The position numbers were made by a program, and so were the translations under genes. Shown here piece after piece: positions 1-64,000 of a stretch of DNA of 64,000 nucleotides. The stretch is from Proteromonas lacertae (Eukaryota): contig NGBS01000901.1 in NCBI GenBank assembly GCA_002245135.1, forward strand, positions 1 through 64,000, read 5' to 3'. Under the pieces are notes generated by a model. It made no database searches. It was not told the DNA's origin and saw only the letters and a program-made list of their open reading frames with translations. Numbering within the stretch: position 1 is the stretch's first letter; every line of letters begins with the position of its first letter.

Positions 1-1287
1 CATTTGTTGGTATTTGAAATTATGAAACTTGATGAAAGTATCTGGAGGTGGAAATTGACGAATGATTCCTTTTTGTAATTGACAATTCTCTTTCTGATGT
101 TGAATTATCATATCAGCTGTTGATAAAGTACAGAAACAATACTGGCATCTGGTATAATAATTATGACACCTTTTACCAGAAGGTGATAGGAAGGCTTCTA
201 ACTTTGTTATTACCATATAATGATCTTTGTATATTAACAGGTTCACATGAGGCCAGTGTTTTCTTTTATCTATGTTGGTAACGTATAAAGGTATTGGTTC
301 ATTCTGGTCTATTGTAAATATATTGATAGTAATATGATTCAGCTGTTCAAACTCGTCAATTCTGTCACTATCATTAATTGCATCTACTGGAAACCTTAAA
401 CTACTTACATCCATTAAGTCTACATACTGTTTATATTTCATTGCTCTGTTACGGTGGTCTTTGAACTCTATATAGTGTAAACCAGCTGCCACGCTAAATA
501 AAAAGCACATATTCTTACATTCTTCACTATATCTTACTAAATTAATAACGCACTTTCTATTGTTGAGGCTTGCTGGTAACTTTATGTTGTCATCTTCTGT
601 AGATGATCCAGCAGCCATTGAACTTTTCATCAGTATCATCTCTACCTTCTTAATATATCTGAACTTTAGTTCAGATCTTTCAGTGTTGAAAATTGAACCT
701 AAATCTCGAATCATGGCATTGTTTAACTTTGAACCAATTGTACCTAACTCTTGAGAAGTTATAATTTCTGGCGCTGTTTCGAATGTTTTGTAACAACTTA
801 CTTGTGCATTGGCTGGTTCATCGGATCCTATATAACCTACTCTGAATCTGAAATACACTTTTATATAAGAAAATTTCTTCTCATTTATGTAGTTACGTAT
901 GGTAACCATAAAATCACTTGATGCATTGCAGATTTGGGTAAACAAATCCTCAGGTTTCTTTCCATCTTCTTCATTTATAATCTTCTCGTAGGTACGTTCG
1001 TAGTCTCTACTGCTTCTCTCTACAAGTTGTAACAAACTTACTCTTTCAGGATGTGACATTGTTTTCAACTGCTCTGGATGATTATCAACAACATCCAGAG
1101 CAATCATTTCTTCCTGTAGCTGCCTTCTTCTTTCAACATCTGTAGTTGATTGAGGATGTATTTCAGGAATTGGTCCATCATTAATTGGTGAAAGTGTTGG
1201 TGGATCTTCAGGAGGAGGTGTATCTGGCAATAAATCATCTGGATTTCTGCTAATCGCTGTATTTTTGGAGGTGGAGGAGGTGGTTGA
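1..1287 (-). CDS. Polinton-type protein-primed DNA polymerase B, N-terminal region (partial; first ATG at 1107)
   Basis: Open frame from 1287 to base 1, hand-translated: GSS..IKLPASLNNRKCVINL..KNMCFLFSVAAGLH..KYKQY..LRFPV..IDEFEQLNHITINIF..HVNLLIYKDHYMVITKL..CQYC..H..C..FIKFHNF. This matches the motif series (LP..L..K..VIN / CF.WS..A.LH / FPV / FE..N.I.INVF / HY..I / zinc finger / KF.N) that precedes the exonuclease domain in Polinton/adintovirus pPolB. Confidence 0.8.
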
Positions 1288-1622
1288 TCAATTACAATTG
1301 AAGATGTTGTTCTTCTTCTTGGTGTTATGAAACTAGTTCCATTAGTACTTCTAGTAGTGTTTGATTGTTGCTGTTGTTGTTGCTGCTGCTGCTGAGGTTG
1401 TTGTGGATGTTGATTTAATGATCCTACATAATATGGTGGAGGATAGTAATAGGATGGTGGTGGTGGGATAGCTGGAGTAAAATAAGGGTTCATCCAGGGA
1501 TTAAAATAACTTTGTGGCAACATTGGAATCTGATTTGCTTGACTATTGCCTTGAATAGGCATAGAAGTACTTGGAGACTGGTAATACCACGGATTAAACC
1601 AAGGAGGATAGCTGGGATACAT
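1104..1622 (-). CDS. Pro/Gln/Tyr-rich ORF upstream of the pPolB frame; possibly its frameshifted N-terminus
   Basis: 172-aa ORF. Overlaps the pPolB frame over 1104-1287, and its TGA overlaps the ATG at 1107 (ATGA). Confidence 0.55.
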   Translation of the reverse strand: MYPSYPPWFNPWYYQSPSTSMPIQGNSQANQIPMLPQSYFNPWMNPYFTPAIPPPPSYYYPPPYYVGSLNQHPQQPQQQQQQQQQQSNTTRSTNGTSFITPRRRTTSSIVIDQPPPPPPKIQRLAEIQMIYCQIHLLLKIHQHFHQLMMDQFLKYILNQLQMLKEEGSYRKK

Positions 1623-1819
1623 TAGAACCTATAAAAACGAGAAAGATATAAATATACCCAATAAAATAACTCCAAATGTATTAATATGATTTGCTAATTG
1701 AAATTCCTTGATAATCAAGGAGTTGTAATAATATAGTTAATTTTTTTTCTTTGATTATCAAAGAAATAATTAACTTTACTTTTAATTGATTGTTTTTTTG
1801 ATTTTTTTACTATATTAAA

Positions 1820-2233
1820 ATGCGTCATTTTGTTTATCAGAGAGATATAACAATGGTTCAAGAAGAAATACCATTTTGGATCAAAGTTTTTAATAGCATT
1901 AGAGAATTAGCATTAAATGGATATACAGAAGTTCATTTCTTATGTTATTTAGAAGAGAGCATAGCTAATCTAGCAAAGTTAAAAGCTATACTAGACAAAG
2001 TTAAGCATTATTATACTAATCAGTATGCAACGAAAAAAAGATTGGAAATTATCACATATTTAGATAATATTAGAAAAGATGGTAATAGATTTAAGAAAGA
2101 ATTAATTGAGAATAATCAATTATTTATTGATAACAAATTAGATTACGCAGTTAATGGATTACTATCTTTATTATGTGATGCTTTAGCAGCTAGAGTGAAA
2201 ATGGATGCAGATATCAAAAAAAGAAGTAAGTAA
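1820..2233 (+). CDS. Hypothetical protein within the Polinton-like element
   Basis: 137-aa intronless ATG ORF with normal composition, divergent from the pPolB locus. Confidence 0.6.
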   Translation: MRHFVYQRDITMVQEEIPFWIKVFNSIRELALNGYTEVHFLCYLEESIANLAKLKAILDKVKHYYTNQYATKKRLEIITYLDNIRKDGNRFKKELIENNQLFIDNKLDYAVNGLLSLLCDALAARVKMDADIKKRSK

Positions 2234-2354
2234 TTATGAATTTATCTAATTATGATTAAATAATTATATATTTTAAATACTAATACAGAGATTAATTAAA
2301 ATAAAAAGAAGACTGTGTGTTTTTAAGGGTTTATTTAAAATAACATAAAAAATC

Positions 2355-2473
2355 CATAACCGATTCTTCTTACCCTTTCTTTTTTTCACTTCCTTACTTA
2401 GGGAAAGTGAAGTCGATCACTTTTCTCTAGGTAAATAAGTGAAAAAAAGAAAGGGAAAGGAAAATCGATTATG
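2355..2473. repeat. Imperfect ~55-bp-stem hairpin in the subterminal region
   Basis: cataaccgattcttcttaccctttctttttttcactt...gaaagtga pairs with tcactttt...aagtgaaaaaaagaaagggaaaggaaaatcgattatg. Confidence 0.8.
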
Positions 2474-2837
2474 AAATCCGCATTTCAAAAACTAAATGAG
2501 TAAAAGAAAAGGGAAAGTGAAAACAAGGGAAAGTGAAAACGAGTCTTAGGTGGTGTATATGGCCTTCCTAAGCTTTATATCAGTCTCTATAACATAATTG
2601 AACAAATGTTTACAACGGACGGCAGTTACACCGTCAGTTACACGTCAGTTATGTAACTGACATGTAACGGATTCATAACGACCGTTAAAACCGTTGTACA
2701 AATGAACGGTTATTGAATAAAATGAAAAATAAGAAAAATGAAACGAATATATGAATTTTAGCCTCGGGTCCAGCGTCAAGCCTCGTGGTCTAGCGTCAAG
2801 CCATTTTGGGTCTGTAGCCCTTAATATATATTATTAT

Positions 2838-5800
2838 GATTGGCATTTGGTTACTGATTAAAGACTAAAGAAAAATGAAAAGATTTTTAAAAATGAAGTG
2901 TTTTTGTAAAGTAATGTGTTTTTCAAGATTGTTTAAGGTTTAAAATGGCATATTTGTAACGATATTTTTTACTTTATAATAATTTAAATATATATTTATG
3001 TTTATATACTTAAAAAAACACAATTAATTAAAAGATTCTAGCATAAATCTATGCCATAATCAATATCTTCTTCACTTTCCTCCATAAGTTTTTTAGCAAA
3101 AATTCCTGGCTTGGGAGCTGGTAATTTCAAATGTTTTACTACACTCAATACCTGTGGTTCTAAATTGTCAAAGCAATTACTCTCTCTCATTTTATTCCAT
3201 CCCTCTTCATCCATTTTTTCAAATATTCTTAACATTGATTTTTCTATTTCAAATTCTTTAGTCTTTAGGTATTCTAAACACTTTGAATGTTCTTCAAAAG
3301 CTGTTACTGCACTGTCAAAATCATTTTCTCCTAAAGTCAATATTATTTCAGTTTCATATAATATCCATCTAATAATATAAATATATATTGTTATACATAT
3401 TATTTGGTTGGTTTAGTTTTGTATAAATATCAATCATATCTTTATTTATTTTTATAGCTTCTGAATATAGTCCTTTCTTTAATTCTAGTGATAATAAGTA
3501 TGAATGAGCATAAATTGAATGAATTTCTATTTCATTCTCATTATACAAACTACAAGCTTCTTTTGCTAACTTTATTGTTTTATCTATATCAAATCTTTCA
3601 TACATTTTAGCTGCTTTTATCAATGCTTTACATGAATCTTCTGGTTTGTTTGCATCTCTATAATAACTTGCAGCTTGTTTATATGCATTTCCTGCATCTA
3701 CACTATCTTGTAGTTCATTTGTTTGGGAAAGTAATAATGCTGCTTTTTGAATTTTTTCTCCTGCAATAAATAAAGCACCACTCTATATTATATTTGTATT
3801 GGTTATATACATACTTTATATTCACAATCAGCTGATAATTTGTAATAAACTATTGCATTTCTATTTTGTCCAATTACTTCATAACACTTTGCTGCTTTCT
3901 CATACAGTTTTGCAGCCTAAAATTAATCTGGTTCTCTTTGTAATTCTTTATATCTGATACTAATAACACATATAATTGAATAATAATACAACTCTTCGGC
4001 TCTTTAGCTTCATGTAATTTCTTAAAAGTAAAATTACTCATTATATAAAGGTTAGATGAATCAAACCTAAAGCTTGATAACAAAAAAATAATGAAAGAAT
4101 ATACTCAAAAATTGATATTAATTGTTATTAATATATAATTAAAAAATCATACTAAACTTTAATCACAGCATAACTATTAATCTATTGATTAACCTGTGTT
4201 ACACTATACTATTACTATAAATAAAGACTTAATTATACATAAATTCGCTTTTTAATTTATTTTGCTGTAGTTATTGTATAATTAATCAGAATTTTAAAAA
4301 ATGAAATGAAAATGTTTGAGAAAGCTTGATATTTCAATTCAAAAATGTGAGTAAATAAGACAATTACATAAAATATTACATTAAAATAATTGAGAGGTTG
4401 TGAATTGTTCAAAAATAGTAATATATGTGTTACATGGAATGATTTGATTAATTTAGAGGATTAGATAGAAATATATCCAATATCTAAGTAATTGTCTATT
4501 TGTTAGTTTAAATGAAGTATTACTTCGCTGTGAGATATATATAAATGTAAAAAACAAACAAAAATATAACTACTAAATAAAATAATATAAAAAGACTTTT
4601 ATGTATGTATATTTTATTACTTTTCTATACACTCAACTGACAAATAACACTCGAACTAATCTGTTTAAATATCCAACTATCACCAACACATTTCTTTAGT
4701 GTTACACAAGTACTACTACTTGAATTCTCTTTCAAATTTACTTCAAATGTAATTCCCATCTTATCACAAATCAATTTATCACTTGTTTCACATTGTAGAT
4801 TTATACTCAACTCTTTTATTATCTTTCTACACATTATACTCACTTCACTCAAAGATTTCTTCACACTTACTGTCATCTCATTCAATTCTACTATTCTTCT
4901 TCCATTTCGAGTTCCAGGTCGACTATTTGATGTTATTGGAGGTTTGGGAGAGCTTGATCTGGGTGAACTACTCAAATTAATTCCATTTACACCAACTGCT
5001 CTTGGACTACTCACTTTCTTATTATTACTACTGCTATTTACATTCATTCTGGCTGATTGAGCATAAGGTGATACATATCTTTCACCATAATTAGGAGTAT
5101 TAATTCGATCTCTTGCAGATATTGCTCCTTCTCGACTATTCATTTGTATTGTTCCTCTTGCTTGGGATTGTGGTTGTTGAGATGATTGTGGAGGTGGCCG
5201 AGGTACTAAAAATGCATTTGTTGGAATTATTGGATTTAATCTTGGACTATATTCCATTGAAGAAACTGGTCTTTGCTTTATTGGGATTGATGGAATTATT
5301 GGTCGATGTGGTTGTATTGGTTGTTTTGATTGTTGTTGTTGTTGTTGTTGTTGTCCTGTTGTTCCTCTTGGAGATGATTGTTTAACTGATGGTAAATCAT
5401 TTTCATTATTAGTAGTTGGAGTATTATCTGTTGTTTTACTTGTTGATATTGATGTGGAAGGTCTTTGTTCATTATTATTATTATCATTAGTTGCATTAAT
5501 TACTATTAAGTTTTCTACTTCATTATTATTACTATTATCTTTGGTATTTGTATTATTATTATTATTTCTATAAAACAGTTTATTATTCTTCAAATCTTGT
5601 ATTTGTAATGGTTCTAAGGTTATTGCTTCATTCGCTTTGTTAGTCTCTGCAATTGTTGTTGTTGTTGTATTATTCTCATTTTCATTCTTTGGCTTTTCTT
5701 TATGAATAACATATGGACTAGATTTAGCTACTCCTAATTGTTTTCGATTAGCTGGAAGTCCTTCACGATGGATTTTCTTCTTTAATAAGTAATAAGTGGC

Positions 5801-5921
5801 TGTATATTCATTATGTAAATTCTTTTCGATTGATTCAATTGCTTTGTTTTTATCTAAGTCTAAATCTACAAGCCAATTTATTATATTTTCATCAATTATT
5901 TCATGATGAATACAATCTTCA
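2838..5921. repeat. Left arm of 3084-bp inverted segmental duplication
   Basis: Reverse complement of 8696-11779 (coordinates sum to 14617). The ORF-track translations are identical in both arms. Confidence 0.95.
3038..4041 (-). CDS. Gamma-SNAP-like (NSF attachment protein) copy 1, intron-containing
   Basis: Mirror image of 10576-11579. Confidence 0.65.
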
Positions 5922-6868
5922 GGATATTGAGGTATATACGACAATACTTGAGTATACCATTTATGTTTACGAATATCATTCATTGTATATCGCTTGTTTG
6001 GATCAGTCTCTAAGATTTTATGTAATAAATCTTTCACTTCATGAGATAAATAATTGGGAGTTTGATATTGCCCACTTAATATCTTTCTATATAAAACTGC
6101 AGTGTTATCATCTTCAAATGGTAAATATCCACAAACCATTGCAAATAATACAACTCCTAAACTCCAAATATCTACACAAGACCCACTATATTTCTTACCA
6201 GCTATCATCTCAGGAGCAGCATAACAAGGTGAACCACAGGCTGTTTTTAACAAAATATCACCTTCATATGTATTACTTAAACCAAAATCGATTAATTTTA
6301 CAGTATAAAAATCTTTATTTCTTTCAAGTAATATGTTTTCTGGTTTTAAATCTCTATGACATACTTTCAGTTTATGAACATAATCTAATGATTCAACGAT
6401 TTGATGGAAGAACCGACAAGCATCTCTCTCATTAATTCTACCATGATTGACTATATAATCAAATAGTTCGCCACTATCAGCATATTCCATAATAAGATAA
6501 ATATGATGAGCTGTATCTATTATTTCGTATAGTTGAGTTACATAGGGATGATAGGTTTTCTTAAAAATCTTTATTTCTCTCCTTACTCTCTCTATATCTG
6601 ATGCATCTACAATTTTACTTTTCTCGAGTATTTTTACTGCAACTTTCTCACCTGTGAGTATATGAGTACCAATCTTAACTTTTCCGAAAGTTCCTTTACC
6701 AATACGCTTACCTAATACATATTTGCCTATTGTTCTATTTCCTTCATTGCTTTCTTGATTCTCAGCTGATGGTGGAACATCTGCAGATTTTATTTCTGAT
6801 TTATTTACATATTGCGTACCACGTCTTGTTGGTCGTGTTCTAGGTTGATAATGAGCTCTAGCTGACAT
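4625..6868 (-). CDS. SNF1/AMPK/MARK-family Ser/Thr kinase with UBA-like and C-terminal KA1-like regions
   Basis: GKGTFGKV, VAVK, HRDLKPEN, DFG, TACGSPCYAAPE; C-terminal FEV...GDSWIFKQI. Confidence 0.92.
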   Translation of the reverse strand: MSARAHYQPRTRPTRRGTQYVNKSEIKSADVPPSAENQESNEGNRTIGKYVLGKRIGKGTFGKVKIGTHILTGEKVAVKILEKSKIVDASDIERVRREIKIFKKTYHPYVTQLYEIIDTAHHIYLIMEYADSGELFDYIVNHGRINERDACRFFHQIVESLDYVHKLKVCHRDLKPENILLERNKDFYTVKLIDFGLSNTYEGDILLKTACGSPCYAAPEMIAGKKYSGSCVDIWSLGVVLFAMVCGYLPFEDDNTAVLYRKILSGQYQTPNYLSHEVKDLLHKILETDPNKRYTMNDIRKHKWYTQVLSYIPQYPEDCIHHEIIDENIINWLVDLDLDKNKAIESIEKNLHNEYTATYYLLKKKIHREGLPANRKQLGVAKSSPYVIHKEKPKNENENNTTTTTIAETNKANEAITLEPLQIQDLKNNKLFYRNNNNNTNTKDNSNNNEVENLIVINATNDNNNNEQRPSTSISTSKTTDNTPTTNNENDLPSVKQSSPRGTTGQQQQQQQQSKQPIQPHRPIIPSIPIKQRPVSSMEYSPRLNPIIPTNAFLVPRPPPQSSQQPQSQARGTIQMNSREGAISARDRINTPNYGERYVSPYAQSARMNVNSSSNNKKVSSPRAVGVNGINLSSSPRSSSPKPPITSNSRPGTRNGRRIVELNEMTVSVKKSLSEVSIMCRKIIKELSINLQCETSDKLICDKMGITFEVNLKENSSSSTCVTLKKCVGDSWIFKQISSSVICQLSV

Positions 6869-7145
6869 ATATTAAAAAATGTAACAGTTATAAAAAATAT
6901 TCAAGCAAAATGCTTGACTGTTATTTTTTTTTGATTATTCTGTCAGTCGTAATAATAAACGAATCAAATATATTAATATCAATAGCAAGACACTTACATC
7001 TTGCGCAGTATGAGTTATGGATTATATTGTCAAATTATTTATATCAGCGTGAATGAAAATATACATGAAATGAATTTATCTATAGTTTATGGTTGAACTA
7101 TTATTCTAAATTATAACATATCGTTATTACTTTTCAGAATTATTA

Positions 7146-7390
7146 ATGAATAACTATTATGCAGAAGCCTTAGATAAAGATGATTTTGCATTTATGCAAA
7201 AAGGATTATTTCTTGCAGATATAAGTTACTTTTCACAATAAATTTAAAAAGATCCTACAAATGGTATTTATTACACTGATAGATGTGCTACATATCTAGC
7301 ACAAGGAGAAATAGATAAAAGAATGAAAGATGGAATAAAAGGAGTTGAATTTTCTGATAATGTAGTTAATATGGATTATTTGATGTACAA
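7146..7390 (+). pseudogene. Degraded TPR-protein fragment
   Basis: DPTNGIYYTDRCATYLAQGEIDKRMKDGIKGVE resembles a TPR repeat; flanking frames are interrupted. Confidence 0.35.
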
Positions 7391-7619
7391 GGTCAAAAAA
7401 AACTCATAAGTATTACATTACAAACAATTCCTCCCAAAATGTATGGATATTATTATAGTAAAGAAGTAATAAATTATTCAATTAACAATGAATATGGTAA
7501 CAATTGGAGAAAAACACATGATGCATATATGATTAGCTAAATGATGTTAATATTTCATCTATTTGAAGATAAAAATGCAATGGAAATATAGTTTAATAAT
7601 TATTAAGAGTTAAAATTTT

Positions 7620-8695
7620 TTAAGTTTCATGGCAAAAGGATAATAATTCTACAGAACTACCACATGCTCCAGCTTGAATACATGGATATAATGGAGAAGG
7701 TAAATCTTTAACAAGTAAAACAGGATCTGAATTATCATGACTAATCCAAAATTCTCTTTTATTCATATCAACAATCACTTCATAAATTGAACCATCTCCA
7801 TGATTATTGAAATTTGGATTATTATTAACAACTGTTCCAATATGACAATCACCTGTAACATCTTGATTTTTACCTTCATATACAAAAGAACAACATGAAC
7901 TATAATAAAAATTATTAATATCACCATTACATATTTTTGTACATAATAATAACGCAATTTCATTATATCTTGATCTGTTTCTGTTGAATTTATATCTAAT
8001 ACTATAAATTCCATATTCCATTTTTATATTTATAAAACAATGATACAAATTACCGCTTGTATTTGTTATTGTTTTACTATCTTTACTAATTGTTATATAG
8101 ATACTTTTATATTCTTCAGAAAATATTACTTCTTCATAATAAATAAAAGATACTCGAAATTCCATAAAGTTTATGATATTTTCACATTTTACTGTATATT
8201 CTATTTTATCTAGTTCATTATTAATAAAGCCTCTAATCTCTCCTGTATATGGATCTATTACAATATCCATTCACCTTTATTGACATAGAGGGGTATGAAA
8301 AATAAGTGATTCTATCAATAAATTCTGAAATAATTCCTTTATTAATTGTTGTATTCATCATAATTTTAATGTCATTCTCTGACATATTTTGGCTTTCAAT
8401 AAAATTAATCACTATTCTTTTAAAATAACTTGGTAGATAATTAATATAATCTAATATATGATATAACATTTCCATCCCACATAAATTGTGTATTCTATAT
8501 ATACAATCATTATCTCTAATTAATAAACAAAAACATTTATAGATTCTTTTTCTTTTATTTAATCTATATTCATTTAATAATAACATTATTATATCAGCTA
8601 TCTCTTCTGTGCTAATTATGTCATTTAATTTTTCTATCATCATTCCACTATCAAAAATTATCATCATCCCAATTTCTTTCATTTTTATATCTTCG
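7620..8695 (-). pseudogene. 5'-truncated member of a BTB/SPRY-like family (C-terminal SPRY-like region)
   Basis: Begins EDIKMKEIG at the duplication junction and is homologous to 17575-17890. Frameshift near 8250. C-terminus DGSIYEVIVDMNKREFWIS..LPSPLYPCI is SPRY-like. Confidence 0.55.
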
Positions 8696-9992
8696 TGAAG
8701 ATTGTATTCATCATGAAATAATTGATGAAAATATAATAAATTGGCTTGTAGATTTAGACTTAGATAAAAACAAAGCAATTGAATCAATCGAAAAGAATTT
8801 ACATAATGAATATACAGCCACTTATTACTTATTAAAGAAGAAAATCCATCGTGAAGGACTTCCAGCTAATCGAAAACAATTAGGAGTAGCTAAATCTAGT
8901 CCATATGTTATTCATAAAGAAAAGCCAAAGAATGAAAATGAGAATAATACAACAACAACAACAATTGCAGAGACTAACAAAGCGAATGAAGCAATAACCT
9001 TAGAACCATTACAAATACAAGATTTGAAGAATAATAAACTGTTTTATAGAAATAATAATAATAATACAAATACCAAAGATAATAGTAATAATAATGAAGT
9101 AGAAAACTTAATAGTAATTAATGCAACTAATGATAATAATAATAATGAACAAAGACCTTCCACATCAATATCAACAAGTAAAACAACAGATAATACTCCA
9201 ACTACTAATAATGAAAATGATTTACCATCAGTTAAACAATCATCTCCAAGAGGAACAACAGGACAACAACAACAACAACAACAACAATCAAAACAACCAA
9301 TACAACCACATCGACCAATAATTCCATCAATCCCAATAAAGCAAAGACCAGTTTCTTCAATGGAATATAGTCCAAGATTAAATCCAATAATTCCAACAAA
9401 TGCATTTTTAGTACCTCGGCCACCTCCACAATCATCTCAACAACCACAATCCCAAGCAAGAGGAACAATACAAATGAATAGTCGAGAAGGAGCAATATCT
9501 GCAAGAGATCGAATTAATACTCCTAATTATGGTGAAAGATATGTATCACCTTATGCTCAATCAGCCAGAATGAATGTAAATAGCAGTAGTAATAATAAGA
9601 AAGTGAGTAGTCCAAGAGCAGTTGGTGTAAATGGAATTAATTTGAGTAGTTCACCCAGATCAAGCTCTCCCAAACCTCCAATAACATCAAATAGTCGACC
9701 TGGAACTCGAAATGGAAGAAGAATAGTAGAATTGAATGAGATGACAGTAAGTGTGAAGAAATCTTTGAGTGAAGTGAGTATAATGTGTAGAAAGATAATA
9801 AAAGAGTTGAGTATAAATCTACAATGTGAAACAAGTGATAAATTGATTTGTGATAAGATGGGAATTACATTTGAAGTAAATTTGAAAGAGAATTCAAGTA
9901 GTAGTACTTGTGTAACACTAAAGAAATGTGTTGGTGATAGTTGGATATTTAAACAGATTAGTTCGAGTGTTATTTGTCAGTTGAGTGTATAG
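8696..9992 (+). pseudogene. 5'-truncated SNF1/AMPK-like copy lacking the kinase domain
   Basis: Matches the 3' half of 4625-6868 and starts after the kinase domain. Confidence 0.85.
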
Positions 9993-10575
9993 AAAAGTAA
10001 TAAAATATACATACATAAAAGTCTTTTTATATTATTTTATTTAGTAGTTATATTTTTGTTTGTTTTTTACATTTATATATATCTCACAGCGAAGTAATAC
10101 TTCATTTAAACTAACAAATAGACAATTACTTAGATATTGGATATATTTCTATCTAATCCTCTAAATTAATCAAATCATTCCATGTAACACATATATTACT
10201 ATTTTTGAACAATTCACAACCTCTCAATTATTTTAATGTAATATTTTATGTAATTGTCTTATTTACTCACATTTTTGAATTGAAATATCAAGCTTTCTCA
10301 AACATTTTCATTTCATTTTTTAAAATTCTGATTAATTATACAATAACTACAGCAAAATAAATTAAAAAGCGAATTTATGTATAATTAAGTCTTTATTTAT
10401 AGTAATAGTATAGTGTAACACAGGTTAATCAATAGATTAATAGTTATGCTGTGATTAAAGTTTAGTATGATTTTTTAATTATATATTAATAACAATTAAT
10501 ATCAATTTTTGAGTATATTCTTTCATTATTTTTTTGTTATCAAGCTTTAGGTTTGATTCATCTAACCTTTATATA

Positions 10576-11579
10576 ATGAGTAATTTTACTTTTAAGAAAT
10601 TACATGAAGCTAAAGAGCCGAAGAGTTGTATTATTATTCAATTATATGTGTTATTAGTATCAGATATAAAGAATTACAAAGAGAACCAGATTAATTTTAG
10701 GCTGCAAAACTGTATGAGAAAGCAGCAAAGTGTTATGAAGTAATTGGACAAAATAGAAATGCAATAGTTTATTACAAATTATCAGCTGATTGTGAATATA
10801 AAGTATGTATATAACCAATACAAATATAATATAGAGTGGTGCTTTATTTATTGCAGGAGAAAAAATTCAAAAAGCAGCATTATTACTTTCCCAAACAAAT
10901 GAACTACAAGATAGTGTAGATGCAGGAAATGCATATAAACAAGCTGCAAGTTATTATAGAGATGCAAACAAACCAGAAGATTCATGTAAAGCATTGATAA
11001 AAGCAGCTAAAATGTATGAAAGATTTGATATAGATAAAACAATAAAGTTAGCAAAAGAAGCTTGTAGTTTGTATAATGAGAATGAAATAGAAATTCATTC
11101 AATTTATGCTCATTCATACTTATTATCACTAGAATTAAAGAAAGGACTATATTCAGAAGCTATAAAAATAAATAAAGATATGATTGATATTTATACAAAA
11201 CTAAACCAACCAAATAATATGTATAACAATATATATTTATATTATTAGATGGATATTATATGAAACTGAAATAATATTGACTTTAGGAGAAAATGATTTT
11301 GACAGTGCAGTAACAGCTTTTGAAGAACATTCAAAGTGTTTAGAATACCTAAAGACTAAAGAATTTGAAATAGAAAAATCAATGTTAAGAATATTTGAAA
11401 AAATGGATGAAGAGGGATGGAATAAAATGAGAGAGAGTAATTGCTTTGACAATTTAGAACCACAGGTATTGAGTGTAGTAAAACATTTGAAATTACCAGC
11501 TCCCAAGCCAGGAATTTTTGCTAAAAAACTTATGGAGGAAAGTGAAGAAGATATTGATTATGGCATAGATTTATGCTAG
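10576..11579 (+). CDS. Gamma-SNAP-like (NSF attachment protein) copy 2, intron-containing
   Basis: Spliced frame AAKLYEKAAKCY..AGEKIQKAA..AYKQAASYYRDANKPEDSCKALIKAAK; acidic C-terminus ending IDLC. Introns ~10803-10834 and 11221-11248; first intron uncertain. Confidence 0.65.
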
Positions 11580-11770
11580 AATCTTTTAATTAATTGTGTT
11601 TTTTTAAGTATATAAACATAAATATATATTTAAATTATTATAAAGTAAAAAATATCGTTACAAATATGCCATTTTAAACCTTAAACAATCTTGAAAAACA
11701 CATTACTTTACAAAAACACTTCATTTTTAAAAATCTTTTCATTTTTCTTTAGTCTTTAATCAGTAACCAA

Positions 11771-12946
11771 ATGCCAATCGGTAACTTCAACTTCCAAAAT
11801 ACAACCAGAATCCTGTTTGGTAAAGACACCATAAAAGAATTACCTCAGTACTTACCAGAAGATAAACATTTTATCTTATGTTATGGTGGAGGTAGTATAA
11901 AAAAATTTGGAACATATGATGCTGTTAAAAAAGCGTTAGGAAAGAGAACAGTCGAAGATTTTGGTGGAATAGAAGCAAATCCAGACTTTGACACTTTAAT
12001 GAAATGTGTAAATAGAGTGAAAGATATCGGCGCTGATAAAGTATTTTTATTAGCTATAGGTGGTGGTTCTGTAGTTGATGGTTGTAAATTTATCGCTGCA
12101 GCTTCTTATTTTGAAGGTGATCCTTGGGAAGATTTATTATTGAAACAAGCTCCAATTAGTAAAGCAGTTCCAATAGCAGTAGTATTGACTTTACCAGCAA
12201 CTGGAAGTGAAAGTGATACATATAGCGTTATTTCAAGAAGAAAACTACATCGAAAAGTATCCCTTCAACACCCTTTATTATACCCAGTAGTGAGTGTTTT
12301 AGATCCTGAATTAACATACACTTTACCTGATAATCAAACAGCAAATGGTGTAGTAGATGCATTTGTTCATGTTTGTGAACAATATGTGACATGGCCATGT
12401 GATGCTGATTGTCAAGATCGATATTGTGAAGGATTAATGAGAACTTTAGTAAAGAATGGAGAGATTATTGTTTCAAATCCAAAAGATTATACAGCTCGTG
12501 CAAATATTATGTGGGCAGCTAATCAAGCGTTATATGGTTTACTAGGCTTAGGTGCCCCATTTGATGGTTCTACTCATATGATTGGTCATGAATTGACAGC
12601 TCAATTAGGATTAGATCATGGTGTAACATTGGCAATTGTTCAACCTCGATTATTTGGATATAAGATCGAACAAAAGAAAGAAAAGTTAGCAATGTTAGGT
12701 GAAGCTGTATTTGGAATAAAGAATAGTGATAAACTATCTGCAGCTAAAGAAACAATCAAAGCAATAGAACATTTCTATCATGATATAATGAAAGTTCCAA
12801 CTCGAATAAGTGAATGTAAATGTAGTCAAGATAAAAGTTGGATAAAAGAAGTTTGTGATCGATTCCGAAAAGAAGGAACGAAATTGGGTGAACATGAAGA
12901 TATTGGTGGTGATGATGCAGAAAAGATTTATAACCAATGTTATTAA
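11771..12946 (+). CDS. Iron-containing alcohol dehydrogenase, YqhD/butanol dehydrogenase-like
   Basis: FNFQNTTRILFG, YGGGSIKK, GGIEANP, GGGSVVDG, TLPATGSE, DAFVH, HMIGHEL...HG. Confidence 0.93.
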   Translation: MPIGNFNFQNTTRILFGKDTIKELPQYLPEDKHFILCYGGGSIKKFGTYDAVKKALGKRTVEDFGGIEANPDFDTLMKCVNRVKDIGADKVFLLAIGGGSVVDGCKFIAAASYFEGDPWEDLLLKQAPISKAVPIAVVLTLPATGSESDTYSVISRRKLHRKVSLQHPLLYPVVSVLDPELTYTLPDNQTANGVVDAFVHVCEQYVTWPCDADCQDRYCEGLMRTLVKNGEIIVSNPKDYTARANIMWAANQALYGLLGLGAPFDGSTHMIGHELTAQLGLDHGVTLAIVQPRLFGYKIEQKKEKLAMLGEAVFGIKNSDKLSAAKETIKAIEHFYHDIMKVPTRISECKCSQDKSWIKEVCDRFRKEGTKLGEHEDIGGDDAEKIYNQCY

Positions 12947-13463
12947 ATGATTTCACACATAAAAGAAAAGTAATTAATCTATGATTTTATATTGTTCTTT
13001 GAATATACATCTCTCTTCTAAAAATACATATAAAGTATTAAGAAATTTCCATAACTTTCTAACTTTCAATTCTAGAAATTTCTGTAACAAAAAAATAAAA
13101 TTTACTCTATAAGCGCAAGGATGAATAATTTCACTTTTTAAAATTAACATGATAATATAGGTTTTGATATATACCAATATATAATCATAAAATTGTATCT
13201 AATTTATTAATCACTTACTTTAGAAAATAAGAAAAAGACAGGATAGTTTAATCAATATATTGCAGTTAAGTATAAGTAAAATTATAATAGTTGGATGTTT
13301 AATAATCGTGGTTAGCCAGAAAATTGATTTTTAAATTATTTGAAACGGATATATTATTATCAAGCCTTACTTGACATTTAATATGAAAGGTCTAAAATAA
13401 AAACTATTTGTTTATCAAAAATCACTTTAAATTCAATTTATTTCATAAAACTTTAATAAGAAT

Positions 13464-15383
13464 ATGCCATTTGGAGATTATGAGAAGATACAGAAGCTAG
13501 GAAAAGGATCATATGGTGAGGTATATATAATCATATGTAAATTTCCTATAGGTTTTCTTAGTAAGGCATAAAACTGAAAAAAAATTATATGCAATAAAAA
13601 CATTGAACATAAAATGTATGGGTGACAAGGAAAAGAATACTTGTTATAAAGAGATTCAAATCATGAAGAAATTAAATCATCCAAATGTTGTTAAACTAAT
13701 AGTATTTTTCTATTAATATTTTTATAAATGTTATAGGAAAGTTATTTAAATGTTCATAGTTCTAAGTTACAAATAGTAATGAGTTATTGTGATGGAACTG
13801 ATTTAGCTAAAGTAATTATTAAGAATAAAATTACCAATAGATATTTAAAAGAATCCACTGTAATGAATTATTTTGTTCAAATTTTATTTGCTTTGCATTA
13901 TATACATAGTCAACACATCATTCACAGAGATATAAAACCAGAAAATGTATTTCTTTTAAGCAATGGAAGAGTAGTTATTGGAGATTTAGGAGTTTCTAAA
14001 ATGTTAGATACTACTACATATTCTAATGCAAATACTGTAACTGGTACACCATATTTTATGGCACCTGAATTATATCAACAAGAATGTTATGATTATAAAG
14101 TTGATATGTGGTCATTAGGAGTTTTGTTGTATTATATGGTTACTTATCACTATCCATTTGAATGTATGAATATAGGCCAACTATATATTAAAGTCACAAC
14201 AGGAAAATATAAACCAATAACAGATTACACAAATATCTATTCAAAAGATTTGGAACAGTTGATAAAGAAATTACTAACAGTTCAGCCATCCCGTAGAATA
14301 AGTTCATCAAGATTATTATCTAACTCATTTGTGAAACAACATTTAGTAAATTTATTTCATGATTCATTAACAAAACCATCTGAAAAAATGAGTCAATCAA
14401 CAATTACTATCAAAAACGTATTAAGTAACTATGCAAAAGAGTATGGAATGTATGTAACCATAGGAGAAAAAATTGATGTTCCTATTGAATATGATATTTA
14501 TATTAAGCAACTTGAAGATATTGGGATATTAGATGATATAGTAAATTCAATTTGGAAGAAACAAAACATAGAATATATATATGATATTAATAATCAAAAA
14601 TTGGATATTGAAGAACAGAAGAAATATGTAATAGAAGAATCATTAGAAAAAGTGAAGAAACAAAAAAGGATAAGAGAGAAAAAAATAAATAAGAGAATAA
14701 TAAAGAAAAATGAGAATAATGTTAATGAAAATAATAATATAAGAAATACTGCAATGATAGACACTGAATTAATAGCAGAAACTGAAAGATGTTTATCACC
14801 AACCTTAATATTAAATCAAAATATTAGTGATATTGATATATTTAATACATCAAATACAAATGATTGTGAAAATAGTGATATTGATACAGATAGTAGTGAT
14901 AATACTCAAGAGTTAAAAGATGATGGATGGGCTATACCAAATACTGATGAATTTGAAAAATATTCTGAAATAGAGAAAAAAGAAAAAGAATTACAAGAAA
15001 GATATGATGAAACTTGTAAAACCATTAATAATTTAAAGAAATATGTAGTTGATAAACAAATTAATATGAATGTTATTTCTGATAGTGATGAAAGTGATAG
15101 TAGTGATAGTGAAAGTGACAACGAAGATATTAAGGAAATTAATTTATTGGAAAATAGATGTGAAATTATGAGAATAGATATAATCAATAACATAGGAAAG
15201 GATAAGTATTACAAAGTATATAAGTATTTAAAATCATATGCAGATGTTTACCATTCTATTCCTATAATTGAAAATCCTTCAACAATGGAGGTGTTAATTT
15301 CAATCTTTCAAACAAATAATAAACAATATATATTGGAGTATGGAAAGAAAATATGTGATATAATATGTATGGAACACTTCTAA
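13464..15383 (+). CDS. NEK (NIMA-related) kinase
   Basis: YEKIQKLGKGSYGE; introns 13521-13551 and 13702-13736; HRDIKPENVFL, GDLGVSK, GTPYFMAPE. Confidence 0.9.
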
Positions 15384-15560
15384 TTAATTATAATAAATAT
15401 ATATTAATTAATTTTTATTATTAACTTTTTTAACAAGTAAAATATAAATAGAATCTGGGTGAGCTATTTAAATTAATTCAATTCTACCATGATTTATTGC
15501 GTAATCAAATATGATAAGTTGTATCTTTTATTTGGAATATAATAGTAGAGATAATACATA

Positions 15561-16154
15561 AAGCTCTCCCAAACCTCCAATAACATCAAATAGTCGACCT
15601 GGAACTCGAAATGGAAGAAGAATAGTAGAATTGAATGAGATGACAGTAAGTGTGAAGAAATCTTTGAGTGAAGTGAGTATATAATGTGTAGAAAGATAAT
15701 AAAAGAGTTGAGTATAAATCTACAATGTGAAACAAGTGATAAATTGATTTGTGATAAGATGGGAATTACATTTGAAGTAAATTTGAAAGAGAATTCAAGT
15801 AGTAGTACTTGTGTAACACTAAAGAAATGTGTTGGTGATAGTTGGATATTTAAACAGATTAGTTCGAGTGTTATTTGTCAGTTGAGTGTATAGAAAAGTA
15901 ATAAAATATACATACATAAAAGTCTTTTTATATTATTTTATTTAGTAGTTATATTTTTGTTTGTTTTTTACATTTATATATATCTCACAGCGAAGTAATA
16001 CTTCATTTAAACTAACAAATAGACAATTACTTAGATATTGGATATATTCCTATCTAATCCTCTAAATTAATCAAATCATTCCATGTAACACATGTATTAC
16101 TATTTTTGAACAATTCACAACCTTTCAATTATTTTAATGTAATATTTTATGTAA
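15561..16154 (+). pseudogene. Third partial copy of the SNF1-like 3' end and downstream DNA
   Basis: Matches 9662-10253 with a 2-nt insertion near 15680 and a few substitutions. Confidence 0.9.
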
Positions 16155-16610
16155 ATAATCACTAAAAGAGTTAGAAAATAAAAATTTGTCAATGAGTGTA
16201 TTATTATACAATCTACTTTACAAATACATAATTAGTTTTAAAATTACCTGATTTTGGTAATTATTTATATATTGAATATTATTATATATATTAATACTTG
16301 TATTCATAATTAGTAATGTATAAAAATATTTTTGATTGATTCTTATTATAAGCTTCTAAAAATGTAATACAAGTTTGAGTGTAATTTTTTTAAAATACAC
16401 GTACTCACCAACTAGAACCTTATATTTTTGAAATTCTAATAATTTCTAATTTTGCATGACCTCTCGATATGATGAGTATGAAACCCCCTTAAAATATCAC
16501 CTTCATATGTATTGCATAAATCAAAATATATAAAATAAGATAATCATTACAAATAAAAACAACTAAGTAAATTTTATGTAATTGACATAAATTGACATTC
16601 ATTTTTCAAT

Positions 16611-18000
16611 TTGCAGATGAAGGTAATAAAGAGTTCTATTTGTGATATTGGGTATAATTTATATAAAATTTATTACTACTCGGTATTTAGATTATGTCAA
16701 GAGATGATTTCAAAAGGCTTGAGTGATTTGAAAGTTGTAATTAGCAAAGAAACAGTGTATAGCATGAAATTCATATTGATTAATGGAAATGAAACATTTA
16801 GAAAGTTATTAGAAGATGAAAAATTTGAAGGTGAGTTAATTTTGTGTGAAGGAAGTAGTGTAGATGGATTTATAGAGATGGAGAAGTATTACAGTGGTGG
16901 TTGTATAGAAATACATAATGAAAATGTGATAAACATCTTATTAATGAGTATTTATTACAATGACAATGAAATACTGATGTATTGTATAAAATACATAAAG
17001 AATCATTTGAATGATGAGATGATATTGAAAATAATGAAATTAACTGATTTATATAATAAAGAAGAGATTGGAGAATTAATAAAGATAAGTGAAAAACATA
17101 TAAAAGAAAATGGATATAGATATTTGAATAATGGTATGAATTATATTGATATTATTATTGAATAGAAAGATTGTTGTATAAATTAAAGATAGAAAGTTTA
17201 GAGACAATATTAGAAAGTGAAAAACTGATTATTAAAGATGAGAATTGGTTATTATCTAGATTAATGAAATGGTATAAAAATGAAGAGAAGAAAATAAAAG
17301 AAGAAGAAGATAAGAAAGAATTGAATAAAGAATTCAAAATACTCTTGTTAAAATCAATTCACTTTGAGAATCTAAACATGGAAGAAATAGAACCAAGTGT
17401 ATTAAATGAATTGAAAATGATGGAAATGAATGAATATTTATTAGGAATGAAATAAATGATGAAAGAATAGAAGAAACAGTTTTGAAATATTATAACAATG
17501 AAGAAGAAAGAATTGAAGAAGAAGATTTGAGAGTGTTGAAGAATGAGAAAACAATTTCAATGTTATTGAATAATGAAGATATAAAAATGAAAGAAATTGG
17601 ATTATTAATAGTAATAGAAAGTGAAATTGGTTTTAAAAGTATTAATAAGTCTCTATAATTAAATTGTTATAGTATCTAGAAAATTGAAAAGAAATATATT
17701 TCTTCAATTAATAAATGAATACAATAGTATAGAAACTGGTAGAATAATAAAATGTTTATGTTTGTTTGTTGATGATATAAAACACATATCTACAATAGAA
17801 GATATTTGTGGAAAAGAAATTCTTTTCAAATTATTAAACTATAGTTGTTATTATTCTAAACAATCGAAAGAATTATTAAAGAAATACATAAATAGTATTT
17901 ATGACATTGATGTTGATGATGGTATAGAAAATGAAGAAGAAGAATTAAAACCAATGAAAAATGAAGAGATTTTGAAAGATATACAAACAAACAATGGATT
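16611..18000 (+). pseudogene. BTB/POZ-BACK-like family gene, probably disrupted
   Basis: GLSDLKVVI...YYSGGCIEIHNENVINILLMSIYY..L..YC is BTB-like; LESEKLIIKDENWLLSRLMKW is BACK-like; stop at 17453-17455 and a degraded 3' end. Confidence 0.6.
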
Positions 18001-18147
18001 ATCATTTTGTATAATAAGCTTCATATTGTTGTTGATTATCATAAATATAATATCATTCTGTCATTATTGCTAAATTTAACTAATATTACTTTGTTGAGAT
18101 TATGAATATAAAAAATACTTACAAACATTAACAAACAAATACATAAT

Positions 18148-18834
18148 TTAATCTTCTTCTTCATCTCTATCATCTTCTTCCGTATTGATTATCACTTTAC
18201 CTATTCTACTCCATGGATGTATTTCCTTATTATGAACTTTCTTTAAATGATCACTTAACTCTGTACTGAGTATAAATACTTCATTACAACCTGCTTCACT
18301 ACATTTATATGCATATTCTTTCTTTATTACTTCACCATTATTATCACTATATTCATTATTTCATATTATTATACTATGATAGTTTTATTTCATTATTCTT
18401 CTCTTTTAATAAACTCTCTTCTAATTTTAGTAACTTCTCTTTGGAACCTTTCTCTTGATTTATACTCACTCTCTCGTTTGTTCTATTTACTCCTTTCAAA
18501 ATGTTAGATACTACTCTCTTCTTTGGAACTAGCCGATTATATAATTCATTTCTATCTCTGTTATTTCGACTTCTACTTCTACTTCTACTTCTACTTGAAG
18601 AGGAAGAAGAACGATTTTTGTGAGTATGTGAATGTGAGTGAGAATGAGAATGTCTATGATGAGAATGATGATGGTGATGATAAGAATTATCATGTGATTT
18701 ATGTCTATAATATACTAACTAAACAAATACTCTTTTGAAGATTCTCTACCTTCTATCTTTTCAGATAATATTGAAGATTTTTTAGATAGACTTGTAATCA
18801 AATTCAATACATCTTTATCTTTCAAATTACTCAT
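18148..18834 (-). pseudogene. RS-rich C2H2 zinc-finger gene, probably disrupted
   Basis: YKCSEAGCNEVFILSTELSDHLKKVH near the 3' end; Arg/Ser-rich upstream; no continuous ORF. Confidence 0.45.
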
Positions 18835-18904
18835 CAATTTTAAAATATAAAAATTATGAAACGAATATAATTTTTAAACATTTTTAATTTTTAGTTTCTG
18901 TTTC

Positions 18905-19640
18905 AATACTGAACAGATATTTGATTCCTTCTTCACATAAACATAAACATGAATTAATTATTATTCTATCATCGCAAGAACTATACATCACATAAACCAT
19001 TTTATCTAAATAACACTCTTTATTTTCTATCTTCACTATTCACTTTTAGGATCTTATCTATCATTTCTTTCATCATTTCATCACATTCTACATCAAAACT
19101 GTATTTACATTTCACAGTATTCTCTTTTGTTTATCACACTTCTTTCATCACACTCTAATCCATTCAACTCTTCTGGGCTTTTGAAATTACTACATTAGAA
19201 CTCTTCAAATTATTTATCATTACATCATTCTCATTCAATATCATCAATTCATCACAGATTGAAATTATCATTCTACAAATATCACTATTTGATAAGCTAT
19301 TACTATGGATTATCTCCTCTAAATCTCTCAAGTAATATTGTCTCTGCAGCACCATCATATAACATACGAGAATCTGTATTTCTGATATAAAAGTGAATGA
19401 ATTACAACAATCTAACATTAAGCAATTAGTCTCATAGAATTTCAATATTTTATTTTCCTTAATTCCACTAATGTTTATTATATTCATCTTTCTAATACCA
19501 TCTTTATGTTTCACAACTAAATCTAACTCAAAATAACTCTTTTCAACTCTCTCATCTATCTATAGTATTTATATTACCATCATACTTCATAATCGGATTG
19601 TTCTGTTCTCTACAATACATCATTCATTGAATTATTCATT
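18905..19640 (-). pseudogene. Degraded paralogue of the kinase-like N-terminus of 30024-33358
   Basis: ILKFYETN..YLRDLEEII..ICRMIISIC..NLKSSN parallels 32129-33268; shared DNA tccttcttcacataaacataaaca; internal deletions. Confidence 0.7.
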
Positions 19641-20331
19641 TTTATTGTTTTGAGCATATATCTACATAAATTGGTATTTACACACATATTCACTTTTCTA
19701 ATCACATCAAATACAACATATTTCATTAACAACTGAGAGATTTCACAAAATTCAAAGTTCTACATCACCTTCTAAAATCTATTATGAAATGAATCATCTA
19801 TACATAGATATTCTTATATATTAATTATATTCTATATGTCATTCATATAATAATGAATAATAAAGGGAAATAGCACAGTGTGCCATTTCCCTATATGTGT
19901 TTTTGATTCAAAAAAATAGCCGTTTCAATGTGTGCTATTTCCCTATATTGTTTTTTCATCATTAGAAACGTTTTTAATGCATAATAAATATATCAATCGA
20001 TTTCTCTATTTATGCTGGGCTCATATATGCCCTTAGTTTGACTTTCTGATCATAATCGAAATTTAATTTTCTTAAAAAAATTCAAAAAACAATGATAGAT
20101 AGGATGGCCACCATACTGTGTGATATGACAACATATAGTGACCATCCTATATCAAATAAAACAAAAAAAAAATGAAGTTCAAGTCAAATCTTGAAACGAA
20201 TGCTTTTTTCAAAAATAGCTTAATTTCTTTTATAATTATTTTAAGGTGTTAATTAGCACACCATATAATTTATAAGTTATAATACTAACCCAAACAAAAC
20301 AAAACAAAACCAATTCAAGATTCATTATGAT

Positions 20332-20673
20332 TTAATATTCTGATTGCCATTCTTCTTCTTCTGATTCAATAAGAAAATCGCGTTTTACTACTTCTTTACC
20401 ATAAGAAAATAAATCTATAGTTTCTTTACCATAAGAAAATAAATCTACAGTTTCATTTCCATAATCAAATAAATTCACCACATTTTGTTGATTTACTTTA
20501 TGTACTTCTTCATCAACAACTAATATTATTGAATCTACATTCGATTCACAATTAACATTTCCTTTAACTTTATTTTGTTGTTCAAATTCAATAACTTCCA
20601 CTACATTTCCGTATTCATCATCATACTCTTGATTGTATCCATCAACAAAATCTCCATCCCCTAATTCAGTCAT
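20332..20673 (-). CDS. Acidic hypothetical ORF inside the TIR element
   Basis: 113 aa, Asp/Glu-rich, with a 10-aa repeat (VNLFDYGNET/VDLFSYGKET/IDLFSYGKEV). Confidence 0.4.
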   Translation of the reverse strand: MTELGDGDFVDGYNQEYDDEYGNVVEVIEFEQQNKVKGNVNCESNVDSIILVVDEEVHKVNQQNVVNLFDYGNETVDLFSYGKETIDLFSYGKEVVKRDFLIESEEEEWQSEY

Positions 20674-20887
20674 TGTATCAGATGTTAATGTTTTTAACGA
20701 ATCATATATATAATCAATTGTTCTGTCAACCTAAGGAAATATATAAAGATAATGCATACAATTGATTTACATTTACATTTTTTGTATTGAAAGCAATATA
20801 TAAACTCTTCCTTAAAATCCTTATAATAGTCTTTTCTGAATTTTGGGTCTTTTATCCATATGCATTTGAATCTTTCTACGAGAAACT

Positions 20888-21133
20888 GTGGATGATGATG
20901 ATTATAATGATGATGATGATGATGACAACAAGTTGTTAAAGGTGGCATCCACCAAAAGAAAGTGCAGTACATCTAAAGCTCCAAGATTCAAAAGAAAGAA
21001 GACCAATCAGAAAAGAAATTCAAACAGAAAGGAAGAAGACACCAGTACAGAGGAAGATGAGGATAATAACTTGTCACAATTTATAGTAGATGATGATGAT
21101 GATGTGGAGCCAGAGTACCAAAATGATTATTAA
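20888..21133 (+). CDS. Acidic/basic hypothetical ORF inside the TIR element
   Basis: 81 codons from a GTG; Asp runs flank an NLS-like basic stretch (KRK..RFKRKK). Confidence 0.3.
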   Translation: MDDDDYNDDDDDDNKLLKVASTKRKCSTSKAPRFKRKKTNQKRNSNRKEEDTSTEEDEDNNLSQFIVDDDDDVEPEYQNDY

Positions 21134-21873
21134 TCTCTGGTCCTAATTGATTCAAATGATATATTGTGTTTGTGTGGGAGTGTTGTTTTCATAATTTACA
21201 TAATTAATTAGCATTATAACAAGTCTTATAAGAAATATCAATAATAGAAAAATAGATGCGTTTCAAAAGTGATTTGGCTTGAACTCTATATTTTGTTTTA
21301 TTTGATATAGGATGGTCACTATATGTTGTCATATCACACAGTATGGTGGCCATCCTATCTATCATTGTTTTTTGAATTTTTTTAAGAAAATTAAATTTCG
21401 ATTATGATCAGAAAGTCAAACTAAGGGCATATATGAGCCCAGCATAAATAGAGAAATCGATTGATATATTTATTATGCATTAAAAACGTTTCTAATGATG
21501 AAAATACACTATAGGGAAATAGCACACATTGAAACGGCTATTTTTTTGAATCAAAAACACATATAGGGAAATGGCACACTGTGCTATTTCCCTTTATTAT
21601 TCATTATTATATTCATTATTCAAAATTTAAATGAAATGGCTTGATTGAATCAAACTAATGTCGTTTCATTTCTTTTATCATTTTCATTGCATAGAAATAT
21701 AATAACAGTATTTTATTAGTTAATATAATAAGTGTATACAACACATAACCATAATCAAGAATAAATAAATCAATAATGTCATTTTCTCCTATTCTTTAAT
21801 AAAGAAAATAAAATCAATAGAATGAGGAATATCAACAACAAATAAACAATTATACATAATTATCATATATAAA

Positions 21874-24800
21874 TTAATAATAATCAGAATCATATTTACT
21901 TTCTAAACTCTCTTTCTTCTTTTGACTTATATATAATTTATGAATTTCTTCACCTTCTTCACCTAAAAAGTCTAAATAGTTTTCATCTTCATCACTACTT
22001 AAATTATCACCATATAACTTCTTATCTTCAATTATCATCTCTAATCTTCTCTCTTTTTCATCTTTTTCATTTTCTTTTAAACTGAAAGAACATAAACTCA
22101 CTTTTCGATGCGGTTTTACATTATTCGTATAATCGATTAAACTTCGAATATTTGGAACACAACCTTTCAATTCTTTGATTTCTCGTTTCATTGGAGGTAG
22201 TTTTATATCATATTCTTCTAAGATATCTCTATTATCATTACAATATTTCATATTCATTTCCATTCGATCATTCACATTTTCACCATTTATTCCACCACAT
22301 ATTATCATTTCACGATCTTTACTATTTATATCATTTTTATTTAATCCAATTGATAATAATCCATTTTCATTTACTATTTTGTTATTTTTATAATCAAATA
22401 ATTCATTCTTCATTCGATCATTTAACATCTTTTCTTCTTCATCATCTTCATCTTTTGTTATATTCTCTTTCTTAAATATTAATTTATTACATTCACTTTC
22501 ACTCGAAGATAAATCAGATTTATGAATTAATTCTAATTCTCTTACTTTTATTATATTATTATTATTATTTCTCTTCATATTATTTATTTCTTTCTTACAA
22601 TATATAAAATGTTCTAATATGTAATCTACATCATATTTTATATCGAAATCTTCATCAATCTTATTTATAATAACCTCTTTATTTTCATTCTTTTCTTCTT
22701 CACTCATATCATTATCACCATTATATTTCACATTTTCTTTCTTTTTATCATTTTCTTCTTCTATTTCTTCTTCTCGATTAGATATTGGAGATATTATTTC
22801 TTCTTTATTCACATCAGTATTATCTATTACTATCTCATTTAATAATGGATAGTAATTTATTCTTTTACTCTTCTCCATATAATCAGTTGTTGGAGGTCTT
22901 TCGGATTTTACTCTCATTTCTATTATTCCTTTCTTCTTCTCTTTCATTTCTAATGGTTTAAAACTATCATCTACATATTTTATCACACTTTCTACATCAC
23001 GATTGGCTGGAATTATTCTACTTTTATTCTTAAATTCATTACTTCGATAGTTTGTTCCATTCTCTAATTTATCTTCAATCATTATTTCCATCATCTTTTC
23101 TAATTGTTTCTTTTTATTGATTTTTGGAACTTTTTTCACTTTTCTTTCTTCTGCTACTTCTTCTTCTTTTTCTTCATAATAACTATAATAACTTTCACTA
23201 CTAAACGTTGAATCACTCTTTATATGAGGTAATCGATGAACTAATGTGTTTGATTTTGGTCTTACTGTATGATATGGAGTAGCTGTTAATCTTCGATCAT
23301 ACTGAACTGAACTACCTAATTCAATCAATATTTCATCATCGATTTTATTATTCATTTTTTTACTCTTTCTACTCGCAGTTTTAATATATTCATTATTATT
23401 ATCAAAAGTATCAGTTAAATCTGTAATAAATGTGTTTGAATTGTATTTTTTAGATTTTATTTCTTCCATTTCTTTATCATATGCTAAATCAGCGACAGAT
23501 TTATTCATTAGTATTGGATGTTTACCAGCTTCTAATAATTCTTTATTTCTTTGAACTTTTTCTCTCAATTCCTTCAATGGATCATACTTTTCTTCTTTTA
23601 TTATTTTCTTTTCTTCTTTTTTCTCATATTTTATTGTATTTGTTACTTCTAAATCCTTTAATTTCTCATTTTGTACATTTATTGCTACTTGACTTAATAC
23701 AGTTGGAACTGATTGACTTTTAGGTAAATATTTTTGATATTTTTTAATTGAATTTTCACATCTTAAAGTTATACTTTCTAATGGATATTCGAAACTTCCA
23801 TTTTTCTTTTTATGTATATCAGGTAAAGTAGATTTACATTTTCTCATTGTATTAGCTGTATTAGCTGTATTAGGAGTAGTTGTTCTTGTTACTGTTGTTG
23901 ATGACAATGGAGATACAGATACAGCATCTGTATTTGTATTTGTATTTGTATTAATTGTATTAATAGTTTCAAAATGTGTATCATCTTGTCTATTCAATGA
24001 TAATGGAGTTGTTGGTGGAGATATTGAAACTCGTCGAATATTTGTACAAATTGATATTCCCTTATTATCTTCACTCATTTTACTATTTTCTTCACTCACT
24101 TTTCCACTACAAACACTATTATTTGCAGTGGATAAAACAGTTGTATTTTCATCCACTGGATAAAAGGTAGAATCTTCTAGAAATCCTTGTTTTGCTACTA
24201 CTTGTGAATATACAAATTTCTTTCTATGTTTCTTAGGGAATGGAGCCCAAATAATTTCATGATTATCTAAATAATGTAATGGTTTCAACGTATTCATTTG
24301 CTTATTTCTCATTCTCATCATTTTATTCAATTTGATTTGTTTTCGACTTTTTAGTTTGTTCTTACCAACAGTCTGTTCTTCTTCATCTTTACATTTTATT
24401 ATGTTATTTCCATTAATTTCTAATTCCTGTAATTCATGGTTAATACTTGGAGATGGATTTGTTGATAAGATTTCAGATTCAATTTCTTTCGTTATATCTG
24501 CTGAATTTATAGATCTTAAACTATCACTAAATTCATTCTTTTGTTTTTGTTTAAACTGTTTTAGTGTCATTTCATAATCATGGATTTGTTTTTCTAAGTT
24601 TATATCATATTCATTCTTCAAATTTTCATTTCTAAAATTCTCAAAGTCATCTTCTTCTAATTTTGGTTTATAACTATCAGTTATTGCACTCCACATGTGT
24701 AAACCATTTTCAACTGAATATTTAACTTCATATAAATTACTAAATGTTTCATAACTTGCAAATTTCTCACCATCTGGACGTAATACTTTCTTTGAATCTT

Positions 24801-27800
24801 CTAATCGATCTTTATATTTTAATCGATTCATTAATACGACGAATATATTATTATTTCGCTGTAAACTATCCATTGATTTTACTAATTTTTGACTTTTCAT
24901 TAATCGTATTTCTTCCTCAGATGGACCATTATCTACTACTTTACGGTTTCTACGTAATTTACTTAAAGGATTGTCAAAATAATCCCTTTTCTCTCTTTTA
25001 CTATTCTCATCATTATTTTCTTCTATTGTCACTATGGGAGGACTATTTGGTCTCGAGTTTAGCTTGGATTTTCTTCTTTCTTCACCCATCATACTCATCC
25101 TTCTAACACCCATCAACTTCTTTGTTCCAGCTTTCAATTTATTCTTTCCACTTTCTAATTTATCATTCTTTCTTCTCGCTTCTAAGATTCTTAAAGCACT
25201 ATGTTGTGGATTCTTCATATCTTCTTGTCTTATATCACTTATTGGTACAACGTAATTCTTTTTCTCTTCACATTTCCATTCTACTAAGTTTGGATCATGT
25301 ACTGGACTTTCTCTAATATAATCATCATTGTAATTACTACTACTATTATCATTTTCATCAAAATTGAAATTACTTTCACTTTTCTTAGTGGGCGATGGTG
25401 TATGTTTACGATTAGCAGCTGCTGTTGCTTGTATTAATCGACTTTTCCTTCTATCAGGACTTCTACCAGCACTACTTCCAGGTCTACTCCTTCCAGTCAA
25501 AGCTTCTTCTGCTTTCTCTTCTTCTAACTCTTTCTCTAACACTGGGGATGGCGGAATATATACTTTTAATTCTTTTTGTGTTTCTTTTGTCCATAAAACA
25601 CGATCATTTCCAATGGATGGGATTTCATTAGGATTCATATTCTTTCCAATATTTCCAAACTCAATTACTGGATCTTTAGAAGTATCATGAATTTCACTGA
25701 TATATAATTTCTTATCAAAATCAATCACTTTTTCTTCACTCAATTCTTTTTCTATTTTTTTCATATCTCCTTCGCCTTTGATTGGTTTTACTTCCACATC
25801 AATATCAATATCACCAATTCGATCTTTTCTTTCATTTATAAATATTTCATTCAAAGATTCTTCATATAATGCTTTTAATTCAGCTTCTCTTTCATCAGCA
25901 CTAACAAATCGATAAGTATCAACTAAATTAATATTTTCAGCTTTATCTTTATCATCTAATTTCAATGTTCCATCCTTATTATAAATGTTAGTGTTATCTA
26001 GTTGAAACATTATTTGACTATCATTATTTAATGATGATAAATTACCACCACCACCTGCATTATTCTGATTGAAATTCTTACTATCATTCGATACAATAGA
26101 ATCATTTGATAAATCATTATTCACAGTAGAAGTTGATGAAAATATACTACTCCTTGTACCAACACCATCTAATCTACCACCAATCATACTTTCTTTACGT
26201 TTATTATTATTATTATTATCAGGTAGAATAGAAGCACCAATTAAACTACTTTTTCTCTTATTTCCACCACCACTACCACCACTAGTAGTGTCTACTGTCA
26301 TTTCACTTCCATTACTTACCATTGATGAAGTTCTTAACGACTCTTTTAATCTTTTACTCAACTCTTTTGTTTTTTGATAATGTGCTAATAAGATTTTCAT
26401 TTGTTTGATTTCTACGATTATAGTTGATTTTACTTCAATCATTGAATGCATTTCATCTATATCTTTATCTAAATTCATCTTTCTACCATCAATCTCATAA
26501 TGTTCATTGTCATTCTCTTCATTTTTCTCCATTAATTCGATTTTTTCATTTTTTATATTTTCTAACTCTATTAACAAATCACCAGCATTGTCTTTCAAAT
26601 CGATTGGAATTTGATTTAAGATTTTCTGTTGTGCATTTATTTCTAATGTCAAGCTGGCTTGTTGTATCTCATAATTTCGAATATTCTCTTTCATTTTACT
26701 AATCATTAATTCCGCTTTATTTTGAACTATCTTCAAACCTTTAGCTCTTTCGCTGTTCTTACCATTTTCTTCAACTTCTTTATCATACAATTCAATTGAT
26801 CTTGCCAATCTTTCTTTATATTCTTTTAAATTAACTTCACATTTTTCTAACTCTTCATCAATTTTCTTCTTCTCATTCACTTTCTCTTTAATTATTTTTC
26901 TAACAGATGTCTTTTGAATTGTAAATTTATTATGAATAGTTTGTAATTCAATTGCAATCTTATTCCCTCTAGAATCTAATTCATATATTCTCTTCTCTAT
27001 ATCATTGATTTTATTGGTTATATCCAATAATCTCTTATCGCATTCTACTACATTTGTTTCTGTATCTTTAATTCCTTGTTTTAATTGTTTTATATCTTCA
27101 TCATATTGGTCTATTATCTTCTCACAATCATCAACAGTTTCAGTTTTTAATTTCTTTATTTCTTCTAAGAAAGAAACTTTATTCTTTTCAGTTAAATTAC
27201 TACTGTTAATTATCCCTTCATAATTAGGTTTATACATTATTGGTTCATTTACTTTAGCTCCTAATTGATTGGATATTTTCATCATTGATTTCCTTATATT
27301 TGCAGGTGTATTTGCTGCTTCATTTAAAGCTTCCATACTTTTCTTAAATATTTCACTATTTCTCCTTAAAAATTCATAATTATTATATTCAGTTATAATT
27401 TCTATATCTCTCTTCATCATATTAGAAATAATATGCCTTCGACCATCAATTATTTTATTATTTGTAACGATCAAATTTTTTAAACCATGAGCATCCAATG
27501 ATTTTAATTCTTTTAATTCTTCCTTTGCTTTGACATATTGATCCAACCACCAATGTATCTCACTATTATCATATGGATACTGTATTTCTGTAATCTCAAA
27601 ATGATTCTTCTCCTGTTCTTCCTGTTCTTTTCGTCTATATAAAAACTCTAATGATGCTGTTCTCCATAAATATCGATAACTAAAATCTTTTCCTATTCTT
27701 TCAATATATTCATGATATTTATTAACTTCATAATCTGTAAATTCAAAGGCATTTATTCGTTTTAAATGTTCAAAAAATACTTCGTTTATTTCTTTAGAGT

Positions 27801-29793
27801 TTGGATTTGTATTTCCACCACATAATTCAAGTGGAGTTTTTCCATTAATATCTTTCAAATTAATCAAACTTCCACATTCTAATAAATATCTAATTATTGG
27901 AATATAATCAATAGAAATTGAAGAATTGTAACAAGCCACATGCAATGGAGTTTGACGGTTTATATTTATACAATTCACTATATGACCCATCTCTTCAATC
28001 AAGCTTTTAACTCGAAGCAAATCACAGGTTTGAACAGCGATATGTAAACTGGTATTGTGATTCTTATCAATCCATAAATGTGGGTTACTCACATCTTCTT
28101 TATCATTTTGTAATTTCCAATTTAATAATATCAAATCCATTCGATTCTCTAATCTAAATGAATTTGTTCTTTTCATTTCATAGCAGTTCCTTTTCGCCTC
28201 TTTAAACATTTCTTTACCATTCAAATGAAACAACAATCTTGGTAATTCACCACCATTTTTACTGTATATTCTATTCTTTTTTTTACATACTAATTCATGC
28301 CAATTATAAAAGATAGTTTTAGTATGTTCAAAGCAAACTTGTCTTATATATAAATACCTCAACATTCTCCACTGATTTCTGTATTTATAATAATCTAACC
28401 ATCTTCTAAAACAATAAATTAAACGAAAATGATCACTATCATCTTTCCACCCAAATTGAGAAAGTAATGCTAAACTGATATTGTTTGATAATAATATATG
28501 ATATATTCCAACCGTTCTAATCATTTTTTGAGCTTTTAATCTTTTTCTCCATGTAAATAAACTGCTTTTCTTGTTTAATACATTACTTTTTAATTCTAAA
28601 TAATTCTTATTCTCTCTCAATATATGACTTTTAGTTGAATAGTTCTTCCAACCACTAAAACATTTACTTAATCGTCGAATTCTATTTCCTCTTCCTCGAC
28701 TTCTTTCTTTCCATTTTTCAAATACTTTTAACATTAATTTCATTGTGTAATGTTTTGTACTTTGACTGAATTGTTCTCTCATCACTTTGAGGATATGAAC
28801 GAAACTTTTCCAACTTTTGAAATATCGACGAATATGTGCTTTTTGAGCTAAATCACTTAGTGAAAATTCACGAAGTTTACGACTCTATTAATAATAAAGA
28901 AATAGTATGGAAAATAAAAGGAATAGAAGTGTATTAAAAAAGAATGAGTGTAAATAATCATTGATATATACTTGATATCTATTAATAAATCTTTCCCATT
29001 CACTTAATGGCTCTAAAAACACTGGTAAAGGTAATTCATTCTTCTTACAAATATGAAATACTGTCCATCTGTACCATATTTTAAATGATAATTTTTGTTT
29101 TTCTTTCAAATATACTAATTTCTTATGTTCTTTTATTATCTTTTCTCTTGTTGAATGTAACATCGCAATTGCTTTTAATCGATTGTTATATATCATTTTT
29201 ACGAATTTCTTCCAATTATCGAAGTAATCACGAATATCAATTTCATTTGGTTTTAATTGTTTCTTTTCTAATTCTTTCTTTTTCTTCTCTTCTTCATCTT
29301 CTTCATCACTATCATTGTTATTTATTACGATGTTCTTTATTCTGGATTTTCTTTCTATTTCTCTTAATTCTCGTTCTTGTGTTAATAAACTAAGTTCATG
29401 CTTTCGTTTCTCACGAATATATACGTTGTAACTCCACCAACTACGAATCACATGGTCACACAGCTTTCGATTAAAGTGCTTCACAGATAACACGTAATTT
29501 CGCCAATCAATAAATATTAATATACAATTGTGGTGTTTTCGATTTATGTATCTCATAAATTTACGACGGGGGATTATCATTCTCCACCACGTTTGAATAA
29601 ACACTATACTTTGACTACGACGTCTCTATTATTATATACTAATCATGCAAATTTATACTTCCAATTTGTAATGTTCTAAAAATATTCTGGTCTCTTCATC
29701 TTCTTTACTTGTGTCTTGATGGAATGGAGCAAATATTTTGGGTTGCTTCATCATCATTTTTCTTTTATTCTTTATTTCTGCATCAGATAACAT
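21874..29793 (-). CDS. Giant IQ/Sfi1-like, ankyrin-repeat, coiled-coil protein
   Basis: IQTWWR (IQ-like), repeated F..WK motifs, NTSLHIAV/QTPLHVAC/GKTPL ankyrins, long coiled coil. Introns ~29626-29658 and ~28885-28971 join the ORFs. Confidence 0.75.
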
Positions 29794-30023
29794 CTTCAAA
29801 TTTAAATTACAAACTCATATACTGATTTTGAGAAAAATTAAAATAACGACAAAAGTTTGATCTGATCAAGCTTTTTATTATTATTTTTTCATTTATTGAA
29901 TGAAATAAAGAATATATGATAATTATGTTTGTATTATTATTATATGAATTATCAATGTAATTGATAAAAACTCTCATAAAGCACTTAATTAATCAGAACT
30001 AATTATTAAGAAAGAATAATTTC

Positions 30024-33000
30024 TTATTCAACATTAGAAAATTCTTCTGATAATTCTTTCTTTTCTTCTTCGGATAATCCATTCAATTTTATTACTTCTA
30101 TTAAATTCAATGTTTCTATAAATGATTTCAATTCTGATTTATCTATGTTTGCTTTTACTGTTATTGATAATTCTTTCAAACCTTTATAGATTGTTTTATT
30201 TTCTTTAATTAATTTCAATTCACTTTCATTTAATTCATTTCCTATAAAATTTATTGTTTTAAATGTATATATTTCTTTTATTTTTTTATTATTAGTTTTA
30301 ACCCTTTCTCACTCATTCCAATATCTATTCAAATTTTAGATATTATATTATATTCATTATATACTTGATAGATTTAAAGATTCTGGATAATTGTGCTTAT
30401 CCATTTTAACAAATATATAAAAATATTCGTAAATTAATTCAACTCCTTCATCTCCAATTGGATTATCATGAATTGAAATATATTTTGCATAATAATTCAT
30501 AGAATCTGTTAATTCTTTTAAACCTTTGGAACTTATATGGTTATTCGATATATCCAGTGTTTTATATTCAATCTGTTTTATTAATTTAATATGAGAATCA
30601 TTCAAATTCATATCTATTTCATAAGAAATTCTTGTTATATACAAGAGAAATCATTCTTTTTCCCATAATCATATGTCTATACAATATTGTAAATAATATT
30701 CCAATTCTTCATTTGTCCATGATAAATTTTTCATTTGGACAAATTGACTATAATAATTATTTAATGACTTTTCACAAATTAATTTTAATCCTGCCATTCT
30801 TATATTATTTCCTTTTACACATAGTGTGTTACTTATATAAATCATATCAGTTATATCAGTTATATATATTGCACTTTCATCATCTATTGAAATGTTATTC
30901 AAATTAAATTCATTATCATGTTTAAATTTATCAAAATTATCAAGTAACAACTTTAAGCCAACATTACCTATTGGATTATCTATTTACATTATTATCAAAT
31001 GATAATTGTTAGATAAATATACCATTAACGCATAAATAGTCAATTCTAAAGAATTCATCTAGATTATTAATTAAATATTCAATTCCATCTGAATCTATAT
31101 TATTGTGACTTATATCAAGTCGATATATATGTTCATTGTAATTCTTTAAACCATCTACTATATACTTTAATCCATTTGAAGATAAGCCCATTTCTATTTG
31201 AAAATAATAAATTTCAATTGTGATACTTGAACAATTTTTAAAATTATAATGCATTAAATGTAGATGTGGAGATAATATTTTTATTCCTTCATCTCCTATC
31301 TTATTTCCATTTAAGTATATACATTGTATATTTGAAATAGAAGATAAATTATTAAACAATACTTCTACACTTTTAGATGTTAGATTATTATCTATACAAT
31401 AGAAAAATATCAAATTATACTACTCAAATCTAACTCTTTTATTGCTTCTAATTCATTTAATCTTAATGAAATTAATGATTTGAAGAAATCATCATCTATT
31501 TCTAAATTACTCAGATTTAATTTAGAATGATAATTATAATAACATTTGATGCAATTGATGAAATTTGGAATGTCTTTATCTATCAGTAATTCTTTATTTC
31601 TTCTATTATAAATAAATATTATTTTGCAAATAGGAGATTTGGATAATATGGCTTTTATTCCTCTAGAATGGATATTTCTGTTTTCGCTAATATCTATTCT
31701 CTCGAGATTTGGATATTTGTCTAATTCTTCTGATAATAATATCATTGATTCATCATCAAGATCCATTCCTTTTAGATCCAGTTCATCATATTTGTTAATT
31801 AATAAATGTAAATATGGAAGTAATAATTTGAAGCCTTTTAAGCCAATTGGATTATCTATTTCCTGAGAATAACATAGAATAATATATACATGTTAAATCT
31901 AAGTATTTCAATTTCATGAATGGAATTGATTTAACAAATGATTCAATAAAATGTATAGAAAGATTGTAGGAAAATAATTCTATTATTAGTAGATTAGTTA
32001 ATCGACTGAAACATGATCCAAATAATGACTGATATTGGAATGGAATATTTATGTCTATTTAAATATAAATAACAATTATTTTAAATCATACAACAATAAA
32101 GTTCTTTTGGATTTATTAGTTTCAATATTCAAAAGAAATAATCTATTCCTTCTTCACATAAACATAAACAATTTGGATTAATTTTGATAATAATATTACC
32201 TTTACAATATATATCAATGTTAAATATTATCTTATCTAAATAACAATTTCTTCCATCTTTACATTGATGAATACAATGAATTTTTAATCTATCTTTTATT
32301 GATTTATCTTCTTTGTATAACTTCATTAATAATAATATTGATAATATTCTATCATCTGGATTATTATTGTAACATTCTATCAACACATCTAGAATTTCTT
32401 CCCATTTGTCTATTTTAAGACAATATTCTCTAGGATATATTATTCGAAGTTTTACTACCAATTTATCATTTTCGCATAACATTTCTTTTCTTTCTTCACA
32501 TATCATTAAATTGCTTTCTTCATCTTTCAATATCTCACTTATCTTTATCATTTCTTTATTCAACTCTTTTATGCTTATTCGATTTACATTTTCTTTTATG
32601 AATATTTTGGATAGAATATTGGAATATAATGGATTAGTTAATTCATCTCTTTGACATTTACATTTCATTATGTTATTCATTGTTTTAATTATATTATCAT
32701 CTTCATTAAATGGTAATTTCTTGTTTGTTATTTCATACAATATACATCCAACTGACCAAATCACACTTACATCATTACACTCTAATCCATTCAACTCTTC
32801 TGGGCTTTTAAAGCATATGTGGTATAAACTTGTATTTTCTTCTTTTCTTAATTTGTTTAAATTATAATCACATATCTTTACATCACCATCTTTTCCATAT
32901 ATTATGTTACTACTCTTCAAATTACTTAATATTACATCATAATCACTCAATATCATCAATATAGCACATATTTCACTTATCATCTCACAAATATTATCTT

Positions 33001-33358
33001 TTGATAAAGAATCTTTATTTATCACTTCTTCTAAATCTTCAAGGTAGTGTTTTCTTTCTAATTTCATCACATTATACCCGATTTCAATCACTACAAACGG
33101 GTATATCAAACTACTACAACTTTCTGACAAATAAGAATTTGTTTCAAGGAATTTCAATACTGTCTTTTCTTTCAATGCATCCATTACTATCATCTTTGTC
33201 ATATTCTTTGTGTTTCTATTACCATCAATGACTACTTCAGTTTCTTTTAAATCATCTCTTTCAATCATCTAATAAACATCAATATTCAATATACTGTATT
33301 CAGTATTAGTTAAATTTAATAATAATTTATTATTTCTTGCTCTATTTGATAAAGACAT
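30024..33358 (-). CDS. Degenerate kinase plus RI-like leucine-rich-repeat protein
   Basis: LSNLKSSNI, VKICDYNL, KSPE, IWSVGCILYE followed by LRRs (LNGNKIGDEGIKIL, LDISHNNIDSDGIEYL, IHDNPIGDEGVELI); many short introns. Confidence 0.8.
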
Positions 33359-33525
33359 TTTTATAACGATTTTTATTTCAATAATTTATTCGTTTCATTT
33401 TCATTTCTATTTTGAATTATCAATCATTTTCATCTCTTTTCATTTATTTATTAAATCATTCACTAAATCATAAACACAAATTTTTAATAAAAATATTTTT
33501 AGAAGATAAAAACAAAATAAACTTT

Positions 33526-34564
33526 CTATATCATATCATAACCACTTGAACTTCCTGCAAAACTACTTTCCCCTATTATTGTCTCACCACTCAAGATTAC
33601 AAATATTCGACTTCCTCGACCACTACTCATATAAAACGCCCAGAAAAAGAATAAAACAAATTGAAAACCATAATCCCAGATTAAGATCACAATATAAGCT
33701 TTTTCAATATATAAACCTGAACTAAGATTCTATTCAAATTAATTATTATATATATATATATATACGAATAAAGCAGATGTTATGAACCACGCTTCATGTA
33801 ATACAAAGAAATATAAATAGAAATTCTTCTTTTCAGGATTTAATTCAGATCGATAAGTTGGAAATGCTTTTAAACCAAATAATATCGATAATATAAACCA
33901 ACTAATACTCACTATTATTCCAGCCCAACTATAAAAGGGATTCTCATTTTTCTTTCTATAATATTATATTATTATAATTATATAATATATACTGAATCCA
34001 AATTTCATAAATTACAAATAACATATGAGGAAGTAAATAAAAACAAATCATTAAGATTGGTAATACTACTTTACCTTTCGCAGATTGACTCACTCCCCAA
34101 CCTTGACTTACTTCGCCTAAGATATAACACAGAATTGTCCAACAACAACAATATAATATCTCATATATTAACTAATTAATTAGATTTATTCTAATATACC
34201 TTGATTATTCCTATATCTTTTCCTGCATCACTAATAATTGTATAAATCAAACGAACTATTAAATAAATGAAATAAAATCCCATTGCAGTTAATAATGTCT
34301 ATAATAGTAAATATATTACAATCTTATATTGTATACTTTAGCAAATAAATGAAACTTTCCTTCACTCTTCAGCTGAAGAACTCCTCGATAAACAAACACT
34401 GCAAAAATACACCATACTACCAACCAGAACACAACAAATATTGTATCCTCTTGATCTTGTACTTTTGTGTTATCAGCCTATTAGTATGTTTAAAAATACA
34501 GATAATATACACTTGCATTCATCAACATCATGATCATGAAAAAAATAAGGCTACTCTTGTTCAT
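33526..34564 (-). CDS. GPR180/TMEM145-like multi-pass membrane protein
   Basis: Signal peptide and several TM segments across short exons; ILGEVSQGWGVS, FYSWAGI, EKKNFY..F...AWF. Confidence 0.5.
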
Positions 34565-34678
34565 ATCTGCAATTCAAGAAAGATTTTTAATCGAGCTAAG
34601 TTCAAGCAAAAATGACTGAAAATAATTTTTCGCAAACCACAATACTAAAAAATAAAAAATACAACTTAAAAATAAATA

Positions 34679-36547
34679 TTATTTGCACAAAATATGTTCA
34701 TCACCTGTATTTATATCACGAACATTGGATTTAGGAATTTCATCCAGTACAACCACATTATTATCATCTCCGTCATTTATCAACTTTCCATCCACAAATA
34801 AAGAACAATAAGGTCCTACATTCCAATATCTACCAATATTAAATCTATTGAAATAAACATGGCCTTTAATCCAATCTTTAAACAACAAATAAGTACTTTT
34901 ATCATTTACACCATTTGTTAGAATGTAACTGTTAATAACTGGACCATATGTTTTATTAGCAGCAATAATGCCTACCTTATTCTTTAATTTATTCATTTCT
35001 TTGTAATTGAGTGTAGCAATCTTATCCATATCCATCACATAAATAGTAAAATTAGATACAGCTGCTCCATTTATTCTAAAATGATTAAATCCTTTCCATA
35101 ACACTGAATCTCTTAAAGGATTATCAATATAACCAACAGATTCTACTAATAAATCCAATATACCACTTTCACTACCTATATTCAACGTAACTGTCTTATT
35201 TTCATAGTTTAAAGATGTAATATACTTTGAATTATAATATACTATTAACCTATCATGTATATTCTGTACTGCAATTGTTTTAGATGTACTTGATGTTAAT
35301 TTCGTCCTATACAATACATATAATCCACTAGAACTAACATTCAACTCATTAAACAATAGTGTTGAAGAATTAGTAATGATTTTACTACTTATAGTATTTA
35401 GTATATCAAATAAATGAATAGACTGTTTATAAACTAAACTACCATATCCTGATTTACTTCGGTTTGCGGGTATATATGGAAATGGTCCAGAAAATTCCCC
35501 CAGAAAATTTCTTAACTTTGTAAACACCTCACCAGTATCACCATTCTCTCTGATAAATGTTTCATCGTAATAGACAGTATGATCGATCAAATAGGTGTTA
35601 TTATAGAAATCAACTCCATTTTGATTCAAGCCTAGGTTTGTACCACCTACTAATGGTTCAAGTATAATTGATACATTATAACTTAACATTTCTTGAAGTA
35701 TGACGATTAATTTCGAAATATCTAAATGAGTAACATGTTTATTATAGAAATAGTTTGGACGATTAAATATTGTATATTTCATAACAATTGGTATATTTTT
35801 CTTCACTTTAAGTAATTCTGATATACTTTTAGCAATATTCTGATTATCACCTATATTCATCGATATAGTTGGAAGTAAGTATGGTGTACTACCACATTTA
35901 ATATTTAATTCTTTACTAATATCATTTGTAAATATAATAGTTTCCTCATTTAAATTATGTCTGGTAATGTTGTATACACTATCTAAATATGTATCATCAC
36001 ATACCTTATAATCTCCAAAATGAGATTCGATTTGTATCATCAACACAGTACCACCATTTCCTTCACTATACAAATGAGGTTTTATAATTGGTAATAATGA
36101 ATTAAAATACTGTTCTACAGATGACATAAACCTTATATCTGAACTTCTTATTTTTGAATCAACTTCATTTGATAATAACCAAGGAGGTAAACCACCTAAA
36201 CTGTATTCTGAACCAATGAATGGACCTATAGATAGAATTACATACAAACCATGTTTTTCGATTAAATATAAGAATGAATCTAAATCTCCTGAGTCTGTAA
36301 AGTAATAGGTTGTTTGATTTGGTTGATGTAAAGCCCAAGGAACATTGACATATACTGTATTCACTCCTAATGATTTAACTTTAGAAATGTAATCTTCCCA
36401 TGATCTATGGTATATAGAATAGTAATTCATCGTTCCTCCAAATATAATAAATGGAAGACCATCTAACAAAAATGTACTGTCTCTTATTTCAAATTTGGTA
36501 CATAAAATTTTCACAAACAACAACGATAAGATAAAGAAAAATAACAT
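34679..36547 (-). CDS. GH35 beta-galactosidase-like protein, secreted, probably inactive
   Basis: Signal peptide; FLLDG.PF, GVNTVYVNVPWALHQP, GPFIGSEYSLGGLPPWL, GGTN, WIKGHVYFNRFNIGRYW..GP. Confidence 0.88.
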   Translation of the reverse strand: MLFFFILSLLFVKILCTKFEIRDSTFLLDGLPFIIFGGTMNYYSIYHRSWEDYISKVKSLGVNTVYVNVPWALHQPNQTTYYFTDSGDLDSFLYLIEKHGLYVILSIGPFIGSEYSLGGLPPWLLSNEVDSKIRSSDIRFMSSVEQYFNSLLPIIKPHLYSEGNGGTVLMIQIESHFGDYKVCDDTYLDSVYNITRHNLNEETIIFTNDISKELNIKCGSTPYLLPTISMNIGDNQNIAKSISELLKVKKNIPIVMKYTIFNRPNYFYNKHVTHLDISKLIVILQEMLSYNVSIILEPLVGGTNLGLNQNGVDFYNNTYLIDHTVYYDETFIRENGDTGEVFTKLRNFLGEFSGPFPYIPANRSKSGYGSLVYKQSIHLFDILNTISSKIITNSSTLLFNELNVSSSGLYVLYRTKLTSSTSKTIAVQNIHDRLIVYYNSKYITSLNYENKTVTLNIGSESGILDLLVESVGYIDNPLRDSVLWKGFNHFRINGAAVSNFTIYVMDMDKIATLNYKEMNKLKNKVGIIAANKTYGPVINSYILTNGVNDKSTYLLFKDWIKGHVYFNRFNIGRYWNVGPYCSLFVDGKLINDGDDNNVVVLDEIPKSNVRDINTGDEHILCK

Positions 36548-36614
36548 AATAGAATTAAAACAAGATTTGATTCCTGCTTGACTTAGATTTTATTGTTGTT
36601 TATCATTTTAAAAA

Positions 36615-37368
36615 ATGAACATTTTCTGCCTTATTATTGCTATGTTACTTCCTTATTTGACAATGTTCTCAGCATTGTGCACTGTTTTAGGATTTATTGG
36701 TATGTGGTACTTGTCATTGTTTCAATATCCTTTTGATTTTATAATGAAACAAAAAGTTTAACCTTTACACATAAATAAGTCCAGAATTAGATGCTGTTGA
36801 GATGGGAGAATTACATGTTGCGTATTATTGTAGAATATTATTATTTATTTTAGATATATCACAACTGTAGGACCATTCAGCGAGATGGGTAAAGCATATG
36901 ATAAATTAGGTAAAAATGATGGGTGAAGTATAATATATATTTATTCAATTATTGTATAAAATATAATAGCTTCCAAAAGGCAAACTCATCGATAAGGGAT
37001 ATGTTGATGTTTATCATACAAATCCACAAAAATCTAAACCAGAAGAACAAAGATGGAGCAGTGGTATAATGTTTGAAGCAAAGGATGGAATAGAAGAAGA
37101 TTTGAAAAAAGTTGGATTTGAAATAACCACAATTAAAGCTCAAGAAGCCTTAAGATCAAGATTATATATGAGAAGTGAGTATTCTTATGTTGTGAATTCT
37201 GAAAGAATGAGTAAGAGCATGGTTAAATTCATTAAAGATAGTGGACTAAAGTGTGAATCTTCAATTGTTGCTATAAGTAGAAAAGATGATCCAACTCATT
37301 TAGACGTATTGTATTACCCTAAAGAAAAGGGATGGCTTGCAACTAGTATGGACACTTATGATAATTAA
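36615..37368 (+). CDS. TEX264/GyrI-like membrane-anchored protein
   Basis: N-terminal hydrophobic segment; TTVGPFSEMGKAY and VYHTNPQKSKPEEQRWSSGI resemble GyrI-like motifs; short introns. Confidence 0.45.
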
Positions 37369-37425
37369 ACAATTTAAATATGTTGTTTTAATGACTTTCT
37401 GATTAGTCAAACATGTTTGTTCTAA

Positions 37426-38319
37426 ATGAATTCTAAAAAAATTATAATCTTCTCTACAGCTGCAATTGCTGCAGGAACTGCTATTTATTTTTATTTAGTA
37501 TGTTTATTATTTTATGTTGTAGAGAAAGAAGCGATCTAAGGATCTTCCACCACCTCCTAATGGTATTTTAGCATATAGCATAATAATAGGAATTCTATTT
37601 GATAGTTATTATAGAATATTGTCATATATCAATAGATCTATGGAAGAAATAGGAGTATAAAGAAGAATTATTGATATTTAGATGAAACTTCTGGATGCCA
37701 AATACCAGTTATTAACACAAAATGCACAAGAGAGTAAAGTAAATGCAATGCTAGCCACTAAGTTCATGGAATACCTCAAAAAGATTTCAAATACTGTATT
37801 ATGAAAGTAATCATGTATATAATTGCATAGTATTATGAAAAATTCAATGTAACACCAGAACAAGTAGAAATCTCTCAAAAATACTATAATGATACAAAAG
37901 AACATCAACATTTAGTTCAATTCCTGAATAATTGTTATGCAAATGTAGTAGGAGATAAAGCAAAATATATTAAACCATCAGCAGAACTTACAGAGAAAGT
38001 AATATTCGATATTTATAACGAAATATCAACTAAAACAATAGAAAAATATAAAAGATTAGTTTATAAATTTTATGAAAATAATGGAATTACAAAAGATAAG
38101 AAATGGAAGGAATTGAGTGAAGAAAATGAGAAATATAAATTATATTTTGATGAGAAATTGACAGATATTTCTAATGAAGTTTCATTTGATATATTAAATA
38201 AATATAATATTACACAATTAGAGTATGATTCTGCATTGCATAATTTCATTCAAAATCCTGAATTTGCTAGTAAATATCAGAATATTGTACGTAATTTATC
38301 TGAAGCAATTGATTTTTAA
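37426..38319 (+). CDS. Hypothetical protein with N-terminal TM segment
   Basis: MNSKKIIIFSTAAIAAGTAIYFYL then several short exons; long last exon. Confidence 0.6.
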
Positions 38320-38400
38320 TTTGTACTTTTCTATTCTAACATGTTTATTTTGTATTTATTAAAATAGGTTTGATTATTGTTTGAAAATTGAGAAAATTAA

Positions 38401-38951
38401 ATGAGTTATTTTTCAAAGGCTATTACTAAATTTAACAGAATAAGTATATTTATACTTTTATTTTACTAGGCACTGTTGGTTTTAGAAATATCACATCTTT
38501 TACACCAGTAATTACTAGAAATAGTATTAGTTGTTATTTAAGTGTTTAGGTCGTAGTGTTTTCAATATTCATAACTCTGTAAGAATGTTTTCAAATGAAA
38601 ATAAAGGAGATGATGGTGATGTGTTGACTTTAAAAGGACCAGATGGTAGAGCAATAAAAATATCAAAATCTGAACTTATCAACTCACTTTTTGGTGGAAG
38701 ATGGTTGTTCAAATTGTCAAGATGGGTGTTGTTGTGGTGAAAATCACAATGAAGAATGTAATAAACCAAAAGAATATGTTTATTATGCAAATATAGCTGA
38801 TTCACATCACAGTGAGGGTAGTTGTGGATGTGGTTGTGGTTGTGGATGTCATAATGAAAATGAAGGCGAATGTTGTGGTGGAAGATGTGAAAATGAAGAA
38901 GGGTGTGGATGTGGTTGTGGAGAAGGTGGTTGTGGTTGTCATAATCATTAA
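38401..38951 (+). CDS. Small protein with mitochondrial-presequence-like N-terminus and Cys/Gly/His-rich tail
   Basis: MSYFSKAITKFNR...SVRMFS; C-terminal CGCGCGCGCH repeats; requires a +1 shift near 38690. Confidence 0.5.
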
Positions 38952-39221
38952 TATCCATTAATAATATATAAACTTAACTCAAATCATTTTTTTTAACTGT
39001 TTTCTAATTTTAATACTTATTATTTATTATATACATTATATAACTTAATAAATATCTTATTAAATCAAATACAAAATCATATTCAATTCAATTTATTATT
39101 TATATAAAATAATAAAAACCTCAAAAAACAAAAACACAACAATGAAAAAATACATCATAAATATAACATAAACAAAATAATGTAATATATATAAATAAAA
39201 TAAATAATAATTAAATGTTAT

Positions 39222-40470
39222 TTACTTCATATTATACATATCACTTATTCTAATAAATAATTCCTTCAACCCATCTTCATTATAATTCATCTTACCACTT
39301 ATCATATAATAAATAATCTATAAAAATATAAAATAATGAATATATAAATATATATACAGTTAAAAAATCAATAGAATATTTCTTATTCATAAAGTAATTA
39401 ACCATATTATTATTATTATCATCATTTTTATTTCTATTGATAATTATTTCATATATTATCATTCCCATATTAACTATATCTTCTTTTATCATCAACTCAA
39501 TTTCATTTCTATTAATTAAATCAAACCTTTCACTCTCTAACTCCTTGAAAAATAATGATAATTTGTATATATTATTATGTAAATAAATTGTATCTTTTCT
39601 TACTTCATAGTAATAATATTTATTATTTCTTAAATAAATAATGGCTTTTAGAATATGTTTCATCATCCTTAATAATTCTTTTTCTGTAAATAATTCTTTC
39701 ATTTCATTGGATAAATAATATTTTAGACAAACATCACAAATCTCTTGTTCAATGTAAAGATTACTTCCTTCTTTCCAACATGTAAAATATTTAACAATAT
39801 GTTTATTGGGTGTTATATCAGACATCATCATTTCACTCATCAACTGTATCCTTCTGATGATTGAATCATTTTTTGATTTCTCTAATTTCACTTCTTTTAT
39901 AGTGTAATTCATACCATCAAAACGCTTTAAACATTTTGATAAGTTTCCATCTTCATATTGACCAATTACACTGATTTCTTCAAATTCGGTCATATATCTA
40001 CACTCATTAGCTACTAATGGTATTATTGCTGGTGACTGGGTTTCTAAGACATGGTTACGTCTTGCTGGTGTAGTGAATGGATTTGCATTGATTTTAAATG
40101 ACTTTGTGAGTGTATCATTCTCATTTAGATAGTCAAACTTAGACCCTCTTCGAAGAAAATATGGAGTTTTGGGGTTTGTTATACTGACCCTTCTTCTAGG
40201 CTTGGGAGATTGAGGATAGATGTAACTAGTGTCCATTTCTGAAGTATCTTCGATATTACTAAAGGATGGGTATTCCTCTTCCATCATTGAGTCTAATAAA
40301 CGAATATAAAATCATATTATTATACTTTCTGTGGATGAAATCTCTTGCTTCTGTAAAATCTATAAAATGAAATATTTAGAGCATACTTTTCTTCTTTTAG
40401 AAGAGGGCGATTCGTATTTAGGGTTGTTACTTACATAGCTGTCACTAATTGATACTTGTAATCGATCCAT
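39222..40470 (-). CDS. Wee1-like (pseudo)kinase
   Basis: NANPFTT, RYMTEFEEISVIG..KCLKRFDGMNYTIK, HIVKYFTCWKE..LYIEQEIC; HRD and DFG are degenerate. Confidence 0.7.
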
Positions 40471-40653
40471 TTTTGAAATGTTACAAACTATTTTGATGAA
40501 ATTAAATATTTAAGTTAGTATAACTCAATATATTAGATTTATCACGCTTTTGTTAATAGAATATGCTTCTATTAGGATATGTAGTTAAGAATAAATTTGA
40601 ATAATTGGGTTATTGTTAATTTATCTCTAAAATAGCACCGAATTTTTCAAAAA

Positions 40654-43555
40654 ATGATTTGCAGAGAATGGAATTTGACTGGAAGTTGTAAGTTTGGAAA
40701 TCAATGTCATTATTTACATAATGCCAAATCAGCAACAGTGCCCAAGTATTAAGATATGTTTAATTTGATTTTCATAGTGATTTTGCTAAACAACCTCAAA
40801 GAGGTGAAGAAGGTATTTGTATCAATTTTTTGAATAAAGGGTTCTGTAAATTTGGTGAAAGCTGTAAGTATAAACATGAAAGACGTTCAACTGATGTTTC
40901 TCATCAACAACCATTACCTACAAGGCAAAATCCACCAGTTGTAATAAATAATTATTATCAACAACTAAGAGGTGGTATTAGACTTCCACAATCACAACAG
41001 CCAATTCAAAACCAAGCACAAGTCTGTATTACGGATGTAGCTCCAAGAATATTCCCTCCTCCAATATGTGAAGAGTTTTTTTACACCTCAAATTGCCGAT
41101 ATGGTGAAAGATGTAGAGCTTTCCATATATCTGAAAGACAATTGATTGAAATAAATCAGAACAATAAAATAAGCCAAAGAAATGTGATGAGAAATGATCC
41201 AAGAGGAATGATGAGTAATAATCAATATAATCAACCACAACAATCTCCCCAACAGCAACAACAACATCAACCTCCCAAACAATATCAACAACATGTTAAT
41301 TATAACAAAGATACTCGTCAAAATGCAAAACAAACTCATTCTTTACCAAGTGCAACAATAAATCCAAATGAAATCATCAATTTCTATAAAGAAAAGTCAA
41401 TAGCAGAAATTAACAGTTTTACAGTGGATAATCTATCTAATTTTACACCAGATATTGAAGTACAAATAGCTACAGAGTTTTCAAATATAATTTCCAAAAT
41501 CGATTACCAACACAATAGTCATAGAGGTAATAATAATAATAATAATATGAAACAGAAGTTATTGGCTTATTATAACTTACTAAAACTATTAATTGGAAGA
41601 TATGGAATAGAATTCATAAATAAAATGAATTTTAGAAATATTCGATCTTTCTTGAGTAACTGCATAAATAGTGATATTGATATGAGTTATTCGACTGTTT
41701 TATATATTCAATTATTAGATAATATTCGAGTTAATCCAATGAAGATTGATAGTGAGAAGAGTGAAGAGGAGAATAGAAAGACTTGTGAGGAATATATAGA
41801 GAAATTTGGAAATAGATTATGTGGTATATATATTAATATTTTTATTTTTATCATTTTCTTTCTCTTTCTTATATATATATATATATATAGATGAATTTAA
41901 ATCTTATAATGATGCTACACGATATGCAGATCACTTCAAATTAGATAGTTTAAAACAACGAATCAGCTTAATGAAACTTATCAATAATCCACATATTCAA
42001 ATATATGAAATATATAAAGAATTAAAGAAATGCAATCAAAAGTTAAGAGAAAGGATTATAAATGAATTATTTAAAAAGAATGATTTTGGTGGTTATATAA
42101 GATTCTTTTCACATCTGTTTAATATTGAAAATAGTAAGGATTTTAGAAAATCTAATTATATTAATCAATATTTAAAAGTATATATATATAATTTATTTCT
42201 ATTTTGAATAGTTATCTGAAGATATTGAAGTTAAATTCATCTCCACAGTCGATGATATCAATACCGAAGTTCAATTATTCTCGTCTTTCCCTTCATCTAT
42301 GATTGTTGGATTTGATATGGAGTGGAAACCAGTAAGACAAGTTAATGTAAAAGAAGTACCATCCATACTTCAACTAGCAATCAATAAACATGTTGTAATT
42401 ATAGATTTATTAGAGATCAGTAAGAATAACTTATGTATATATATATATATTTATTTTTACTGTTATATTTATTGCGTTATAGTTGATTCTATTACTTCAT
42501 TGTTGAATGTTATTAGTGAAAAACATATATTAACTGGAAGTGGATTGGATGATGATATGAAAAAATTGAAAGCACTTATTCCATCAATTAAAGATAAGAA
42601 ATTCAATAGTATTGACTTCAACAAGCCAAATTTCTTAAATACTCTCAAAAAGTCGAATATAAAAATCAGTGGCAGTAGTTTACAGAATCTCTCCATCTCT
42701 TTAATTGGATGTAATTTAGATAAGAGTGAAACGATGAGTAATTGGGAAAATCGACCATTAACTGACAAACAGTTACAATATGCAGCTGTAGATGCTCATG
42801 TTGCATTGCACATCTGTGAAGAAGTATTTAAATTGAATGAAAGCATCAAGAATAGCTTGAAACTACCAGATAATGTAAAAGTGTTTGTCAATCAAGAAAA
42901 TGATGAAATAATTGAACATAAATGTTTGATTAGTGATAATGAAGAATATTCTTACAATGAAGAGATAATTGTTGATAACAGTAATACTCCTCCAATTCCT
43001 GATGAATTATTAGATTATTATGGTGAAAGTATTCCAAAGGAATGCTTTAAATATGTACCAGTAGATGAGAAACGTATGATTTTCGTAATTTATTTAAAAT
43101 AGTATATAATGAAAAGGGTATTGCATATTTAGCTCAATTACTATCAAAATATTTCAATGTTTCAAAGGAATGTGTTAGTAAGACTGAAATGTATAATATA
43201 AAAGTATATTATGTATAGTTGGGATGATAATGGAGCTATTCTCACTTGTATTAGTAAAATAGATGACAATGTCGAGACAATGGCAATATCAGCAGATTTC
43301 TCAAAACCAGCAGAAAAGATTAAAAAAGATGAATTGATTAAAAATGACTTAATCCCTTATAATCTACCAATATTGGATTTCTGTGATATAGAAAGTCAAA
43401 TTCTTATATCCGATTCTCTTACATTCAATAGGAATATGATTGTTTCTACTGGTTTTGATAATTGGTATATGAATATTGATTTGGACTATTTGATGGATTA
43501 TAATGCTGATATCTGTGTATTAGATAGTAGATATTTTGATAAGAAGAGATTTTAA
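40654..43555 (+). CDS. CCCH zinc-finger, DEDDy 3'-5' exonuclease (WRN/Mut-7-like), YbaK-like protein
   Basis: Three CCCH fingers (CREW..GSCKFGNQCHYLH etc.); IVGFDMEWKP, ILQLA, SNWENRPLTDKQLQYAAVDA; exons linked by short introns. Confidence 0.8.
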
Positions 43556-43652
43556 CATTATTATAGTAATATACAGTAATTTGCTTATCTAGAATTATAA
43601 TTATAAGTAACAACAACAATAACAATAATAATAGATAAAATAACAAAAATAT

Positions 43653-44492
43653 TTAAGATTGATTCTCTAGAAACGATATTGATTGTGATTTTATATAATT
43701 TTGGAATATTTGATATAATTCTTCACATCCTTCTTTAGCAAATGTTATTAAACTCTAATCAATAATAAAACATAGATTTTATAATACTTCTAATGAATCT
43801 AGTGGTAATCTAGAATTTAATTGCACGACTGAATATAAACCGGATTTTATTTGATATGCAATTGGCAGCACTGCGTTTTGTGATTTAACTTCCAAATGAT
43901 TTAAATCTAAAACTGGTGTTTTATTAATAAATCCAACTGTACATGACACTAGGAAATCTTTTAATGGAATTCCTGCATCTATAAGTGATAAGTTAACTGC
44001 ATTTATGGCTGCAGAGAGTTGACCTCCATCTGCTGACAATATCTGAATTGTTATAATTATTTCACATTGTGAGAAGAAGTCTGTAATTACTAGAGGTTTA
44101 AATGTCCTTTCTATTGTTTCTCCTATTTCTAAAAAGGCTGGTTCGTTCATTCGATGTACTTTCCTTTCTGAGGTTGCAAATGGTGCTTGAAATACTTCAC
44201 ATTTCATTGTTAAAGGATCGTTAAGATTTGAAGTAGAACGCATTCCTTTAAACTGTTTTGGACCTTTTCTATTGTTTGAATAATAATAACTTCAAAAATA
44301 TATACACTGTTGCTAGTACTATTGTATTTCCCATTTCTAAGTATGCACTACCATCGGCTGTTTTTATTAGTCCAAGTTTGCATCTAATCCTTCTCATTTC
44401 CTTAGGTCGACGACCATCTATTCTAAGACCATTTACACCTATATATTCTAATTTACTCTATTTACATCATTAGAAAATAAAGATTATACCAT
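43653..44492 (-). CDS. RRP41: Exosome component RRP41/EXOSC4
   Basis: GLRIDGRRPKEMR, ADGSAYLEMGNT, QAPFATSERK, QILSADGG, AVNLSLIDAGIP. Confidence 0.93.
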
Positions 44493-44533
44493 TTCAATTA
44501 TCAAGCCAAACCTCTATATTTTTTTTTATTACG

Positions 44534-47293
44534 ATGAAACTCATTCTATGCCTGATATTTATATGTTTAGTTATTGCAAAATACACTAGAAGTATATTAA
44601 TTATGTAATAAAGCTAATAGAAGAATGTAAGGAAGCTATTCAGTCATTTCATCGTTTTATAAAGGAAATTGAGCCAAAAGAATATCACACGTAGAAATGC
44701 CATATATTATATTATTTAGATTACATCCTTATTTTCCGAATTCTTTTGGTACTGTTTTAAATGCTTTATACTTTGCAAAATACAGTAAAGACACAACATT
44801 AATCATGATACAGAAGATAGAGAATTTCGATGTATCAATTGGAGGATGTATAAAAGACAAAATAACAAAATCAGAAAAATTAGTGTTTATGGAGTTATTC
44901 AAGAATTTTCTAAACTTCCCACGTCTTCCATCTGCTATTCAGAAGAAGTTGATGATATTTGCATACAACCTAGATCCTTCAGATATAGGAGTGAAATATG
45001 TAACAGGTATTTATCTCCGTCAAATGGATGAAGCAAAAATATCAACTGATTTGTTATTAGAAGTAGAGAAAGCATGATCCTGATTATAGAGAATTACAGT
45101 GTGAGCTAGGAATGTCAATACAAGCAGTATAAGTGTATTTATGTATAATTTCAATAGATTGGTGATTCAGGTCCAGCAATACCACATTATGAAAGATGTT
45201 TGAAAAATGTAACAGGAGATAGAAAATATCAAATTATGACAAACCTCGGCTTGGGTTATTTTGTATTTCTATAGTTAAAAATATATAATTGTAATATATA
45301 GCAAATTGGTGAAAGAAAGAAAGGATTAGATATAACACGTGAAGTATTAAAGAATAACTCGTCACCTAATACTTATGCTAATTTAATTAATTTATGTATA
45401 GAAGAACAGCTGTATGGAGAAGCAAATGATTTAATGAATGAAGCGCAGAGGTTATATATGAATGATCCAATATTAGATAATAGTTTGGTAAGACTAGAAA
45501 TTATTAATTCTGAATATGATAAAGCACAACTTACCTATGATAGAATGTATATATATATTTATGTATTTATATAGTATAAACCGAACAGATAGTAATGCAG
45601 TTCGTCTTTCAGCATTGTCTATGATTCCACAGGTTATGGAAAGTAATGAACAAATTAAAATGGTGAGAAATAATATTGAGGAGAAATTGACTGAATTAGA
45701 AAACAAACCCAAACAAGCTTTAAGGTATTAGATAAAATTTTCAATTTTTTTAATAGTACAACTTCAACTTCTGTTGATTTTGATAATATATTCTATCTGC
45801 CATACCATGGATATGATAATGATAAAGATATAATTGAAAGATTCAGTAATATTTACCACGACTTATTTCCTGAGTTCAATTATACTGCTCCATTCATTAA
45901 AGAAAATCCTAATTATTTACCAATGAAAGAATTAAACAGAAAAATCAAAATTGGATTTATATCTTCTTCATTTATTATTGATCATCCACATGCGTTGTTA
46001 TTATCAGTATGTTATATTCTATTATATTCAATTTATAGGGAATAATGAGATATTTACCTCGTTCACTTTATGATGTTCATATTTTCACATTCAAGAATTC
46101 AATTGACTTATCTAGTCAAGTAAAAAATACAAATTCTACGCTTCATTATTTAGTTGGTAATTTATATCCCTCGTTGCAGTTGTTTAATGAAATTAAATTA
46201 GACATTTTGGTATTCGCTGATATTTTTAGTACAAAAACAGTATATAATATAGCACAAACACGAGTAGCACAAATTCAGGTGTTATTCTGGGGTAATCCAG
46301 TAACATCAGGTTTAATAAACATGGATTTCTTCATAACCAATGAGCTAATGGAATGTCCTGACAAAATCTTATCTCATTACACAGAACAACCCATTCAATT
46401 AGGAGGTTCTGGAATTTGGTATGAAGACATCAAGCCTCCAAGCAAAATCATGTCGAAGACCGAACTTGGTTTGAAAGAAACGGATATATTATTTGTTTGT
46501 ATGCAAAGTAGTTATAAACTGCATCCTGACTTTGATTATGTATTTAAAAGTATATTAGAAAAGGTACCAAACAGTTACATTCTAATGATTCATGCGTATT
46601 ATATATATTTATAATTAATTATAATATTTAGACGAGTGAATCGTTCTAATGAAATAATTCAAAATAGAATACGTAATTATTTAGGTCCATTTTTATATAA
46701 AAGAGTTATCGTCAAAGAACGAGTTAGTGGTCAAAATCCTTTCATTTACTTAGCTTCAGCAGGTGATGTGGCATTGCATCCATTTCCCTTTGATGGTAGT
46801 AAGACATCATTGGATATGTTAATAGCTGGAGTTCCATATGTGACATTACCAACAGATTACTTAAGAGGAAGAATGGGGAAGGTATATTATCATATAATGG
46901 AATTAAATGAACTGTATATTTTATAATATATTAATTTATTTTTTAGAATTGCAAATAATGTTGAAGATTACATCACTAAGTCTATCAAATTAGCTTTAGA
47001 TAAACCTTACCATGACAAAATCGTTAAAATAATCAAAAGAAAACTACCACTTCTCACAAACAGGTTTGAGGTAGTTGATGAATGGAATACTTTCTTCTTA
47101 AGGATCATAGGAGTGCAAAATATATATAATGACACATTAATAGAGAATACAGTAGATGGATATTTAATTATGAATAATTATTCATTAGCTAATCAGTTTA
47201 TTAACGATGGATTAATGTTTTTACCATCTTCACCAAAGTTGCAGTTTTATAAAGGATTAATTCATATTGTAACGAGTGATAGATATAGTATAT

Positions 47294-47330
<37 letters not shown>

Positions 47331-48712
47331 TGCTGAAAAGAGGCTATTAGAATCATTAGATTTAGAACATAATTATTCTCGAGCTTTGACTTGGTATATT
47401 GCTTATTTACTCCATAATGAATTATATGATGAGTTTATAAATTACATTCAAAAATTAGAAAATAAAAATTCAACAACATCAATTGGTTATATTAACATAT
47501 TAACCGTTATAAATTATTTAAATGACATACCTACAGCATATGAGAATATATTGAAATATACCCCTCTGAATGATGTTCATAGAGACTTTATACCATTTAT
47601 ATTGTGTTTTATACAAGTAGATAATTATCCATCATACTTTGTATATATATATATATATATATTATATTTTATTTAATTTAATAGAATCTATATTATGAAC
47701 ATATCAAAAAGACATTACTTCCTTCAGTATATTCCAATTTAGACTTTAATATGATTTACAATTGGTTTGATAAGAAACCATTATTGACAAATCTATTGAT
47801 TGGATTATTAGAAAGAATAAAAAGTATATATATATATATATAATATTAATAATATAAAAATGAATAGAAAACTTAAACTGTAATTATGACTTTCTTCATT
47901 TACCTCCTCCTTCAATCTTATCAAATAGTATTTCACCACCTAAACAGCCATCTTTTCATTTAATAATCTATTTTGATTTGTTATATAACAATAAACAATC
48001 GAATGAATATAGTGTAGCGTTTGAACACAATGTAAAGAATCAGTTTATTTCACATATTCATGTTTTAACTGATAATTTGTACAACTTTTCAACTTTTGAG
48101 AAATATTCGGAAGAACATTTTGGATATAATAAAATCATACAAGTATATATATATATATTATTATTATTATTATTATTATTATATTAGACTATTCTTCCAC
48201 ACAAACCAACTTATTTCGATATTCTTCAATATATGAATAATTACACTTTAATCAATCATCAAATGCAAATGATCTTTATTACCTCTCAACCTGATGTTTA
48301 TTTTGACACTTCACTAGGCTCAATCTTTGGTACAGATTTGAATAATACTATTTATTCACTTTTGCCTTGGCAATATAAATCACAAAATGTTACTACAATG
48401 GAAGTGAAAATTGATGATTTTTCTGCATTTGTAGTTGCTGCTCCATTTTCAGATTTAGAGAAGGATATGTTTAAGTTAAAGTCAATGAAATGTGCTGAAC
48501 CAGGAGTTATTCAAGCTGTTTTGCAATATTTTGAAAATGAGAGAAAATTTAGAATTATTAACCCTTCTTTACAGATTATTGCTCATCATTTACATTTGAA
48601 TCAAGAAGCACTGTTGTATTATAATATGAATGAGAAATTGAAGTTTACGAGGTATTATAAATTGAGTAAGATAAATTCAACTTATTTGAGTCAAGTAGTT
48701 GTTAAAGAATAA
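44534..48712 (+). CDS. Signal-peptide, TPR and GT41 (OGT/SPINDLY-like) glycosyltransferase with C-terminal extension
   Basis: KIKIGFISS..DHPH, LDILVFADI, RVAQIQVLFWGNPVTSG..MDFFI, SSYKLHPDFD, PFPFDGSKTSLD..GVPYVT..LRGR; 1-nt frameshift near 45070. Confidence 0.8.
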
Positions 48713-48860
48713 GAAATGATTTATTTTATTGTTTTTGTAGTTTAATTAATTAAAAAAAAACAATTATTAAACATTAAATTATTAATCATATTTACATATA
48801 ATATCTAATATCTTATTTATTTTACAAAATTTTTATTAATACATACACCTTACATATTAA

Positions 48861-49774
48861 TTACACTTCTATAACTCCATCTACAATCAATAACTCTTCA
48901 TTCTCTTTCTTCTTCTTCACTGATCTTACATATCTTATTATCACTGCTAATATTGATATAGTCAATATAAATCCCAATATATATATTGCACACACTGATA
49001 TATCACATTCTACTTCTCTATCTTCATCTGTTACTAGTTTTGGCTCTTCTTCAAACTCTATTATACTTTCTGATGTGAATAAAGGGTTATTATCTTTCCT
49101 TTTATCCCATTTATATCCTTCTTTGTTATCTTCACAGAAATATATCAGTTTGGTATGTTGACATGTTGTTTGGTGTGATGGAACTAATACTTCATGACAG
49201 TAATATTTGGGTAAAATAAAAACTTGTTTAAATTCGAAATTCTTACAAACTTCTAATACATCGATTCTGTCTATTGAAGTGCGATATTCTGAACAATATC
49301 TTTTAAAAGCAAAACTTTCATTTGTCAAAGGAACGAAAGATAGATTTAGTAATTTTAATCTAATCATCCAATTGACATCTATATATATGTATATTTTAGG
49401 TAAAGTAATACCATCATTAATTCCAGGTGATGCCAAATCATACACACCTTCTAGTTGACCATATGGCTGTGATTTACATTCTTTATCGTTAAATCTCCTT
49501 AATTCAACTCTTACAAGCACTTTATCAATACTGTAACCATAAAATGTATATTCGATCCCATCTAGAAAATAGTCTTACCTAAAAATACTTGTGCAGTTTG
49601 ATATGGAGTTTACAAAACCATAAAAATTAATATCTTTGTATGGTCTTACACTTGGACTTCCTACATCTTCAGTTTTGAATGTAGCACAGTTTACAAAACA
49701 TATTACAACCTATTTAAGAATAAATAAATGCTCACTGATATAAATAATACACAAAAGATGCTAAAAATCCTCAT
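48861..49774 (-). CDS. Hypothetical type I membrane protein
   Basis: Signal peptide MRIFSIFCVLFIS; C-terminal TM followed by KKKK; short introns. Confidence 0.6.
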
Positions 49775-49861
49775 AATTATCGACTTTTTTGATGAAATAA
49801 ACAATTCAAAAACACACAAAACGAATATATATTTTTTATACTTAAAACGATTTTTGTATAA

Positions 49862-52002
49862 ATGGATGGTGAATTCTACACTCAATATGGTAAACCTATT
49901 CCTTATGGTGTGACATATGATAATAATGGATTTAATTTTGCAGTGTATGTAAAAAAGAATATAATATGCTTAGTTTTGTCTCAGGAGCAGATTACGTATT
50001 ATTACAGATTTACTTTGATCCAAACTCTGAACCATATATATTTCCTATGTTTTCAACTGTATGATTTTCACTTTTTATTGTTGTAATAGGGTTCTGTATA
50101 TCATGTATGGGTTAATTTGCAAAATATAAATAAATTTCAATACAATTTTCAAATTTCAAGGAATAATATCATTTATGAGTTAGCTGATCCATATTGTAAT
50201 GTATCACCAAGACCTAATGAATGGGGTAATTCTCAATATTTAAACAGATCACTGTTTGTTCAGCGAGTTAATATAGATTGGGAAAATGACCAGCCTCCTA
50301 ACCTTAACTATAATGATTTGATAATATATGAAATGCATGTTGTATACATATTAATAATTTTCTATTTACTTGTAGAGAGGCTTTACAATGGAAGATAATT
50401 CAATTCCTTATCATCATAGAGGTACATTTCAAGGAATAATCGATAAAATTGATTATTTAAAATACTTAGGAATAACAGCAATTGAATTATTACCAATATT
50501 CGATTTTAATGAAAATGAAGGTGGAAAAGAGTTGAAGAATTACTGGGGATATCAACCAATCAATTTCTTTTCTTTACATAATGCATATTGTTCAGTAGGT
50601 GAAGATGGATGTATATTGGAATTTCAAAATATGGTAAAAATATTACATCAAAATAGTATTTTTTTTTCATATCTTTATTTTTATATATTTTATAGATATT
50701 GAAGTAATATTAGATGTAGTATATAATCACACAGGATATGATTGTTCATTATTAGGATTAGCTCCAAAACAATATTATATAGTAAAAGAAGAAGAAAAAA
50801 CTGGTAATTTTCACCATTTAGATTTCTCAGGTTGTGGAAATACAGTAAATTGTAATCATCCTATAACAAAGGAGTTAATAATGAATTCATTAAGATATTG
50901 GGTAATTAATATGCATGTAGATGGATTTAGATTTGATGAAGGAACAATATTATTGAGAAATTTAGAAGGAAATGAATATAATGATATAAATAATTCTCCA
51001 ATCATTGAAGAGATAAGTTTAGATCCAATTTTACAGAATATAAAGTTAATATTAGAACCATGGGATGCAGGTGGTTTATTTAAAGAAGGATGTTTGAAAT
51101 ATAATAATCGTTGGATGGATTGGAATGGCAATTTTAGAGATGATATTAGACAATTTATAGTGAAGAATGAAAAAGATTATCATAAGATATTTGCTAGTAG
51201 AATTGGTGGTTCTAAAGATATTTATGGTTCTAGTTTAAGTCCTCATCATAGTATCAATTTTGTTACTTGTCATGATGGTTTTTCAATGATGGATCTATTA
51301 TGTTATAATACAAAACACAATGAAATGAATCTTGAGAATAATAGAGATGGAAGTGATAATAATTACAGTGACAATAATGGAGTAGAAGGAGTAGAAGAAA
51401 ATGAAAGAAACAATGAAATATTAAGTATGAGATTATGTAAAATGAAGAATCTATTTATCGGATTATTATTAAGTAGAGGAGTTGTTATGATTAAAATGGG
51501 AGATGAATATTGTCATACACATTATGGAAATAATAATCCTTACAATCAAGATAATTATATTAATTATTTCCATTGGGATTTAATTAATAATAATAATAAT
51601 AATTACAATAAAGAGATGATTAATTTTGTAAGAAAATTGATTAAATTTCGTAAAGAGAATAGTGCTATTCATTTAGATGAATTTGTAAGTATTAATGATA
51701 TTGAATGGTATAATAAAAAAGGTGAAAATACAATTTATTGGGATAATGAAGATAATAGCTTTTTATCTTTTAGTTATAAAGATAGTAATAAAAAAAAGTG
51801 TTATTATGTTGCTTTTAATAATAAAAAAGAAAGTGATACAATAGTTCTTCCAGAACATATGTACGGTGATGTTTGGTTTAGATACATTGATAGTTGTTTG
51901 CCATTTGGATATGATATTAATGAAGAAATGAATGAATATGTTACAGATGAATATGAAATGAATGGATATAGTTCTATTGTTTTAATTTCAATTGGTAAAT
52001 AG
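49862..52002 (+). CDS. Isoamylase / GlgX-type glycogen debranching enzyme (GH13)
   Basis: GKPIPYG..GFNFAV, IIYEMHV, LGITAIELLPI, NYWGY, DVVYNHT, SGCGNT, HVDGFRFD, EPWD, INFVTCHDGF, MGDEY..GNNNPY. Confidence 0.92.
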
Positions 52003-52045
52003 AATAGAATATAGATTAAATAATAAGAATATATTAACTGTTGGC

Positions 52046-52906
52046 TTATTTATGTAATTTATTAATCACCATCTCAGCTTCTCTTTCTTTCTTTTTTAAA
52101 TATATAATTGGTTGTTCTAAAATTTCATTCTTTCTTAGTTCTGAAAGTATTGATTTTAATTTTATTTCTCCATCATTTATTTTGCCTTGACAAGATGATC
52201 TATTTGATAATATATATAACCAATAATCAATAATAATACATCGCATTTTTAGCTTTTTCCTTTATATTATCTATAATTCTTACTTTTCTATTTCTTTCAA
52301 TTATTTTACTCTCTTTTTTAAATAAGTCATTAAAAAATTTTACCACTCTATCATTCTGCAAATCTTCTTGTGAATAATATCTAACATGATTAACAATAGT
52401 TGTTATAATATCAACACAATCATTGATTATTATTTCATCATCTTCATTACATAAGTCACAAAGTAAGGAATATACTATTGTAAAAGAATTAAACGGCAAT
52501 AAACTTAAATCTTTATATTTTTTATCTAACTGATTGTGCTTGTAGTATTTGATCTTATTTTTCATATCACCATTATTTCTATTACTCACTATATAAAAAA
52601 GATTCCTCACAATTTTATTTGATAATATATTTCCTTGAGATATTAGATCACTGCATTTCCTATCATAACTTTTACTCTATTTTATATTATTATAACATAA
52701 TTACATACCATCACTTCTACAACTGATTTGTATGAAAAATCAATAATTGATGATTCATCTGATTCTTTTTCCTTTTTAATTTCTTCTAGTATAAATGAAA
52801 ATGCAGATTGATAGAGTGAAGAAGATGGAATTTCGAAATTTTCATCCATCACATATTCCATTGATTCATCAACATAACTCTATTATCATTACAATAACAT
52901 TAATAT

Positions 52907-52940
<34 letters not shown>

Positions 52941-55900
52941 CACTTAATAATTTGATAAATTCTTTGATTTCTATTTTTATATGTTTAAAGATATTCAAAT
53001 ATTTTAAATGATTCTTATGTAATAATAGGAAGATTTCTATATAATATTTATAAGATAATAACTGATTTGAATTAGGTCTATCATCTAGACAATCTAATAA
53101 TGGATTTAGTTTGTTTATTATTTCATTTTCTATTTCATTTATATTATCTTCCAACTCTTTTTCTTTTTCATTCATTTCGATCATTTTCTGAATAATCAAT
53201 CATTATGTCAGAAAATTTATCATTTATATTGAATTTCAGTTTTCTTTCTTTTATTAGATTATATAATATACATCCTTCAGATACACTTTCATATTTGTAA
53301 TTCTCACAATTATTATTGTTATTATTATTATCACTTTTACTTTTACTATCTTCATTTGATTTCGTTGATTTAAAGGTAATATTTTCTTTGGTTGTGTTAT
53401 TATTATTGGTTTTACTGTTGAGATTATCTTCTCTTTCTAATAAACTCAAATTCAATTCTTTATAATATGAATCATATTCTCTCATTTTAGATTTTATTGA
53501 TTCTTGAATTATTTTGATTTTGTTTGTTCCACCTACTAATACACATTCTAATTGTTTCAATGTTATTGGATTTAAGTCTGAATCTTTGATTGTATTATCT
53601 ATTAACTGATTTAACTGCTTTAAGAATCTAGAATCTTTCAAAATCTTATTGAATTCTTCTTTGGTTATTGATAAGTATTCTTTATTAATATCTAATATTC
53701 TTTTGATTTCAATAGTCATATCATATATTTCATCTTGGCTGAATGATTCTTTAATCTGTTTTACTTCATTTAATAAATCTTTACTTATCTTTATATCATT
53801 TATTACCTCTTTTTTTGATTTTATCTTATTTAATACTTCATGAACTAATAAATCATCTATTGTTGAACCATTTATTGAAGTGTCATAATGATGAGATAAT
53901 ATTTCTAGACCATTTATTGATTCTTCTTCATTTTCTTCATATACATTATCATCATCTACATCTTCATTATTTGTATATTTTACTATTGTGCAGTTACTAT
54001 AAGATGAACCTATATCAATTATTAAACTATAATGTTCTTTCACAAAATTTTCTATATTTCGATATCCATAATTTATCGATGTTGATAAATAAGAAGGAAT
54101 GATTTCTTTACATCTCAATCCAATCATATTACAATATTCCATTATTAATATTCTTTTACTTTCATCGAAATATGAAGGAACAGATATTATTATGTCTTTT
54201 TTTACTTCTTCTTCTTCTTCTTTCTCTTCTGATTCAAAATCATTATCATTTTTATTATTCTCATTCATATTGATTATTTCTTTTATTTTACTTAATAACA
54301 TTATATATAATTCATCTATTAAGAATATCTGTTTTCTATATTCATATTCTACTAGATATGCTATTCTATTGTTTTTTTCTTTTAATCTTATCGGTTTTAA
54401 TCCAATTTTCTTTTCAAGATCTTTTTCAATATCATCATATATCCTACCAAAATATTGAGCAAAATTTGTAATGGCATTATTATAATCGTCATTTTCCACC
54501 AAATCATCAACAACATTTCCAACATATCGATAATTGCCTTTGAACAAAATTCCACATCTATATTTCAGTAGAATATTAAAAATAGATTAATATTATTATA
54601 CGTTGTTTGTTCTTTGTGAGAATCATTTAGTAATGGATATATTATTTCATTTATTCTATTTGTATCATAATAACATATTCGAATTGATTGATTTCCTATA
54701 TCCACTCCATAACAATCACATATTTTATAATTATGTTCAATCTTTAATGAATACATTTTTATCTTATTATCTATTTCCTTTCTTCTGCATTCTTTTAATT
54801 CTTTTTCTATTTCTATAATTTTTTCTTCTTTACCTTCATTCTTTCTCATCAATTCATTTATATTCTTCTTATCTATTTTTCTTTTCTTTTCTAATTCTAG
54901 TATTATTCTGTTATTCATTTCTATTTTCTTCTTATTTTCCTCATCTTTTTTATTAAATATTTCCAACTCTTTTTCTAAATCTTTAATACTTTTTTCATTT
55001 TCTATATTTATATTTTGTAATTTATTTACCTCCTTTGCTTTTTTATTTTTTAATTCTTTTATCTTTTTCTTCAACTCATTTATAATACTGTTCATTTCTA
55101 CATTTTCTTCTTTTGCTGCAACTAATTCATTTGTTGTTTCTTTTATTTTCTTTTCATTATTTATATCTTTATCCTTCAATTCCTTAACCTCATTTTCTAA
55201 ATCATTAATTTCTTTTAATCGTTTCATATAGTATTTTATTTTGTTGTTGTTTCTTTTATTTTCTTCTTCAGCTTTTTTTAATTCCTCTGCCATTCTTTTA
55301 TTTTTCTTATCTTCAATTTCTTTTTTTCTTTTTAATTCATCAATCTCTTTTTTCTTCTTTTCTTCTATCTGTTTTATCTTTTCATTCAATTCAGATATTA
55401 TCTTCTTACTATCTTCTTTTATTTCTTTTTCTTTTATCTGTAATTTCAACTGTTCAATTTCATTTTTGAGTTTTTTAATATCATTTTCTCTTTCTGGATT
55501 ATTTAACATTCTATTTAGTTCAGTTATTCTGTTTTGAAATTCACTTAATTTTGATTTTAGTTCTTCTACAGATTTATCATCATCTCTATATTTTATTCTT
55601 CTTTGTATAATCATATACTTACCCAAATACTCTTCCATTTGCTTAATAATTATATCAATTTCTTTATTCTTTTCTTTTCTGTTAATCTTATTTAAACTAA
55701 TATTATCTAATTTACCCTTACCATAAGATAAAAAAAACTGACGAAATGATATTTCTTTATCTAATGCTATTAGTCTTTCATTTTTTATTGGAGGTTTTAT
55801 AATCACACCTTTAATTGGTTTATTTGTGTAAAAATCAATAGAAATTGTACCTTCACTCTCATCATAAGTAGATGGAATAAAAAAATATCCTCCTCTTGAT

Positions 55901-58900
55901 ATATGTGCTACTTCAGATACTAGAGGAATATTAATCCAGTGATAAACTTCATTTAATCTAAATAATGGTGATATATATGCATTGTCTTTTAACAGCTGTT
56001 TTGGAGATTTATATATATCATCTTTAAATAAATCTACATTAACACATACTCTTTCTGAAGGATTAAATACAATTATTAATTCAGTATTGTCTTCTTCAAA
56101 TGTTACTGGAATTCTATAAAATGATTATTAATATTGATTAATACATAGGATTATCATAGAAATGACGCAAGTTACTACAACCAGCATTTGTTCCGTCACT
56201 TTTTGACCATTTTCCATCATAATGATAATGCAAATAACCTTCTCCTAATTCTGGACATCTTTCTACTTTTATATTACCTGGAGATTGTATTGTAAATGTG
56301 AAAGGTCCAAAAGTTGTTTCATTATATACTAATAATTCTGCTATATAATTACCAGGAGTTAATGTGCTTAGATAAAGTTTACATGAATTACAAAAATAAT
56401 CAGGATGATCAACTTCTAAACATTTATTTTGATAATCATAATATCTTCCATTACCTTTATATATATTTATCATTACACCATCATCACAAGTCGTATGAAG
56501 GTATAAATAAAGATGAGTAGTTCTTTTAACCTCAATAAGATATTGAGGAGAAACAGTATGATGATTTTGACCTTTATTATTTTCTTTTGTCCATTCATCG
56601 TTAATGTCCAAATTAAAGTAATCAGTTATTCTAGAAATTCTAAATGAAGAAGAACCTCGAAATACTAAATTCATTGAAGCTGATTTATGAATTCTATTAT
56701 ATTTTAATAACATAAAAAATACTCATTAAAAAATGGAACTAATGTGTATTTACCTTTCTTCAATGTTATGGTTGATACACTATTATTCTTTGCTTGTATA
56801 GCTTCTCCTCTGATTCCTTCTTCAATATTAAATATATGATTTCCATCATTTTCAAATATTTGAAAAAAGGTTATATTATTAACTTCTTCGCAAGTACACA
56901 CTAAATCACATAATTTTTCTAAAATCTCAATACACCATTGATCATTTGATGGTTTATCTATTCTATTAGTTTTAATGATATAAATTAATTATACCTAATA
57001 ATATTTTCAAATGTATTTTTAATTCTTTGTCCTTCTCTCATTATAGATGCCGAATCTTTTGTAAGATCTAGTCCTATCATATGATAGTGGCTTTGAAGAC
57101 CATATTGTGAATGAATAAGTTTTCATAATTTTCTCTTTTATGGTAAAAAAGAAGATTAAGAATATCAATAATATTTAATTATGTATATACAAAAAAGATA
57201 TCAATCCAACACTAAGGTATAATTCCCAGAATGTAGATTTTCACAAAATGAATAAATTGTATTATCAGTTTCTATTTTTTCATACTGATTTTCTGAAAAT
57301 ACAAGCTTTCCATTTGAATCAAATAACAACATCACATATGAAAAATCATCATTTGATTTAAGTAAAACTCTTGTTGTTTTATTAATTGTCAATTTATATT
57401 GAGGTAATTGAGTGTAACTTCCTTCCTTTCTGCATTCTCCACCATCTTTTACATCTCCTGCGATCTTATATTCTATAAACTCATCTTCACACTTTAATAA
57501 TGATAAATCAGTTACTATTGGAGATTCTAATCTTACATGAATTTTACAATTGTTGTTGTTGTTTATTAAATAAGGAACAAACATATATTCACCTTTTTCT
57601 ACTTCACATTCACAAGCATTCTCATTAATCTGAATAACCATTCTTTTAATTGTATTATTATTGTCATCGCAATAAATTCTATTACCTCCTTTAAATAAAA
57701 ATCCAGCTACTCTCTCATTTTCACATTTCAAATAAATAAATATTTCTGTTTTTTCTTTTACTGCAATTTTCAATTGAGGTAGCATATAAAACAACTCTCC
57801 CATCAAGTTATAATCAGTTATCCAATCTAAACTTACTTGTCTATTATACTGAAATCTTTCCATAGGCAATGGTTTATGAGATATTATCATATTCTTACAA
57901 AACACCTATTATATCAATATACATATACATTAATATTATACTCTTATAGTAATTGGTATTGGATATAAGTGATTTTCTTTTAAATAGGATACTATAACAA
58001 ATTTTGATTTCTTATCAATGCATATTCTTTCCCCCCACACTTTTGATGGATTGTAAATTCTTTTCTATATTCAATATAACAATTTGATACTTATACTGTT
58101 GAAGGGTCTTTCACAATTCTTTTACACTCTTCTCCTGTAATATCAACGAAGTTAATTAATTAAGATAATACTAAAGATATATTATGTTAAAGATATTTCA
58201 ATGAAAATATTTATTACTGAATCATTTTCATCTTTACTATGTCTTTCAAACTCAAAATATACTTCTCCATTATTACCTTCTTTTGGTGTAACTTCAAATG
58301 AATACTGATGTCTGAAATATACTTGGCTAGGCACGAATCTTGACAAAATATAATTGAAACTTTTATCATATGGATATATTTCTTTTTGATATGCAATAAC
58401 TCTAAATAAATTACATTGATTAAGATAAATAATACATTCCATCACAATTATGCAATAATTTTTCATTTAAAAGAAACCAAGCAGCATTTACATGACAAAA
58501 ACAATCAGCAGATTCTTCAGTATAACCAATGTACTATTCCATAATAATAATCATACTATAGAATTACTTTTTTATGTCTATCATCCCATATATTATTATT
58601 AATATACCAAGGTCCTTTTATACCATGAGCATTACCAACTAAAATCCACTTTTCACCTTTATATTCTCGATACTATAACAATACATAATAAACAAAATAA
58701 CATACAGCTAATATAGCGTATCTATGATTGTAACAATAAATACTTTCATCTAAATCTCCTTTTTCTTCTTTAACACTATCAAACGATGAAATAATTAATC
58801 CTTTACTATATAAATCATATAATTCTTTCCATATTTCATCTAAGTTTTCTACCAATTCAGTTGAAGTATAATACCTACTTGCGCAACCAGTAAAACAGGA

Positions 58901-60059
58901 TAATTCACAACTGAAATAATAACCTGTGTAGAATACTTTTAATATCGCTTTCTCTAATAAACTAACCCACAATTCAGTTTGAAGTAATGATTGACCAATA
59001 AGCACATTAGCATTATCTTTGCCTATAAATTGCAAATCATCAACTATAACACTTCTATAACTACCATTGACATATAATTTAATAACATATTTACCATAAG
59101 GATTGTAAATTGGCCAATCGTCTTTGTTTTGTGGATATATCATATTCTTCAAATAGGTTGTTCCATATAATGCCATATGATTAGCAATTGCCATTACTGG
59201 CGAAATATTTGCACAATCTCCCACAATCATTTGTTCTACAGATGGAGCTAAAAACCCATCTTTAACTACAACTTCTGGAACTACAGAATAAAACTCATGA
59301 GGTCTTCTCCAAACACCTTTATTTTCTTTTCTAATATCTTCAATTTTTCTATAATCAAAGTCATCATTGAAATATTCTTCGTCAGTATCAAATCTTGTAT
59401 TATAAAGCTCATATTCACTAAATATATTGACCTGTACATCACCGATTGTAGAAGAATCTTTCAGTATTTTTGTTTGCTCATTTTCTTCTTTTTGATGATA
59501 TATATATTTATCTTCTTTTGGATACGACTGTAAAAACTGTTTAACATTATATAAATAATTCTCTTTCTCTTTCTGATCTTCTTCTGATAAGCTGTTAGTA
59601 GAATTAAGCAGATCTTTTGCTAAATTTAACAATCTTCGAGCTTCCAAGTTTTTTCCAGCCGATTTTAATGTCTGCGCGTATTCTAAACAGAATTTACCTT
59701 TCAAATAGTCCATTGGAGTTGTGAATACCTTATTTGGATAATTTAAAAAGCGATACTATAATTATACAATCTCTTATACATTATTAAGCTGATTCTCTGA
59801 TTTACTATCAATTTCCTTGATCTTCTTCAGTATTTCAGATATACGGTTTATGTTCTTTTCATAACTATGAAAATAGATAAATAATACTTACTCAGGGTTT
59901 TGTGGATAAGCAGTCAAAACATAATAGCCATATAAAGCCTGAAAATACAAGCTTCTGGCATATAACCACATCTCCTTCTTCTCCTTCTTTTCACCCTATG
60001 AATATATTTTAAATACATAATACTTCTTTTATAAGTTTTTCTATGTCTTTTAAATTCAT
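52046..60059 (-). CDS. Calpain-7/PalB-like protease fused to coiled coil and Hsp70-like domain
   Basis: QMIVGDC (Cys), NHRYAI (His), VGNAH (Asn), PIYNPYGKYVIKLYVNG, repeated domain-III-like units (FYDNP, PQY). The frame is open from 56113 into the 54565-55806 ORF, then YGVDIGNQ, IISVPSYF, IIDIGSS, VLVGG. Frameshift near 53180. Confidence 0.7.
52774..54725. repeat. Direct repeat copy A (Hsp70-like region)
   Basis: Largely near-identical to 60988-62965, including an intron. Confidence 0.9.
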
Positions 60060-60199
60060 TATAACCAAAATTTACACTCAAACCACGAACCTACGTCAAG
60101 CCAAAATTTCAATTTTTACAGTTGAATTAGCCAATAAGGAATAATCACTGATTAAATAAGTAAAACTTAATAATTAAATTAGTTATATTATCAAGGATA

Positions 60200-61120
60200 T
60201 TAATTATTCAACTTTTTTGTTTGATTCTTCAAATTTTCAATCAAATAATCAACCTCTTTTTCTTTCTTTTCAATTTCTGATAATGGCTTGTTAATACTTT
60301 CATCATTATCTAATTCAGACAATATTAAGTTCAATTTAATGTTTATATCGTTTATAACTGTATTTGTATGATTTGTATCAACACATAGATATGTTGATGT
60401 ATTTAATAATAATATGAACATTATATATATATATATATATATATATACTTAGTAAATTCTATACACTCTTTTAAGTTAATTATCTTTTGTCTCTTTATAT
60501 CTTTAATCACCATACACTTTTCATTCAAATTTAAATAATTTAAATATTTCACTATTTTGTCAGTTTCTGTATTATTATTATCATCACTACTGTTATATTT
60601 TATATGAATAACTATTTTTGATAATATATCAACACAATAATTGATTATATTTTCATCATTTTCATTACACAAATCACAAAGAAAAGAGCAGATGATTGGA
60701 TAAGATTTTAATGATAGTTGATTCAAATAAGATAAATTTGTTGTTGGTGATTTGTTTTTGATTTTTTTACATATAAATGTCATTATATTCTTTGTTGGAC
60801 TTGATTTTATATGAGATAATATTTTATCACATTTTGATAAATAACTGATTTTCTATTAACATTAATAATAATAATAAATATTATACCATATTCTCTACTA
60901 TTGAATTATATTTAAAATCTATTCCATTTCTATTTCTCATTCTTCCACTTGTTGGACTTATTAAATCTCTTTCAGCTTTTTTACTTATTTTAATTTCTTC
61001 TAGTATAAATGAAAATGCAGATTGATAGAGTGAAGAAGATGGAATTTCGAAATTTTCATCCATCACATATTCCATTGATTCATCAACATAACTCTATTAT
61101 CATTACAATAACATTAATAT

Positions 61121-61154
<34 letters not shown>

Positions 61155-64000
61155 CACTTAATAATTTGATAAATTCTTTGATTTCTATTTTTATATGTTT
61201 AAAGATATTCAAATATTTTAAATGATTCTTATGTAATAATAGGAAGATTTCTATATAATATTTATAAGATAATAACTGATTTGAATTAGGTCTATCATCT
61301 AGACAATCTAATAATGGATTTAGTTTGTTTATTATTTCATTTTCTATTTCATTTATATTATCTTCCAACTCTTTTTCTTTTTCATTCATTTCGTCATTTT
61401 CTGAATAATCAATCATTATGTCAGAAAATTTATCATTTATATTGAATTTCAGTTTTCTTTCTTTTATTAGATTATATAATATACATCCTTCAGATACACT
61501 TTCATATTTGTAATTCTCACAATTATTATTGTTATTATTATTATCACTTTTACTTTTACTATCTTCATTTGATTTCGTTGATTTAAAGGTAATATTTTCT
61601 TTGGTTGTGTTATTATTATTGGTTTTACTGTTGAGATTATCTTCTCTTTCTAATAAACTCAAATTCAATTCTTTATAATATGAATCATATTCTCTCATTT
61701 TAGATTTTATTGATTCTTGAATTATTTTGATTTTGTTTGTTCCACCTACTAATACACATTCTAATTGTTTCAATGTTATTGGATTTAAGTCTGAATCTTT
61801 GATTGTATTATCTATTAACTGATTTAACTGCTTTAAGAATCTAGAATCTTTCAAAATCTTATTGAATTCTTCTTTGGTTATTGTTAATTTTAAGTCTTCA
61901 TTATCAAAATGTAAAAAATTGGGTATGCTAATTGCTACACTATTCACTTCTTCTTCACTTAATTTCTCTTTACCGATTTTTAATCCTGTGTATAATTTCT
62001 TACATTTTCTAATATCTTTTGTTATTAATTCTTTTGATTTTATCTTATTTAATACTTCATGAACTAATAAATCATCTATTGTTGAACCATTTATTGAAGT
62101 GTCATAATGATGAGATAATATTTCTAGACCATTTATTGATTCTTCTTCATTTTCTTCATATACATTATCATCATCTACATCTTCATTATTTGTATATTTT
62201 ACTATTGTGCAGTTACTATAAGATGAACCTATATCAATTATTAAACTATAATGTTCTTTCACAAAATTTTCTATATTTCGATATCCATAATTTATCGATG
62301 TTGATAAATAAGAAGGAATGATTTCTTTACATCTCAATCCAATCATATTACAATATTCCATTATTAATATTCTTTTACTTTCATCGAAATATGAAGGAAC
62401 AGATATTATTATGTCTTTTTTTACTTCTTCTTCTTCTTCTTTCTCTTCTGATTCAAAATCATTATCATTTTTATTATTCTCATTCATATTGATTATTTCT
62501 TTTATTTTACTTAATAACATTATATATAATTCATCTATTAAGAATATCTGTTTTCTATATTCATATTCTACTAGATATGCTATTTTGTTTAATGTTCTGT
62601 TTAATCTTATAGGTTTTAATCCAATTTTATGTTGAAGTTCGTTTTTCATTTCATCATCATATATTCTACCAAAATATTGAGTAAAATTTGTAATGGCATT
62701 ATTATAGTCTTTATTATGCTAATTAAAATAGAAATATTATTATTATACTATATCATCAACTACATTTCCTATACAACGATAATTGCCTTTGAATAAAATT
62801 CCACATCTATATTTCAATAGAATATTAAAAATTGATTGATATTATTATACGTTGTTTGTTCTTTTTGGTATTCATTCAATAATGGAGATATTGTCTCATT
62901 CATATTATCATAATAACATATTCGAATTGATTGATTTCCTATATCAACTCCATAACAATCACATATATTATCATCAATCACATCTTCTTCTTTATCTTCT
63001 TCTTCCTTCTTCTTCATTTGTTATTGTTGTTGGTGTGAATAAAGGAGGAGGAGAATCATTCACAAAATGATTATGTCGATTAGTTGGTTTTAGAGGAGTT
63101 TTATATTCATAATTATCATTAAATATTTGATTATCTTCATCATTATTCTCATTATTATAATGAGTGTTTTCTGTGTTATTGAAGTTATTATTATCTTCAA
63201 ATTCATCTTGAAAAGAATCATTATCATCATTATTATTCTCATTATTTCTTTTATTATTTTTGCTATGATGTTTATTGTTAGTGTTTGAGTTGTTGTTGTT
63301 ATTTACCATCTCTTTTAATGTATTAATCTCTTCTTCTATCTCTTTAATTCTCTTTTCATTATCATCGTTCTTACTTTTTAATTCATTTATTTCATTTTCC
63401 TTTTTATTATCTTTGTCATTTTCTGTTGAATAGGTTTGTATTTCAATATCATTCATTTTAGGCTTTTTCTCTTTTTCTTTTTCGTTTTTCTCTTCTAATA
63501 CTTTTATCTTATCATTCAGCTCATTTATATATTTGTCTTTTTTATTCATTTCTTCTAATGTTAAATTATTTTGGATTCCTACATCATTCATTTCTACTTT
63601 TCTTTCTTCTTGTTTTTCTTGATGTTGTTTCAATATTTCTATTTCATTTTTAATTTCTATTATCATTTTATCTTTTTCTAATATGATTTCTTTCATATTC
63701 TCATTTTCTTTAATCAACTTATCTATAATATCATCTTTTTCAGTATTTTCTTCTTTCTTTTCATCTTCATCATCTTCATTTATATTTTCTTTCACTTTTA
63801 ATTCTTCCATTTCATTTTCCAATTCTTTTATTCTTTCTTCTTTTCTTTCTAACTCATCTTTCATCTCATCTAATTCTTTACCACTTGATGAATTATTTTC
63901 TTCAGTTTCATTAATTATTAAATCATTATGATCTTCTAATATCGTTAATATTAATGAATCTATTTTACTTTCATTCATTATTAAAAATGATTCACTTTTA
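60200..64000 (-). CDS. Coiled-coil plus Hsp70-like protein (5' partial), paralogue of the 3' part of 52046-60059
   Basis: YGVDIGNQ, IISVPSYF, IIDIGSS, VLVGG; similar intron positions to the paralogue; frame break near 63000. Confidence 0.75.
60988..62965. repeat. Direct repeat copy B (Hsp70-like region)
   Basis: Largely near-identical to 52774-54725. Confidence 0.9.

Follow-up and report, generated by a model that had tools for sequence, protein, structure and literature searches.

The closest described systems to the locus presented here are the Polintons/Mavericks and the adintoviruses that carry a Beta (group 1-like) protein-primed PolB (pPolB), as set out in PMC8502044 and PMC8097293. 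In the polinton pPolB layout published by Krupovic et al., a terminal-protein (TP) domain is followed, in that order, by a vOTU cysteine protease, according to the text of 10.1101/2024.03.18.585575, and an association of pPolBs with DDE/rve integrases is reported in 10.64898/2026.10.13.758929. Starrett et al. 2021 described Blastocystis MELD viruses with an Alpha-like PolB and an integrase and defined the divergent Beta class; the available text of that report describes no host junction for the Blastocystis MELD virus (PMC8502044). Bellas et al. 2023 reported integrated protist elements of 15-30 kb, often with a pPolB, TIRs and a different GC content. For Proteromonas lacertae, which belongs to the same order as Blastocystis (Opalinata), 285 capsid genes are listed and ten Blastocystis assemblies are left blank, the capsid column being taken here as the count from Table S4 of that source (PMC10120064).

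Since protists commonly carry Polinton-like elements, the class of element is itself no surprise. What was known already is a Blastocystis MELD virus with another PolB class (PMC8502044); the literature searched gave no description of an integrated element with the present polymerase class in a Blastocystis-type chromosome, and the main text of a long-read Blastocystis genome paper contains neither 'Maverick' nor 'endogen', its supplements being a place where such repeats may be listed (PMC12129017).

We consider it probable that positions 1-2837 of the window, the whole stretch of 64,000 nucleotides analysed here, are non-host DNA carrying the front of a Polinton-type pPolB, joined to the host after codon 3 of a copied alcohol dehydrogenase (ADH) gene, and that they likely represent one end of a recently integrated Polinton-like virus, the host probably being a Blastocystis-like protist. 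The open frame, with its pPolB homology and its intact Cys and His, is directly observed, as are the exact junction and the inverted duplication of 3,084 bp starting there. The features concerned are the following.

1 to 1287, minus strand: pPolB N-terminal frame, 429 codons, open through the window edge, first Met at 1105-1107
82 to 147, minus strand: C-x2-C...H...C zinc-finger-like motif, ahead of the exonuclease domain
193 to 597, minus strand: predicted vOTU cysteine protease, Cys 505-507 and His 220-222 intact
616 to 1002, minus strand: predicted TP domain with a little-finger/PAD fold, predicted linking Ser 673-675
1104 to 1622, minus strand: upstream frame from ATG 1622 with a Y/P/Q-rich leader, overlapping the 1287 frame, its TGA overlapping ATG 1107 (ATGA)
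1705 to 1721 and 1748 to 1764, no strand: two 17-nt palindromes between the divergent starts
1820 to 2233, plus strand: divergent 137-aa ORF, four helices predicted at low confidence
2355 to 2473, no strand: hairpin with 52-nt arms, 85% complementary, and a 15-nt loop
2400 to 2542, plus strand: purine repeat of AGGGAAAG type, four copies (repeat family D1)
2600 to 2837, no strand: CpG-rich terminal segment, candidate TIR, with a 16-nt direct repeat at 2767-2802
2820 to 2837, minus strand: terminus, non-host DNA from 2837 with (ATA)2, alternative 5'-AG at 2821
2838 to 5921, minus strand: inverted host copy, 3,084 bp, 100% identical to 8696-11779
8696 to 11779, plus strand: other arm of the inverted duplication, its edge 11779/11780 being the empty site
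11771 to 12946, plus strand: iron-containing alcohol dehydrogenase (Fe-ADH), intact, the target gene (PF00465, E 3.7e-33)

The earlier note had described a minus-strand frame running from 1287 to 1 without a stop, and this is borne out: 429 stop-free codons have a chance of about 2e-15 at the local composition. The motif series that it had listed is present in full and in order, as LPASLNNRKCVIN, CFLFSVAAGLH, FPV, FEQLNHITINIF, NLLIYKDHY, CQYC..H..C and KFHNF. Its statement that introns are not evident agrees both with the alignment of the frame to the relative P0002 (40% identity over 399 columns, with small gaps only) and with the count of host-type tiny-intron patterns, which is 0 in 1-2837 against 74 in 5922-64000; a 29-nt borderline candidate at 1657-1629 falls just below the AT cut of the pattern. 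The claim of relatively GC-richer DNA stands for 1-1622, where GC is 35.4% against 25.5% across 2838-64000, but not for 1623-2350, which has just 22%, and host genes reach up to 31-34%. A better sign of foreign origin is GC3, which is 27% in the pPolB frame against 8-17% in 9/9 host ORFs (p=4e-10 against four pooled host ORFs).

An AlphaFold model of the residues encoded by window 1155-1 (pLDDT 76.5, 12 sequences) contains two domains. Specifically, residues 52-180 of the model match the little finger of the Y-family polymerase Pol eta (Z 9.1, rmsd 2.7, 107 aligned), and residues ~187-321 match OTUD1 (Z 7.2, rmsd 3.8, 111 aligned) as well as many other OTUs, Z-scores of 7-9 being modest and near the range that the tool calls common. 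The candidate linking Ser at 673-675 lies in the modelled loop between helix 134-157 and strand 163-178, the loop in which 10.1101/2024.03.18.585575 places the TP linking residue, and 36/43 of the rows reaching this column carry Ser. The vOTU Cys is conserved in 143/146 aligned rows and the His in 149/150, and the positions of the zinc-finger-like motif are conserved in 138/139, 133/140, 112/130 and 105/120, respectively; this motif presumably binds zinc. Given the TP and vOTU fold assignment and the near-invariant residues, the motif series corresponds to the vOTU and the zinc-finger-like motif. The top matches among viral structures were an adintovirus protein (E 1.8e-15) and a MELD-virus PolB (E 4e-9); the available text of PMC8363768 gives no Alpha/Beta label for the top fold match. 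A Pfam scan of the window frame itself returned no match. All together, the frame is predicted to encode a TP domain and an OTU protease, a pair that matches the Krupovic layout in its order, and homology and both predicted folds support the earlier assignment to the N-terminal region of a Polinton/adintovirus pPolB. The front end is that by which the Polinton family is defined, a protein-primed PolB with an N-terminal TP and an active vOTU, the domains being predicted and the residues seen in the sequence.

A phmmer search with window 1-720 as query, against 1.84 billion representative sequences, identified 1,097 relatives at E≤0.001, of which 150 matches were listed. Forty-one of these 150, namely the two best and a set of long ones, were scanned for domains: DNA_pol_B_2 was present in 11/41, Endonuclease_7 in 22/41, either of them in 27/41, and 14/41 had neither. 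In the long proteins retrieved (n=46), DTDS was found in 42/46 and the Exo II motif in 39/46. P0151, a cluster mate of the best match and, among the relatives with more sequence, the closest one, shares 56% identity with the window frame over 137 aa; further along it has exonuclease, endonuclease-VII-like and Pol A motifs, with DNA_pol_B_2 at E 1.9e-8. Exonuclease and polymerase motifs are found in the relative P0124 as well as in P0151; the window frame ends ahead of the exonuclease, and it is these relatives that suggest the polymerase part of the window gene, for which some 900 further codons would be expected, P0124 having 908. As a separate observation, P0151 differs from the other aligned pPolBs in that Exo II is followed, at residues ~325-530, by an acidic insert of low complexity, ~190 aa long.

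A quick tree search on 42 rows (the window, P0001, P0002, P0011 and 38 long matches, with no named Alpha/Beta reference) grouped the window with P0001 and P0002 in one clade with an SH-aLRT of 100, and this clade joins P0011 and the full-length P0124 at a support of 98. Outside P0001 and P0002, the window frame is ~25-35% identical to the remaining matches listed. A word-index search for longer proteins found none among 274 candidates, the profile A1 had no match among PDB sequences, and scans of viral contigs (with the window frame, P0151, P0124 and P0002) and of metagenome contigs (with alignment A2) gave no confirmed related locus.

By comparing these data with the described systems, it appears that the locus resembles the Polintons/Mavericks and adintoviruses with a Beta pPolB (PMC8502044; PMC8097293) in its TP-vOTU-pPolB fusion, in its intact Cys and His and in being intron-free, as Polinton genes are, for the part inside the window. 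The relatives of the window measure 1,100-1,300 aa, score weakly or not at all against PF03175 (34-90 bits against the archetype, or nothing) and contain an endonuclease-VII insert, which would fit Beta pPolBs, nuclease inserts in pPolBs being already known. For the window pPolB, the Beta (group 1-like) label is a putative one. Unlike the Beta-pPolB Polintons and adintoviruses, the locus has a protist host, a clade of its own with P0001 and P0002, an (ATA)2 end in place of (AG)3 or (AGT)2, and a gene with a Y/P/Q-rich leader. With the Blastocystis MELD virus it shares the general type, a Polinton-like PolB element, and the presumed host lineage, whereas the PolB of that virus is Alpha-like and that of the window looks divergent, the two being set apart by description (PMC8502044). 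The elements of Bellas et al. were found via capsid genes, and no capsid gene is visible in the element part of the window (PMC10120064).

TP- and/or vOTU-like domains, as seen here, are also described for adenovirids, bidnavirids, the mavirus virophage and Tlr1-like helicases (10.1101/2024.03.18.585575). According to that source, the vOTUs of adenovirids and bidnavirids are inactive and the adenovirid TP is separate, whereas in the window the dyad is intact and the TP is fused; the window frame therefore shows neither the replaced vOTU residues of these two groups nor the separate TP of the former. In addition, the mavirus and Tlr1 types lack a full exonuclease, and the Tlr1-like/transpoviron helicase-polymerases are defined there by an SF1 helicase and no exonuclease domain, whereas the closest relative of the window has an exonuclease; to judge from that relative, its Exo motifs would argue against a Tlr1-like/transpoviron type.

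The frame 1287-1 has no Met before residue 61 (1107). The upstream frame, whose first 120 residues have a high content of Pro, Gln and Tyr, probably supplies the real 5' part of the pPolB gene, with the start at ATG 1622; P0002, alone (1 of 150) among the matches listed, has a similar leader in the same frame as its TP-vOTU. BLASTP with composition adjustment detected no similarity between the upstream frame and P0002, and the leader gave without this adjustment a weak match, equalled by 44/1,000 block shuffles. In the simplest reading, both frames belong to a single gene that is broken by one base where they overlap, through mutation or read error. An intron joining both frames was rejected: the five GT-AG options of 77-110 nt have poor donors, lie far above the 26-34-nt host pattern and would also delete a TPxRR motif found in P0002 too. 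No canonical -1 slippery heptamer was found, and the ATGA stop-start overlap may be due to chance, as 6/40 off-frame stops arise likewise. The frame break may mean that this copy of the element is dead. Translation from Met 1107, however, would still give all the conserved domains, and since the vOTU Cys of this product lies at residue 201, inside the range of 112-299 in 29 full-length relatives, the copy is not necessarily dead. Just upstream of the gene, the 29-nt GT..AG stretch at 1657-1629 (minus strand), 6 nt from ATG 1622, resembles a host-type tiny intron in the 5' UTR of the element.

The inverted host copy 2838-5921 holds the first three Fe-ADH codons, a SNAP gene and the 3' half of a kinase gene. 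Self-comparison of the window places the outer breakpoint exactly at 2837/2838, after Fe-ADH codon 3, with no shared bases beyond. Because the intact ADH copy runs on at 11780, the window holds both the occupied and the empty version of the site, and the empty version fixes the host boundary, with non-host DNA from 2837. The end at 2837 is thus confirmed independently, at the very base where the earlier note had put it, and with a base-exact boundary the terminus, TSD and integration mode become readable from one adjacent window. The inner breakpoint, at 8695/8696, leaves the right kinase copy truncated and seems to interrupt a further host ORF; at this junction (8686-8701) two GAAGAT sites lie head to head, as a 6-bp repeat within a 14-nt near-palindrome. 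The target gene at 11771-12946 is intron-free, a possible case of lateral transfer, and we take it to resemble bacterial YqhD/butanol dehydrogenases; an exact sequence look-up of the host ADH gave no match.

Short tandem ends serve slide-back priming, and (ATA)2 fits this role. The proposed atypical (ATA)n terminus stands insofar as 2837 starts (ATA)2, but it is one of two readings, because a canonical ...CT-3' lies 16 AT-only bases inside. In this second reading the end would be the 5'-AG at 2821, which has no tandem repeat, and the 16 bases may be repair filler. The (ATA)2 at 2837 does not fit the vertebrate end motifs (AG)3, (AGT)2 or (AC)3A given in PMC8097293.

The structured end of about 500 bp that had been described was recovered in part: 2340-2837 folds with z=-7.5 (0/100 shuffles equally good), but this is mostly the one hairpin at 2355-2473, the last 248 nt reaching z=-2.55. 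Rfam gave 11 matches, all of them generic hairpins below gathering scores. The CpG o/e of the terminal segment is 1.65 versus 0.43 in the host; no inverted partner of this segment is present within the 64-kb window, and its 21-nt terminal pattern had 0 matches in metagenome contigs. The pattern of the 16-nt repeat occurs in 38 viral loci with a single match each, and these were taken as chance since none has a match longer than 20 nt or any protein match. The divergent small ORF is present as had been noted, with a host-like GC3 of 15%; no homologue was found among 8 candidates (Atlas best 0.79), and its model has a pLDDT of 57. The two palindromes are candidate sites for a dimeric DNA-binding protein; their pattern, which was drawn from them, has just these 2 matches in 64 kb, and 6/100 shuffles give 2.

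The surrounding host DNA uses the standard code, with candidate introns of 28-32 nt. TGTTTGTT occurs 16 times (14 without duplicated copies) against a mean of 4.9 over 30 simulations, none of which gave more than 8, and at one mismatch it lies within 120 nt of 7/11 stops tested, that of the small ORF included, the background being 13%. This motif is the Blastocystis poly(A) signal as given in PMC4159000. Its enrichment indirectly supports the Blastocystis-like host proposed in the earlier note, and judging by sequence a Blastocystis-like stramenopile is likely.

By analogy with the family, once the element is excised the TP serine of the polymerase would serve as its primer at the linear end, with slide-back on the (ATA)2 repeat; the vOTU would release the TP by cleavage, and new copies would be inserted by an rve-type integrase encoded further left. 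At this locus, insertion and duplication would share one breakpoint. An aberrant integration at two sites, inverting 5922-8695 together with its neighbour and duplicating the arm, is a substantial possibility, short of a probable one; retroviral integrases cause comparable aberrant two-site events. The element could also have integrated normally, into one arm of a recent and longer duplication, which is a fair contender, if a somewhat doubtful one. It is rather unlikely that the assembly joined two alleles, one occupied and one empty, two 100% identical arms being expected also from a chimeric read or a collapsed assembly. The intact ADH copy remains under each of the three routes, for which the expected far flanks differ. 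A duplication with its start at the end of the element would be a case of host rearrangement brought about by a Polinton-type element.

A more ambitious version, which we put forward tentatively and regard as unlikely in full, is that of an active, gut-protist-specific clade of Polinton-like elements with a low-complexity polymerase leader and adenovirus-like (ATA)n ends, whose integration at two sites left three host genes inverted and duplicated, the essential-looking ADH surviving as a result. If true, this would make the locus an intact DNA virus integrated in the Blastocystis lineage, its empty site known to the base, and an active element could offer integration tools for a gut protist that is hard to engineer.

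It is improbable, in our judgement, that the locus is a capsid-less pPolB element or a truncated relic, that is, a transpoviron- or linear-plasmid-like replicon with no more than a polymerase and perhaps an integrase, or a deleted, non-autonomous and helper-dependent copy. The element part of the window does show just the pPolB and one orphan ORF, there is a frame break in the gene, pPolB+DDE modules without a capsid are known from 10.64898/2026.10.13.758929, and ten Blastocystis assemblies appear without a capsid count in Table S1 of Bellas et al. (PMC10120064). However, the proteins of Tlr1/transpoviron type are presented as lacking an exonuclease (10.1101/2024.03.18.585575), whereas the closest relative has Exo motifs; any decay is slight, given the intact TP Ser, the intact dyad of the vOTU and 384 codons without a break; and capsid-encoding elements are reported in Blastocystis datasets (PMC8502044) and in Proteromonas (PMC10120064). 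Least of all do we expect a junction artefact, in which free linear viral DNA or DNA of another locus was joined, in amplification or assembly, to a host fold-back chimera and is not integrated at the ADH: the arms are indeed 100% identical over 3,084 bp where the other duplications in the window reach 92-99%, the inner junction carries the 6-bp head-to-head repeat, and the frame break lies near short A-runs, as is typical of read errors, but two independent chimeric joins would be needed, one of them at a structured CpG-rich end, no break interrupts the host ORFs of 2,336 and 748 codons, which speaks for an accurate assembly, and older duplications, among them a third copy, 597 bp long, of part of that segment, indicate that the region really does duplicate.

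The presence of this third copy at 15558-16154 (99%, 597 bp), which repeats the kinase 3' end at 9659-10253, means that the kinase-end segment was duplicated more than once. Elsewhere in the window, 19845-20255 and 21205-21612 form an inverted duplication of ~410 bp at 92%, while a direct duplication at 92.6% (52766-54731 and 60978-62974) contains two ORFs that by eye are Hsp70-like. The 2,336-codon host ORF, located at 21874-28884 on the minus strand, shows by eye ankyrin-like and coiled-coil stretches.
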